From assembly GCF_000014785.1 (NCBI RefSeq), contig NC_008340.1:2910001-2942000 (forward strand): a stretch of DNA of 32,000 nt. The letters run 5' to 3'. How positions within the stretch are numbered: position 1 is the stretch's first letter; each line of letters opens with the position of its first letter. Under the pieces are notes generated by a model. That model was given only the letters and a program-made list of their open reading frames with translations. It was not told the DNA's origin and did no database searches. This document shows positions 1 to 32,000 of this stretch, piece by piece. Made by a program: the position numbers and the translations under genes. This DNA comes from Alkalilimnicola ehrlichii MLHE-1 (GTDB taxonomy: Bacteria > Pseudomonadota > Gammaproteobacteria > Nitrococcales > Halorhodospiraceae).

Positions 1-231
1 CAGACTGCTGACCATGCCGCGCACGGCCGCCTCCAGGAGCGCCTTGTCATCCACCTCGTCCACGTAGTGGCTGCGAATCCGCGCGTAGACCTCGGCGACG
101 GCCTGAAGCTCTTCCAACGGCAGATCCGCGTTGGCCTGTTGCCGCTCCGCCCATACGGTCTGCCCCAACCCCAGCCCGGCGGCCAGGATCAGCAGTATGG
201 CGGTAGAATAGAGCGGTCGAATCATGCGCAT
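1..231 (-). CDS. S41-family C-terminal processing peptidase (CtpA/Prc-like), first 77 codons only; gene continues past the left edge
   Basis: Absent from the ORF track because no stop codon lies in the window. Reading the reverse complement from ATG at 231 (second ATG at 225) gives MRMIRPLYSTAILLILAAGLGLGQTVWAERQQANADLPLEELQAVAEVYARIRSHYVDEVDDKALLEAAVRGMVSSL. This is a hydrophobic signal/anchor followed by the conserved N-terminal helix of S41 peptidases (Y.RI...YV.EVDDK.L.EAA..GM..SL). It lies directly downstream of envC, as in Pseudomonas-type synteny. Confidence 0.7.
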   Translation of the reverse strand, partial: MRMIRPLYSTAILLILAAGLGLGQTVWAERQQANADLPLEELQAVAEVYARIRSHYVDEVDDKALLEAAVRGMVSSL

Positions 232-345
232 GCGGCAGCGCTCCCATCCGGTGTTGCTGGTCTCGGGCGCTCACGCCCGGCGGTGCGATACATCCGCTAT
301 TTCCGCAGTTTACCCCTGTTGCCCCCGCTTGTCAGACCCGCGCCC

Positions 346-1500
346 TTAGCGCGCGGCCAGCCACGGCAGCGGGTCCACCGGGTCGCCGTCGGCCCGCACC
401 TCGAAGTAGAGCCCCGGCTCGCGCCGCCCACCGCTGGCCCCCACCGAGGCCAGCACGGCGCCGGCCTGCACCCATTCACCCTCCTCCACGAACAACGACT
501 CATTGTAACCGTAGAGGCTCAGGTACCCGTCGCCATGGTCGAGGATGACCAGCAGCCCCAGGCCGCGGAACCAATCCGCGTAGACCACCTGCCCGGTGGC
601 CACCGCCTGCACCTCCGTGCCGTTCTCGGCATCGATAACCAGGCCGCGCCACTTGATATTGCCCAGTTCCCTCGAATCACCGAACCGGGCCCCCAGCCGC
701 CCCTCCACCGGCCAGGGCAGCGCACCGCGGTGCTCGCGGAAGCGGAGGTCCTGCAGATCACGCTCGGGCACCGCGGCCAACTCCTCGGCCAGTTCATCGA
801 GCAGCCCCTGCAGGCGCTGTTCGTCCTCCTCCATGCGCATCAGCTGTTCACCGGTCTCGGCCAGGGAGGCCTCCAGCCGCGCCAGCCGCCGGCGCTGCTG
901 CTCCCGCTCGCGCGCCAGTTCCGCACGGCGCTCGCGGGCCGCCATCTCCGCCCGGGCCAGGGCCTCGGACTGCTCCTGCAGCCGCTGCTCCAGGCTCTGC
1001 AGGCGCTCCAGGGTCTCGATCACCGACACCAGATCGGCGCGCCGCGCGGCATCCAGGCGGCTGTGATAGGCCAACAACCGTTGCAGCGCTGAGGGGTCCT
1101 GCTGATTCAGCAACACGCGCAGGCCGGCGTCCCGCCCCCCCTGCCAGACGGCACGCAACTGCCGCGCCAGCCGCTCGCGCTGCGCGCGCAGGTGCTGGTC
1201 GCGTTCCGCCATTTTGGCCTCCAGCTCGGCCACCCGCGCCTCAAGCGCGGCACGCTCCTCCTCCGCCGCCCGCAACGCCCGCGCCGCCCGCTGGACCCGA
1301 CGGTCGCTCTCCTCCAGCGCCGCCTCGGCCGCGTCGCGCTCGGCCTCGTCCCGGGCCAACGCCTGGCGGGCCGCCTCGATGCGCTCACGGACCGCTTCTA
1401 GTTCCGCCTCCGTGGCCTGCAGGTCGTCCTCCACCCCGGCCGCCAGCGGTGACACCAGGGTCAGGGCGGTGATCAGGAGCAGCATGGGTGCGATTCTCAT
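346..1500 (-). CDS. envC: Murein hydrolase activator EnvC-like protein (coiled coil plus C-terminal M23/LytM peptidase domain)
   Basis: ORF 346..1629 trimmed to the internal ATG at 1500 (MRIAPMLLLITALTLVSPLAAG), which gives a signal peptide. A long Glu/Arg/Ala/Leu-rich coiled coil is followed by an M23 domain (WPVEGRL..RFG, GLVIDA..GTEVQAVATGQVVYADW..G.G.LVILDHGDGYLSLYG, GG....PGLYFEVR..G.PVDP). Confidence 0.85.
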   Translation of the reverse strand: MRIAPMLLLITALTLVSPLAAGVEDDLQATEAELEAVRERIEAARQALARDEAERDAAEAALEESDRRVQRAARALRAAEEERAALEARVAELEAKMAERDQHLRAQRERLARQLRAVWQGGRDAGLRVLLNQQDPSALQRLLAYHSRLDAARRADLVSVIETLERLQSLEQRLQEQSEALARAEMAARERRAELAREREQQRRRLARLEASLAETGEQLMRMEEDEQRLQGLLDELAEELAAVPERDLQDLRFREHRGALPWPVEGRLGARFGDSRELGNIKWRGLVIDAENGTEVQAVATGQVVYADWFRGLGLLVILDHGDGYLSLYGYNESLFVEEGEWVQAGAVLASVGASGGRREPGLYFEVRADGDPVDPLPWLAAR

Positions 1501-1640
1501 GGCGATTCCAGCTCTCGGGTGTGCCTCGGGGGACCTGCGCGGTGGCCGGGAGGCTGGTATCATGGCCGCCCACTTGGCGCGCCGCAAGGTGGTCCGGCCG
1601 GGCCGGTGGCGACGCTGTCCCACAACCAATCAGACAACAA

Positions 1641-2108
1641 ATGGAATCCTCCATGGAGCAGTTGCTGGAATTCATCACCGACAACTGGATGCTCGTGCTG
1701 GCCTTCGTGCTCATCCTGGGCTACTGGGTCGGCGCCGAGATCTACCACTTCAGCAGCGGCGTCAAGACCATCACCCCGGAGACGGCGACCCAGCTCTACA
1801 ACCGCGACAATGCGCTGTTCGTGGATATCCGCAACAACACCGAGTACCGCAAATCGCATCTGCCCGGGGCGTTTCACATGCCGTCCACCGAGGTGGATCA
1901 ACTGCTGGAAAAGCTGCGCCGCCACGAGTCCCGGCCGCTGATCGTCTATGATGCCAATGGACTGCAGGCCAACAAGACGGCGCGGCGACTCCGCAAGGCC
2001 GGCTTCGAGACGGTCTACCAGCTCAAGACCGGGCTCACCGGCTGGGAGAGCGCCGGCTACCCGATGGAGCGCGGCAGGACCAAGCCCAAGCCCAACCCCA
2101 AGGGCTGA
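1641..2108 (+). CDS. Membrane-anchored single-domain rhodanese (YibN-like sulfurtransferase)
   Basis: ORF 1488..2108 trimmed to ATG at 1641 (MESSMEQLLEFITDNWMLVLAFVLILGYW, an N-terminal TM helix). Rhodanese fold motifs are present (ALFVDIRNNTEYRKSHLPGAFHMP, LIVYDANGLQANKTARRLRKAGFETVYQLKTGLTGW). The position upstream of secB matches yibN synteny. The active-site loop reads D-A-N-G rather than containing Cys, so it may be catalytically inactive. Confidence 0.8.
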   Translation: MESSMEQLLEFITDNWMLVLAFVLILGYWVGAEIYHFSSGVKTITPETATQLYNRDNALFVDIRNNTEYRKSHLPGAFHMPSTEVDQLLEKLRRHESRPLIVYDANGLQANKTARRLRKAGFETVYQLKTGLTGWESAGYPMERGRTKPKPNPKG

Positions 2109-2191
2109 CCCCATAACGACGACGGCAGCGCGCGGCAGGCGCGCCGGCACCGATTCAACCCGGCACTGAACGTAACGGAGTGGAGCAAGAC

Positions 2192-2758
2192 ATGGCAGAC
2201 GAACAACCCCAGGGTAACGGCCAGGGCGCCGCGCAGCAGGGCGAGCAACCCAAGCAGCAGTTCCAGATCGCCAAGCTGTATCTCAAGGATGTCTCGCTGG
2301 AGACGCCGAACAGCCCGGAGGTCTTCACCGGCGAGTGGAAGCCGCAGGTCAACGTCGACCTGACCAGCAAGACCCGCGCCCTGCAGGAAGGGCACTACGA
2401 GGTGGCCCTGACCGTCACCGTCACCGCCAAGCAGGGCGAGAAGACCGCTTACCTGTGCGAGGTCACCCAGGCCGGGGTCTTCCAGATCAAGGGCTTCGAG
2501 GACGCGGCGCGCAACGGCCTGCTGGGCGCCTACTGCCCGGCCCAACTCTTCCCCTACGTGCGCGAGACGGTGAACAGCTTGATCACCCAGGGCGGCTTTC
2601 CGGCCATGGTGCTGCAACCGGTCAACTTCGACGCCCTCTACCAGCAGCGGCTGGCCCAGGCCGCCGAGCGCCAGAAGGCGGAGCAGGCCCAGGGCGGCGG
2701 CGCCGAGGCCAAGGGCAGCGATAGCACCGCGGCCCAGGGTTCCGACACCCAGCAATAA
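2192..2758 (+). CDS. secB: Protein-export chaperone SecB
   Basis: QFQIAKLYLKDVSLETPNSPEVF...WKPQVNVDL...YEVALTVTVTAK...AYLCEVTQAGVFQIKG...LLGAYCPAQLFPYVRE.V..L...GGFP.M.L.PVNFDALY is the SecB signature core. The start was moved to ATG 2192, which is preceded by GGAGTGGAG. Gln/Gly-rich N- and C-terminal tails are present. Confidence 0.9.
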   Translation: MADEQPQGNGQGAAQQGEQPKQQFQIAKLYLKDVSLETPNSPEVFTGEWKPQVNVDLTSKTRALQEGHYEVALTVTVTAKQGEKTAYLCEVTQAGVFQIKGFEDAARNGLLGAYCPAQLFPYVRETVNSLITQGGFPAMVLQPVNFDALYQQRLAQAAERQKAEQAQGGGAEAKGSDSTAAQGSDTQQ

Positions 2759-2779
2759 CCGGGCGGAGGCGCGGAGGCC

Positions 2780-3778
2780 ATGAACAGGCCACTGGGCATC
2801 ATCGGGGCCGGCGCCTGGGGCACGGCGCTGGCCATCGCGGCCGGCCACGCCGGGCACCCGGTCCGACTGTGGGGCCGGGACACGGCGGCGGTTCAGGCCA
2901 TGGCCCGGGACCGGGTCAACCGGCGGAATCTGCCGGACTGCCCGCTGCCGGACCCGGTGCAGCCGCAACCGGACCTGACAGCGCTGGTGGCCGAGTGCGA
3001 CGACCTGCTGCTCGTCGTGCCCAGCCGGGCCTTCGAGTCCATGCTGCATACCCTGGCCCCGCTGATCGAGCGCCGCCACCGGCTGGGCTGGGCCACCAAG
3101 GGCCTGGATGCCGCCAGCGGCGGCCTGTTGAGCCAGGTGGTCCAGCGGGTGCTCAAGCCCCTGCCGCCCCTGGCGGTCCTTTCCGGGCCGAGCTTTGCCG
3201 CCGAGGTAGGGCGGGGCCTGCCCACGGCGGTCACCGTGGCCGCTACCGATCAGGGCTTCGCCAGCGACCTGGCGGACGCCTTCCGCTACGAGCGCTTCCG
3301 GGTCTATACCAGCACCGACCTGGTCGGCGTGCAACTGGGCGGCGCGGTGAAGAACGTCCTGGCGATCGCCACCGGCGTGGCCGACGGGCTGGGCTTCGGC
3401 GCCAACGCCCGAGCCGCGCTGATCACCCGCGGCCTGGCGGAGACCCGGCGGCTGAGTGAGGCGCTGGGCGCGGACCCGGACACCCTCACCGGGCTGGCCG
3501 GCATGGGCGACCTCATCCTCACCTGCACCGACGACCAGTCCCGCAACCGCCGGCTGGGCCTGGCCCTGGGGCGCGGCGAGGACCTGGACGAGGCGGTGGA
3601 GGCCATCGGCACGGTGGAGGGGGTGCGCACGGCGGATGAACTGCACCGCCTGGCCACCCAGGCCGGGGTGGAGATGCCCATCTGCGAGCAGGTCCATCTG
3701 CGCCTCGCCGGCCGGGTCTCCACCCGCGAGGCCGTGGAGAATCTCCTGCTCCGGCCCGGCGGCCGCCAGGAGCAGTAA
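2780..3778 (+). CDS. gpsA: NAD(P)H-dependent glycerol-3-phosphate dehydrogenase
   Basis: N-terminal Rossmann motif IIGAGAWGTALA. Also LSGPSFAAEV, GVQLGGAVKNVLAIATG..DGLG.G.N..AALITRGL.E, GL.G.GDL.LTC....SRNRR.G..LG. Canonical secB-gpsA adjacency. Confidence 0.93.
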   Translation: MNRPLGIIGAGAWGTALAIAAGHAGHPVRLWGRDTAAVQAMARDRVNRRNLPDCPLPDPVQPQPDLTALVAECDDLLLVVPSRAFESMLHTLAPLIERRHRLGWATKGLDAASGGLLSQVVQRVLKPLPPLAVLSGPSFAAEVGRGLPTAVTVAATDQGFASDLADAFRYERFRVYTSTDLVGVQLGGAVKNVLAIATGVADGLGFGANARAALITRGLAETRRLSEALGADPDTLTGLAGMGDLILTCTDDQSRNRRLGLALGRGEDLDEAVEAIGTVEGVRTADELHRLATQAGVEMPICEQVHLRLAGRVSTREAVENLLLRPGGRQEQ

Positions 3779-3785
3779 CCACCGC

Positions 3786-4247
3786 ATGTTCCACATCGTC
3801 CTGGTCGAGCCGGAGATCCCACCCAACACCGGCAACGTCATCCGGCTCGCCGCCAACACCGGTGCCCATCTGCACCTGGTGCATCCGCTGGGCTTTCGCC
3901 TGGACGACACCCGGCTGCGCCGGGCCGGGCTCGATTACCATGAGTGGGCCCGGGTGGCCGAACACCCCAGTCTGGTGGACTGCCTGCGCCAGGTCCGGCC
4001 CCGACGGGCCTGGGCGCTGTCCACCCACGGCTCGGTCGGCTACCACCAGGTCCGCTACGCCCCCGGCGATGCCCTGGTGTTCGGCTGTGAGACCGGTGGC
4101 CTGCGTCGGGAGCTGACCCGGTTCAGCCCCGGCCGCCGATTGCGGCTGCCCATGCGGCCGGAGAGCCGGAGCATGAACCTGGGCAACAGCGTCTCGGTGG
4201 TGCTTTACGAAGCCCTGCGCCAGCAGGATTTTCCGGAACTGGAATAA
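3786..4247 (+). CDS. trmL: tRNA (cytidine/uridine-34 2'-O)-methyltransferase TrmL (SpoU/TrmH family)
   Basis: ORF 3456..4247 trimmed to ATG 3786: MFHIVLVEPEIPPNTGNVIRLAANTGAHLHLVHPLGF...DYHE. The C-terminal SPOUT knot is present (LVFG.E..GL...........LRLPM....RSMNL.NSV.VVLYEALRQ). Size of 153 aa fits TrmL. Confidence 0.9.
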   Translation: MFHIVLVEPEIPPNTGNVIRLAANTGAHLHLVHPLGFRLDDTRLRRAGLDYHEWARVAEHPSLVDCLRQVRPRRAWALSTHGSVGYHQVRYAPGDALVFGCETGGLRRELTRFSPGRRLRLPMRPESRSMNLGNSVSVVLYEALRQQDFPELE

Positions 4248-4253
4248 CTAAAA

Positions 4254-4300
4254 AATATAATTCTCACGCGGCTTTACAGAGAGCAATGAGAATGCTTATC
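4254..4300 (+). promoter_or_regulatory. Candidate sigma-70 -10 box (TATAAT, 4256..4261) followed by a Fur-box-like operator (AGCAATGAGAATGCTTATC, 4282..4300) upstream of the iron-binding-protein gene
   Basis: This is the only AT-rich stretch in the intergenic region. 4282..4300 matches the 19-bp Fur consensus GATAATGATAATCATTATC at 13 of 19 positions by hand alignment, including the AATGA.AAT...TTATC core. It lies 37 nt before the ATG of an Fe(3+) ABC binding protein. The -35 region is poor. Confidence 0.45.
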
Positions 4301-4336
4301 ATCCCGGACAGCATCCTCGCTGTTGGGAGACCATCC

Positions 4337-5356
4337 ATGCGCATCAAACAGGTTCTGACCGGATTGCTGGCCGCGCCGCTGGCCATCGCTTTGGCCATGC
4401 CGGCCACCACCCTGGCCGACGACGACACCATCACCGTCTATTCCGCGCGCCAGGAGCACCTGATCAAGCCGCTGTTCGACCGCTTCACCGAGGAGACCGG
4501 CATCCGGGTGCGCTACGTGACCGACAGCGCCGGTCCGCTGCTGGCCCGCCTCCAGCAGGAGGGGCGCCGCACCCCCGCCGACATGTTGATGACAGTGGAT
4601 GCCGGCAACCTCTGGCAGGCCGCCGACCGGGGCGTGCTCCGGCCCATCGACTCCGAGCCGCTGCGGGAGGCCATTCCGGAACACCTGCGTGACCCGGACG
4701 ACCAGTGGTTCGGCCTGTCGGTGCGGGCACGGACCATCATGTACGCGCCCGACCGCGTCGATCCCGAGGAACTGTCCACCTACGAGGCCCTCGCCGACCC
4801 GGAGTGGGAGGGCCGCCTGTGCGTGCGCACCTCGCAGCACGTCTACAACCAGTCGCTGGTCGCCACCATGATCTCCCACCACGGTGAGGAGCGGACCCGG
4901 GAGGTGCTGGAGGGCTGGGTGAACAACTTTGCGGACCGCCCCTTCTCCAACGACACCTCGACCCTGCGCGCCATCGCCGCCGGCCAGTGTGATGTGAGCA
5001 TCACCAACACCTACTACCTGGGCCGGGTGCTGAAGGACGACCCGGACTTCCCGGTGGCGCCCTACTGGCCCAACCAGGATGACGTGGGCGTTCACGTCAA
5101 CGTCTCCGGTGCCGGTGTCACCCGCCATGCCGGCAACCCTGAAGGGGCGCAGCGGCTCATCGAATGGCTCGCCAGCGAGGCCGCGCAGAAGGACTTCGCC
5201 GCCCTGAACATGGAGTATCCGGCGAACCCGGAGATCGGCCTGGACCCGATCGTCGCCGACTGGGGCGATTTCAAGGCCGATAACATCAATGTCTCCGAGG
5301 CCGGCCGGCTGCAGCGCCAGGCCGCCATGCTGATGGACCGGGTCGGCTGGCGCTGA
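4337..5356 (+). CDS. Fe(3+) ABC transporter periplasmic substrate-binding protein (FbpA/AfuA/FutA family)
   Basis: ORF 4286..5356 trimmed to ATG 4337, which is preceded by GGGAGA. Signal peptide MRIKQVLTGLLAAPLAIALAMPATTLA. Family-typical blocks: ITVYSAR.EHLI.PLF..F...TGI.V, TPADML.TVDAGNL, W.G.S.RARTI.Y, W.GR.C.R.S...YNQSL, ITN.YY. Confidence 0.85.
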   Translation: MRIKQVLTGLLAAPLAIALAMPATTLADDDTITVYSARQEHLIKPLFDRFTEETGIRVRYVTDSAGPLLARLQQEGRRTPADMLMTVDAGNLWQAADRGVLRPIDSEPLREAIPEHLRDPDDQWFGLSVRARTIMYAPDRVDPEELSTYEALADPEWEGRLCVRTSQHVYNQSLVATMISHHGEERTREVLEGWVNNFADRPFSNDTSTLRAIAAGQCDVSITNTYYLGRVLKDDPDFPVAPYWPNQDDVGVHVNVSGAGVTRHAGNPEGAQRLIEWLASEAAQKDFAALNMEYPANPEIGLDPIVADWGDFKADNINVSEAGRLQRQAAMLMDRVGWR

Positions 5357-5360
5357 TCCC

Positions 5361-7067
5361 ATGGCCGTGGCCTGGTCCAGGGCTCCCCGCCGGGGCCTGA
5401 TCGCCACGCTGCTCGACCCGCTGCGGCGGGTCGGGCCGTGGCGTTTGTTCGCCTTGGGCATGGGGACCCTGCTCTTCGTCCCCATCGCGGTGACCCTGGC
5501 CAGTTGGCTCACGCCGGACATGGAGGTCTGGCGCCACATCCAGCAGACCCTGTTAGCGGAGATCCTCGGCAACACCGTGATGCTGGTGCTGGGAGTGGGA
5601 TCCGGCGTGCTCTTCCTGGGGGTCAGCCTGGCCTGGCTGACGGCCCGCTGTGACTTCCCCGGCCGAGGCCTGTTCGACTGGGCACTGATCCTGCCCCTGG
5701 CCGTGCCCACCTATGTCCTGGCCTTCGTCTTTGTCGGCCTGTTCGAGTTCGCGGGGCCGGTGCAGAGCTTTTTGCGCGAGACCGTCTCCAGCGACCTGCG
5801 GCTGCCCTCTATCCGCTCCACCCCCGGGCTCATCCTGGTCATGAGCCTCGTGCTCTACCCCTATGTCTACATGCTCAGCCGGGCCGCCTTTCTCAGCCAG
5901 GGGACGGCCCCCATGGAGGCGGCACGGGTCCAGGGCCTGAGCGCCTGGGGCAGCTTTTTCCGGGTGGCGCTGCCCATGGCCCGGCCGGCCATCGCGGCCG
6001 GCACGGCACTGGCGCTGATGGAGACCCTGGCCGACTTCGGGGCGGTCTCGGTATTCAACTTCGAGACCTTCACCACCGCCATCTACCGAGCCTGGTTCGG
6101 TTATTACAGCCTTGCCGCGGCGGGCCAGTTGGCCGCCCTGCTGTTGCTGATCATCCTGCTCGGCCTGACCGCGGAGAAGGCCGCCCGGGGCCGCGCCCGT
6201 TTCGACCAGCGCCAGGCCGGCGGGGTCACCCGCATCCCCCTGCGTGGCTGGCGCGCCTGGGCGGCCACCGGCTTCGCCGCCAGCGTGCTGTTCCTGGGCT
6301 TTCTGCTGCCAGTGCTGCAACTGGTCATCTGGGGTTGGGGGCACCTGGCCGATTTCAACGAACGCTACTTGGAACTGGTGCTCAACACCCTCACCCTGGG
6401 GGCGGTCTCCGCCTTCATCACCGTCACCATCGCCCTGCTGCTTGCCTACGCGCGTCGTGTGCAGCCGGACTTCATCACCCGCCGCGCCGTCGGCGCCTCC
6501 ACTCTGGGGTACGCCCTGCCCGGCTCGGTGTTGGCGGTGGGGATCATGATCGTCTTCACCTGGCTCGACCACCGGGTGGCCGACCTGCTGGAGCCGCTGG
6601 TCGGGGATATCGGCGGCCAACTGCTCACCGGCAGTGTCTTCGCGCTGATCATCGCCTATGTCATGCGCTTCATGGCGGTGGCCTTCGGTGCGGTGGACAG
6701 TGCCCTCGAGCAGATCCGGCCCAGCTTGCGCGAGGCCGCTCGCAGCCTGGGCGCGCGGGATTGGGAGATCATCCGCCGCATCTACATCCCGGTGCTGCGG
6801 CCGGGTCTGATCACCGCGGCGCTGCTGGTCGGTGTCGATGTCATGAAGGAGATGCCCGCGACCCTGCTGCTCCGGCCCTTCGGCTGGGACACGCTAGCGG
6901 TGCGCATCTTCGAGTTCACCGTGGAGGGGCAGTGGGAGCGCGCCGCGCTGCCGGCGGTCACCCTGGTGGCCGTGGGCCTGATCCCGGTGATCTTCCTGGT
7001 CAGCCGGACGGTGCGCAAGCACCCGCGCAACCAGAAGCCGGCCGCCGCTGAAGCGCTCCAGACCTGA
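5361..7067 (+). CDS. Iron(III) ABC transporter permease, fused double-domain (FbpB/AfuB-like)
   Basis: 568-aa polytopic membrane protein with two MalFG-type permease halves. Each half has an EAA-like loop: MEAARVQGLSAWGSFFRVALPMARPAI and REAARSLGARDWEIIRRIYIPVLRPGL. It starts 5 nt after the binding-protein stop. Confidence 0.85.
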   Translation: MAVAWSRAPRRGLIATLLDPLRRVGPWRLFALGMGTLLFVPIAVTLASWLTPDMEVWRHIQQTLLAEILGNTVMLVLGVGSGVLFLGVSLAWLTARCDFPGRGLFDWALILPLAVPTYVLAFVFVGLFEFAGPVQSFLRETVSSDLRLPSIRSTPGLILVMSLVLYPYVYMLSRAAFLSQGTAPMEAARVQGLSAWGSFFRVALPMARPAIAAGTALALMETLADFGAVSVFNFETFTTAIYRAWFGYYSLAAAGQLAALLLLIILLGLTAEKAARGRARFDQRQAGGVTRIPLRGWRAWAATGFAASVLFLGFLLPVLQLVIWGWGHLADFNERYLELVLNTLTLGAVSAFITVTIALLLAYARRVQPDFITRRAVGASTLGYALPGSVLAVGIMIVFTWLDHRVADLLEPLVGDIGGQLLTGSVFALIIAYVMRFMAVAFGAVDSALEQIRPSLREAARSLGARDWEIIRRIYIPVLRPGLITAALLVGVDVMKEMPATLLLRPFGWDTLAVRIFEFTVEGQWERAALPAVTLVAVGLIPVIFLVSRTVRKHPRNQKPAAAEALQT

Positions 7068-7151
7068 GCCCCGCCCCCCTGTTATCCCGGGCGCGGTTGG
7101 CGCTATAGTGGTCCGACCACTGACAGAGCCGGACCAGCCGCAAGGGAGCCC

Positions 7152-8246
7152 ATGCAACGCACCCCGCTCTATCGCCGTCATCAGGAAGCCGGCGCCCGCC
7201 TGGTGGAATTTGCCGGCTGGCAGATGCCGCTGGATTACGGCTCCGCCCTGGCCGAACACCGCGCCGTGCGCGAGGACTGCGGCCTGTTCGACGTCTCCCA
7301 CATGGCCATCACCGATCTCGAGGGCCAGGGGGCCCGCGACGCCCTGCGCCTGATCCTCGCCGCCGATGTGGCCCGGCTCGACGAGGCCGCCCCCGGCAAG
7401 GCCCTCTACGGTTGCCTGCTGAATGAGGCCGGCGGCATCATCGACGACCTCATCGTCTTCCGCCGCGGCGCGGAACGCTACCGCATCGTCTCCAACGCCG
7501 CCACCCGGGGCAGCGTCCAGCGCTGGCTGGAGCGGCTCACTGCGGCCTTCGGCCTGCAGCCGGAGGCTCGTACCGACCTGGCAATGATCGCGCTGCAGGG
7601 GCCGGCCGCCCCCAGTCTCATCGAACAGCTGCCGGAGGCAGCCGCCGCCGTGGGCCTGGGCGCCTTCGAGGCCCTGGATGGGGAGCGGATCTTCGTCAGC
7701 CGCACCGGCTACACCGGCGAAGACGGCTTCGAACTGATCCTGCCCGGCCCCCGGGCCAGCCAAACCTGGGACCACCTGGTGGCCGCCGGCGCCCGACCCT
7801 GCGGGCTGGCGGCCCGGGACAGCCTGCGCCTGGAGGCGGGCCTGAACCTGAACGGCCAGGACATGACCCCGGAGACCACGCCGCTGGAGTGCGGCCTGGG
7901 CTGGACCGTGCACTGGACGCCGGAGGATCGTGACTTCATCGGCCGCCATCCGCTGGAGGCCCAACGCCGGGAGGGGGCGCCATGGTGCCGGCAGGGCCTG
8001 GTCCTGCGCGAGCGCGGCGTGCCCCGCCACGGGCATGCGGTGCTGGACGCCGCCGACCGGGTGATCGGTGAGGTCACCAGCGGCGGCTGGTCGCCGGTAT
8101 TGCAACGGGGCATTGCCCTGGCCCGGGTGCCCAACGGCACCGGGGGGCCGCTACGGGTCCGGGTCCGCGACCGCGCCCTGAGCGCCGAGCCGGTCCGGCC
8201 GCCCTTCGTCCGCAATGGCAAGCCGCGGGTGGACGTCCCCGACTAG
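7152..8246 (+). CDS. gcvT: Glycine cleavage system aminomethyltransferase (T protein)
   Basis: TPLY..H...GA.LV.FAGW.MPL.YGS...EH.AVR...[12 protein letters not shown]...[48 protein letters not shown]. Followed by gcvH. Confidence 0.92.
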
Positions 8247-8266
8247 CCCGCTATACAGCTAACAGG

Positions 8267-8288
8267 CAGGGCGGCCCGCACCGCCCTG
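8267..8288 (+). other. Intercistronic GC-rich hairpin between gcvT and gcvH (CAGGGCGG-cccgca-CCGCCCTG)
   Basis: Perfect 8-bp inverted repeat with a 6-nt loop, read directly from the sequence. No T-run follows. A possible processing/stability or partial attenuation element; function not established. Confidence 0.3.
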
Positions 8289-8324
8289 AAACGCCCTCTC
8301 ACAACCCAGGGAACGAACCAAGCC

Positions 8325-8717
8325 ATGACCCAGGTACCAGACAACCTCAAGTACAACCGCACCCACGAGTGGACCCGCTTGGAGGACGACGGCACGCTCA
8401 CCATCGGCATCACCGATCACGCCCAGAGCGAACTGGGCGATTTGGTGTTCGTGGAGACGCCCACGGTGGGGCGCCACTACGACGCCGAGGAGGCCTGCGC
8501 CGTGGTGGAATCGGTCAAGGCCGCCTCCGACATCTACGCGCCGGTGGGCGGCGAGGTGATCGAGGCCAATTCAGAGCTGCAGGACAGCCCGGAGCTGGTC
8601 AACACCGACCCCTACGGCGAGGGTTGGATCATGCGCATCCGCCCGGACGACAGCGACGACCTGGAGCAACTGCTGGACCCGGAGGACTACCAGGACCTGG
8701 TGGCCGACGAGGAGTAA
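8325..8717 (+). CDS. gcvH: Glycine cleavage system H protein (lipoyl carrier)
   Basis: LKY...HEW......G..T.GITDHAQ..LGD.VFVE.P.VG........[22 protein letters not shown]...PELVN.DPY.EGW. Contains the lipoyl-lysine motif ESVKA. 130 aa. Confidence 0.95.
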
Positions 8718-8722
8718 CGGGC

Positions 8723-10105
8723 GTGCCCTTTATCCCCCACACCGAGGCCGAGGTCCGCCGGATGCTGGAGGTCATCGGTGTCCGGCACCTGGACGCGCTG
8801 TTCGACGAGATCCCGGCGGCGCTGCGGGCTCCGCCGCCGCAGGGGGTGCCGGAGGGGCTACCGGAGATGGCGGTCCGGCGCATCGCCCGGCGGCGGGCGG
8901 CCCAGGACCGCCAACCGGTCTCTTTTCTCGGGGCCGGCTGCTACGAGCACCATATCCCCGCCGCCGTCTGGCAGATCGCCGCCCGCGGTGAGTTTTACAG
9001 CGCCTACACGCCCTACCAGGCCGAGGCCTCCCAGGGCACCCTGCAGGTCATCTACGAATTCCAGTCCATGCTCAGCGCCCTCACCGGCCTGGCGGTCAGC
9101 AACGCCTCGCTCTACGACGGCGCCACCGCCACCGCGGAGGCGGCGCTGATGGCCGTCCGCCAGCGCCGCCGTGACGCCGCGCATCGCGTGCTGGTGCCCC
9201 ACACCCTGCACCCGCTCTACCGCCGGGTGCTGAGCACCCTGCTGGCGCCCCAGGGCATCGAGCTGACGCTGCTGGACTACGACCCCGACCAGGGGCATCT
9301 GCCGGAGCACGCCCTGGAGGGGGTGAGCGGCGGCTTCGACGCCCTGCTGTTGCCGCAGCCCAATTTCCTCGGGGTGCTGGAGCCGGTGGACACCCTCACC
9401 CGCGCCGCCCAGGCCCGCGGTGCGCTGGTGATCGGGGTGGTCAACCCCATTGCCCTGGCCCGGCTGGCACCGCCCGGTGAGTGGGGCGAGGCCGGCGCCG
9501 ACATCGCCTGCGGCGAGGGGCAGCCCCTGGGCATCCCGATGAGTTCCGGTGGCCCCGGTTTCGGCTTTTTGACCTGCCGGCGCCCGCTTATGCGCCAGCT
9601 ACCGGGGCGGCTGGTGGGGCGGACCGTGGACCTGGACGGCAAGCCCGGCTACACCCTCACCCTGCAGGCGCGCGAGCAGCACATCCGCCGGGGCCGTGCC
9701 ACCTCCAACATCTGCACCAACCAGGGCCTGATGGCCACCGCCGCCACCCTCTACTTGGCCCTGCTGGGTCCCGACGGCCTGGAGCGGGTCGCCGACTGCT
9801 GCCTGGCCCGCACCCATGCCCTGGTGGAGGCCCTGACCGGCCTGCCGGGCGTGCAATCCGCGCTGCGCGGGCCACACTTTCATGAGGCCGTGCTGCGCCT
9901 GGACCGCCCGGTGGCCCCGGTGCTGCAGGCCCTGGAAGACCACGGCATCCTCGGCGGCCACGACCTGTCGGCGGACTATCCGGAACTGGGCAACGCCCTG
10001 CTGGTTTGCGCCACCGAGATGCGCGACGAGGTGGATATCGAGTACTACCGGGACAGCCTGGCCGCGGTGCTGAACACCCGGCCTGACCCCGTCCCCTCAC
10101 CATAA
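8723..10105 (+). CDS. gcvPA: Glycine dehydrogenase (decarboxylating) subunit 1 (P protein alpha)
   Basis: ORF 8369..10105 overlaps gcvH in another frame. It was trimmed to GTG 8723, giving (M)[18 protein letters not shown], the usual GcvPA N-terminus. Also FLGAG.Y.H.IPA.V......GEFY.AYTPYQ.E.SQG.LQ.I.E.Q, and GFG.L.....[33 protein letters not shown]. Confidence 0.92.
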
Positions 10106-10121
10106 GCGTAAGGAGAAGACC

Positions 10122-10622
<501 letters not shown>

Positions 10623-10701
10623 GGGCATCACGGTGGCGACGGGGCGCGCACCGCGTGCCCCCGTCCTTCGGCCGCCCCCCAACAGGCAGGAAACCGACCC
10701 G

Positions 10702-12168
10702 ATGCTGATCTTCGAACAGGCCCGCGAGGGCCGGCGCGCCGCCGCCCAGGCCCCTGAGCGTCCGACCCGGGTACCCGCACTGCCCGAGGCCTTCCGCCGG
10801 CGCAAGCGCCCCGCCCTGCCGGAGGTCTCGGAGCTACAGGCCGTGCGCCACTACACCCGGTTGTCGCAACTGAACTTCTCCATCGACACCCACTTTTACC
10901 CGCTCGGCTCCTGCACCATGAAGTACAACCCCCGCGGCTGCCACGCCGTGGCCAGCGAGCCGGGCTTTGCCGAGCGCCACCCGCTGGCCCCGTCCACCAC
11001 CGGCCAGGGGATGATGGCCTGCCTGCACGAATTGCAGGACTGGCTCACCGCGATCACCGGCATGGGTGATACCAGCCTGGCGGCCATGGCCGGCGCCCAG
11101 GGTGAGTTCTGCGGTGTAGCCATGATCATGGCCTGGCACGCCGGGCGCGGCGACCACCAGCGGAACGAGATCCTGGTGCCCGACGCCGCCCACGGCACCA
11201 ACCCGGCCACCGCCGCCCTCTGCGGCTGTACCGTACGCGAGATCCCCACGGGGCCGGACGGCGACGTGGACATGGGGGCCCTGCACGAGGCCTTGGGCCC
11301 GAGGACCGCCGGCATCATGCTCACCAATCCTTCCACGGTCGGCGTCTTTGAGCGGCGTATCCGCGAGATGGCGGACGCGGTGCACGCCGCCGGCGGGCTG
11401 CTCTATTACGACGGCGCCAACCTGAATGCCATCTTGGGCCGGGTCCGCCCCGGCGACATGGGCTTCGACGTCATGCACCTGAACCTGCACAAGACCTTCT
11501 CCACGCCCCACGGCGGCGGCGGGCCGGGGGCCGGGGCGGTCTGTGTCAGCGAGCGGCTGCGCCCCTACCTGCCGGTGCCGCAGGTGGCCCGCGAGCCGGA
11601 TGGCCGCTTCCGCTGGCTGCAGGAGGGCGACCGGCCGCACACCATCGGCCGGCTGTCCGCCTTCGGCGGCAACATCGGGGTGCTGCTGCGGGCCTGGGCC
11701 TACACCCGCATGCTGGGCCGTGAGGGCCTGCCCCGGGTGGCCGATTACGCCACCCTGAACGCCAACTACCTGATGGCGCGGCTGCAGGCGGAGGGGTTTC
11801 AGGTGGCCTACCCGGAGCGGCGCGCCAGCCACGAGTTCGTGCTCACGCTGAAATCGGAGGCCCGGGAGCTCGGGGTCACCGCCCTGGACTTCAGCAAGGC
11901 GCTGCTTGATCACGGCATCCACGCCCCTACCATGTACTTCCCGATGCTCATCCCCGAGTGCCTGCTGATCGAGCCCACCGAGACCGAGAGCTTGGCGGAG
12001 CTGGATGCCTTCGTGGCCGCCATGGTGGCCATCCGCGAGGCGGCCCGGCGTGACCCCGAGCAGGTGCGCGGGGCCCCCTATCGGCTGCCTGTGCGCCGGC
12101 TGGATGAGGTGCGCGCCGCCCGTCAGCCCGACCTGGCGTGGCGGCCGGAAGCGGCCCCTGACCCCTGA
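10702..12168 (+). CDS. gcvPB: Glycine dehydrogenase (decarboxylating) subunit 2 (P protein beta, PLP-binding)
   Basis: ORF 10534..12168 trimmed to ATG 10702 ([12 protein letters not shown]). [16 protein letters not shown]......[56 protein letters not shown] with the PLP-lysine in NLHKTF, and PTMYFP. Confidence 0.92.
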
Positions 12169-12194
12169 GGGGCCGGCACCCCGGTTATTGCCAA

Positions 12195-12222
12195 TTGCTA
12201 TACAAAAGCGACTATTTATTAT
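12195..12222 (+). promoter_or_regulatory. Candidate sigma-70 promoter inside an AT-rich islet (TTGCTA-16 nt-TATTAT)
   Basis: 12185..12228 (ttattgccaattgctatacaaaagcgactatttattatttttag) is by far the most AT-rich stretch in this part of the window. The -35-like TTGCTA is at 12195..12200 and the -10-like TATTAT at 12217..12222, about 85 nt upstream of the small ORF at 12308. Pattern match only. Confidence 0.3.
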
Positions 12223-12307
12223 TTTTAGACCTCCCCACGCCGGTCCATCATAACGATGAGCAGACCACCCGGGTCTGACAGCGATATATCCACGGGAGGA
12301 AGCCACC

Positions 12308-12508
12308 ATGGCCGTGCAAGCAAGGGCGATCGGTACCGATATCCAGGCGCTCGAGCGCCGGATCCACCAGCATGAACGGGCGCTGACCACCCTGCGCCTG
12401 ACCCTGGCACAGGCACAGCGCCAGGACGCCGGGAACGATGACCGCCGGCCGGCCCGCCCGCAGGCGGCCGGGGGCGATTACTACGTCCTGCCGGTAGGGG
12501 TCGGTTGA
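12308..12508 (+). CDS. Small hypothetical protein (66 aa) with a predicted coiled-coil N-terminal half
   Basis: Strong SD (GGGAGGAAG, 8 nt before the ATG). Third-codon positions are mostly G/C, like the bona fide genes. Sequence: MAVQARAIGTDIQALERRIHQHERALTTLRLTLAQAQRQDAGNDD... No family recognised. The 3' end overlaps the convergent EamA gene by 28 nt. Confidence 0.35.
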   Translation: MAVQARAIGTDIQALERRIHQHERALTTLRLTLAQAQRQDAGNDDRRPARPQAAGGDYYVLPVGVG

Positions 12509-13368
12509 TGCGGCAGCCGGCGCAGCGCCAGCACGCTGTGCACGGCCAGGGTCGTTAACAGCAGGCCGCCAGCCACCAGGGTCTGGGGCGAGGGCGACTC
12601 GCCCAGCCAGGCCGCCACCCAGACCGGCGCCAGCACCATCTCCACCAGCATGAACAGGCTCACCTCCGGCGACGTGATATAGCGCGTCGCCGTGGCGAGC
12701 AGCCCCAGGGCCAGCGGCATCTGCACCAGGCCCATCAGGGCCAGCACGGCGTAGCTCTCGGCCGCCAGCCCCCAGGGGGCGGCGGAGGTCCAGGCCAGCA
12801 GGGCGGTGACCGCGCCCCCCAGCGAGACGGTGGGCAGCCGCGGCACCTGGGGAAAGCGGCGCAGCAGCGTGAAGTTGCCGCCCAGTACGATTGCCGCCCC
12901 CAGGGCGAAGGCGTCGCCCAACAGGCCGTCGCCGTCCAGCGAACCGGCGAACACCGTCCCCACCGCGATCACCGCCACCACCATGGCCACCCAGGTGTGC
13001 GCCGCCACCCCCTCGCGCAGAAACAGCCGGGTACAGGCGGCAGCGAACAGCGGCGCGATACTCAGGATCACCACCACGTTGGCCACCGCAGTGTGCATCA
13101 CCGCCAGCACGAAGAGCAGGCCATTCAACCCGAACATCAGGCTGGCGCCCAGCAATGGCCCCAGCGGGGCGCGGACCGCCCGTTGCCAGCCCCCCAGCCA
13201 GCCCGCCACCACCGCCAGCGACAAGGCGATGAACACCCCGCGCCAGACCGCCACCTCCCAGGGCCCGACACCGGCCAGGCGCACCAGCAGGGCGTCGAAA
13301 CTCAGCGCCAGCACCCCCGCGCCGGCAATCAGCATCCCCAGCGCCTGTCGTGACAGCCCGTCGCCCAT
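12481..13368 (-). CDS. EamA/DMT-family (drug/metabolite) transporter, about 10 TM helices
   Basis: 295-aa highly hydrophobic protein with two EamA-like halves (AGAGVLALSFDALLVRL... and GDAFALGAAIVLGGNFTLLRR...). Preferred over the overlapping 381-aa frame (12248..13393), which is Gly/Arg/Ala low-complexity. Confidence 0.8.
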   Translation of the reverse strand: MGDGLSRQALGMLIAGAGVLALSFDALLVRLAGVGPWEVAVWRGVFIALSLAVVAGWLGGWQRAVRAPLGPLLGASLMFGLNGLLFVLAVMHTAVANVVVILSIAPLFAAACTRLFLREGVAAHTWVAMVVAVIAVGTVFAGSLDGDGLLGDAFALGAAIVLGGNFTLLRRFPQVPRLPTVSLGGAVTALLAWTSAAPWGLAAESYAVLALMGLVQMPLALGLLATATRYITSPEVSLFMLVEMVLAPVWVAAWLGESPSPQTLVAGGLLLTTLAVHSVLALRRLPHQPTPTGRT

Positions 13369-13478
13369 TTCGGCGGCCCCCTGCGTTCGTCAACCGGTGA
13401 TGCGCCCGCCGCGACGTGGCCGGGCTGCGACCGGATCAGTATGATGCGGGGATCAACCCGCAGCGAAAGCGAAGGACC

Positions 13479-14585
13479 ATGATACTGCCCCTGATCCCAC
13501 TGAGCATGGCCACAACACCCCCCACCGACGCCGCCGACGCCGGCCGCCACGCCTGGGAGCGCGGCGACCCCGCGGAGGCGGCCCGTCTCTGGCGCCCCGC
13601 GGCGGAACAGGGCGACCCCGATGCCCAGGTGGGCCTGGGGCTGTTGCTGGCCCACGGCGAGGGGCTGGAGCAGGACCTGGCCGCCGCCCGCCGCTGGTGG
13701 GAGCAGGCCGCCGAGAAGGACCACGCGGATGCCTGGTTCAACCTCGGCCAGATCACCGAATACGGCCTGGACGGGACCCCGGACCCGGCCCAGGCGGCGG
13801 CACTCTACCGCCGGGCCGCCGACCAGGGCCACCCCCAGGGCCTGCACGCCCTGGCCGCCCTACTGTTCCAGGGCCAGGGCGTGCCGGAGGACCCGGCCCA
13901 GGCGGTGGCCCTGTGGCGCCGGGCCGCCGAGGCCGGCCTGCCCGATGCGGAGAACAGCCTGGGGGTGGCCCACCAGATGGGCCGCGGCGTCGAGGAGGAC
14001 TTCAGCGCCGCCGTGCGCCACTACCGCCGGGCCGCCGAACAGGGCCACCCGCAGGCCGCCGCCAATCTGGCCGGCCTGCTGGCCATGGGCCTGGGTGTGG
14101 CCCAGGACCCGACCGAGGCGGCGCGGTGGTGGCGCCTGGCGGCCGAGGCCGGCGACCCGGACGCCCAGGTCCAACTCGGCAACTGTTATCGCGACGGTCG
14201 CGGTGTGGCCCAGGACGACCAGGCGGCCGTGGACTGGTACTGGCGCGCCGCCCGTCAGGGCCATCCGGAGGGGCAGACCAACGTGGGCGTCATGCACGAT
14301 CAGGGCCGCGGGGTGTTCAAGGACCCGGCCAAGGCCGTCAAGTGGTACCGGCTCGCCGCCGAGCAGGGCTTCCCGCCGGCGCAGTACAACCTGGCCATCA
14401 TGTACTCCGAGGGACACGGGGTGGAGGAGGACAAGATCGAAGCCTGGTGCTGGTTCAGCCTGGCCGACCGCCAGGGCTACGCCCCCGCCCGCGATGCCGT
14501 GACCTGGCTCGACGAGGTCATGGACCCCATCAGCCGCGCCCGCGCCGAGGAACGTCTGCGAGTGCTGGCGGGTCAATCAGGGTAG
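13479..14585 (+). CDS. Sel1-repeat (SLR/TPR-like) protein with about 8-9 tandem repeats of roughly 36 aa
   Basis: ORF 13416..14585 trimmed to ATG 13479, which is preceded by GAAGGA. Repeated units of the form A..W.R.AAEQG...AQ..LG..Y..G.GV..D...A..WY. Examples: AARWWEQAAEKDHADAWFNLG, AVRHYRRAAEQGHPQAAANLA, AVKWYRLAAEQGFPPAQYNLAIMYSEGHGVEED. The short hydrophobic N-terminus (MILPLIPLSMA) may be an export signal. Confidence 0.8.
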   Translation: MILPLIPLSMATTPPTDAADAGRHAWERGDPAEAARLWRPAAEQGDPDAQVGLGLLLAHGEGLEQDLAAARRWWEQAAEKDHADAWFNLGQITEYGLDGTPDPAQAAALYRRAADQGHPQGLHALAALLFQGQGVPEDPAQAVALWRRAAEAGLPDAENSLGVAHQMGRGVEEDFSAAVRHYRRAAEQGHPQAAANLAGLLAMGLGVAQDPTEAARWWRLAAEAGDPDAQVQLGNCYRDGRGVAQDDQAAVDWYWRAARQGHPEGQTNVGVMHDQGRGVFKDPAKAVKWYRLAAEQGFPPAQYNLAIMYSEGHGVEEDKIEAWCWFSLADRQGYAPARDAVTWLDEVMDPISRARAEERLRVLAGQSG

Positions 14586-14639
14586 GCCCCCGGCACCGAT
14601 ACGGCGCCGCCATCCCGACAGCTAAGGAGCACACCGGCC

Positions 14640-16031
14640 ATGAACGCCTGGTCCAGCACCCTGCTTGCCACCCTGCTCGCCACCGGCCCCGCGCTGACCG
14701 CCGCCGCCCCCCCGGCGCAGGAGAGCGGCGCCGACGACCGCGAAGCCCTCTCGATCACCGTCTACCAACGCGACCTGGCCCTGGTCCGCGAGCAACGGCG
14801 GCTGGAGCTGCCGGAGGACGGCGCCCGCGTCCAGTTCACCGGTCTGCCCGGGGCCCTGGACCCGGGCAGCCTGCACCTGCGCAGCGAGACACCGTTGCGG
14901 GCCAGCGGCCTGGACTGGACCACCGGTGAGCTGGACATCGACCGGCTGCTCACCGCCCGCCGCGGTCACACCCTGACGCTGGTGCATGATGCGAGCGGTC
15001 GCCGGATCACCGGCCGACTGCTGCACAGCGACGACCGGCGGGTGCTACTGGAGACCGACCACGGCGCCGAGACGGTACCCCTGAACGATGCCTGGCGGAT
15101 CCGTTTCGGCAGCCTGCCCGCCCACCTGCAGCCGCTGCCCGCCCTCACCCTCGACCTGACGCCGGACGAGGGCGGCGAGCAGCCGGTCGAACTGGCCTAT
15201 CTCACCGGCGGGCTCTCCTGGTCCGCCCGCCACACCGCCACCCTGGATGAGACGGGCGAAGCGCTCCGCCTGGAGTCCCTGGCCGCCATCGACAACCGCA
15301 GCGGCGGCGACTGGCCCCAGGCCCGGCTGCAGCTGCTGGCCGGCGACACCCACGGCGATGACCGCCCGGTGCAGCCCATGGCGCTGCGCAGCCAGGCCGC
15401 CGAGGCCGCTGCGCCGGAGCGGGAGGCCCTGGCCGGCTACCACCTCTATACCCTGCCAGACCCACTCACCCTGCGTGATGGCGAGACCCGACTGGCCACC
15501 CTGGCGGCATCGCGCACTGTGCCGGTGGAGCGCCAGTGGGTGAGCCGGGGACAGGCCGGGCGACAACTGGCGGAACGGCAGCCACAGGGCGTGACCGGCC
15601 GACTGGTCTTCGACAACGGCGACCCCACATCGGGGACGCCGATGCCGGCGGGCCCGGTCCAGGTCTACGGCCCCGACCGCCATGGGGAATTGCAGTACCT
15701 GGGTGAACAGCGCATCGGCCATACGCCGGCCGGACAGACCGTGCGGCTCGATATCGGCCGCAGTTTTGACGTCACCGCGGAACGTACCCCGGTGAGCTGG
15801 CGCCGGCTGGACGAGCGCGGCGGCTTCGAGGCCGAGTGGCACCTCAGGGTGGACAACGCCGGCGAGCAGGCCGTGACGGTGCAGCTGGAGGAAGAGCTGA
15901 ACGGCGACTGGCAGATCCTGGAGGAGAGCGAGGCGCACGAGCGGGTCTCGGCCCGGCTGGCGCGCTGGGCGTTGCAGGTACCCGCGGAGGGCCGGACGGA
16001 GCTGCGCTACCGGGTGGAAGTCCGCCGTTAG
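14640..16031 (+). CDS. Exported DUF4140/DUF4139-like protein (mucoidy-inhibitor MuiA-like family)
   Basis: Signal peptide MNAWSSTLLATLLATGPALTAAAP. The N-terminal block LSITVYQRDLALVREQRRLELPEDGARVQFTGLPGALDPGSLHLRS resembles DUF4140. The central and C-terminal blocks (YLTGGLSWSARHTATL, YHLYTLPDPLTLRDGETRLATL, ELRYRVEVR) resemble DUF4139. The family call is from memory of the domain pattern, not a search. Confidence 0.65.
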   Translation: MNAWSSTLLATLLATGPALTAAAPPAQESGADDREALSITVYQRDLALVREQRRLELPEDGARVQFTGLPGALDPGSLHLRSETPLRASGLDWTTGELDIDRLLTARRGHTLTLVHDASGRRITGRLLHSDDRRVLLETDHGAETVPLNDAWRIRFGSLPAHLQPLPALTLDLTPDEGGEQPVELAYLTGGLSWSARHTATLDETGEALRLESLAAIDNRSGGDWPQARLQLLAGDTHGDDRPVQPMALRSQAAEAAAPEREALAGYHLYTLPDPLTLRDGETRLATLAASRTVPVERQWVSRGQAGRQLAERQPQGVTGRLVFDNGDPTSGTPMPAGPVQVYGPDRHGELQYLGEQRIGHTPAGQTVRLDIGRSFDVTAERTPVSWRRLDERGGFEAEWHLRVDNAGEQAVTVQLEEELNGDWQILEESEAHERVSARLARWALQVPAEGRTELRYRVEVRR

Positions 16032-16109
16032 CCGCGTTAACCTGCGGTGTTCTGCCGCAGGGGCGCCCTGCCGGTGTCCCGGCCCCTCCACAGCACACCG
16101 CGGGTAGCC

Positions 16110-19100
16110 ATGAACAGTCTTGACCAACACCTGGAAAGCGCCGGCCTCACCTTCGCCCGACTCCAGACCCCGGCGGGTCTGGCCGAGCTGGACCGCCGAT
16201 TCCTGGACTGGCTGCGCGAGCGCGACGGCGAGCTGTGCGAACGGCTGCTCGCCCACCGTGACCGGCAGCCGGCCACCACCCCCGACTACAGCCGGCTGCT
16301 GCTGGCCGTGGCGCCCCACCTGGAGCAGTGGCTGGCGGGGCTGTTCGGCATCACCGAGGCGCTGACCCGCCGCCGGGCCACGCTCGTCGCCGACGATGTG
16401 ATCATCGACTTCCGCCGCGAGTTCGTGCAGAAACGCGCACGCAGGGCCCGTCCGGAGGCTGACTTCACCACCCTCGACGAGGCGCTCCGCGAGGCCCTCC
16501 GCCAGGCCCGCCTGCCCACCGAGCAGGACGAGGAACTGGCGGTGGCCCGCTACGGCCTCAACCTGCTGGGTGACGAGGCAGGCCACGCCGAGGCCATCCG
16601 TGGCCTCGCCGAGTGGTGCGCCCGCGCCCTGGAGACCCCGGAGGGGCGTGCGCGGGTGGCCGGCTGGACCGCCTTCCGCCTGCCGCGCAAGGTGGACCAC
16701 GCCCGCCTGGTGCCGCTGCGCCGGGCCGACCTGCCCGGTGCCGCCCGGCTGGCGGCCGCCACAGAACACCACCGCAGCCGCGACGGTTTCAGCCTCACCG
16801 ACCCGCGCATGTCCGCCCGCGATGTGCACGCCGAGACGCACTACTGCGTGCTCTGCCACGAGCACGCCGGCGACTTCTGCTCCCGCGGTTTCCCGGAGAA
16901 GAAGAAGCAACCGGAACTGGGCTACCGGGTGGACCCGCTGGGCAACACCCTCACCGGCTGCCCGCTGGAGGAGAAGATCAGCGAGATGCACGCCCTGCGC
17001 CGGGAGGGGCGAGTGATCGCCGCCCTGGCCATGATCATGGTGGACAACCCCATGGTCCCGGCCACCGGCCACCGGATCTGCAACGACTGCATGAAGGCAT
17101 GCATCTACCAGAAGCAGGATCCGGTGAACATCCCCCAGGCCGAGACCGGGGTGCTCACCGAGGTGCTGGACCTGCCCTGGGGGGTCGAACTCTACCACCT
17201 GCTGGCCCGCTGGAACCCGCTGCGTCCCCAGCAGTACCTGGAGCAGCCCCACAACGGCCGCCGGGTGCTGGTGGCCGGGATGGGCCCGGCCGGTTTCACC
17301 ATGGCCCACCACCTCACCATGGCCGGCTGCAAGGTGGTCGGCATCGATGGGCTCAAGGTCGAGCCCCTGCCCGAGGACATCCTCCGCGGCCCGGTGCGCG
17401 ACTGGGACCAGTTGGCCGAGGACCTGGACGAGCGCACCCTGCTCGGCTTCGGCGGGGTGGCCGAGTACGGCATCACGGTGCGCTGGGACAAGAACTTCCT
17501 CAAGCTCATCTACCTCACCCTGGCCCGGCGCCAGACCTTCAGCGTCCACGGCGGCGTGCGCCTGGGCGGCACCCTCACCCTGGAGGACGCCTGGGAACAG
17601 GGCTTTGACCACGTCTGCGTCGCCACCGGCGCCGGCTACCCGCGGGTCATCCCCATGGGCAACTCGCTCGCCCGCGGCATGCGCCAGGCCAACGACTTCC
17701 TGATGGCCCTGCAACTCACCGGCGCCGGCAAGATGAGCTCCATCGCCAACCTCCAGGTACGCCTGCCGGCGGTGGTCATCGGTGGCGGGCTCACCGGCGT
17801 GGACACCGCCACCGAGGTGCAGGCCTACTACATCCGCCAAGTGGAAAAGGTGCTCTGGCGCTACGAGACCCTGGTGGCCGAACGCGGCGAGGCGCGCGTG
17901 CGCGACCGGTTGAACGACGAGGATCAGGCCATCCTGGATGAGTTCCTGGCCCACGGCCGAGCGGCCCGCGATGAGCGCGCGAAGGCCGCCGCCGAGGGCC
18001 GGGAACCCGACTTTATCCCGCTGATCCAGAAGTGGGGCGGGGTGACCATCGCCTACCGCAAGGGCATGAACGCCTCGCCCGCCTACACCCGCAACCACGA
18101 GGAGTTGCGGGCGGCCACCGAGGAGGGGCTCTACTACGCCGAGGGCCTGGACCCCATCCACGCCCGGCTGGACGAGCACCACCACATCCGCAGCCTGGTT
18201 TGCCGACAGATGAAGCACGATGCCGGCCGCTGGTTCACTACCAGCCACGAGGTGGAACTGCCCGCCCGCTCGGTCTTCGTGGCCGCCGGCACCGTACCCA
18301 ACACCATCTACGAACACGAGCACCCGGGCAGCCTGGAGCTGGAGGGCAACCACTACCGGCCCCACGCCTTTCACAACGAGGGCCTGCAACCGGTGCAGAC
18401 CGCCGAGCACGTCAAGTCGCCGGAGGCGGGTCCCTTCACCGGCTACCGCCATCAGGGGCGCACGGTCACCTTCCTGGGCGACACCCACCCGGTCTACCAG
18501 GGCAGCGTGGTGAGGGCCATCGCCTCGGCCCACGACAGCTGGCCGGAGGTGATGAAGGCCCTGGACAGCCTGCCGGCTCGGGTGCCCAACCCGGACCCCC
18601 ACGCCTTCCAGCGCCGTGTCGCCGACCTGCTGAGCGCGGAGGTGGTCTCGGTGAACCGGGACAACCCGGCGGTCACCGAGATCTGGGTGCGCGCCCCGGC
18701 TGCCGCCCGGCGTTTCCGCCCCGGGCAATTCTTCCGGCTGCAGACCTACGAGAGCCACTCCCCGCTGGTGGCCGGCACCCGGCTCCAGGTCCCGCTGCTC
18801 ACCGTCTCGGGCACCGGCATCGACGGCGACTGCATCCGCCTGATGGTCTTCCAGTGGGGGGCCGGCCCGCGCATCGCCGGCCGGCTCCGGCCCGGTGACC
18901 CGGTGGTACTGATGGGCCCCACCGGTGCCCCCACCGATATCCCCAGCGGCGAGACGGTGCTGGTGGTGGCCGGGCGCTGGGGCGCGGCGGTGATGCACGA
19001 CATCGGCTCAGCCCTGCGCGCCGCCGGCAACCGGGTGCTCTACCTGGCCGCCTTCGGCTCGCCCCGCGATGTGGACCACCAGGGGGAGCTGGAGGCCGGT

Positions 19101-19604
19101 GCCGACCAGATCATCTGGTGCACCGCCGGTGAGGCGCTGATTGAGGCCCGCCGCCCGGGGGACTGCGCGGTGCAGGCCACCGACATGCTGGATGTGCTGC
19201 GCCGGTACGCCGACGGCGAGATCCGCCCGGTCGAGGGCCGCGGCCTGCCGCTCTCCTCGGTGGACCGCATCCTGGTAATGGGCGGCACCGGGCTGCTCAA
19301 GGGCTTCCAGGCCGCCCTGGGTGACCACCTGGGCGGCCGCCTCGCCCCCGGGGTCCAGGCCCACGGCACCGTGGGCAGCCCGATGCAGTGCATGCTCAAG
19401 GGCGTCTGTGCCCAGTGCCTGCAGTGGCAGCTCGACCCGGAAACCGGCAAACGCACCCGCCCGGTCTTCTCCTGCGCCGAACAGGACCAGCCCCTGGCCT
19501 GGATCGACCTGGACAACCTGGCCGCCCGCCAGCAGCAGAACCGCCTGCTGGACCAGCTCACCGGCCAATGGGTGGACCACGTGCTGGCCCGAGCTGACGA
19601 CTGA
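16110..19604 (+). CDS. Large fused iron-sulfur flavoprotein (~1164 aa): unassigned N-terminal domain (~245 aa), GltD/NfnB-like module (2x[4Fe-4S] plus FAD/NAD(P)H), and PyrK/NfnA-like ferredoxin-reductase module (FAD/NAD plus C-terminal [2Fe-2S])
   Basis: Cys motifs at about 16845-17100: HYCVLCHEHAGDFC, GCPLEEKISEMHAL, ATGHRICNDCMKACIY. These parallel the GltD/NfnB motifs C..C....C, GCPL.N.IPEW and TG.VCP..CE..C. Dinucleotide folds: VLVAGMGPAGFTMA (about 17263) and AVVIGGGLTGVDTATE. The C-terminal third has FRPGQFFRLQ (about 18715), PVVLMGPTGAP and a Cys cluster CMLKGVCAQCLQW...FSCAEQ (about 19387-19480), as in PyrK/NfnA. The start is uncertain: ATG 16110 was chosen, and GTG 16047 is possible. 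Confidence 0.8.
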   Translation: MNSLDQHLESAGLTFARLQTPAGLAELDRRFLDWLRERDGELCERLLAHRDRQPATTPDYSRLLLAVAPHLEQWLAGLFGITEALTRRRATLVADDVIIDFRREFVQKRARRARPEADFTTLDEALREALRQARLPTEQDEELAVARYGLNLLGDEAGHAEAIRGLAEWCARALETPEGRARVAGWTAFRLPRKVDHARLVPLRRADLPGAARLAAATEHHRSRDGFSLTDPRMSARDVHAETHYCVLCHEHAGDFCSRGFPEKKKQPELGYRVDPLGNTLTGCPLEEKISEMHALRREGRVIAALAMIMVDNPMVPATGHRICNDCMKACIYQKQDPVNIPQAETGVLTEVLDLPWGVELYHLLARWNPLRPQQYLEQPHNGRRVLVAGMGPAGFTMAHHLTMAGCKVVGIDGLKVEPLPEDILRGPVRDWDQLAEDLDERTLLGFGGVAEYGITVRWDKNFLKLIYLTLARRQTFSVHGGVRLGGTLTLEDAWEQGFDHVCVATGAGYPRVIPMGNSLARGMRQANDFLMALQLTGAGKMSSIANLQVRLPAVVIGGGLTGVDTATEVQAYYIRQVEKVLWRYETLVAERGEARVRDRLNDEDQAILDEFLAHGRAARDERAKAAAEGREPDFIPLIQKWGGVTIAYRKGMNASPAYTRNHEELRAATEEGLYYAEGLDPIHARLDEHHHIRSLVCRQMKHDAGRWFTTSHEVELPARSVFVAAGTVPNTIYEHEHPGSLELEGNHYRPHAFHNEGLQPVQTAEHVKSPEAGPFTGYRHQGRTVTFLGDTHPVYQGSVVRAIASAHDSWPEVMKALDSLPARVPNPDPHAFQRRVADLLSAEVVSVNRDNPAVTEIWVRAPAAARRFRPGQFFRLQTYESHSPLVAGTRLQVPLLTVSGTGIDGDCIRLMVFQWGAGPRIAGRLRPGDPVVLMGPTGAPTDIPSGETVLVVAGRWGAAVMHDIGSALRAAGNRVLYLAAFGSPRDVDHQGELEAGADQIIWCTAGEALIEARRPGDCAVQATDMLDVLRRYADGEIRPVEGRGLPLSSVDRILVMGGTGLLKGFQAALGDHLGGRLAPGVQAHGTVGSPMQCMLKGVCAQCLQWQLDPETGKRTRPVFSCAEQDQPLAWIDLDNLAARQQQNRLLDQLTGQWVDHVLARADD

Positions 19605-19816
19605 CGGACGGCGGTGCGCCGGCGGGGGCGGATTACGGTTCAGGCCGACTTTTGCCCACCGAGCAACGCAGGGAAAAATCGGATGAAGCGCGTGCCTGTT
19701 CGAGCGAAGCGAGTTCACGCGCGCCGATTTTTCCCGAGTAGCGCAGGGTACCCGAAGGGTGCGCAATCGGAGGCCTGAACCGTAATCCGCCCCCGCCGGC
19801 GCACCGCCGTCCGTCA
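19602..19816. repeat. 215-bp nested palindromic element: 45-bp perfect inverted repeats flanking a 125-bp core that contains a second, imperfect inverted repeat (MITE/REP-like, or a giant 3' hairpin)
   Basis: 19602..19646 (TGACGGACGGCGGTGCGCCGGCGGGGGCGGATTACGGTTCAGGCC) is the exact reverse complement of 19772..19816. Inner repeat: GGGAAAAATCGG (19671..19682) plus GCGCGTG (19688..19694) pairs with CACGCGC (19716..19722) plus CCGATTTTTCCC (19724..19735). The first three nucleotides of the left arm are the TGA stop of the upstream 1164-aa gene. Confidence 0.85.
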
Positions 19817-19872
19817 CCCCCTATTTCCTACGGTGTCAGCGGGCTTGAAAAGCCGGCCGGAAAAGCGCAGGC

Positions 19873-19881
19873 TGATACAAT
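19873..19881 (+). promoter_or_regulatory. Candidate extended -10 promoter element (TGATACAAT) for the DUF2892 gene
   Basis: TG-n-TACAAT is 39 nt upstream of ATG 19920. A TTGAAA at about 19845 is spaced too far away to serve as a -35. Pattern match only. Confidence 0.25.
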
Positions 19882-19919
19882 CTTTTAATTGAATACATCC
19901 CCCAACTGGAGGTCTCCGT

Positions 19920-20117
19920 ATGAACCTGAAACAGAACATGGGCACCGTGGACCGTGCCCTCCGCGCCATCGTCGGCGTCATCCTGCTGGCGCTGGTCTTC
20001 GTCGGTCCGCAGACCCCTTGGGGCCTGATCGGTATCATCCCGCTGGCCACCGCCGCCATCGGCTGGTGCCCCGTCTACCTGCCCCTGGGCCTCAGCACCT
20101 GCGGCAAGAAGACCTGA
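19920..20117 (+). CDS. Small DUF2892 (YgaP-C-terminal-like) two-TM membrane protein
   Basis: MNLKQNMGTVDRALRAIVGVILLALVF...GLIGIIPLATAAIGWCPVYLPLGLSTC. The motif N.G..DR..R...G.......... GL.G..PL.T...G.CP.Y...G..T is the DUF2892 signature. Good SD (GGAGG). Confidence 0.75.
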   Translation: MNLKQNMGTVDRALRAIVGVILLALVFVGPQTPWGLIGIIPLATAAIGWCPVYLPLGLSTCGKKT

Positions 20118-20150
20118 CCGCCGGCCGCTGACGGCAGTGCCAACCGAATA

Positions 20151-20181
20151 ACGCCCGGGGGCCCAAAAGGCCGTCGGGCGT
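20151..20181. terminator. Candidate bidirectional hairpin terminator between the convergent DUF2892 gene and cynS
   Basis: ACGCCCG-gg-GGCC-caaaa-GGCC-gt-CGGGCGT: 11 bp in two helices. It is followed by cATTTCTT on the plus strand and TTATT on the minus strand. The U-tracts are weak. Confidence 0.45.
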
Positions 20182-20210
20182 CATTTCTTCACCGTCGACA
20201 ACCGCAGCCT

Positions 20211-20654
20211 TCACCAGCGTTTGTAGGGCAGGAACTTCCCGTTCAGGGTGAGCACCACCCGATCGCCCTTCGGGTCCTCGACCTTGTCCACCTCCATGGT
20301 GAAGTCGATGGCACTCATGATGCCGTCACCGAACTTCTCCTGGATCACCTGCTTCAGGGTCTCGCCGTAGACCATCACCACCTCGTTCAGACGATAGACC
20401 AGCGGGTCGGAGAGCATCTCTTGGTAGCGCTGGCCCTTCTCCGGGTAGACCTGCAACGCCGCCCCCACCTCACCGGGCAGCCCCAGCACGCCGCAGAGCT
20501 TTTCGGCCGGATCGGCCAGCAGGCTGTTCTCTCCCAGGCAGGCGGAACAGATGAAGACCGGCGACAGGCCCGTGGCCTCCCCGATGGCCTCCCAGCTCAT
20601 GCCTTTGAACTGCTTGGCGGCCAGGATCGCTTCACGCATTTCTGCCTTGTTCAT
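20211..20654 (-). CDS. cynS: Cyanase (cyanate hydratase)
   Basis: ORF 20211..20678 trimmed to ATG 20654 (SD GAGGA 8 nt upstream), giving 147 aa, the same size as cyanobacterial CynS. The C-terminal catalytic half is nearly invariant: DPLVYRLNEVVMVYGETLKQVIQEKFGDGIMSAIDFTMEVDKVEDPKGDRVVLTLNGKFLPYKRW. Confidence 0.93.
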   Translation of the reverse strand: MNKAEMREAILAAKQFKGMSWEAIGEATGLSPVFICSACLGENSLLADPAEKLCGVLGLPGEVGAALQVYPEKGQRYQEMLSDPLVYRLNEVVMVYGETLKQVIQEKFGDGIMSAIDFTMEVDKVEDPKGDRVVLTLNGKFLPYKRW

Positions 20655-20718
20655 GGTTGTCATCCTCTTGAAGGTCAAAGGTTAGGGCACACGGCTACGC
20701 CGCGCTCAAGGTAGTACT

Positions 20719-20736
20719 CACCTGCCGTGGCAGGTG
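20719..20736 (-). other. Hairpin immediately after the cynD stop (CACCTGCC-ac-GGCAGGTG on the minus strand)
   Basis: Perfect 8+8 inverted repeat seen in the 86-nt cynD-cynS spacer. No U-run follows. A possible mRNA-stability or processing element. Confidence 0.3.
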
Positions 20737-20740
20737 CGGT

Positions 20741-21613
20741 TCAGCCATTCACAACCCGCTTTCCGGGCTCCGGTTCCTCGCCGACATTGACCTCGGCCGC
20801 CTTGCGGGTGCCGCTCTGCCCCTGCAGTTCCCGGGAGCGCCGGACCAGGAAGTCGACCAAGTGGTTGCGGGTCGGGTAGTAGTTGGGGTGCTCGATGATG
20901 GAGGTCCGGTCCCGCGGCCGGGGGATATCCACCTTCACCGCCTCGGCCACGTGGGCCTCCGGGCCGTTGGTCATCAGCAGGATGCGGTCGGAGAGCAGGA
21001 TGGCCTCGTCCACGTCGTGGGTGATCATGAACACCGTCTGCCCGGAGTCGCTCCAGATCCGCAGCAACTCGTCCTGGATGGTGCCCCGGGTCAGGGCGTC
21101 CAGGGCGCCGAAGGGCTCGTCCATGAGCAGCAGCTTGGGTTCGATGGCGAAGGCGCGGGCGATACCCACCCGCTGGCGCATGCCGCCGGAAAGCTCCGCC
21201 GGGCGCCGGGTCTCACTGCCCTCCAGCCCCACGAGCCGGATGTACTTCATGGCGTGCTCACGCACCTGCTGACGGCTCCAGCCCGGCCAGCGGGCCTGGG
21301 TGGCAAACACCACGTTGGCCAGGGCGCTCTTCCAGGGCAGCAGGCTGTGGTTCTGGAAGATCACCCCCCGGTCCAGGCTCGGGCCCTTCACTTCCTTGCC
21401 GTCCATGAAGACGTTGCCGTCGGTGGCCTCGTCCAGGCCCGCCAGCACGTTCAGGATGGTGGACTTGCCGCAGCCGGAGTGGCCGATGACACAGATGAAC
21501 TCGCCCTTCTCGATGTTGAAGTCCACCCCGTCAAAGACGGTAAGCGGGTCCCCGCCGCGGGCAGCGGGGAAGGTCTTCTTGAGGCTTTCCACCTCGAGGA
21601 ATGCATGACTCAT
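20741..21613 (-). CDS. cynD: ABC transporter ATP-binding protein of the nitrate/cyanate/bicarbonate (NrtD/CynD/SsuB) family
   Basis: ORF trimmed to ATG 21613 (SD GGGAGAG). Walker A GHSGCGKST, Q-loop, signature LSGGMRQR, Walker B LLLMDEPFGALD and H-loop ITHD. The gene symbol is assigned from operon context with cynS, not from substrate evidence. Confidence 0.88.
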   Translation of the reverse strand: MSHAFLEVESLKKTFPAARGGDPLTVFDGVDFNIEKGEFICVIGHSGCGKSTILNVLAGLDEATDGNVFMDGKEVKGPSLDRGVIFQNHSLLPWKSALANVVFATQARWPGWSRQQVREHAMKYIRLVGLEGSETRRPAELSGGMRQRVGIARAFAIEPKLLLMDEPFGALDALTRGTIQDELLRIWSDSGQTVFMITHDVDEAILLSDRILLMTNGPEAHVAEAVKVDIPRPRDRTSIIEHPNYYPTRNHLVDFLVRRSRELQGQSGTRKAAEVNVGEEPEPGKRVVNG

Positions 21614-21631
21614 AGGGTCTCTCCCGGGGCA

Positions 21632-21654
21632 GCCCCCGGCGCTCGGCCGGGGGC
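21632..21654 (-). other. GC-rich hairpin in the 96-nt cynB-cynD spacer (GCCCCCGG-7 nt-CCGGGGGC)
   Basis: Perfect 8-bp inverted repeat read from the sequence, ending about 18 nt before the cynD SD. Function unknown. Confidence 0.3.
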
Positions 21655-21709
21655 GCATTGCCCACAGTGACGTTGTACGCGGATGCCTGAATTCAGTGAA
21701 TGCACGGGC

Positions 21710-22549
21710 TCATTCGGCGTACTGCACGGCCCGGGTGGCCATGGCCAGCATGCTGTCCAGGATCATGCCGACGATCCCGATCATGAGCACCGCGAAGATC
21801 ACGCTGGTCAGATCCAGGTTGTTCCACTGGTTCCAGACGAAGTAGCCGACGCCGGTTCCACCGACGAGCATCTCGGCGGCCACGATGACCAGCCAGGAGA
21901 TCCCGATGGCAATGCGCATGCCGGTGAGGATGGTGGGTGCGGCGGCCGGCAGGATCACCGAGAAGGCGGTTTTCACCGGCGAGAGCTGCAGCGTGCGCGC
22001 CACGTTCAGCAGGTCCTTCTTGACCCCCGCCACCCCGAAGGCGGTATTCACCAGGATGGGCCAGACGGAACAGATGAAGATGACGAAGATCGCCGACTGC
22101 ACCGAGTCCTGGATGATGTAGAGCGCCAGGGGCATCCAGGCCAGCGGCGAGATGGGCCGCAGCACCTGGATGTAGGGGTTAAGCGCCTTCTGCATCACCG
22201 GCGACATGCCCACCACGAAGCCCAGCGGGATGGCCACCAGCACCGCCAGCCCGTAGCCGGCCAGCACCCGGCCTATGGAGTGGGCCAGTTGGGTGCCGAT
22301 GCCCTTGTCGTTGCTGCCCCGGTCGTAGAAGGGGTCAGAGAGCTCCGTCACCGCCAGGCTCAACACCTCCGACGGCGCCGGGATGTTGCTGCTGGAAGCG
22401 CTGCCCGCGCCGGTGAGCATTTCGTACTCGCTGAGCTCCTCCTGCCCGGGAACCAGGGTGCCACCCACGCTCCACTCCCAGATGCCCAATATCACCACGA
22501 GCATGGCGAGGCTGAGGACGACGGCCTTGAGGTTCTCGCGACTCAACAT
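21710..22549 (-). CDS. cynB: ABC transporter permease of the NrtB/CynB family
   Basis: 279-aa, 6-7 TM protein. Family EAA loop: NVARTLQLSPVKTAFSVILPAAAPTILTGMRIAIGISW. ATG 22549 lies 3 nt after the cynA stop, with GGAGG inside the cynA 3' end. Confidence 0.88.
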   Translation of the reverse strand: MLSRENLKAVVLSLAMLVVILGIWEWSVGGTLVPGQEELSEYEMLTGAGSASSSNIPAPSEVLSLAVTELSDPFYDRGSNDKGIGTQLAHSIGRVLAGYGLAVLVAIPLGFVVGMSPVMQKALNPYIQVLRPISPLAWMPLALYIIQDSVQSAIFVIFICSVWPILVNTAFGVAGVKKDLLNVARTLQLSPVKTAFSVILPAAAPTILTGMRIAIGISWLVIVAAEMLVGGTGVGYFVWNQWNNLDLTSVIFAVLMIGIVGMILDSMLAMATRAVQYAE

Positions 22550-22552
22550 GGC

Positions 22553-23980
22553 TTACGACCTCCGTATCTCGAAGCTGTCCACGTAGGCCTCCGGCTGCTC
22601 AGGGTCGAACGCCTTGCCCATGATCATGTGGCTCTTGTAGGTGACCTCCGGCGGCTCGTAGCCCAGCTCGCGCATGAGTTTGCCGCAGTCGGTGGCCAGG
22701 TAGACCTCTTCGGCGATGCCCTTGTAGTCCACGTCGCCGTCCACGTAACCCCAGCGCTTCATCTGGGTCATGATCCACACCGCCATGGAGTGCCAGGGGA
22801 AGGGGTCGAAGTCGATCCGGTCCGGGTCCTCCTTGACGTTGCCCAGCCCGTCGGCGTAGCGGCCAGTCAGCACCTGCTGAATCACCGATACCGGCTGGTT
22901 CAGGTAGTTGCGCGGGGCGATGGCCTCGGAGATCTCGGCCCGGTTCTCGTGCTCGGAGGCATAGTGGGTGGCGTCCACGATGGCCTTGAACAGGGCACCG
23001 AAGCTGTTCGGGTACTCCTCGGCAAAGGCGCGGCTGGTGGCGAAGGCGCAGCAGGGGTGGCCGTCCCAGATCTCCTTGGTGAGCAGGTGGATGAAACCCA
23101 CCTCCTCCCAGACCGCCCGCTGGTTGAAGGGGTCGGGGGCCAGGTAGCCGTCCACGTTGCCGGCGCGCAGGTTGGCCACCATCTCCGGCGGCGGCAGCAC
23201 GCGAATCTGGATATCCCGGTCCGGGTCCAGGCCGTGCTCGGCGACGTAGTAGCGCAGCAGGAAGTTGTGCATGGAGAAGTCGAAGGGCACGGCGAAGCGG
23301 AAGCCCTTCCACTGGCTGGGGTCGCGCTTGTCCTTGTGCTTGTTGTGCAGGGTGATGGCCTGGCCGTTGATGTTCTCCACCGCCGGCATGATGAAGGGCA
23401 TGCTCGACGAGCCGGTGCCCATGGTCATGGCCAGGGGCATGGGGGTGAGCATGTGGGAGGCGTCGTACTCCCGGTTCATGGACATATCCCGGGCCACCGC
23501 CCAGCCGGCGGTGGAGCGCAGGTCCACGTTCAGCCCGTAGCGCTCGTAGAAGCCCATGGGGTGGGCCATGATGATGGGCGTGGCGCAGGTGATGGGCACA
23601 AAGCCCACGGTCAGGTCGCGCTTCTCGGGGTCACCCAGGTTGTCCTTGAGCATGGCCTTGGCCGCATCCAGCGGGAATATGGAGCCCACCGCCGCAGCAA
23701 AGGTGCCGGCGCCCACCGCCTTCAGGAAGAAACGCCGGCTGGCGTCGTGGTGACCGAACAGGGCACGCACCACCGCGCTCTCCACGGCCCGGTCGAACAT
23801 GGCCTCTTTGTCGACGCCCTGCTTCGCGGCCAGCATCTGGTTGGCGTCCTGCTCCGCTGGGGCGGCCCCGTGGTCGTGCTGGGCATGTTCGCCGCCACCG
23901 CAGCTGGAGCAGGTGCAGCCCGCTCCGTGGCGCAGGTCCGCCTCCGGGTTGAACGGGTCGTTGAGTGATCGGTTGCTCAT
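22553..23980 (-). CDS. cynA: NrtA/CmpA/CynA-family periplasmic substrate-binding protein with a twin-arginine signal and an unusual 80-aa Cys/His-rich N-terminal extension
   Basis: Tat motif SRRFFLKAVGAGTFAAAVG at residues 81-99. Mature-domain blocks typical of NrtA-like proteins: LTVGFVPITCATPIIMA, GW.V.RD, GQAIT, FAVPF..SMHN.LLRYY.AEHGLDPD.DIQ....PP.EMVANL..GN.DG.L.PDPFNQRAV, HPCC.FA. The start at 23980 is backed by a strong SD (GGGAGG, 8 nt) directly after the leader terminator. Confidence 0.88.
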   Translation of the reverse strand: MSNRSLNDPFNPEADLRHGAGCTCSSCGGGEHAQHDHGAAPAEQDANQMLAAKQGVDKEAMFDRAVESAVVRALFGHHDASRRFFLKAVGAGTFAAAVGSIFPLDAAKAMLKDNLGDPEKRDLTVGFVPITCATPIIMAHPMGFYERYGLNVDLRSTAGWAVARDMSMNREYDASHMLTPMPLAMTMGTGSSSMPFIMPAVENINGQAITLHNKHKDKRDPSQWKGFRFAVPFDFSMHNFLLRYYVAEHGLDPDRDIQIRVLPPPEMVANLRAGNVDGYLAPDPFNQRAVWEEVGFIHLLTKEIWDGHPCCAFATSRAFAEEYPNSFGALFKAIVDATHYASEHENRAEISEAIAPRNYLNQPVSVIQQVLTGRYADGLGNVKEDPDRIDFDPFPWHSMAVWIMTQMKRWGYVDGDVDYKGIAEEVYLATDCGKLMRELGYEPPEVTYKSHMIMGKAFDPEQPEAYVDSFEIRRS

Positions 23981-24003
23981 GGTGCTTACCTCCCGCCAAT
24001 AAC

Positions 24004-24048
24004 AAAAAAGGGCGCGGCATCGGCCGGTAGCCGACGCCAGACGCCCTT
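24004..24048 (-). terminator. Strong intrinsic terminator inside the cynA 5' leader (the regulated attenuator)
   Basis: Minus strand: AAGGGCG-tct-GGCGTCGGC-taccg-GCCGATGCC-g-CGCCCTT-TTTT. The two helices of 7 bp and 9 bp (one G-U pair) are followed by a run of six T. It ends about 20 nt before the cynA SD/ATG. Confidence 0.8.
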
Positions 24049-24094
24049 GCCTGGAAAGCCTGTTTCAGTGCCTGCCACCACCCGCCGTTGGGTG
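24037..24094 (-). promoter_or_regulatory. ANTAR-type RNA target: two hairpins with A-x-x-G hexaloops, the second overlapping the terminator 5' arm (antiterminator)
   Basis: Minus strand hairpin 1, 24094..24079: CACCC-AACGGC-GGGTG. Hairpin 2, 24054..24037: CCAGGC-AAGGGC-GTCTGG (one G-U pair). Both loops are 6 nt, with A at position 1 and G at position 4. The linker is 24 nt. The loop and 3' arm of hairpin 2 (AAGGGCGTCTGG) are the same nucleotides as the terminator 5' arm. Confidence 0.75.
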
Positions 24095-24135
24095 TCGCGC
24101 TGCGACGGACAGGGCACTGATGTCAGTGATGTATA

Positions 24136-24151
24136 TTCAATTCGCGTGCCA
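24136..24151 (-). promoter_or_regulatory. Sigma-54 (-24/-12)-like promoter for the cyn operon (TGGCAC-GCGAA-TTGAA)
   Basis: On the minus strand there is a perfect -24 element TGGCAC(G) and correct 5-nt spacing to TTG. The -12 reads TTGA instead of the consensus TTGC. It lies about 40 nt upstream of ANTAR hairpin 1. Confidence 0.45.
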
Positions 24152-24215
24152 GATTTGGCTTTTACCGTTGAAACAACGTGTTACGAAATAGCTTGACACC
24201 CCGTGGCGGGGCAAC

Positions 24216-24232
24216 TGCACGGCATCGGTGCG
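24216..24232. promoter_or_regulatory. Possible NtrC-type enhancer half-site pair (GCAC-N7-GTGC)
   Basis: CGCACCGATGCCGTGCA (minus strand) has the spacing of the NtrC consensus TGCACCA-N3-TGGTGCA and matches about 10 of 14 specified positions by hand. It is about 70-80 bp upstream of the sigma-54-like promoter, just after the nasT-like stop. Weak evidence. Confidence 0.25.
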
Positions 24233-24250
24233 GGCATGCACTGCCGCGGG

Positions 24251-24832
24251 TCAACCGTGGGCCAGGCCCGCGTCGACGAGCAGCCTGCGCGCCAGACGCG
24301 GAATAGGCTGCCCGCAGTTCATGGCGCGGCGGCGCAGCAGGTGGTAGGCATCGGCCTCGCCCAGCCCCTCGCGCTCCATCAGCAGGCACTTGGCCTGGTG
24401 CACATCACGCTGCTCGGCAAGCTGGCGGCGAGTGTCCGCCAGCTCGCGGGTCAACCCCTGAAAGCGCTCGTACTGCCGGATGGCCAGGCGGATCGCCCCT
24501 TGCACCCCTTCGCGCGGCACGCCCCCCACGGCGTAGGCACTGAGCCCCGCCGCCGCGGCTGTGCTCATCAATTCCGGGTCGTGATGAACGGAGCCGTTCA
24601 TCACCGGCCCCGGGTACCGCCCCCCGCGGCTGCACAGCCCCTCCAGGGTGTCGCGTTTGCCCGATCCCGCTTCGGTGATGATCACCTCCGGCTCCTCGTC
24701 GAGCACCCGCTGGTAAAGGTCATCCGCGCCCTGCACGGTGGCCACCACGGTAAAGCCCGCCACCTGCAGTGACTCCTCGAGCCAGGCCGAACGCTCCGGC
24801 GAATCATCGACCAGCATGACTTTGGTGACCAT
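24251..24832 (-). CDS. nasT: NasT/AmiR-type two-domain regulator: receiver-like domain plus ANTAR RNA-binding antiterminator domain
   Basis: ATG 24832 (SD GGAG 6 nt upstream) was preferred over the track's TTG at 24838. The N-terminus VMLVDDSPER...EVIITEAGSGKRDTLEGL is receiver-like. The C-terminus LTRELADTRRQLAEQRDVHQAKCLLMEREGLGEADAYHLLRRRAMNCGQPIPRLARRLL is the ANTAR helix bundle (AKG.LM......E..AY..LR..AM). Confidence 0.88.
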   Translation of the reverse strand: MVTKVMLVDDSPERSAWLEESLQVAGFTVVATVQGADDLYQRVLDEEPEVIITEAGSGKRDTLEGLCSRGGRYPGPVMNGSVHHDPELMSTAAAAGLSAYAVGGVPREGVQGAIRLAIRQYERFQGLTRELADTRRQLAEQRDVHQAKCLLMEREGLGEADAYHLLRRRAMNCGQPIPRLARRLLVDAGLAHG

Positions 24833-24881
24833 GAGCAACTCCAGGGGCTGAGCCCGTCAGCAATGATGCAGCGCAAAATAA

Positions 24882-24897
24882 TACAAGGTGCGTGCCA
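24882..24897 (-). promoter_or_regulatory. Second sigma-54-like element (TGGCAC-GCACC-TTGTA) upstream of the nasT-like gene
   Basis: Same TGGCACGC -24 box and spacing as the element at 24136..24151. The -12 reads TTGT. It is about 50 nt upstream of ATG 24832. Pattern match only. Confidence 0.3.
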
Positions 24898-25156
24898 CTG
24901 CCCGGGCCTGGCGGTAAAACAGGGAGTTGCATGAATCCGGCGAGGGTCGACGGCGCGTGTCGCGCACGCCGGTGGTGCGCACACTGTTGTCGGGGTCTCA
25001 GTGGCGCACCAAAGTGGACGGTGCGGCAATAGGAATCGTCACCGGGGGGCGGCATAAAGAGTCATCCCGCGGTAACATAAACGGATACACCGCCCGATCA
25101 TGAATACGACTCTAAATGGGCAGCCCGACACCCCCCAAAAAACGAGGAGCTTGCAC

Positions 25157-26749
<1,593 letters not shown>

Positions 26750-26768
26750 CCGGGCTGACTATTTCGCC

Positions 26769-26821
26769 CCCTCCGTCGGCGGTGGCATTGCTAGACTGCC
26801 GGTAACGGACCCGACGGAGGG
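26769..26821 (+). other. Long-range hairpin after pckA (CCCTCCGTCGG-31 nt-CCGACGGAGGG) whose 3' arm contains the SD of the next ORF
   Basis: Perfect 11-bp inverted repeat (26769..26779 and 26811..26821) read from the sequence. The 3' arm includes GGAGGG, 7 nt before GTG 26829. No T-run follows, so this is not a classic terminator. Confidence 0.4.
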
Positions 26822-26828
26822 TGGCGGA

Positions 26829-27437
26829 GTGAATGAGACCCCCAGGGATGCGCCGGAGAATCAGCACGAAGAACGGCTGTACCGGGAGTATGTCCGGCTG
26901 TCCGAATGCTGCAACAATTACATCCGGGACGCCCTTTCCGATATCAAGCTGCTGGGCGGCATAGGCGCGGTATTGGCCTGGGACCCGGTGGCCCGGATGC
27001 TGGAACTCAATGCACGGCTCGACCAGCCGGTCACCCCGGTGGGGTTCACCACCCTGCTGCTGGTGGTCATGTTCGTGATGTTCTACAATCTGATGAAGCA
27101 GTCGATCTTTTTCTTCCATCAGGCGCGGATGCGCCGGTTCGAGGCCCGTCTCAACGCGCTCCACGCCGACTCCGAACCGATCTTCGCGTTGGCCACCGCC
27201 TGGCCGGACTGGCAGCGCCGGGTGCATGACCGGGTCGCGGTGCCCACCTTTCTGATCTTCTACACCATTCTGATCGGTTTCCCGACCACGCTGATGGTGC
27301 TCCAGGGCTTCGATTACTGGGCGGTCTTCTACGCCGTGCTCGCCGTGCTGTTGGCAACGGGCCATCTGGTCAGCGTGCTGCACTTGGTCCGCAGCCTCGA
27401 GCGCGACGCCCGTCAGCCCCACCCACCGCCGGGGTAA
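26829..27437 (+). CDS. Hypothetical integral membrane protein (about 202 aa, 3-4 TM helices), no family recognised
   Basis: The ORF track frame 26634..27437 overlaps the pckA 3' end. It was trimmed to the in-frame GTG 26829, preceded by GGAGGG. Hydrophobic segments: GGIGAVLAW, FTTLLLVVMFVMFY, VPTFLIFYTILIGFPTTLMVL, WAVFYAVLAVLLATGHLVSVL. It uses more A/T-ending codons (aat, gat, tat, gaa, ttt) than the neighbouring genes. The start is uncertain. Confidence 0.5.
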   Translation: MNETPRDAPENQHEERLYREYVRLSECCNNYIRDALSDIKLLGGIGAVLAWDPVARMLELNARLDQPVTPVGFTTLLLVVMFVMFYNLMKQSIFFFHQARMRRFEARLNALHADSEPIFALATAWPDWQRRVHDRVAVPTFLIFYTILIGFPTTLMVLQGFDYWAVFYAVLAVLLATGHLVSVLHLVRSLERDARQPHPPPG

Positions 27438-27473
27438 GGCGCGGGTCGTCCCCTCCGCCGGGCGAGCAACGCC

Positions 27474-28517
27474 TCAGGGCAGCAACCCGGCACGCAGGGC
27501 GCGGTCCAGCGCCTCCAGGTCGGTGCCTGTCTCCGCCGGCTGGATCACCTCCAGCCGCGGCCGGCCGCCGCCGGCAGGGGGGCCGCCCGGCGACAGACCC
27601 CCTTCCCCCGCCACCCGGTTGATGTGCTGCCAACCCGCCTGCGTGGGTACGATGCCTTTGACCCGCTCTGCCGACAAGCCATCGACCAAATCCACCAAGG
27701 TCGGGTGATCGAGACGGGCGCCCGCAGGCAGTAGCCAACTCCGTCCCACAAAGCCGTCCGCCTGCCGGTCGATGACCACCCAGTCATCCGGCGCCGCCTC
27801 GGACGCACCGTGGCGGTGCTCGTGGTGGTGATGACCGCCGGTGCGGGTGGCCTGTTGGGCCTGAAAGGCCTGCACCTCCGGGAACAGCGCACCACCGCGA
27901 TCCAGGCGCGGCCGGTCCAGCAGCGGCGGGGCGACCCTCCCCTGGCGGGTCTCGATGACCCGGGGCCGCGGTGCCGGCCGGCCCGCCACAAAGTTCTGCA
28001 GTGCAGTATGATCAGCCTCGCTGTAGAGGTCCGCCTTATTGGCGAGCAGGACATCCGCCAGGTGGATCTGATCATTCCAATTGGGGTGCTCGCGATGGCG
28101 GATCGAGGCCAGGTGGCGGGCGTCCATCAGGGTGACGGTGGCGCGCAGATCGAGGCGCTGGTCATAGGGCGGTGCCGTCAGGGTGCGGATGATCTCCGCC
28201 GGATGGCCCAGCCCGGTGGGCTCGATCAGGATGCGATCCGGCCGGGCGTGACGGATCAGCCGATCCAGCCCCACGGTGAACAGCCGGGCTGAGACACAGC
28301 ACAGGCAGCCGCCGGGGATCTCCTCCAGCGCCACCCCGGTGTCCTCCAGCAGGCCGCCGTCCACGCCGATCTCCCCAAACTCGTTGACCAGCACCGCCCA
28401 GCGCTCGCCCTGTGGCCGCCCCGCCAGCAGCCCCCGGATGGTGGTGGTCTTGCCCACCCCCAGGAAGCCGGTGATGAGATTGGTCCTGATCAGCGGTCCG
28501 CCGCCGGTAACGGTCAT
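27474..28517 (-). CDS. COG0523/CobW-family G3E GTPase metallochaperone with an internal His-rich stretch
   Basis: Trimmed to ATG 28517 (SD GGAGGAGGG). Walker A GFLGVGKTT, metal-binding CxCC motif GGCLCCV, switch EPTGLGHP and NKADL. His-rich insert RTGGHHHHEHRHG, followed by a CobW C-terminal domain. Confidence 0.88.
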   Translation of the reverse strand: MTVTGGGPLIRTNLITGFLGVGKTTTIRGLLAGRPQGERWAVLVNEFGEIGVDGGLLEDTGVALEEIPGGCLCCVSARLFTVGLDRLIRHARPDRILIEPTGLGHPAEIIRTLTAPPYDQRLDLRATVTLMDARHLASIRHREHPNWNDQIHLADVLLANKADLYSEADHTALQNFVAGRPAPRPRVIETRQGRVAPPLLDRPRLDRGGALFPEVQAFQAQQATRTGGHHHHEHRHGASEAAPDDWVVIDRQADGFVGRSWLLPAGARLDHPTLVDLVDGLSAERVKGIVPTQAGWQHINRVAGEGGLSPGGPPAGGGRPRLEVIQPAETGTDLEALDRALRAGLLP

Positions 28518-28669
28518 GCCCTCCTCCCTTCGTTCCGCCTGCACCTGCGCCCATTACACCACAGCCCCGGGGGCGCTGAGCGGTGGCTCCGCGCCGGCGG
28601 CCGGGGCTTGGGGGGCCGGCCGCCGGCGATACCATGGCGCCAGGGGATTGGCGGACGAGAGGCCCGGGC

Positions 28670-28849
28670 ATGACCCATGCGGTGTTTCGCTTTTACGAGG
28701 AGCTGAACGACTTCCTGCCGCCGGAACGGCGCAAGGTGGCCTTCGATCACCCGCTGGACCGCCGGGCCGCTGTCAAGGACGTAATCGAGCGCTCGCGGCA
28801 GCGCGACGACCGGGCGCCGGGCGCGCCGCCCGCCTCCGGCGGTGGCTGA
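28670..28849 (+). pseudogene. Truncated remnant of a Mut7-C/ubiquitin-like-domain (Ub-Mut7C, PIN-like RNase family) gene
   Basis: MTHAVFRFYEELNDFLPPERRKVAFDHPLDRRAAVKDVIE matches, from memory, the conserved N-terminus of Ub-Mut7C proteins (.FRFYAELNDFLP..RR...F.......VKD.IE.LGVPHTEVD). After VKDVIE the reading frame turns into an Arg/Pro/Gly-rich tail and stops. No frame continues the family sequence, and the ACP gene begins 20 nt later on the other strand. Confidence 0.45.
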
Positions 28850-28868
28850 CCTGCCCCTGCCCCGCCGT

Positions 28869-29110
28869 TCAGCCGAGCCGTGGCCCCAGGTAGTCGAGCA
28901 GGTCCTGCAGGCTGTGCAGCCGGCCGTAGTCGGCCTCCGGGATGTCCACCCCCAGCCGCTTGTGCAGCGCGGTCAGCAGATTGAGCGCATCCACCGAGTC
29001 CAGGTCGTACTCGTCACGCAGGGACGCCTGATCGTCCACCGCCGCCACATCGACATCGGGGGCGATGCGGGCCAGCTCCTCGAGAATGGTGCGGCGCAGG
29101 TCTTCTTGCT

Positions 29111-29114
<4 letters not shown>
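28869..29114 (-). CDS. Acyl carrier protein (stand-alone phosphopantetheine-binding domain)
   Basis: 81 aa. The [11 protein letters not shown] motif carries the Ser attachment site in the usual helix-2 context. GTG 29114 overlaps the E2 stop (GTGA), which implies translational coupling. Confidence 0.8.
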
Positions 29115-30432
<1,318 letters not shown>

Positions 30433-30436
<4 letters not shown>

Positions 30437-32000
30437 TCCGCCCCCTCCATGACCTGTCGGGCGGCCCCGACGATGTCCTCCACCTGGGGCAGGGCTGCCG
30501 TCTCCAGGTGGCGTGCGTAGGGGATCGGGATCTCGGCCGAGCAGACCCGGGCGATGGGGGCGTCCAGGTACCACAGGGCCTGTTCCGCCAGGATGGCGCT
30601 GATCTCCGCAGCCAGGCTGCCGGTCTTCCACCCCTCGTCCACAATCACCGCCCGCTGGGTGCGGGTAACCGATGCCACCAGGGCCTCCGTATCCAGCGGG
30701 CGCAACACCCGCAGATCCAGCACTTCGGCCTCGATACCCTCCTCTGCCAGCGCCTCGGCCGCCTCCAGGGTCTTACCCAGACTGCCGCCGTAGGTGATCA
30801 GGGTCAGGTGCTGGCCCGGCCGGCGGATGGCGGCCTGGCGGATATCCACCCCCTGCGGGCAGGGGGTCAGCTCGCCCTCCTGGTTGTAGAGCAGGACGTG
30901 CTCGAAGATCACCACCGGGTTGGGGTCATGCAGCGCCGCCCAAAGCATGTGCCGGGCGTCCTCCAGGGTGCCCGGCGCCAGCACCTTGAGCCCGGGCACG
31001 TGGGCGTACCAGTTCTCCAGGCTGTGGGAGTGCTGGGCAGCCACCTGCCGGCCGGCGCCGGTGGCCATGCGGATCACCAGGGGGACGGGGAACTGGCCGC
31101 CGGACATGTGCAGCAGCGTGGCGGCGTTATTGACGATCTGGTCCAGCGCCAGCAGGCTGAAGTTCACCGTCATGATCTCGACGATGGGCCGGGCGCCGCC
31201 CAGGGCCGCGCCGACCCCGGCGCCGGTGAAGCCGTTCTCCGAGAGCGGGGTGTCGCGCATCCGCTCCGGCCCAAACTGCTCCAGCAACCCGCGGGAGACG
31301 GCGTAGCAGCCCCCGTAGTGACCGATGTCCTCCCCCATCATGAAGCTGCGCGGCTCATGGGTCAGGGCCTCGATCAAGCCACGCCGGAAGGCCTCGCGGA
31401 AGCTCAGCCGCTCCGGCTCGGTCGCCACATCGGGGGGCGGAGGGGGCGCCTCCGACACCGGTGCGCAGACGTGATCCAGCAGGGTATCCGGGGACTCCCA
31501 TTCGGCCTGCTCGGCGAAGGCCACGGCGGCGTCAATCTCCTCACCGATTTCCCCGTCCATGGCCTCCAACTCCCCCTCGTGCAGCGCCCCGGAGCGGCTC
31601 ATCCAATCACTGAGCCGCCGGATCGGGTCGCGGGCCTGCCACGCCTCCACCTCCGCCTTGTCACGGTAGAGCTGCGGGTCGAACATGGAGTGGGCCCGGA
31701 AGCGGTAGGTCTCGCACTCCAGGAAGCGCGGCCCCTCGCCGGCACGCACGGAGGCCAGGGCCCGGCCGCTGGCGGCCTCCACCGCCACCACATCCATGCC
31801 GTCCACCCGCTCGGCGGGGACGCCCAGGGCCTCCGCCTTGCGGTACAGCTCGGTCTGGGCGTGGGCGAGGTGCAGGGCCGTCCCCATGGCGTACTGGTTG
31901 TTCTCGCAGACGAAAAAGACCGGGAGCTGCCAGAGGGCGGCCAGGTTGAGCGACTCGTGGAACACCCCCTCGGCCACGGCGCCGTCGCCGAAGAAACAGG
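30433..32000 (-). CDS. Thiamine-diphosphate-dependent 2-oxoacid dehydrogenase E1 component with alpha and beta subunits fused in one polypeptide; 5' end lies beyond the right edge
   Basis: The frame stays open to position 32000 (...[40 protein letters not shown], the E1-alpha TPP motif). The track's M at 31977 is an internal GTG. A linker ([15 protein letters not shown]) joins an E1-beta part: [33 protein letters not shown]...FG.ER..DTPLSE.GF.G.G.GAA..G.RP.VE.MT.NF and [16 protein letters not shown]. Confidence 0.88.

Follow-up and report, generated by a model that had tools for sequence, protein, structure and literature searches.

The 32,000-nt window of Alkalilimnicola ehrlichii MLHE-1 DNA analyzed here (NC_008340.1:2910001-2942000; GC ~70%) includes three same-strand (+) genes: one for a Sel1-repeat protein (13416-14585), one for a DUF4140/DUF4139 protein (14640-16031), and, after a 79-bp gap, a complete gene (16110..19604) encoding a single-chain iron-sulfur flavoprotein of 1,164 aa plus stop. 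The two upstream products look exported, as the first-pass annotation had described, whereas no export signal was found in the enzyme. In the ORF listing, the longest frame runs from a GTG at 16047 to 19604, and the ATG at 16110 gives the 1,164-aa product. This start is supported because orthologs begin at the same point (MNSLDQHLES in the window protein, MISLNQHLEN in ortholog P0001). GC3 of the ORF is 0.93, and full-length orthologs are 62 to 91% identical to the window protein, with P0001 at 91% overall and 81% in the N-terminal region. The gene is thus confirmed as a real, well-conserved ORF, and its product is a cytoplasmic ortholog in the RP005/PRK06567-type family of single-chain iron-sulfur flavoproteins.

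How is this long polypeptide built? HMMER, Foldseek, and hhalign agree on an NfnB/GltD-type module followed by an NfnA/PyrK-type module, the B-then-A order read at first pass. Every motif noted then lies where it had been placed: C246 at nt 16845, C331 at nt 17100, two GxGxxG folds at aa 385-395 (nt 17263) and aa 554-562 (nt 17770), FRPGQFFRLQ at aa 869-878 (nt 18715), VLMGPTGAP at aa 933-941, and C1094-x5-C1100-x2-C1103-x18-C1122 at nt 19389-19475. The full-length predicted model has pLDDT <50 at residues 243-287, 317-346, 439-460, and 1089-1124—that is, around every cofactor site.

Ahead of the two modules stands an N-terminal helical bundle (aa 1-210; 16110..16739), which is all-helical in an AF2 model of this region alone (pLDDT 85.7) and includes a moderately conserved basic helix, F101-K-x-x-F-V-x-[KR]-R-x-x-[KR]. 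The bundle had no fold match in PDB or BFVD and no sequence match in PDB or in the Pfam copy scanned, which lacks PF27156. It was first described as belonging to no assignable family, but it corresponds to the core of Pfam PF27156 (RP005_N, named after Rickettsia prowazekii RP005). This assignment was made through the 91%-identical P0001, on which PF27156 and Pyr_redox_2 are precomputed, as they are on nearly all of 120 homologs among the matches listed; the NCBIfam profile NF005128/PRK06567 also spans the domain, aligning from residue 14. Because PF27156 is itself uncharacterized, the region does not fall in a well-characterized family with known function. The extra helical region is real, but it comprises only ~210 residues rather than the 245 first proposed, because residues ~213-245 align with the ordinary NfnB N terminus (R224-D-G-F opposite R-x-x-N-F in hhalign). 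The bundle is always fused to the Nfn-like enzyme, always at its N terminus, and shows the lowest conservation of any domain (mean 31% identity; the NfnB-like core shows the highest, 62 to 68%).

The NfnB/GltD-type module opens with a helical Fe-S domain (aa 213-350; 16746..17159) containing R224-D-G-F, C246-x2-C249-x7-C257-x26-C284-P, and C324-N-D326-C327-x3-C331. In hhalign it matches the NfnB Fe-S domain (probability 97.9%, E = 4e-13) with 7/7 Cys on NfnB ligand positions, and Pfam Fer4_20 matches weakly at aa 282-346. H250, D255, and the seven Cys do not vary across the 35 sequences aligned, which come from many phyla. Set against the NfnB motifs RCx2Cx4Cx3CPV and GRVCPQExQCx3C (seven Cys and one Glu), all seven Cys align with altered spacing, but the QE(x) segment that holds the Glu cluster ligand is deleted. 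Position 326 is acidic in 35/35 sequences (32 D, 3 E) and might substitute for the deleted Glu. Between the third and fourth Cys of the first motif lies a 23-residue family-specific insertion (aa 258-280; 16881..16949; SRGFPEKKKQPELGYRVDPLGNT), a gap in the NfnB profile, within which G260, K264, and L277-G278 are conserved.

Two Rossmann folds follow (aa 380-815; 17247..18554; Pfam Pyr_redox_2, 4.7e-10), putatively for b-FAD and NADPH. Their motifs—GMGPAG at 390-395, GFGGVAEYGITVRWDKNFL at 446-464 (including R458), GGGLTGVD at 558-565, Y649-R650-K651, and GDTHP at 790-794—carry family-wide invariant residues. R458, invariant in 35 sequences, lies opposite R201 of 5jca_L in HMMER alignments to 5jca_L and 5vj7_A, and we infer that it is hydrogen-bonded to N5 of b-FAD, as is the NfnAB Arg. 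Y649-R650-K651 lies opposite YRR of NfnI-L. Every sequence has R650, and position 651 is always basic (R in 20 sequences, K in 15); by alignment, the two basic residues that mark the NADP(H) 2′-phosphate site of NfnB are present. The roles of the N5 Arg and of the YRR residues in Nfn have been described (PMC6405883). The NADPH-binding fold is interrupted by a family-specific helical hairpin (aa 570-642; 17817..18035): residues 569 and 643 flank it and correspond to 310 and 316 of NfnI-L, and the predicted model places helices at 562-592 and 603-628. Together, these features strongly support, at the sequence level, two Fe-S clusters, a b-FAD site, and an NADPH site in the NfnB-like part.

The second module (aa 843-1085; 18636..19364) has the FNR-like arrangement of NfnA and PyrK, with a putative a-FAD β-barrel (RPGQFFRLQ at 870-878, strand at 890-901) and a nucleotide-binding fold (MGPTG at 935-939). 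It matches NfnA in hhalign (probability 99.8%, E = 4e-30), and its Foldseek TM-scores are 0.79 to 5jca_S, 0.76 to 4ylf_A, and 0.68 to 1ep1_B. The a-FAD strand ERxPxT and the glycine loop GGGxGxA of NfnA are absent; the window protein has TRLQVPLLTVSG and a noncanonical AGRWGAA (954-960) instead. In most of the wider family these positions read ..MEGLALTG and GGGLGNA; in several other lineages the loop is degenerate. The a-FAD nucleotide loop differs from lineage to lineage, in contrast to the unchanging [2Fe-2S] ligands. Those ligands (C1094, C1100, C1103, and C1122; aa 1086-1126; 19365..19487) are all Cys in each of 35 sequences. The last three fall on NfnA Cys ligands, whereas C1094 falls on the Asp ligand of the NfnA motif DGTGMCGxCRx10CV, and the cluster is therefore predicted to be Cys4. 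A long C-terminal helix (aa 1134-1162; 19509..19595) in the model resembles the helical extension described for NfnA (PMC6405883), and hhalign runs to NfnA position 267 of 277. PF10418, which canonical NfnA carries, was not reported for the window protein by the Pfam scan. An a-FAD barrel, a nucleotide-binding fold, and a [2Fe-2S] cluster are likewise strongly supported as predictions for this part. Across both modules, hhalign places 7 + 4 Cys on [4Fe-4S]/[2Fe-2S] ligand positions, so the misalignment with GltD/PyrK-type ligands that was named at first pass as fatal to the reading did not appear; 11/11 Cys are invariant in the 35 sequences, which span Gammaproteobacteria, Myxococcota, Acidobacteriota, Planctomycetota, Nitrospirota, and others. 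The protein is very probably, on this evidence, an Fe-S flavoprotein with the complete Nfn-type cofactor set.

Does the likeness to Nfn extend to electron bifurcation? HMMER matches NfnI-L (5jca_L) at E = 1.5e-14 and NfnA/NfnI-S at E ~1e-8 to 1e-9, with further matches to 4ylf_A/B and 5vj7_A/B, and by these sequence comparisons homology to the Nfn subunits is far beyond chance. Common to the window protein and NfnAB/NfnI are the two modules, five cofactor sites, the Cys ligand positions, the N5 Arg (R458), the basic pair for the NADP 2′-phosphate, and the C-terminal helix after the [2Fe-2S] cluster. A genuine single-chain bifurcating Nfn would pass electrons from NADPH to ferredoxin via the [4Fe-4S] clusters and to NAD+ via the [2Fe-2S] cluster and a-FAD, or run in reverse. 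Consistent with this, the whole cofactor chain lies on one polypeptide with its ligand positions aligned, NfnI and NfnAB are the best structural matches, most of the wider family has the canonical GGGLGNA loop, and the b-FAD N5 Arg, stated to be conserved in all Nfn homologs (PMC6405883), is invariant. The differences are substantial, however: identity is only ~16 to 20%; the window protein is fused B-then-A, with ~210 extra N-terminal residues and two insertions, one of 23 aa within the first Fe-S motif, the other of 73 aa, helical, in the NADPH fold. It lacks the Glu ligand segment of the [4Fe-4S] pair, it has Cys in place of the [2Fe-2S] Asp, and AGRWGAA replaces GGGxGxA in its clade. Moreover, the N5 Arg, judging by related enzymes, is not unique to bifurcating ones, and the hosts are aerobes, among which Nfn is almost unknown. 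The Asp ligand gives the Nfn [2Fe-2S] cluster a potential of about +80 mV (PMC6405883). The module homology drawn at first pass with NfnAB stands, but equating the protein with bifurcating NfnAB is premature, because three features that define Nfn are altered: the cluster ligands Glu and Asp, and the NAD loop GGGxGxA. A bifurcating Nfn appears unlikely.

A precedent for an Nfn-like enzyme of another kind is Pyrococcus furiosus NfnII/Xfn (5VJ7), the best-scoring PDB sequence match of the family profile (E = 1e-18). Xfn has an altered small-subunit nucleotide site and does not use NAD+ (PMC6405883), which parallels the AGRWGAA loop; unlike the window protein, it consists of two subunits, has no counterpart of the N-terminal domain, and belongs to an anaerobic archaeon. 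Alternatively, the window protein could be a nonbifurcating NAD(P)H reductase for a dedicated acceptor (protein, quinone, or small molecule) bound at the N-terminal domain or the a-FAD module, with the NfnA-like module as an internal wire or second entry, as in PyrK-PyrD, GltD-GltB, or Xfn. Besides the Xfn precedent, the C-x2-C-x3-C spacing is nearer that of GltD (C-x3-C-x3-C, 7mfm_I) than that of NfnB, the motif reading of the [2Fe-2S] cluster as Cys4 is PyrK-like, 1ep1_B and 5ksw_B are structural matches, and the [2Fe-2S] ligands are invariant even in lineages whose a-FAD nucleotide loop has changed or degenerated. Yet no conserved acceptor gene was found nearby in 71 loci, and the N-terminal domain has no recognizable ligand-binding fold and is the least conserved region, which would be unexpected in a catalytic substrate site. 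We regard such a reductase as improbable.

GltD has a similar fold and Fe-S motif spacing, and PyrK has a similar FNR fold with an all-Cys [2Fe-2S] cluster, but here the two electron-transfer modules are fused to each other rather than paired with a catalytic partner, GltB or PyrD. Scores to the GltD models (TIGR01317, 52 bits against a cut-off of 448; TIGR01318, 28 against 483) and to the PyrK models NF000799, NF000798, and NF000796 (14 to 22 bits against 219 to 314) are low. No pyrD was found near the gene among the window ORFs scanned, and a PyrD partner is not conserved near it. These observations bear on the name carried by NF005128, which, taken literally, would make the protein a bifunctional glutamate synthase beta subunit and 2-polyprenylphenol hydroxylase, with roles in making glutamate and ubiquinone. 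The GltD homology behind it is real (7mfm_I, 6s6s_E). However, no GltB-like large subunit occurs among the window ORFs scanned or is conserved near the gene in 71 loci, Ehrlichia has the gene without GOGAT, and what the name calls a "hydroxylase" is an electron-transfer module of FNR/PyrK type, not a monooxygenase; the label presumably derives from an old COG name. The literal reading is highly improbable.

How widespread is this architecture? NF005128 matches aa 14-713 from profile position 8 (E = 5e-167), and by sequence the window protein almost certainly belongs to the RP005 family. It scores 557.6 bits, short of the 1072 set as the curated equivalog cut-off, and is therefore placed in a divergent branch rather than with the rickettsial equivalog. 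Family and window protein agree in architecture from the N-terminal domain on, although the latter is ~130 aa longer than the 1031-position profile; both are uncharacterized. At least 596 species of many phyla have a full-length copy, tblastn matches over residues ~10-1160 were found at 80 loci, again in many phyla, and an alignment of 35 sequences has 154 invariant columns. As early as 2013 the fused protein was remarked on as a hallmark of Rickettsiales, and a 2019 description of Nfn fusions in B-then-A order called them "Pattern C." The idea that the fusion is unusual thus falls: the family is widespread and already catalogued. NCBI names close relatives only "FAD-dependent oxidoreductase," and we found no functional, biochemical, or genetic study of any RP005-family member in the literature. 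Pattern C (Mobiluncus curtisii type; Actinobacteria, Alpha- and Gammaproteobacteria), also uncharacterized, shares the B-then-A order, is ~200 aa longer than other fused Nfn, and is probably NCBIfam NF009415 (PRK12779), to which the window protein scores 65.2 bits (cut-off 1519). The members of Pattern C were gathered at 40 to 90% identity to Clostridium kluyveri NfnAB, compared with ~20% here; the RP005 family is therefore separate and more divergent. Its retention in reduced Rickettsiales genomes that lack GOGAT argues for a core housekeeping redox role.

Genomic context offers little to define a partner: no conserved operon partner was found in 71 loci, and a ferredoxin gene is nearby in only 1/72. 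The upstream genes, noted at first pass as lying on the same strand, are not conserved partners. A functional unit with these exported proteins would fit the three-gene arrangement, and the two closest genomes also have a DUF4139 gene in the vicinity. Sel1, however, recurs at no other locus, DUF4139 is found at 3/72, on the opposite side of the gene, and exported-looking neighbors sit poorly with an enzyme that stays in the cytoplasm. Coupled with this is a role as a flavohemoglobin-like NO or peroxide detoxifier, speculated in 2006 for Anaplasmataceae homologs (PMC1366493), but no globin or heme domain was found by Pfam, PDB sequence, or fold search. Either version is highly implausible.

We somewhat favor an NADPH-oxidizing electron-transfer enzyme with an Nfn/Xfn-like cofactor chain and a ferredoxin-like acceptor. 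NADPH is the likely substrate, judging by the conserved binding residues; it would be oxidized at b-FAD, with R458 facing flavin N5 and R650/K651 holding the 2′-phosphate. On one path, electrons would cross both [4Fe-4S]-type clusters and reach a low-potential one-electron carrier docked at the surface, most plausibly ferredoxin, although a ferredoxin-type partner is itself a tentative proposal. On the other path, electrons would reach the a-FAD of the FNR-like module by way of the all-Cys [2Fe-2S] cluster. Because the AGRWGAA loop is noncanonical in the window's gammaproteobacterial clade, the second substrate there may not be NAD+, as in P. furiosus NfnII/Xfn. True flavin-based bifurcation is doubtful. 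The N-terminal bundle, given its place directly before the Fe-S domain and its basic helix, could be a docking or scaffolding domain for a partner. Such an enzyme would likely supply low-potential electrons from NADPH in aerobes, e.g., to ferredoxin-dependent radical-SAM or Fe-S enzymes. A divergent lipB-lipA(radical SAM)-DUF493 group adjoins the gene in five to six Methylococcales-type loci, and CyaY/frataxin lies downstream in five Myxococcaceae loci; each confined to a single clade, these neighbors may reflect synteny only and are weak hints of role.

The gene at 16110..19604 on the + strand encodes a single chain of 1,164 residues in which an NfnB/GltD-like module is followed by an NfnA/PyrK-like module. 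The longest + strand frame runs from a GTG at 16047 to 19604, and its GC3 of 0.93 is typical of genuine genes in the window, whose overall GC content is ~70%. We accept the ATG at 16110 as the start because orthologues begin at the same methionine: the protein opens with MNSLDQHLES, and a 91%-identical orthologue (P0001) with MISLNQHLEN. The open reading frame is thus real, and the motif positions proposed in the first-pass annotation are all correct—the cysteines from C246 to C331, the GxGxxG folds at residues 390 and 558, FRPGQFFRLQ at 869–878, VLMGPTGAP at 933–941, and C1094/C1100/C1103/C1122.

How unusual is such a fusion? By sequence, the protein is a routine orthologue within the catalogued but uncharacterized RP005 family and not a new fusion, so that the result for this window is mainly corrective: both the fusion and its N-terminal domain are already in databases and widespread. 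A genome scan found relatives in at least 596 species, and the 80 loci retained among the matches listed cover residues ~10–1160. These loci include Ectothiorhodospiraceae, Acidithiobacillus, Legionellales, Methylococcales, and Myxococcota, as well as Acidobacteriota, Planctomycetota, Nitrospirota, Gemmatimonadota, Binatia, and others. B-then-A fusions of Nfn homologues were, moreover, described in 2019 as Pattern C (the Mobiluncus curtisii type), which is uncharacterized and ~200 residues longer than other fused forms. The RP005 family is more divergent than Pattern C; our protein scores 65 bits on NF009415 (PRK12779) and is ~16–20% identical to Nfn. Given this breadth of full-length relatives, the earlier view of the fusion as unusual falls. 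Among aerobic bacteria, the main Nfn-like enzyme is the one that this family represents. Close relatives are annotated as "FAD-dependent oxidoreductase" and nothing more, distant representatives carry generic cluster names, and we found no published function for any RP005-family member, literature mentions being confined to genome annotation.

The N-terminal region, which the first-pass annotation could assign to no family, is covered by two catalogued ones. NCBIfam NF005128 (PRK06567) matches the protein with E = 5e-167, its best stretch beginning at residue 14, and the precomputed annotation of P0001 places PF27156 "RP005_N" (named after Rickettsia prowazekii RP005) ahead of Pyr_redox_2; PF27156 is also present on nearly all of the 120 homologues among the matches listed. 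Judged through P0001 and these homologues, the N-terminal domain is RP005_N. A local Pfam set that lacked PF27156 had returned Pyr_redox_2 alone (residues 385–573, E = 4.7e-10) with a weak, subthreshold Fer4_20 (residues 282–346), leaving an apparently unassigned N terminus that the precomputed annotation overturns. A 2013 paper counts PRK06567, under the description "GltD-UbiB chimera," among the hallmarks that nearly all Rickettsiales share (PMC3641634). An extra domain is indeed present, as first proposed, but it is smaller than the 245 residues then given to it: the invariant R224-D-G-F-x-L-T-D-x-R aligns by hhalign to the ordinary N-terminal R-x-x-N-F segment of NfnB, so the truly additional region spans residues ~1–210.

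Does this domain resemble anything else? Modeled in isolation, it folds with good confidence into an all-helical bundle (pLDDT 85.7), in which positions 101–112 form a basic helix of moderate conservation. Foldseek searches of the fold returned nothing significant in the PDB (best E = 5.3) or BFVD (best E = 1.3), its profile matched no PDB sequence (best E = 0.1), and scanning each member against other Pfam families at E values up to 10 gave no match. The domain is therefore a catalogued family without a fold relative in the PDB and BFVD searches. In an exhaustive profile search, 1,702 clusters (50% identity) carried the domain, always at the protein N terminus, and the full-length hits were 1,050–1,250 residues long. 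We also considered stand-alone or otherwise fused forms, but the short matches inspected enter the HYCxYCH...GDFCSKGFPEKK motif and then end; because each stops inside this Fe-S motif, we regard them as contig-end fragments. The domain is the least conserved part of the protein, with a mean identity to our sequence of 31%, as against 62–68% for the NfnB-like core. That degree of core conservation across phyla, together with the number of clusters and species and the retention of the gene in reduced Rickettsiales genomes, makes the family worth targeting.

We next turn to the two redox modules. PDB sequence searches recovered both Nfn subunits: the middle of the protein matched NfnI-L (5jca_L, E = 1.5e-14) and the large subunit of Xfn, which is Pyrococcus furiosus NfnII (5vj7_A), and residues 846–1005 matched NfnA (4ylf_A) and NfnI-S (5jca_S), all of these matches sharpening with the family profile. 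The AlphaFold2 model of the full-length protein (pLDDT 69, pTM 0.70) has low confidence at every cofactor site. Its C-terminal part matches 5jca_S with a TM-score of 0.79 (normalized on our protein), 4ylf_A with 0.76, and PyrK (1ep1_B) with 0.68, and the matches to its middle are NfnI-L, NfnB, and GltD. Neither Pfam nor PDB sequence and fold searches detected a globin or haem domain, which leads us to reject the 2006 speculation, made for Anaplasmataceae homologues, of a flavohaemoglobin-like protein (PMC1366493).

Because the Fe-S segments are too short for HMMER anchoring against the PDB, we aligned a phylum-spanning set of 35 family sequences, drawn from the fetched loci, to canonical NfnA/SudB and NfnB N-terminal sequences with hhalign. 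The C-terminal module aligned to NfnA over 261 columns (probability 99.8%, E = 4e-30), with C1100, C1103, and C1122 falling on the three NfnA cysteine ligands and C1094 on its aspartate ligand. Residues 213–420 aligned to NfnB (probability 97.9%, E = 4e-13), with C246, C249, C257, and C284 on its RC-x2-C-x4-C-x3-CP motif and C324, C327, and C331 on its second cysteine motif. All of the cysteine motifs thus align, seven on NfnB and four on NfnA ligand positions, which upholds their earlier reading as GltD/PyrK-type cluster ligands. The alignments show a scaffold that would hold two flavins and three Fe-S clusters in an Nfn-like arrangement, with very strong conservation around the flavin of the NfnB-like part (b-FAD).

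How closely does the family follow Nfn? Using the defining motifs compiled for Nfn (PMC6405883), we found that it shares all 7 + 4 cysteines, an invariant R458 opposite NfnI-L R201 (the arginine at the b-FAD N5), Y649-R650-[R/K]651 as the NADP 2′-phosphate site, and the GD(T/N)HP flavin motif. It departs from NfnB, however, in the deletion of the three residues that hold the glutamate cluster ligand, which leaves an Fe-S motif spacing like that of GltD; the always acidic D/E326, inside C324-N-[DE]-C327, might substitute for the glutamate. A further 23 residues are inserted between the third and fourth cysteines relative to NfnB, and a 73-residue helical hairpin is inserted in the NADPH fold relative to Nfn. 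The first [2Fe-2S] ligand is cysteine instead of the aspartate of Nfn, whose cluster sits at +80 mV (PMC6405883); since cysteine replaces aspartate, the potential here should, by that review's account of the aspartate ligand, lie much lower. Where Nfn has GGGxGxA, the FNR-like NAD loop of the gammaproteobacterial clade to which our protein belongs reads AGRWGAA (residues 954–960, nt 18969–18989 on the + strand), paired with a ..VPLLTVSG strand region (residues 890–901, nt 18777–18812, same strand). Within the family alignment, most phyla instead pair GGGLGNA with ..MEGLALTG, and degenerate loops (GNQASFS, GNEMAAL, DSQQGLA) occur in Legionellales-type and a few other lineages, the [2Fe-2S] cysteines being invariant across all subtypes.

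What might such an enzyme do? In the mechanism we propose, NADPH would be oxidized at the b-FAD, from which electrons would follow two paths: one by way of the [4Fe-4S] pair to a one-electron carrier bound at the surface, ferredoxin being the most plausible, and one through the [2Fe-2S] cluster to the flavin of the NfnA-like part (a-FAD). Because the nucleotide loop at the a-FAD is noncanonical in this clade, something other than NAD+ may be the second substrate; an Nfn-like enzyme that does not use NAD+ has a precedent in P. furiosus NfnII/Xfn (PMC6405883). The N-terminal bundle, lying directly ahead of the Fe-S domain, would most simply be a docking or scaffold domain. On these sequence features flavin-based bifurcation is possible but unproven, three Nfn-specific features being missing: the glutamate segment (for which D/E326 might substitute), the aspartate ligand, and, in this clade, the GGGxGxA loop. 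We think it rather unlikely that the family represents an oxygen-tolerant, single-chain, NADPH-driven bifurcating enzyme that makes low-potential reduced ferredoxin in aerobes, among them Rickettsiales, nitrifiers, acidithiobacilli, methanotrophs, and myxobacteria, with RP005_N as its ferredoxin-docking platform; if true, it would explain how radical-SAM enzymes (e.g., LipA) and Fe-S biogenesis are supplied without pyruvate:ferredoxin oxidoreductase. Reduction of ferredoxin from NADPH, bifurcating or not, would itself fill a gap regarding the low-potential electrons of aerobes. The comparison provides a residue map for mutagenesis—the cluster ligands, R458, R650/K651, the deleted glutamate segment, the Cys4 [2Fe-2S] site, and the clade-specific NAD loop.

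Does the genomic neighborhood point to a partner? When neighbors were clustered across 71 loci, no family recurred in more than six, so the gene behaves as a stand-alone unit. The suggested link to the preceding Sel1-repeat and DUF4139 genes is not supported: the Sel1 protein recurs in no other of these loci, and recurrence of the DUF4139 protein is limited to the two closest genomes, on the downstream side of the orthologue, a placement that is a local rearrangement rather than a fixed operon. In these two genomes (L001, 13409–15193; L002, 13240–14805), the DUF4139-type protein lies behind another protein of ~480–500 residues. The literal database name, a bifunctional glutamate synthase/polyprenylphenol hydroxylase, is likewise rejected, because no GltB partner occurs among the window genes scanned or the conserved neighbors in the 71 loci and because Ehrlichia retains the gene without GOGAT. 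Two neighborhoods, each confined to one clade, weakly hint at Fe-S/radical-SAM metabolism: lipB, lipA (radical SAM), and DUF493 lie upstream and divergent in five to six Methylococcales-type loci (L021, L034, L064, L067, L069, L071), and a frataxin-like CyaY lies ~1.4 kb downstream in five Myxococcaceae loci (L033, L035, L039, L049, L066). A small ORF with a ferredoxin motif occurs within 3 kb of the gene in just one of 72 loci: an FdxA-type 7Fe ferredoxin (CIQCKYTDCAEVCPVECF...) in Acidithiobacillus sp. HP-2 (L023, 13627–13965, − strand), ~2.1 kb downstream.

Around the gene itself we found no promoter-like sites, and terminator-like sites were no better than in shuffled sequence; window positions 13000–21000 contain no Rfam match. 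Starting at the stop codon, a near-perfect palindrome of ~215 nt (19602–19816) has 59-nt arms of 92% complementarity, encloses a shorter inverted repeat of 12 nt, and folds as a single long hairpin (ΔG −164.6 kcal/mol, z = −15.4). It is present once in the window and matches no Rfam family. In L081, a syntenic metagenome contig whose gene order agrees with that of the window, the palindrome is absent and ~94 bp separate the stop codon from the next ORF, compared with 316 bp here; for this reason it looks like a MITE-like insertion, and it may also act as a terminator. L081 retains the next ORF, a 65-residue protein with a YgaP-like_TM Pfam match (19920–20117, + strand, E = 1.4e-24), and has the same arrangement of the cyanate-utilization cluster that follows (20211–24838, − strand), comprising cyanase (CynS), an ABC ATPase, a permease, an NMT1/NrtA-like binding protein, and an ANTAR-domain regulator. 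Farther upstream are the glycine-cleavage genes gcvT and two P-protein subunits (7152–12168, + strand), with a Redoxin/AhpC-type peroxiredoxin gene (10122–10622) between the two P-subunit genes. The start of the ORF at 8369–10105 is possibly overextended, since its first ~120 residues have no Pfam match. Toward the far end of the window lie genes for the E1 and E2 components of a lipoate-dependent 2-oxoacid dehydrogenase (29111–31977, − strand).

Follow-up and report, generated by a model that had tools for sequence, protein, structure and literature searches.

Control of transcription initiation by NtrC and sigma-54, followed by antitermination in the leader, is an established scheme for nas operons (PMC10783516). 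The RNA motif that ANTAR proteins target has been defined, and the regulator NasT has been described, including its activity when its partner NasS is absent (PMC8934654, PMC10783516, PMC3369931). Systems of the NasS-NasT type include Azotobacter vinelandii nasAB, Pseudomonas putida nirBD/NalA, and those of Paracoccus and Bradyrhizobium. For cyanate assimilation, the cyn operon of Pseudomonas pseudoalcaligenes CECT5344 has the organization cynFABDS and is specifically induced by cyanate (PMC6627978). Here, we have analyzed a cyn locus of the soda-lake bacterium Alkalilimnicola ehrlichii within a window of 32 kb, the term used for the whole stretch of DNA that was analyzed. All of the features that an earlier note on this DNA had claimed are present where it placed them.

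The cyn operon and its regulator gene

The minus-strand genes cynA-cynB-cynD-cynS are a cyanate assimilation operon, encoding an ABC importer and a cyanase; their content and order, as first proposed, were borne out by matches to TIGR and Pfam models. The periplasmic binding protein gene cynA (22553..23980), whose ribosome-binding site, GGGAGG, was read directly from the sequence (23989..23994, minus strand), matched Pfam NMT1_2 (E=1.7e-90), and its product is akin to NrtA (2G29), CmpA, and the C-terminal domain of NrtC. CynA begins with a conserved extension of ~80 aa followed by a Tat motif, SRRFFLK; it is 100% identical to an A. ehrlichii MLHE-1 protein and 65 to 89% identical to the other 119 proteins among the matches listed. 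The permease gene cynB (21710..22549) matched BPD_transp_1 and TIGR01183 (228.8 bits; cutoff, 209), cynD (20741..21613; 290 aa) matched the nitrate-type ABC ATPase model TIGR01184 (310.5 bits; cutoff, 291.8), and the 147-aa product of cynS (20211..20654) matched both Pfam cyanase domains, NF002773 above its cutoff, and the cyanase equivalog TIGR00673 (156.9 bits; cutoff, 113). The mechanical open reading frame of cynS reaches a TTG at 20678 and that of cynD runs on to 21658; the 147-aa and 290-aa products follow the calls in identical or near-identical contigs. In every locus inspected, the CynA-family gene was linked to cynS, and no second NMT1_2 gene, nas-like gene, or reductase gene was detected in the 32-kb window. 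The earlier label "cyanobacterial-type" is misleading, since cynABDS with this family of CynA is an ordinary proteobacterial arrangement (PMC6627978).

Upstream of cynA lie a 270-nt leader and then a monocistronic REC-like/ANTAR gene (24251..24832, minus strand); pckA is found on the plus strand at 25100-26749. The 193-aa regulator comprises a pseudo-receiver domain, a linker helix, and an ANTAR domain (PF03861; E=7e-15). It can be aligned along its entire length with Rv1626 and EutV and also matches the ANTAR domains of AmiR and NasR. Its identity to NasT of nasT-nasS clusters is ~40%, in agreement with its original description as NasT-like, and, among proteins that do not belong to the module, those closest to it are NasT proteins encoded ahead of a signal-less NasS and narK-nasA-nirA. 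The phospho-acceptor Asp is replaced by Glu in the A. ehrlichii group; the loss of this Asp was considered as a special feature of the locus and rejected, because it is a family trait among NasT relatives.

The leader RNA, the promoters, and their conservation

Judged by its sequence, this leader represents a genuine target for an ANTAR protein. We show that it is built from a three-way junction, a hairpin (P2), and an intrinsic terminator, all on the minus strand. The terminator (24004..24047), with an interrupted stem of ~19 bp (24010-24047) and a U6 tract (24004-24009), has a folding energy of -31.4 kcal/mol, is present in 12 of 12 homologous leaders, and lies 23 nt ahead of the ribosome-binding site of cynA. 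Because it is situated between this site and the sole promoter-like box, transcription must read through it. Hairpin P2 (CCAGGC-AAGGGC-GUCUGG, 24037..24054; A1/G4 hexaloop, 24043-24048) has an energy of -7.6 kcal/mol on its own, and the 5' arm of the terminator includes the loop and 3' arm of P2; the two structures are therefore mutually exclusive, which identifies P2 as the antiterminator element. Its core, GGC-AAGGGC-GUC, is kept while the remainder of the terminator varies. Of the 12 leaders, 11 have an equivalent hexaloop hairpin, in some cases shortened to 3 bp; no such hairpin was detected in the Salinisphaera orenii leader.

The three-way junction (24065..24120), which was defined by the folding of homologous leaders and by covariation, consists of an outer stem, P0 (24107-24120 paired with 24065-24079), and two hairpins, Pa (24094-24106) and Pb (ACCC-AACGGC-GGGU, 24080-24093; A1/G4 hexaloop, 24084-24089). 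It was the minimum-free-energy fold in 11/12 homologous leaders, each folded independently. Compensatory changes were seen in Pa and Pb, and the P0 arms are complementary in 8 of 10 lineages (z<=-2.9), in spite of 5' arms that are just 34% identical. In both hexaloops, G4 is invariant in all lineages with a defined hairpin, and A1 is invariant but for one G. The hexaloop spacing of ~35 nt, together with the large junction, makes this target wider than the classical dual-hexaloop motif, and a search of Rfam returned no matching model. The ANTAR-type leader of the earlier note can thus be defined precisely, and it is conserved in homologous leaders.

Motif scans located one sigma-54-type box before the cyn leader, TGGCACGCGAATTG(A) (24138..24151, minus strand), and another before the regulator gene, TGGCACGCACCTTG(T) (24884..24897, minus strand). 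The pattern TGGCAC-N5-TTG occurs exactly twice in the window, both times on the minus strand, against an expectation of 0.27; at least two occurrences were seen in 5 of 100 shuffles. The -12 elements are TTGA (cyn leader) and TTGT (regulator gene), compared to the canonical TTGC. In the 10 relatives scanned, the cyn box lies 54 to 63 nt upstream of Pb, mostly with TTGC at -12. Most relatives examined have a GGCAC-N5-TTGC box at the place equivalent to that of the regulator gene, several identified by eye and not by regular expression, and S. orenii has none there. An NtrC-like palindrome, GCACCGATGCCGTGC (24217..24231), is located ~70 nt upstream of the cyn box, and a second, GCACCACCGGCGTGC (24964..24978), is upstream of the regulator promoter. 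Taken alone, the count of GCAC-N7-GTGC sites in the window (3, with 1.9 expected) lacks significance; among relatives, however, the orthologous promoter regions show a ~10- to 17-fold enrichment of the motif over the background of those loci, with same-place sites that are exact or have one mismatch (background, 0.13 exact sites/kb). The proposed boxes are therefore present at both promoters and conserved in relatives.

A nasT-like gene beside cynABDS is not confined to A. ehrlichii: the regulator-leader-cynABDS module was found in at least nine diverged lineages of haloalkaliphilic Ectothiorhodospiraceae and their relatives, in varying genomic surroundings (pckA, EamA/sox, CrcB, and others). 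Although the regulators are only 40 to 50% identical across these lineages, the junction, the hexaloops, and their positions are kept with covariation. The module of S. orenii has the regulator, the leader, a CynA-like protein, CynS, and an FNT channel but is without cynB and cynD. Salinisphaera nas clusters carry a sigma-54 box, a dual hexaloop, and a terminator between nasT and nasS. The other proteobacterial cynABDS operons examined, from Tenderia, Thalassospira, and Thiohalophilus, all (3/3) have a divergent PAS/sigma-54 activator gene (cynF) and upstream palindromes that differ from those of A. ehrlichii; neither a junction nor a leader terminator was found at these loci.

Proposed mechanism and alternative explanations

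On balance, we favor a model in which cynABDS is probably double-gated, by NtrC/sigma-54 at initiation and by ANTAR antitermination during elongation, with NtrC setting the amount of an intrinsically active regulator. Since sigma-54-type promoters with upstream NtrC-type palindromes are present at both the operon and the regulator gene, nitrogen limitation would activate both, a step suggested by sequence and conservation. Transcripts from the cyn promoter would then meet the strong terminator ahead of the cynA ribosome-binding site, and the NasT-like protein is predicted to recognize both A1/G4 hexaloops of the emerging leader RNA, the one made first being carried by the three-way junction. 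As P2 and the terminator compete for the 5' arm of the latter, binding would hold P2 and block terminator formation; this binding and the ensuing read-through are inferred from the precedents of NasT/NalA, NasR, and EutV. The simplest and most likely reading is that the regulator is intrinsically active and that its NtrC-set amount is the main input, a view based on the absence of evidence for a sensor; no NasS-like protein is encoded nearby in any of the lineages, NasT is active without NasS, and Glu occupies the acceptor position in the A. ehrlichii group. The resulting coherent feed-forward loop would hold cynABDS tightly silent unless nitrogen starvation is sustained. If there is cyanate-specific modulation, a further partner or ligand would provide it; because c-di-GMP is bound by NasT of P. 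putida, the regulator may have direct ligands. The cyanate-specific induction seen in P. pseudoalcaligenes suggests that a specific signal would be useful in A. ehrlichii as well.

One alternative, which we regard as rather unlikely but worth serious attention, is that a distal sensor, either a signal-less NasS-like protein or another partner, keeps the regulator from acting unless cyanate, nitrate, or nitrite is available. Every NasT characterized so far functions with a NasS partner (PMC10783516), the regulator is ~40% identical to such partnered proteins, the CynF-type system shows that cyanate-specific induction occurs (PMC6627978), and our scan of A. ehrlichii for NasS covered 32 kb of the genome. 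However, no NasS-like gene was found within ~10 kb of the module in any of the at least nine lineages, whereas in the nas clusters examined NasS is always encoded directly after nasT. As pointed out in the earlier note, the regulator gene has no NasS/AmiC-like neighbor, and this is so in all of these lineages, irrespective of the flanking genes. In addition, though this is weak evidence, a homology search with one NasS from the Ectothiorhodospiraceae gave no A. ehrlichii-named protein among the best 120.

It is improbable that the transporter is a nitrate/nitrite importer belonging to a nitrate/nitrite regulon, with the cyanase as a passenger. The permease and ATPase do pass NCBIfam nitrate transporter models, and cyanobacterial CynABD transports nitrite too. 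The cyanate and nitrate/nitrite transporters of P. pseudoalcaligenes also overlap in specificity (PMC6627978). Nevertheless, at every locus examined the CynA orthologue (65 to 89% identity) was linked to cynS, with no case of linkage to nasA or nirA, CynA is only 36% identical to NrtA of one nas-type transporter and ~31% identical to NasS, and the window is without a reductase gene.

Similarly improbable, in our view, is a role for CynA as the sensor, in which its cytoplasmic precursor, folded there first because export is by the Tat route, would bind the regulator and free it upon binding cyanate, so that the importer's binding protein would provide feedback. CynA does sit in the gene slot of NasS in Salinisphaera (nasT, leader, nasS), shares 31% identity with NasS, and has a perfect Tat motif, and S. 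orenii keeps the regulator, leader, CynA-like protein, CynS, and FNT channel in the absence of cynB and cynD. Yet the Tat signal and N-terminal extension are found equally in CynA of CynF-type loci and so are no adaptation to an ANTAR regulator, and we know of no precedent for such a precursor acting as the sensor of a regulator. Finally, the proposal that the leader hairpin is a mere terminator of the regulator gene, with coincidental hexaloops and a regulator that acts on other targets, may draw on the lack of an Rfam match but is exceedingly improbable, given that the hairpin lies downstream of a conserved sigma-54 box and just before the cynA ribosome-binding site, leaving no other promoter-like site for the operon, and that the junction and hexaloops covary and keep their positions among such diverged regulators.

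Comparison with described systems

With the enterobacterial cynTSX operon and its LysR-type regulator, CynR, the A. ehrlichii locus shares the cyanase and a role in cyanate detoxification or assimilation; it is without the MFS transporter CynX, the carbonic anhydrase, and the cyanate-sensing, DNA-binding CynR of that system. The cynABDS operon of Synechococcus elongatus PCC 7942 has the same A-B-D-S order, an NrtA/B/D-like importer, a cyanase, and ammonium repression through the general nitrogen regulator, but cyanobacterial cynABDS transcription is NtcA dependent and uses sigma-70, and it is not known to involve sigma-54 or antitermination. [quoted passage not shown] AmiR, however, depends on AmiC, a cytoplasmic binding protein, and NasR carries a fused NIT sensor domain, whereas neither type of sensor is encoded at the A. 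ehrlichii locus.

The cynFABDS operon and the CynF-type loci are similar in gene order and have orthologous genes (CynA, 69 to 70% identity), a sigma-54-type promoter before cynA, and a nitrogen-scavenging role. Those loci encode a divergent PAS/sigma-54 enhancer-binding protein accompanied by palindromes of its own, and they are without a leader terminator. A. ehrlichii lacks CynF and instead has NtrC-like sites, a terminator, and an ANTAR gene in the same orientation as the operon; a NasT paralogue and its leader may have replaced the CynF that is seen at the three other operons examined. The NasS-NasT systems share with A. ehrlichii the regulator family, with its nonphosphorylated pseudo-receiver and ANTAR domain, an NtrC/sigma-54-type promoter, and two A1/G4 hexaloops, the second of which competes with an intrinsic terminator; the Salinisphaera nas clusters have the same layout as the cyn leader. 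Unlike those systems, A. ehrlichii targets a cyanate transporter and a cyanase, with no reductase and no adjacent NasS, and has its first hexaloop on a three-way junction, ~35 nt from the second.

The earlier note knew of no description of such wiring for cyanate utilization, and our literature search for ANTAR control of cyanate genes likewise yielded no paper; two-tier control is established for nas (PMC10783516) and so is not new wiring in itself. In conclusion, the use of an antiterminator and a structured leader in place of a cyanate activator is real and apparently undescribed, but it is no radical rewiring: the locus is no cyanobacterial oddity but a standard proteobacterial cyn operon onto which the nas logic of NtrC/sigma-54 and antitermination has been transplanted.

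The cyn operon and its genomic setting

Five genes, all reading in the same direction, occupy positions 20211-24897 of the minus strand. The anatomy described in the earlier note, namely, a cynABDS operon, an ANTAR leader, a regulator gene, and promoter-like boxes, proved largely right, and the module is conserved in relatives. Profile searches assigned the binding protein gene cynA (NMT1_2; 22553-23980) and the REC-like/ANTAR regulator gene (24251-24832); the permease CynB (21710-22549) passes the nitrate-type equivalog TIGR01183, and the ATPase CynD (20741-21613) passes TIGR01184. The importer genes, which are NrtA-, NrtB-, and NrtD-like and follow the order A-B-D, lie upstream of cynS (20211-20654), the last gene of the operon, which encodes a 147-aa cyanase scoring 156.9 bits against the TIGR00673 equivalog (cutoff, 113.3 bits). 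The pckA gene, from position 25100, is divergent to the cyn and regulator genes. CynABD is predicted to transport cyanate, and the operon may be induced by it. tblastn searches of the 32-kb window, for which the queries were the cyn proteins plus three nas proteins, gave no second NMT1_2/NrtA-like gene and no match to narK, nasA, or nirA.

The label "cyanobacterial-type" overstated the case: this is an ordinary proteobacterial cyn operon, the same as at loci governed by the activator CynF, and its regulator is the unusual part. The CynA protein matches a protein of A. ehrlichii MLHE-1, a haloalkaliphile of the Ectothiorhodospiraceae, at 100% identity. It is 69 to 70% identical to CynA of CynF-type operons and belongs to a very large family, in which the best 120 of 8000 scored proteins are 65 to 100% identical. 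The gene next to cynA at the three other loci inspected (Tenderia, Thalassospira, and Thiohalophilus) encodes a PAS/sigma-54 activator that is transcribed divergently and has a Fis-type helix-turn-helix; this is the CynF arrangement of P. pseudoalcaligenes. In that species, cynABDS forms one cyanate-induced, ammonium-repressed transcript with a sigma-54 box in front (PMC6627978). No Sigma54_activat gene or divergent CynF was found at the window locus, where the upstream side consists of pckA and the ANTAR gene. The leader region of Tenderia, the sole CynF-type leader region inspected, contains neither a three-way junction nor a terminator. In the window operon, CynF is replaced by a NasT-type antiterminator and a NasT-type leader.

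Several features of the cyn neighborhood may be recorded separately. The CynA family has a conserved extension of 70 to 100 aa before the Tat motif, seen in the window protein (N-terminal ~80 aa; 23740-23980) and in its relatives P0080, P0061, P0039, and P0118. It contains the motif SL(G/N)(D/N)PF.P..DL.HG.GC.C..C, followed by EA(I/M).DR.(I/V)ESA(V/I)VR..F and then SRR.F.K; signal-peptide n-regions do not usually show such conservation, which here includes a Cys motif, and the extension is found at ANTAR-type and CynF-type loci alike. Just downstream of the operon, at 16047-19604 on the plus strand, lies the gene for an 1185-aa protein with a glutamate-synthase-beta-like Pyr_redox_2 region and a ferredoxin-reductase-like C terminus (a partial match to NF005128; RP005_N in a near-identical contig); this adjacency is kept only in the closest relatives. 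Between cynS and this large oxidoreductase gene sits a 65-aa YgaP-like transmembrane ORF (plus strand, ~19920-20117, coordinates inferred from positions 14716-14913 of the identical or near-identical contig L107), which is called in identical or near-identical contigs and is missing from more distant cyn loci.

The leader RNA and the promoter-like boxes

A structured leader is encoded on the minus strand, starting after the cyn promoter-like box and before the cynA ribosome binding site is reached. In its outer stem, P0, positions 24107-24120 pair with 24065-24079; within this stem lie two hairpins, Pa (24094-24106) and Pb (ACCC-AACGGC-GGGU; 24080-24093, with the loop AACGGC at 24084-24089). 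After a short linker come the hairpin P2 (CCAGGC-AAGGGC-GUCUGG; 24037-24054, with the loop AAGGGC at 24043-24048) and a terminator of approximately 19 bp (24010-24047), which is followed by U6. In the six-base loops of both Pb and P2, position 1 is A and position 4 is G. Hexaloops of this type are the defining signature of ANTAR targets, in which the second hairpin competes with a terminator (PMC3369931, PMC8934654, PMC10783516). Here, the 5' arm of the terminator (24029-24047) includes the loop and 3' arm of P2, an overlap that recurs in 11 of 12 homologous leaders. Since P2 alone is worth -7.6 kcal/mol, versus -31.4 kcal/mol for the terminator, read-through should need a protein that holds P2. 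Furthermore, the terminator stands between the only promoter-like box and the cynA ribosome binding site, 23 nt ahead of the latter, and therefore operon expression must pass it. We predict that the regulator binds the leader and thereby allows read-through.

The leader differs from the classical compact dual-hexaloop motif, in which a short linker separates the two hairpins: the stem-to-stem gap between Pb and P2 is approximately 25 nt, made up of the 3' arm of P0 and the linker, and Pb forms part of a three-way junction. Rfam gave no gathering-level match in the window, and a permissive scan of 23800-25200 returned chance-level matches only. We regard the conserved leader with its three-way junction as a candidate for a new RNA family.

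Homologous leaders were taken from metagenomic and genomic contigs, giving 12 leaders from approximately nine diverged lineages, each of which was folded independently. The same three-way junction was the minimum-free-energy structure in 11 of the 12, and RNAalifold recovered Pa and Pb as well as the terminator, along with compensatory changes. Alignment-column covariation was dropped for P0, because MAFFT set its arms in registers that differed between lineages, and independent folding together with a duplex-against-shuffle test was used instead: the arms are only 34% identical across lineages, yet they are complementary at a z score of -2.9 or below in 8 of 10 lineages. The first hexaloop occurs as AACGGC, AAUGGC, AAAGAC, AAUGAC, AACGCC, AAUGCC, or ACUGUC, and the second as AAGGGC, AGGGGU, AACGGC, AAAGGC, or GAAGGC; across lineages, the G at position 4 never varies, and the A at position 1 is invariant except for one G. 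The block GGC-AAGGGC-GUC is conserved, and the remaining terminator stem changes freely. The leader is a biologically real and conserved feature.

The sequence TGGCAC-N5-TTG occurs exactly twice in 32 kb, both times on the minus strand: at 24138-24151, in front of the cyn leader, and at 24884-24897, preceding the regulator gene. By chance, 0.27 copies are expected, and at least two were found in 5 of 100 shuffles. Compared with TGGCAC-N5-TTGC, both boxes are perfect in the -24 element and the spacing, whereas their -12 elements in A. ehrlichii are TTGA and TTGT. In relatives, the orthologous boxes mostly carry TTGC at -12 and keep the same distance from the first hexaloop hairpin (54 to 63 nt upstream of it). 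An earlier bulk prediction placed sigma-54 promoters at nasT genes as well as at cyanase genes (PMC12316311). Upstream of both boxes, by 70 to 80 nt, is a GCAC-N7-GTGC core, which was compared with the NtrC-type enhancer consensus TGCACC-N5-GGTGCA. The three copies in the window, against 1.9 expected, are not significant alone; the exact core recurs at the same places in relatives, at 10 to 17 times the background density of those loci. These sites resemble NtrC sites. CynF-type loci differ in having other palindromes at the upstream position. In the cynF-cynA intergenic region of Candidatus Tenderia electrophaga (L102, 6700-6780), the cynA sigma-54 box is preceded by repeats of an ACGAAG(C/T)TTCGT-type palindrome; these are candidate CynF binding sites and are not found at ANTAR-type loci.

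The regulator, its relatives, and its signal

The regulator has a C-terminal ANTAR RNA-binding domain (PF03861, E = 7.3e-15, residues 135 to 187) that is alignable with those of Rv1626, EutV, AmiR, and NasR, and its residues 6 to 189 align full-length with the REC-ANTAR proteins Rv1626 and EutV, covering a receiver-like domain and a helical linker. PF00072 is matched by homologues at 50 to 54% identity and falls below Pfam significance in the window regulator itself. A phosphorylatable Asp in the receiver characterizes the EutV type of ANTAR regulator but neither NasT nor AmiR. This residue is not present in the regulator of the A. ehrlichii group, which has Glu there; other cyn-linked groups have Ala, Ser, or Asp, and NasS-partnered relatives have Gly or Asp. 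These residues are consistent with a NasT-like pseudo-receiver rather than a phosphorylated response regulator. We considered the Glu as a special feature; however, the argument is weak, since NasS-partnered relatives also lack the Asp, and the residue therefore shows only that the domain is a NasT-like pseudo-receiver. The regulator family is small, and a second complete genome carries an identical regulator.

A search for nasT-like genes adjoining cynABDS, as the earlier note had proposed, showed that the module recurs in several lineages with differing flanks. Regulator, leader, and cynABDS occur together in soda-lake and hypersaline metagenomes, Ectothiorhodospiraceae MAGs, Aquisalimonas, and one further metagenome contig, flanked by pckA, by EamA with sox genes, or by CrcB. 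Proteins approximately 40% identical to the regulator are the NasT proteins of Salinisphaera, Arhodomonas, and Halofilum, whose genes are each followed by a signal-less NrtA-like NasS (~31% identical to CynA) and then by narK-nasA-nirA. In Salinisphaera, the order is nasT, a sigma-54 box, two hexaloops (AACGAU and AACGAA), a terminator, and nasS; this grammar matches that of the cyn module, except that NasS takes the place of CynA. The cyn-linked regulators may or may not share a single origin: in the neighbor-joining tree, they fall not into one clean clade but into three groups, with nas-linked NasT proteins interspersed.

Among these relatives, the Salinisphaera box, dual hexaloops, and terminator lie between nasT and nasS (L019, 10558-10960; also L022 and L025), and therefore nasS would itself be subject to antitermination by NasT in this genus; the nasT and nasS genes of Arhodomonas and Halofilum, by contrast, abut directly, without an intervening leader. 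In Salinisphaera orenii MK-B5 (L037, 9953-13862; also L038), a NasT-like regulator and a leader with a terminator precede genes for a CynA-like protein (68% identical), a cyanase, and a formate/nitrite-transporter-family (FNT) channel, and genes for a permease and an ATPase are missing from the locus; a classical nasT-nasS-narK-nasA-nirA cluster (L030/L033) is present in this genome as well. At another locus (L011, 10001-16039), nirA-narK-nasA are directly preceded by a distant REC-ANTAR gene (28% identical), and there is no NasS-like gene; thus, partner-less NasT-like regulators may extend beyond cyn operons. Two tandem REC-ANTAR paralogues occur in an uncultured Salinisphaerales genome (L042, 9084-10552).

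At none of the cyn-linked loci examined does a NasS/AmiC-like gene adjoin the regulator; the CynA encoded next to it has a canonical Tat signal and is therefore periplasmic. The earlier claim that NasS is absent holds for the neighborhood of the regulator in every lineage; as a statement about absence altogether, it was made with too much certainty. In the simplest model, in which we have modest confidence, the regulator would be an intrinsically active antiterminator whose amount is set by its own NtrC/sigma-54 promoter; with regulator level and operon initiation both driven by NtrC/sigma-54, a coherent feed-forward loop would result. In A. vinelandii, nasS mutants are reportedly constitutive, and therefore NasT is active without NasS. 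Alternatively, a distal NasS-like partner could control the regulator. The best 120 proteins of a homology search with NasS from Arhodomonas included none from A. ehrlichii, and we found no statement on nas genes in the literature on nitrogen assimilation by this organism. The regulator could also be the target of a direct ligand, like the NasT of P. putida, on which c-di-GMP acts.

More speculatively, a Tat-folded cytoplasmic CynA precursor might play the role of NasS. The S. orenii locus, in which regulator, leader, CynA-like protein, CynS, and FNT channel occur without cynB and cynD, is a small hint in this direction; however, both the Tat signal and the conserved N-terminal extension of CynA are common to CynF-type CynA proteins, for which reason we rejected them as adaptations to the ANTAR system. 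It seems unlikely that the regulator is a truly NasS-less NasT-type antiterminator sensing cyanate or nitrogen in a way new for ANTAR proteins, whether through the CynA precursor (a NasS homologue in the NasS slot) as an anti-antiterminator or through a Glu-bearing pseudo-receiver that binds a small ligand, the leader then being a new class of ANTAR-target RNA.

Comparison with known cyanate and nitrate regulation

To our knowledge, only three types of regulator are known for cyanate use: CynR, NtcA, and CynF. The window locus would add a fourth, RNA-level solution and bring cyanate assimilation within the range of ANTAR antitermination. As a nitrogen source, cyanate is widespread, and high pH is a soda-lake condition. 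Cyanate is relatively stable at high pH (PMC5744179). In the literature, we found no prior description of ANTAR or NasT proteins in connection with cyanate or cyanase, nor was there one in the supplementary material to the survey of ANTAR targets by Ramesh et al. (2012).

The regulator appears to be of the NasT type without the usual sensor, offering a compact system for studying how partner-less ANTAR proteins are controlled. Across lineages, the same structural operon is paired with either a DNA-binding activator or an antiterminator and leader, which makes this a clean natural regulator swap. Sequence features that fit the two-tier control proposed in the earlier note, namely, sigma-54/NtrC-like boxes and an ANTAR-type leader, are present; the novelty of such control was overstated, because NtrC/sigma-54 initiation combined with antitermination is the textbook scheme of nas operons (PMC10783516). 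The wiring of the cyn operon is therefore a new combination of known parts.

Follow-up and report, generated by a model that had tools for sequence, protein, structure and literature searches.

A putative ANTAR-type attenuation leader upstream of the cyanate-uptake and cyanase operon of Alkalilimnicola ehrlichii MLHE-1

The cynR-cynTSX genes of E. coli and the cynABDS genes of cyanobacteria are controlled by the DNA-binding regulators CynR and NtcA. A cynABDS operon of Alkalilimnicola ehrlichii MLHE-1 carries the same cyanate cargo, and the question is whether it is instead gated by an RNA antiterminator, as predicted for its leader. We studied a stretch of 32,000 nucleotides (contig NC_008340.1, positions 2,910,001 to 2,942,000 of the forward strand), which we call the window and to which all positions refer. 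An initial annotation, made from the letters of the window, had described the leader of cynA as a dual-hexaloop ANTAR target in which the second hairpin and a terminator exclude each other, with an ANTAR gene adjacent to it. This core reading held up, as the arrangement is conserved in nine leaders and supported by covariation. Judged from its sequence, this leader very probably works by transcription attenuation of the ANTAR (NasT/NasR) type and gates an operon for cyanate uptake and cyanase. Table 1 gives the coordinates of all features.

Table 1. Positions of the predicted leader elements, the promoters, the regulator gene and the operon in the window.
Feature	Position	Strand	Sequence or parts	Basis or predicted role
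Two NtrC-like enhancer half-palindromes	24216..24253	minus	TGACCCGCGGCAGTGCA 24253..24237; CGCACCGATGCCGTGCA 24232..24216	
Sigma-54-type promoter of ANTAR gene	24883..24897	minus	TGGCAC-N5-TTGT	about 65 nt upstream of gene start
NasT-like regulator gene (193 aa)	24251..24832	minus		receiver-like N-terminal domain and C-terminal ANTAR
Sigma-54-type promoter of leader	24151..24137	minus	TGGCAC-GCGAA-TTGA	consensus match only
Three-way junction (P0 + Px + P1)	24065..24120	minus		MFE folds
P0 long-range helix	24120..24108 with 24078..24065	minus		MFE folds and covariation
Px side hairpin	24106..24094	minus	GUCGC-AGC-GCGAC	MFE folds
P1 hexaloop hairpin	24094..24079	minus	CACCC-AACGGC-GGGTG	read directly; recruitment hairpin
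P2 hexaloop hairpin	24054..24037	minus	CCAGGC-AAGGGC-GTCTGG	read directly; antiterminator hairpin
Intrinsic terminator and U6	24004..24048	minus	stem 24048..24008; T-run 24009..24004	
Shine-Dalgarno (SD) and cynA start codon	23994..23989; 23980..23978	minus	GGGAGG	read directly
Regulated operon cynA-cynB-cynD-cynS	20211..23980	minus		Pfam and NCBIfam
cynA, NrtA-type binding protein	23980..22553	minus		NMT1_2, 1.7e-90
cynB, NrtB-type permease	22549..21710	minus		ntrB above NCBIfam cutoff
cynD, NrtC/D-type ATPase	21658..20741	minus		ntrCD above NCBIfam cutoff
cynS, cyanase	20678..20211	minus		TIGR00673 and NF002773 above cutoffs

The loops of P1 and P2 are both 6 nt long with A at the first and G at the fourth position (A1 and G4), and the linker between the hairpins has 24 nt in the window. 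Folded alone, P1 reached −7.0 kcal/mol with 5 bp and P2 −7.6 kcal/mol with six pairs, one of them G-U. On the minus strand both hairpins, the A1/G4 hexaloops and the linker agreed base for base with the description in the initial annotation. For the chance scan we counted pairs of hairpins with an A-N-N-G-N-N hexaloop and a stem of 4 bp or more, provided that they are 3-40 nt apart and have T5 within 60 nt. Over both strands of the window there was a single such combination, the cyn leader site, and first-order Markov simulations gave an expected number of 0.01 per window.

The stem of the terminator consists of 18 pairs (8 + 10) with a 2-nt bulge and has an energy of −31.9 kcal/mol (z = −5.2). 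None of 200 shuffles folded as well, and a simple consensus terminator scan also picked up the site. The loop and 3' arm of P2, 12 nt together, sit entirely within the 5' arm of the terminator, and the two structures are mutually exclusive, with the terminator at −31.9 kcal/mol vs −7.6 kcal/mol for P2. The annotation had proposed this sharing of P2 nucleotides; its coordinates and the overlap agree with ours and the fold energies have now been computed. It had also placed an SD and an ATG shortly past the terminator, where we find them as well: the U6 run ends 23 nt ahead of the cynA ATG, and this start codon and the N-terminal residues are kept in homologues.

For the comparison we assembled nine distinct leaders from the contigs of the eight close regulator relatives in a 5.8-billion-protein index and from a scan of GTDB genomes, in which the regulator query gave 322 NasT-like genes and the best 80 of the 322 were examined. 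The sources are uncultured Ectothiorhodospiraceae, Aquisalimonas and similar organisms, and individual loci are given below by labels such as L001. Their regulators are 44-97% identical to that of the window and the genomic neighbourhoods differ. All nine leaders are situated between an ANTAR gene and cynABDS, and wherever the contig reaches far enough the order is regulator, a gap of 200-400 nt and then cynA-cynB-cynD-cynS. We found this gene order in five relatives with the full operon and, to the extent of the contig, in L087 and L008.

In P1 the motif CCC-ANNGNC-GGG was invariant in 9/9 leaders (loop A-N-N-G-N-C) with a stem of 3-5 bp. The stem of P2 has 3-6 bp, and only 3-4 bp in five relatives. 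Its loop reads AAGGGC in five cases, GAAGGC in two and AGGGGT and AACGGC in one each; G4 is present in all nine leaders and A1 in seven, the loops of L001 and L005 starting with G (GAAGGC). The inner stem of the terminator does not lie in one register across the leaders, so its column-wise covariation is weak. Because such register shifts weaken fixed-column covariation, we folded the terminator of each sequence separately. These folds gave energies of −26 to −45 kcal/mol and included P2 from the loop through the 3' arm in 9/9 leaders. The terminator is followed by a run of 5-6 U, or of three in L017.

The pairing of the leader was then examined in two alignments. In the nine-leader alignment 78% of the cells were paired, compared to at most 47% with the partners slid; ten pairs had changed on both sides and no shuffle attained the observed covariation score. 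We built a covariance model (R1) from the nine leaders and searched it over the other NasT-like loci among the best 80 of 322. There were 16 hits at E ≤ 0.05, lying between a NasT-like gene and the adjoining nitrate-transporter or nas genes, and the matches include Zoogloea, Nevskia, Hydrocarboniphaga, Rhodocyclaceae and others. The resulting alignment of 25 NasT-associated leaders was fitted to the model and is biased toward structure, and in it 81% of the cells were paired vs at most 40% with slid partners. The covariation score was 0.435 vs at most 0.089, with double changes in 20 of the 23 pairs. For P2, five of the six pairs change on both sides in this wider family. The P2 stems CCAGGC/GUCUGG and CAUGGC/GUCAUG differ by two compensatory changes. 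As R1 finds the same RNA at nitrate-type NasT loci, the cyanate leader is a branch of a broad NasT-type family. At two of the loci (L062 and L073) the RNA heads a divergent operon by a cluster of regulator, NasS-like gene and cyanase.

The initial annotation had guessed at a long-range pairing around P1. This pairing is part of the MFE fold and covaries among the relatives, and it corresponds to helix P0 in Table 1. P0 is paired in 9/9 leaders and its sequence differs in almost every one of them: the arms are CAGUGCC/GGCACUG in the window, AUCCGC/GCGGAU in L001, CCCGCUC/GAGCGGG in L017, GCUGCCGU/ACGGCAGC in L003 and ACCGGUC/GGACCGGU in L008. We checked the pairing of P0 by reading each sequence directly, as the realignment to the model left the P0 register of the window's subclade unfixed and the resulting value of 59% is an undercount. 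The arrangement P0[Px,P1] was the MFE structure in seven of the nine leaders. L001 and L005 kept P0 alone and their inner arms fold otherwise. According to these folds P1 is not a free hairpin and is predicted to form one arm of a conserved three-way junction. P0 takes up ∼12-14 nt of the P1-P2 linker, which is about half of it, and by sequestering this part it may restore the proximity of P1 and P2.

A CACTGA-nn-TCAGTG inverted repeat had been pointed out at the predicted 5' end of the transcript. The repeat exists at 24128..24115, and we dropped it as a conserved or functional RNA element: it is changed in L089, whose regulator is 97% identical, and in L087, and it would leave a loop of only 2 nt. 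It straddles the predicted transcription start, with its left arm at or upstream of that position.

We compared the leader to published ANTAR targets, which are defined by at least 3 bp per stem, A1/G4 hexaloops and a variable linker, and of which the best candidates have a P2 that overlaps the terminator (Ramesh et al. 2012, PMC3369931). The window has stems and hexaloops of this kind, the terminator overlap and a nearby ANTAR gene. The published ANTAR-leader architecture invoked by the initial annotation is therefore present in every sequence-level feature that defines the motif. Its spacing is unlike that of the eut leaders: EutV tolerates 5-12 nt between P1 and P2 and lengthening abolishes its action (PMC3369931, PMC8934654), whereas the spacing is 24 nt in the leader of the window and ranges over 24-29 nt among the nine leaders. 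Since linkers of variable length were admitted in the published search model, the short spacing is a property of EutV and not of the family. The E. faecalis eut/EutV-EutW system otherwise resembles the window in its dual hexaloops, in the exclusion between P2 and terminator and in the full-length alignment of EutV (6WSH) with the window's regulator. EutV differs further in being a phosphorylated response regulator, while the phospho-Asp is missing from the protein in the window.

The annotation had suggested a search with the Rfam ANTAR-target model, and a cmscan against Rfam 15 of the leader region (E ≤ 10), the whole window (gathering threshold) and 12 related loci returned nothing relevant. 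The top match was ctRNA_pGA1 to the terminator with E = 2.1, which is at chance level. Rfam 15 contains no matching family, so this outcome has no power to refute the assignment. Six published eut seeds served to build a second model (R2); nasF and amiE were dropped because MAFFT would not align them in register. Its best match in the window (24093..24039, minus strand) had the correct register of P1 and P2 and scored only 9.5 bits (E = 1.4).

The loops are close to those of nasF of K. oxytoca, which has the P1 loop AAUGGC and the P2 hairpin GGAU-AAAGGC-GUCC (Ramesh et al. 2012 Fig. S1, PMC3369931). The AACGGC loop and the AAGGGC-GUC stretch of the window almost equal the nasF loops and P2 3' arm. 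The nasF/NasR system also belongs to a nitrogen-assimilation operon in which NtrC/sigma-54 control is combined with antitermination. It differs in that NasR is a one-component NIT+ANTAR protein and in that P1 of the window is embedded in a three-way junction. The NasT-NasS systems of Pseudomonas and Azotobacter, with the NalA leader of nirBD/nasAB, share a regulator of ∼190 aa composed of a receiver-like domain and ANTAR, a sigma-54/NtrC-type promoter and two A1/G4 hexaloops followed by an intrinsic terminator (PMC10783516). Transcription of the P. putida NalA leader depends on NtrC and RpoN, and A1 and G4 are required in each of its two hexaloops (PMC10783516). Known NasT proteins are sequestered by the cytoplasmic NrtA-like protein NasS until nitrate binds (PMC10783516). 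The window differs from these systems in its cargo, which is cynABDS and not nitrate/nitrite reductase, in the lack of an adjacent NasS and in its regulator, which carries Glu at the phospho-acceptor position and shares no more than 44% identity with the nitrate-type NasT-like proteins examined (best 80 of 322). By its sequence features the element appears to be a member of the NasT/NasR leader class that is attached to cyanate genes and has no NasS next to it.

On the side of the cargo the nearest system is cynFABDS of P. pseudoalcaligenes, which likewise combines an ABC-type cyanate transporter with cyanase and has a sigma-54 promoter upstream of cynA; CynF is a DNA-binding sigma-54 activator (PMC6627978), in contrast to the predicted RNA-binding antiterminator of the window. 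In the literature we searched there was no paper tying ANTAR or NasT to cyanate or cyanase.

The adjacent ANTAR gene, which the annotation had placed upstream of the leader, matched Pfam ANTAR over profile positions 2-54 of 54 with E = 7.3e-15. Residues 4-187 of its product align to Rv1626 (1S8N, E = 1.2e-10) and to EutV, and the ANTAR part also aligns with AmiR and NasR (4AKK, ANTAR part only). At position 54 the protein carries Glu instead of the phospho-acceptor Asp, and L017 has Ala there. Among the NasT-like proteins compared this position is D, E, Q, G, S or A, and because of this variability we regard the domain as a pseudo-receiver. For the same reason we downgraded the idea that Glu54 is a special phosphomimetic.

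The operon contains no nitrate/nitrite reductase gene among cynA, cynB, cynD and the cyanase gene. The transporter is a putative cyanate transporter by its gene context, and the label cynABDS is reasonable because the cyanase is co-operonic. We looked for a partner of the regulator and found no NasS-like gene adjacent to it, or between it and the leader, in any cyn-type locus. The window has a single NMT1_2 gene, cynA. CynA itself has a twin-arginine export motif at residues 72-82, which is displaced by a conserved extension of ∼60 aa with the pattern HGAGCxCxxC ... DRxxESAVVRAxF, and the regulator is always accompanied by such a CynA.

We also observed a candidate sigma-54/NtrC-type promoter, which was absent from the initial annotation. 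In 9/9 leaders the -24/-12 box (TGGCAC-N5-TTGC-like) precedes the cynA ATG by 169-183 nt. TGGCAC-N5-TTG occurs twice in the window compared to 0.27 expected occurrences, once as the leader box and once as the box of the ANTAR gene. The other cyn-type loci have GGCAC/GGCAT-N5-TTGC-like boxes 45-65 nt upstream of the ANTAR start, with a degenerate form (AGCAC) in L017. From the GG at -24 and the -24/-12 spacing, transcription of the leader would start near 24125, ∼5 nt before P0.

Measured from their centres, the two NtrC-like sites precede the -24 element of the leader by 94 and 73 bp. The NtrC consensus is TGCACC-N5-GGTGCA, against which the sites score 9/12 and 10/12. Taken alone, the window's core match lacks significance (8 matches vs 6 expected at one mismatch), and we retained the sites because they are conserved in position: in 9/9 leaders a site scoring at least 10/12 precedes the sigma-54 box by 70-140 bp, and in six leaders the sites are paired ∼21 bp apart. 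These matches suggest that a putative sigma-54/NtrC-type promoter drives the leader. The cyn leader would then resemble the nas operons, in which initiation by NtrC and RpoN is combined with antitermination (PMC10783516).

From these elements we propose the following sequence of events. When nitrogen is limiting, transcription would be started near 24125 by sigma-54 polymerase together with an NtrC-type activator, as the promoter and enhancer consensus suggest. The nascent RNA would first form the P0/Px/P1 junction and display the loop AACGGC, which agrees with the folding and the covariation, and ∼24 nt later the P2 hexaloop hairpin could form. If no protein is bound, the terminator would displace P2 and transcription would stop at U6; judging by the energies the default state is probably OFF. 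The NasT-like protein would bind the A1/G4 hexaloops of P1 and P2 and keep P2 closed past the U-run. With P2 held closed cynABDS would be expressed, by analogy with the established mechanism of EutV, NasR, AmiR and NasT.

Which signal the protein would report is a separate matter. The leader could be a genuine ANTAR target and its protein an unregulated antiterminator, so that NtrC and sigma-54 form a feed-forward arrangement which responds to nitrogen limitation and not to cyanate. Sigma-54-type promoters at both the ANTAR gene and the leader fit such an arrangement, as do the Glu (Ala in L017) in place of the phospho-Asp and the missing NasS-like neighbour in the cyn-type loci. However, characterised cyn operons are induced by cyanate besides being repressed by ammonium, as in P. 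pseudoalcaligenes (PMC6627978). Furthermore, the known NasT is restrained by a partner (PMC10783516), and a sensor for the regulator of the window may be encoded elsewhere in the genome. We consider an unregulated protein unlikely, though it deserves to be kept in mind, and an unlinked sensor is equally possible as a feed-forward loop driven by nitrogen limitation. A cyanate-responsive ANTAR circuit in which the Tat-exported pre-CynA, or its N-terminal peptide, plays the role of NasS is an improbable variant. It would build on the long precursor, as Tat export implies that this precursor is folded in the cytoplasm.

The remaining explanations leave the ANTAR protein out or move the control to another step, and the NasT-type attenuator set out above is to be weighed against them. 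The hairpin and T-run might just end the transcript of the ANTAR gene and insulate cynA, the hexaloops being incidental. The terminator does follow the stop codon of the ANTAR gene by only ∼200 nt, there is no other T-rich terminator after the gene, and read-through from upstream would be blocked regardless of any other role. We nevertheless regard mere insulation as very improbable, because a conserved sigma-54 box separates the stop codon from the hairpins in 9/9 loci, the hexaloops and the terminator overlap are conserved down to 44% regulator identity and also at nitrate-type loci, and the motif has so low a chance expectation per window.

A mainly translational switch, in which GCUUUCC masks the SD (GGGAGGU) in the terminated or an alternative fold, is hardly any more credible. 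In the MFE structure of the full leader GCUUUCC, located just 5' of P2, does pair with GGGAGGU, and some ANTAR targets probably control translation according to Ramesh et al. (PMC3369931). This anti-SD pairing had to be rejected as a conserved feature, as the U-rich stretch is absent from four of the nine leaders compared (L003, L011, L008 and L017), whereas the terminator with its U-run is kept in all nine. It is highly improbable that P0/Px/P1 is an aptamer for cyanate or a nitrogen metabolite within a protein-independent riboswitch. Riboswitches do commonly place a covarying three-way junction just before a terminator, and the ANTAR regulator has no visible sensor protein. However, only the hexaloops and closing pairs are conserved, as fits ANTAR recognition, while variation is free at the nucleotides of the junction and in the Px loop, Px is missing in several related NasT leaders that retain P1 and P2, the terminator is overlapped by P2 and not by the junction, and Rfam gave no match.

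The RNA, the protein and the regulatory logic of the cyn leader are all of a well-known type; what is new is the cyanate cargo and the missing adjacent sensor. With this leader cyanate uptake and detoxification would join the nitrogen pathways gated by ANTAR antitermination, which so far comprised those for amidase, ethanolamine and nitrate/nitrite and, as predictions, nitrogenase and glutamate synthase. The nine cyanate-type leaders and the 16 R1 hits beside NasT-like genes form a comparative set, and as Rfam is without a family for such leaders the alignment could seed one. In this set the P1 hexaloop of NasT-type leaders is carried by a long-range helix or three-way junction that covaries, and this arrangement may explain why a spacing of 24-29 nt is tolerated compared to the 5-12 nt of EutV. 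If the reading of pre-CynA as sensor were true, the CynA precursor or its peptide would report cyanate or the status of the transporter to the antiterminator. The practical use of the finding lies chiefly in an improved annotation of haloalkaliphilic Ectothiorhodospiraceae-like genomes.

The receiver domain of the NasT-like regulator encoded by the ANTAR gene departs from the usual form at its phospho-acceptor position (codon 54; see the table). We observed the same replacement of Asp by Glu in the cyanate-type regulators, with the exception of the cyanate-type locus L017, where the residue is Ala. Across the 87 hits in the fetched loci, which include some duplicates, 59 have Asp at this position, and several of the remaining ones carry Gln, Gly or Ser. 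Just C-terminal of it, the motif S-P/G-x-RDTLE is nearly invariant across the regulator family.

Features of the window and of related loci (coordinates after a locus handle refer to its own contig)
Feature	Position	Strand	Remark
ANTAR gene, codon 54 (phospho-acceptor position)	24671..24673	-	Glu replaces Asp
Sigma-54-type -24/-12 box	24883..24897	-	precedes ANTAR regulator gene; from sequence
Small G+C-rich hairpin CCCCG-CCA-CGGGG	24187..24199	-	between NtrC-like sites and sigma-54 box
cynA, first ~110 codons	23980..23650	-	conserved ~60 aa extension preceding twin-arginine export motif
ORF matching small YgaP-like membrane protein gene by position	19814..20059	-	downstream of cynS
Very large ORF, ~1,164-1,317 aa	15045..18998	-	downstream of cynS
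Glycine-cleavage gene set, GcvT and two-subunit GcvP	7152..12168	+	elsewhere in window
NasT-like gene, then directly NrtA-like gene and cyanase	L062 5798..8221		genome labelled Verrucomicrobia
NasT-like gene, then directly NrtA-like gene and cyanase	L073 5786..8371		Nevskia MAG
Two tandem NasT-like ANTAR genes	L026 6001..7148		Nevskia MAG; 39% and 35% identity with the regulator of the window

The extension at the start of CynA is also found in other cyanate-type loci (starting at L001 6872, L003 6864, L005 6874, L008 2266, L011 6883, L017 1411 and L087 1983). Its first part reads M-SNKSL-DPFNPE-DL-HGAGCxCxxC and is followed, after a variable linker, by D-EA--DRxxESAVVRAxF--HDxSRR; the Cys motif is absent from the L017 protein. 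Because the extension precedes the RR motif, the latter lies at residue 72-82 in cyanate-type CynA, whereas in the nitrate-type NrtA proteins adjoining NasT-like genes it mostly falls between residues 8 and 31. Downstream of the RR motif of CynA, at about residue 108, is an AKA cleavage-like site.

For the two ORFs downstream of cynS, the labels YgaP-like_TM and RP005_N + Pyr_redox_2 come from the genes called on L089, a contig with 97% identity, and not from the window; a Pfam search of the window's small ORF gave no match. The Rfam scan of the whole window at the gathering threshold detected neither a glycine riboswitch nor any other family.

Among the loci L012-L086, most of the betaproteobacterial ones have no adjacent NasS: a gap of 200-400 nt, often containing a match to R1, the covariance model built from nine cyanate-type leaders, separates the NasT-like gene from a Tat-exported NrtA with NrtB and NrtD. 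The lack of a neighbouring NasS is thus common for NasT and not confined to the cyanate clade. The Salinisphaera, Arhodomonas and Halofilum loci do contain a NasS-like gene, whose distance varies: it may overlap the regulator gene or lie as far as several hundred nt beyond its 3' end.

Cyanase also occurs in other NasT-type arrangements. The NrtA-like protein of L062 has no RR motif and is therefore NasS-like; that of L073 has one at residue 31. Both loci carry a leader of the cyanate-operon type at the head of a divergent operon (R1 E ~1e-7), with a canonical TGGCAC-N5-TTGC box upstream, so that more than one layout links cyanase with NasT-type control. In L026 a leader hit comes after the tandem genes, with NrtABC-type genes and cyanase beyond it.

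Upstream of the leader, the small G+C-rich hairpin lacks a T-run and is found in L089 too.

The sigma-54-type box of the ANTAR gene has equivalents in L001, L003, L005, L008, L011, L017 and L087. Since the regulator gene, too, is preceded by such a box, the sequence suggests a feed-forward arrangement in which nitrogen limitation would turn on both the regulator and its target.
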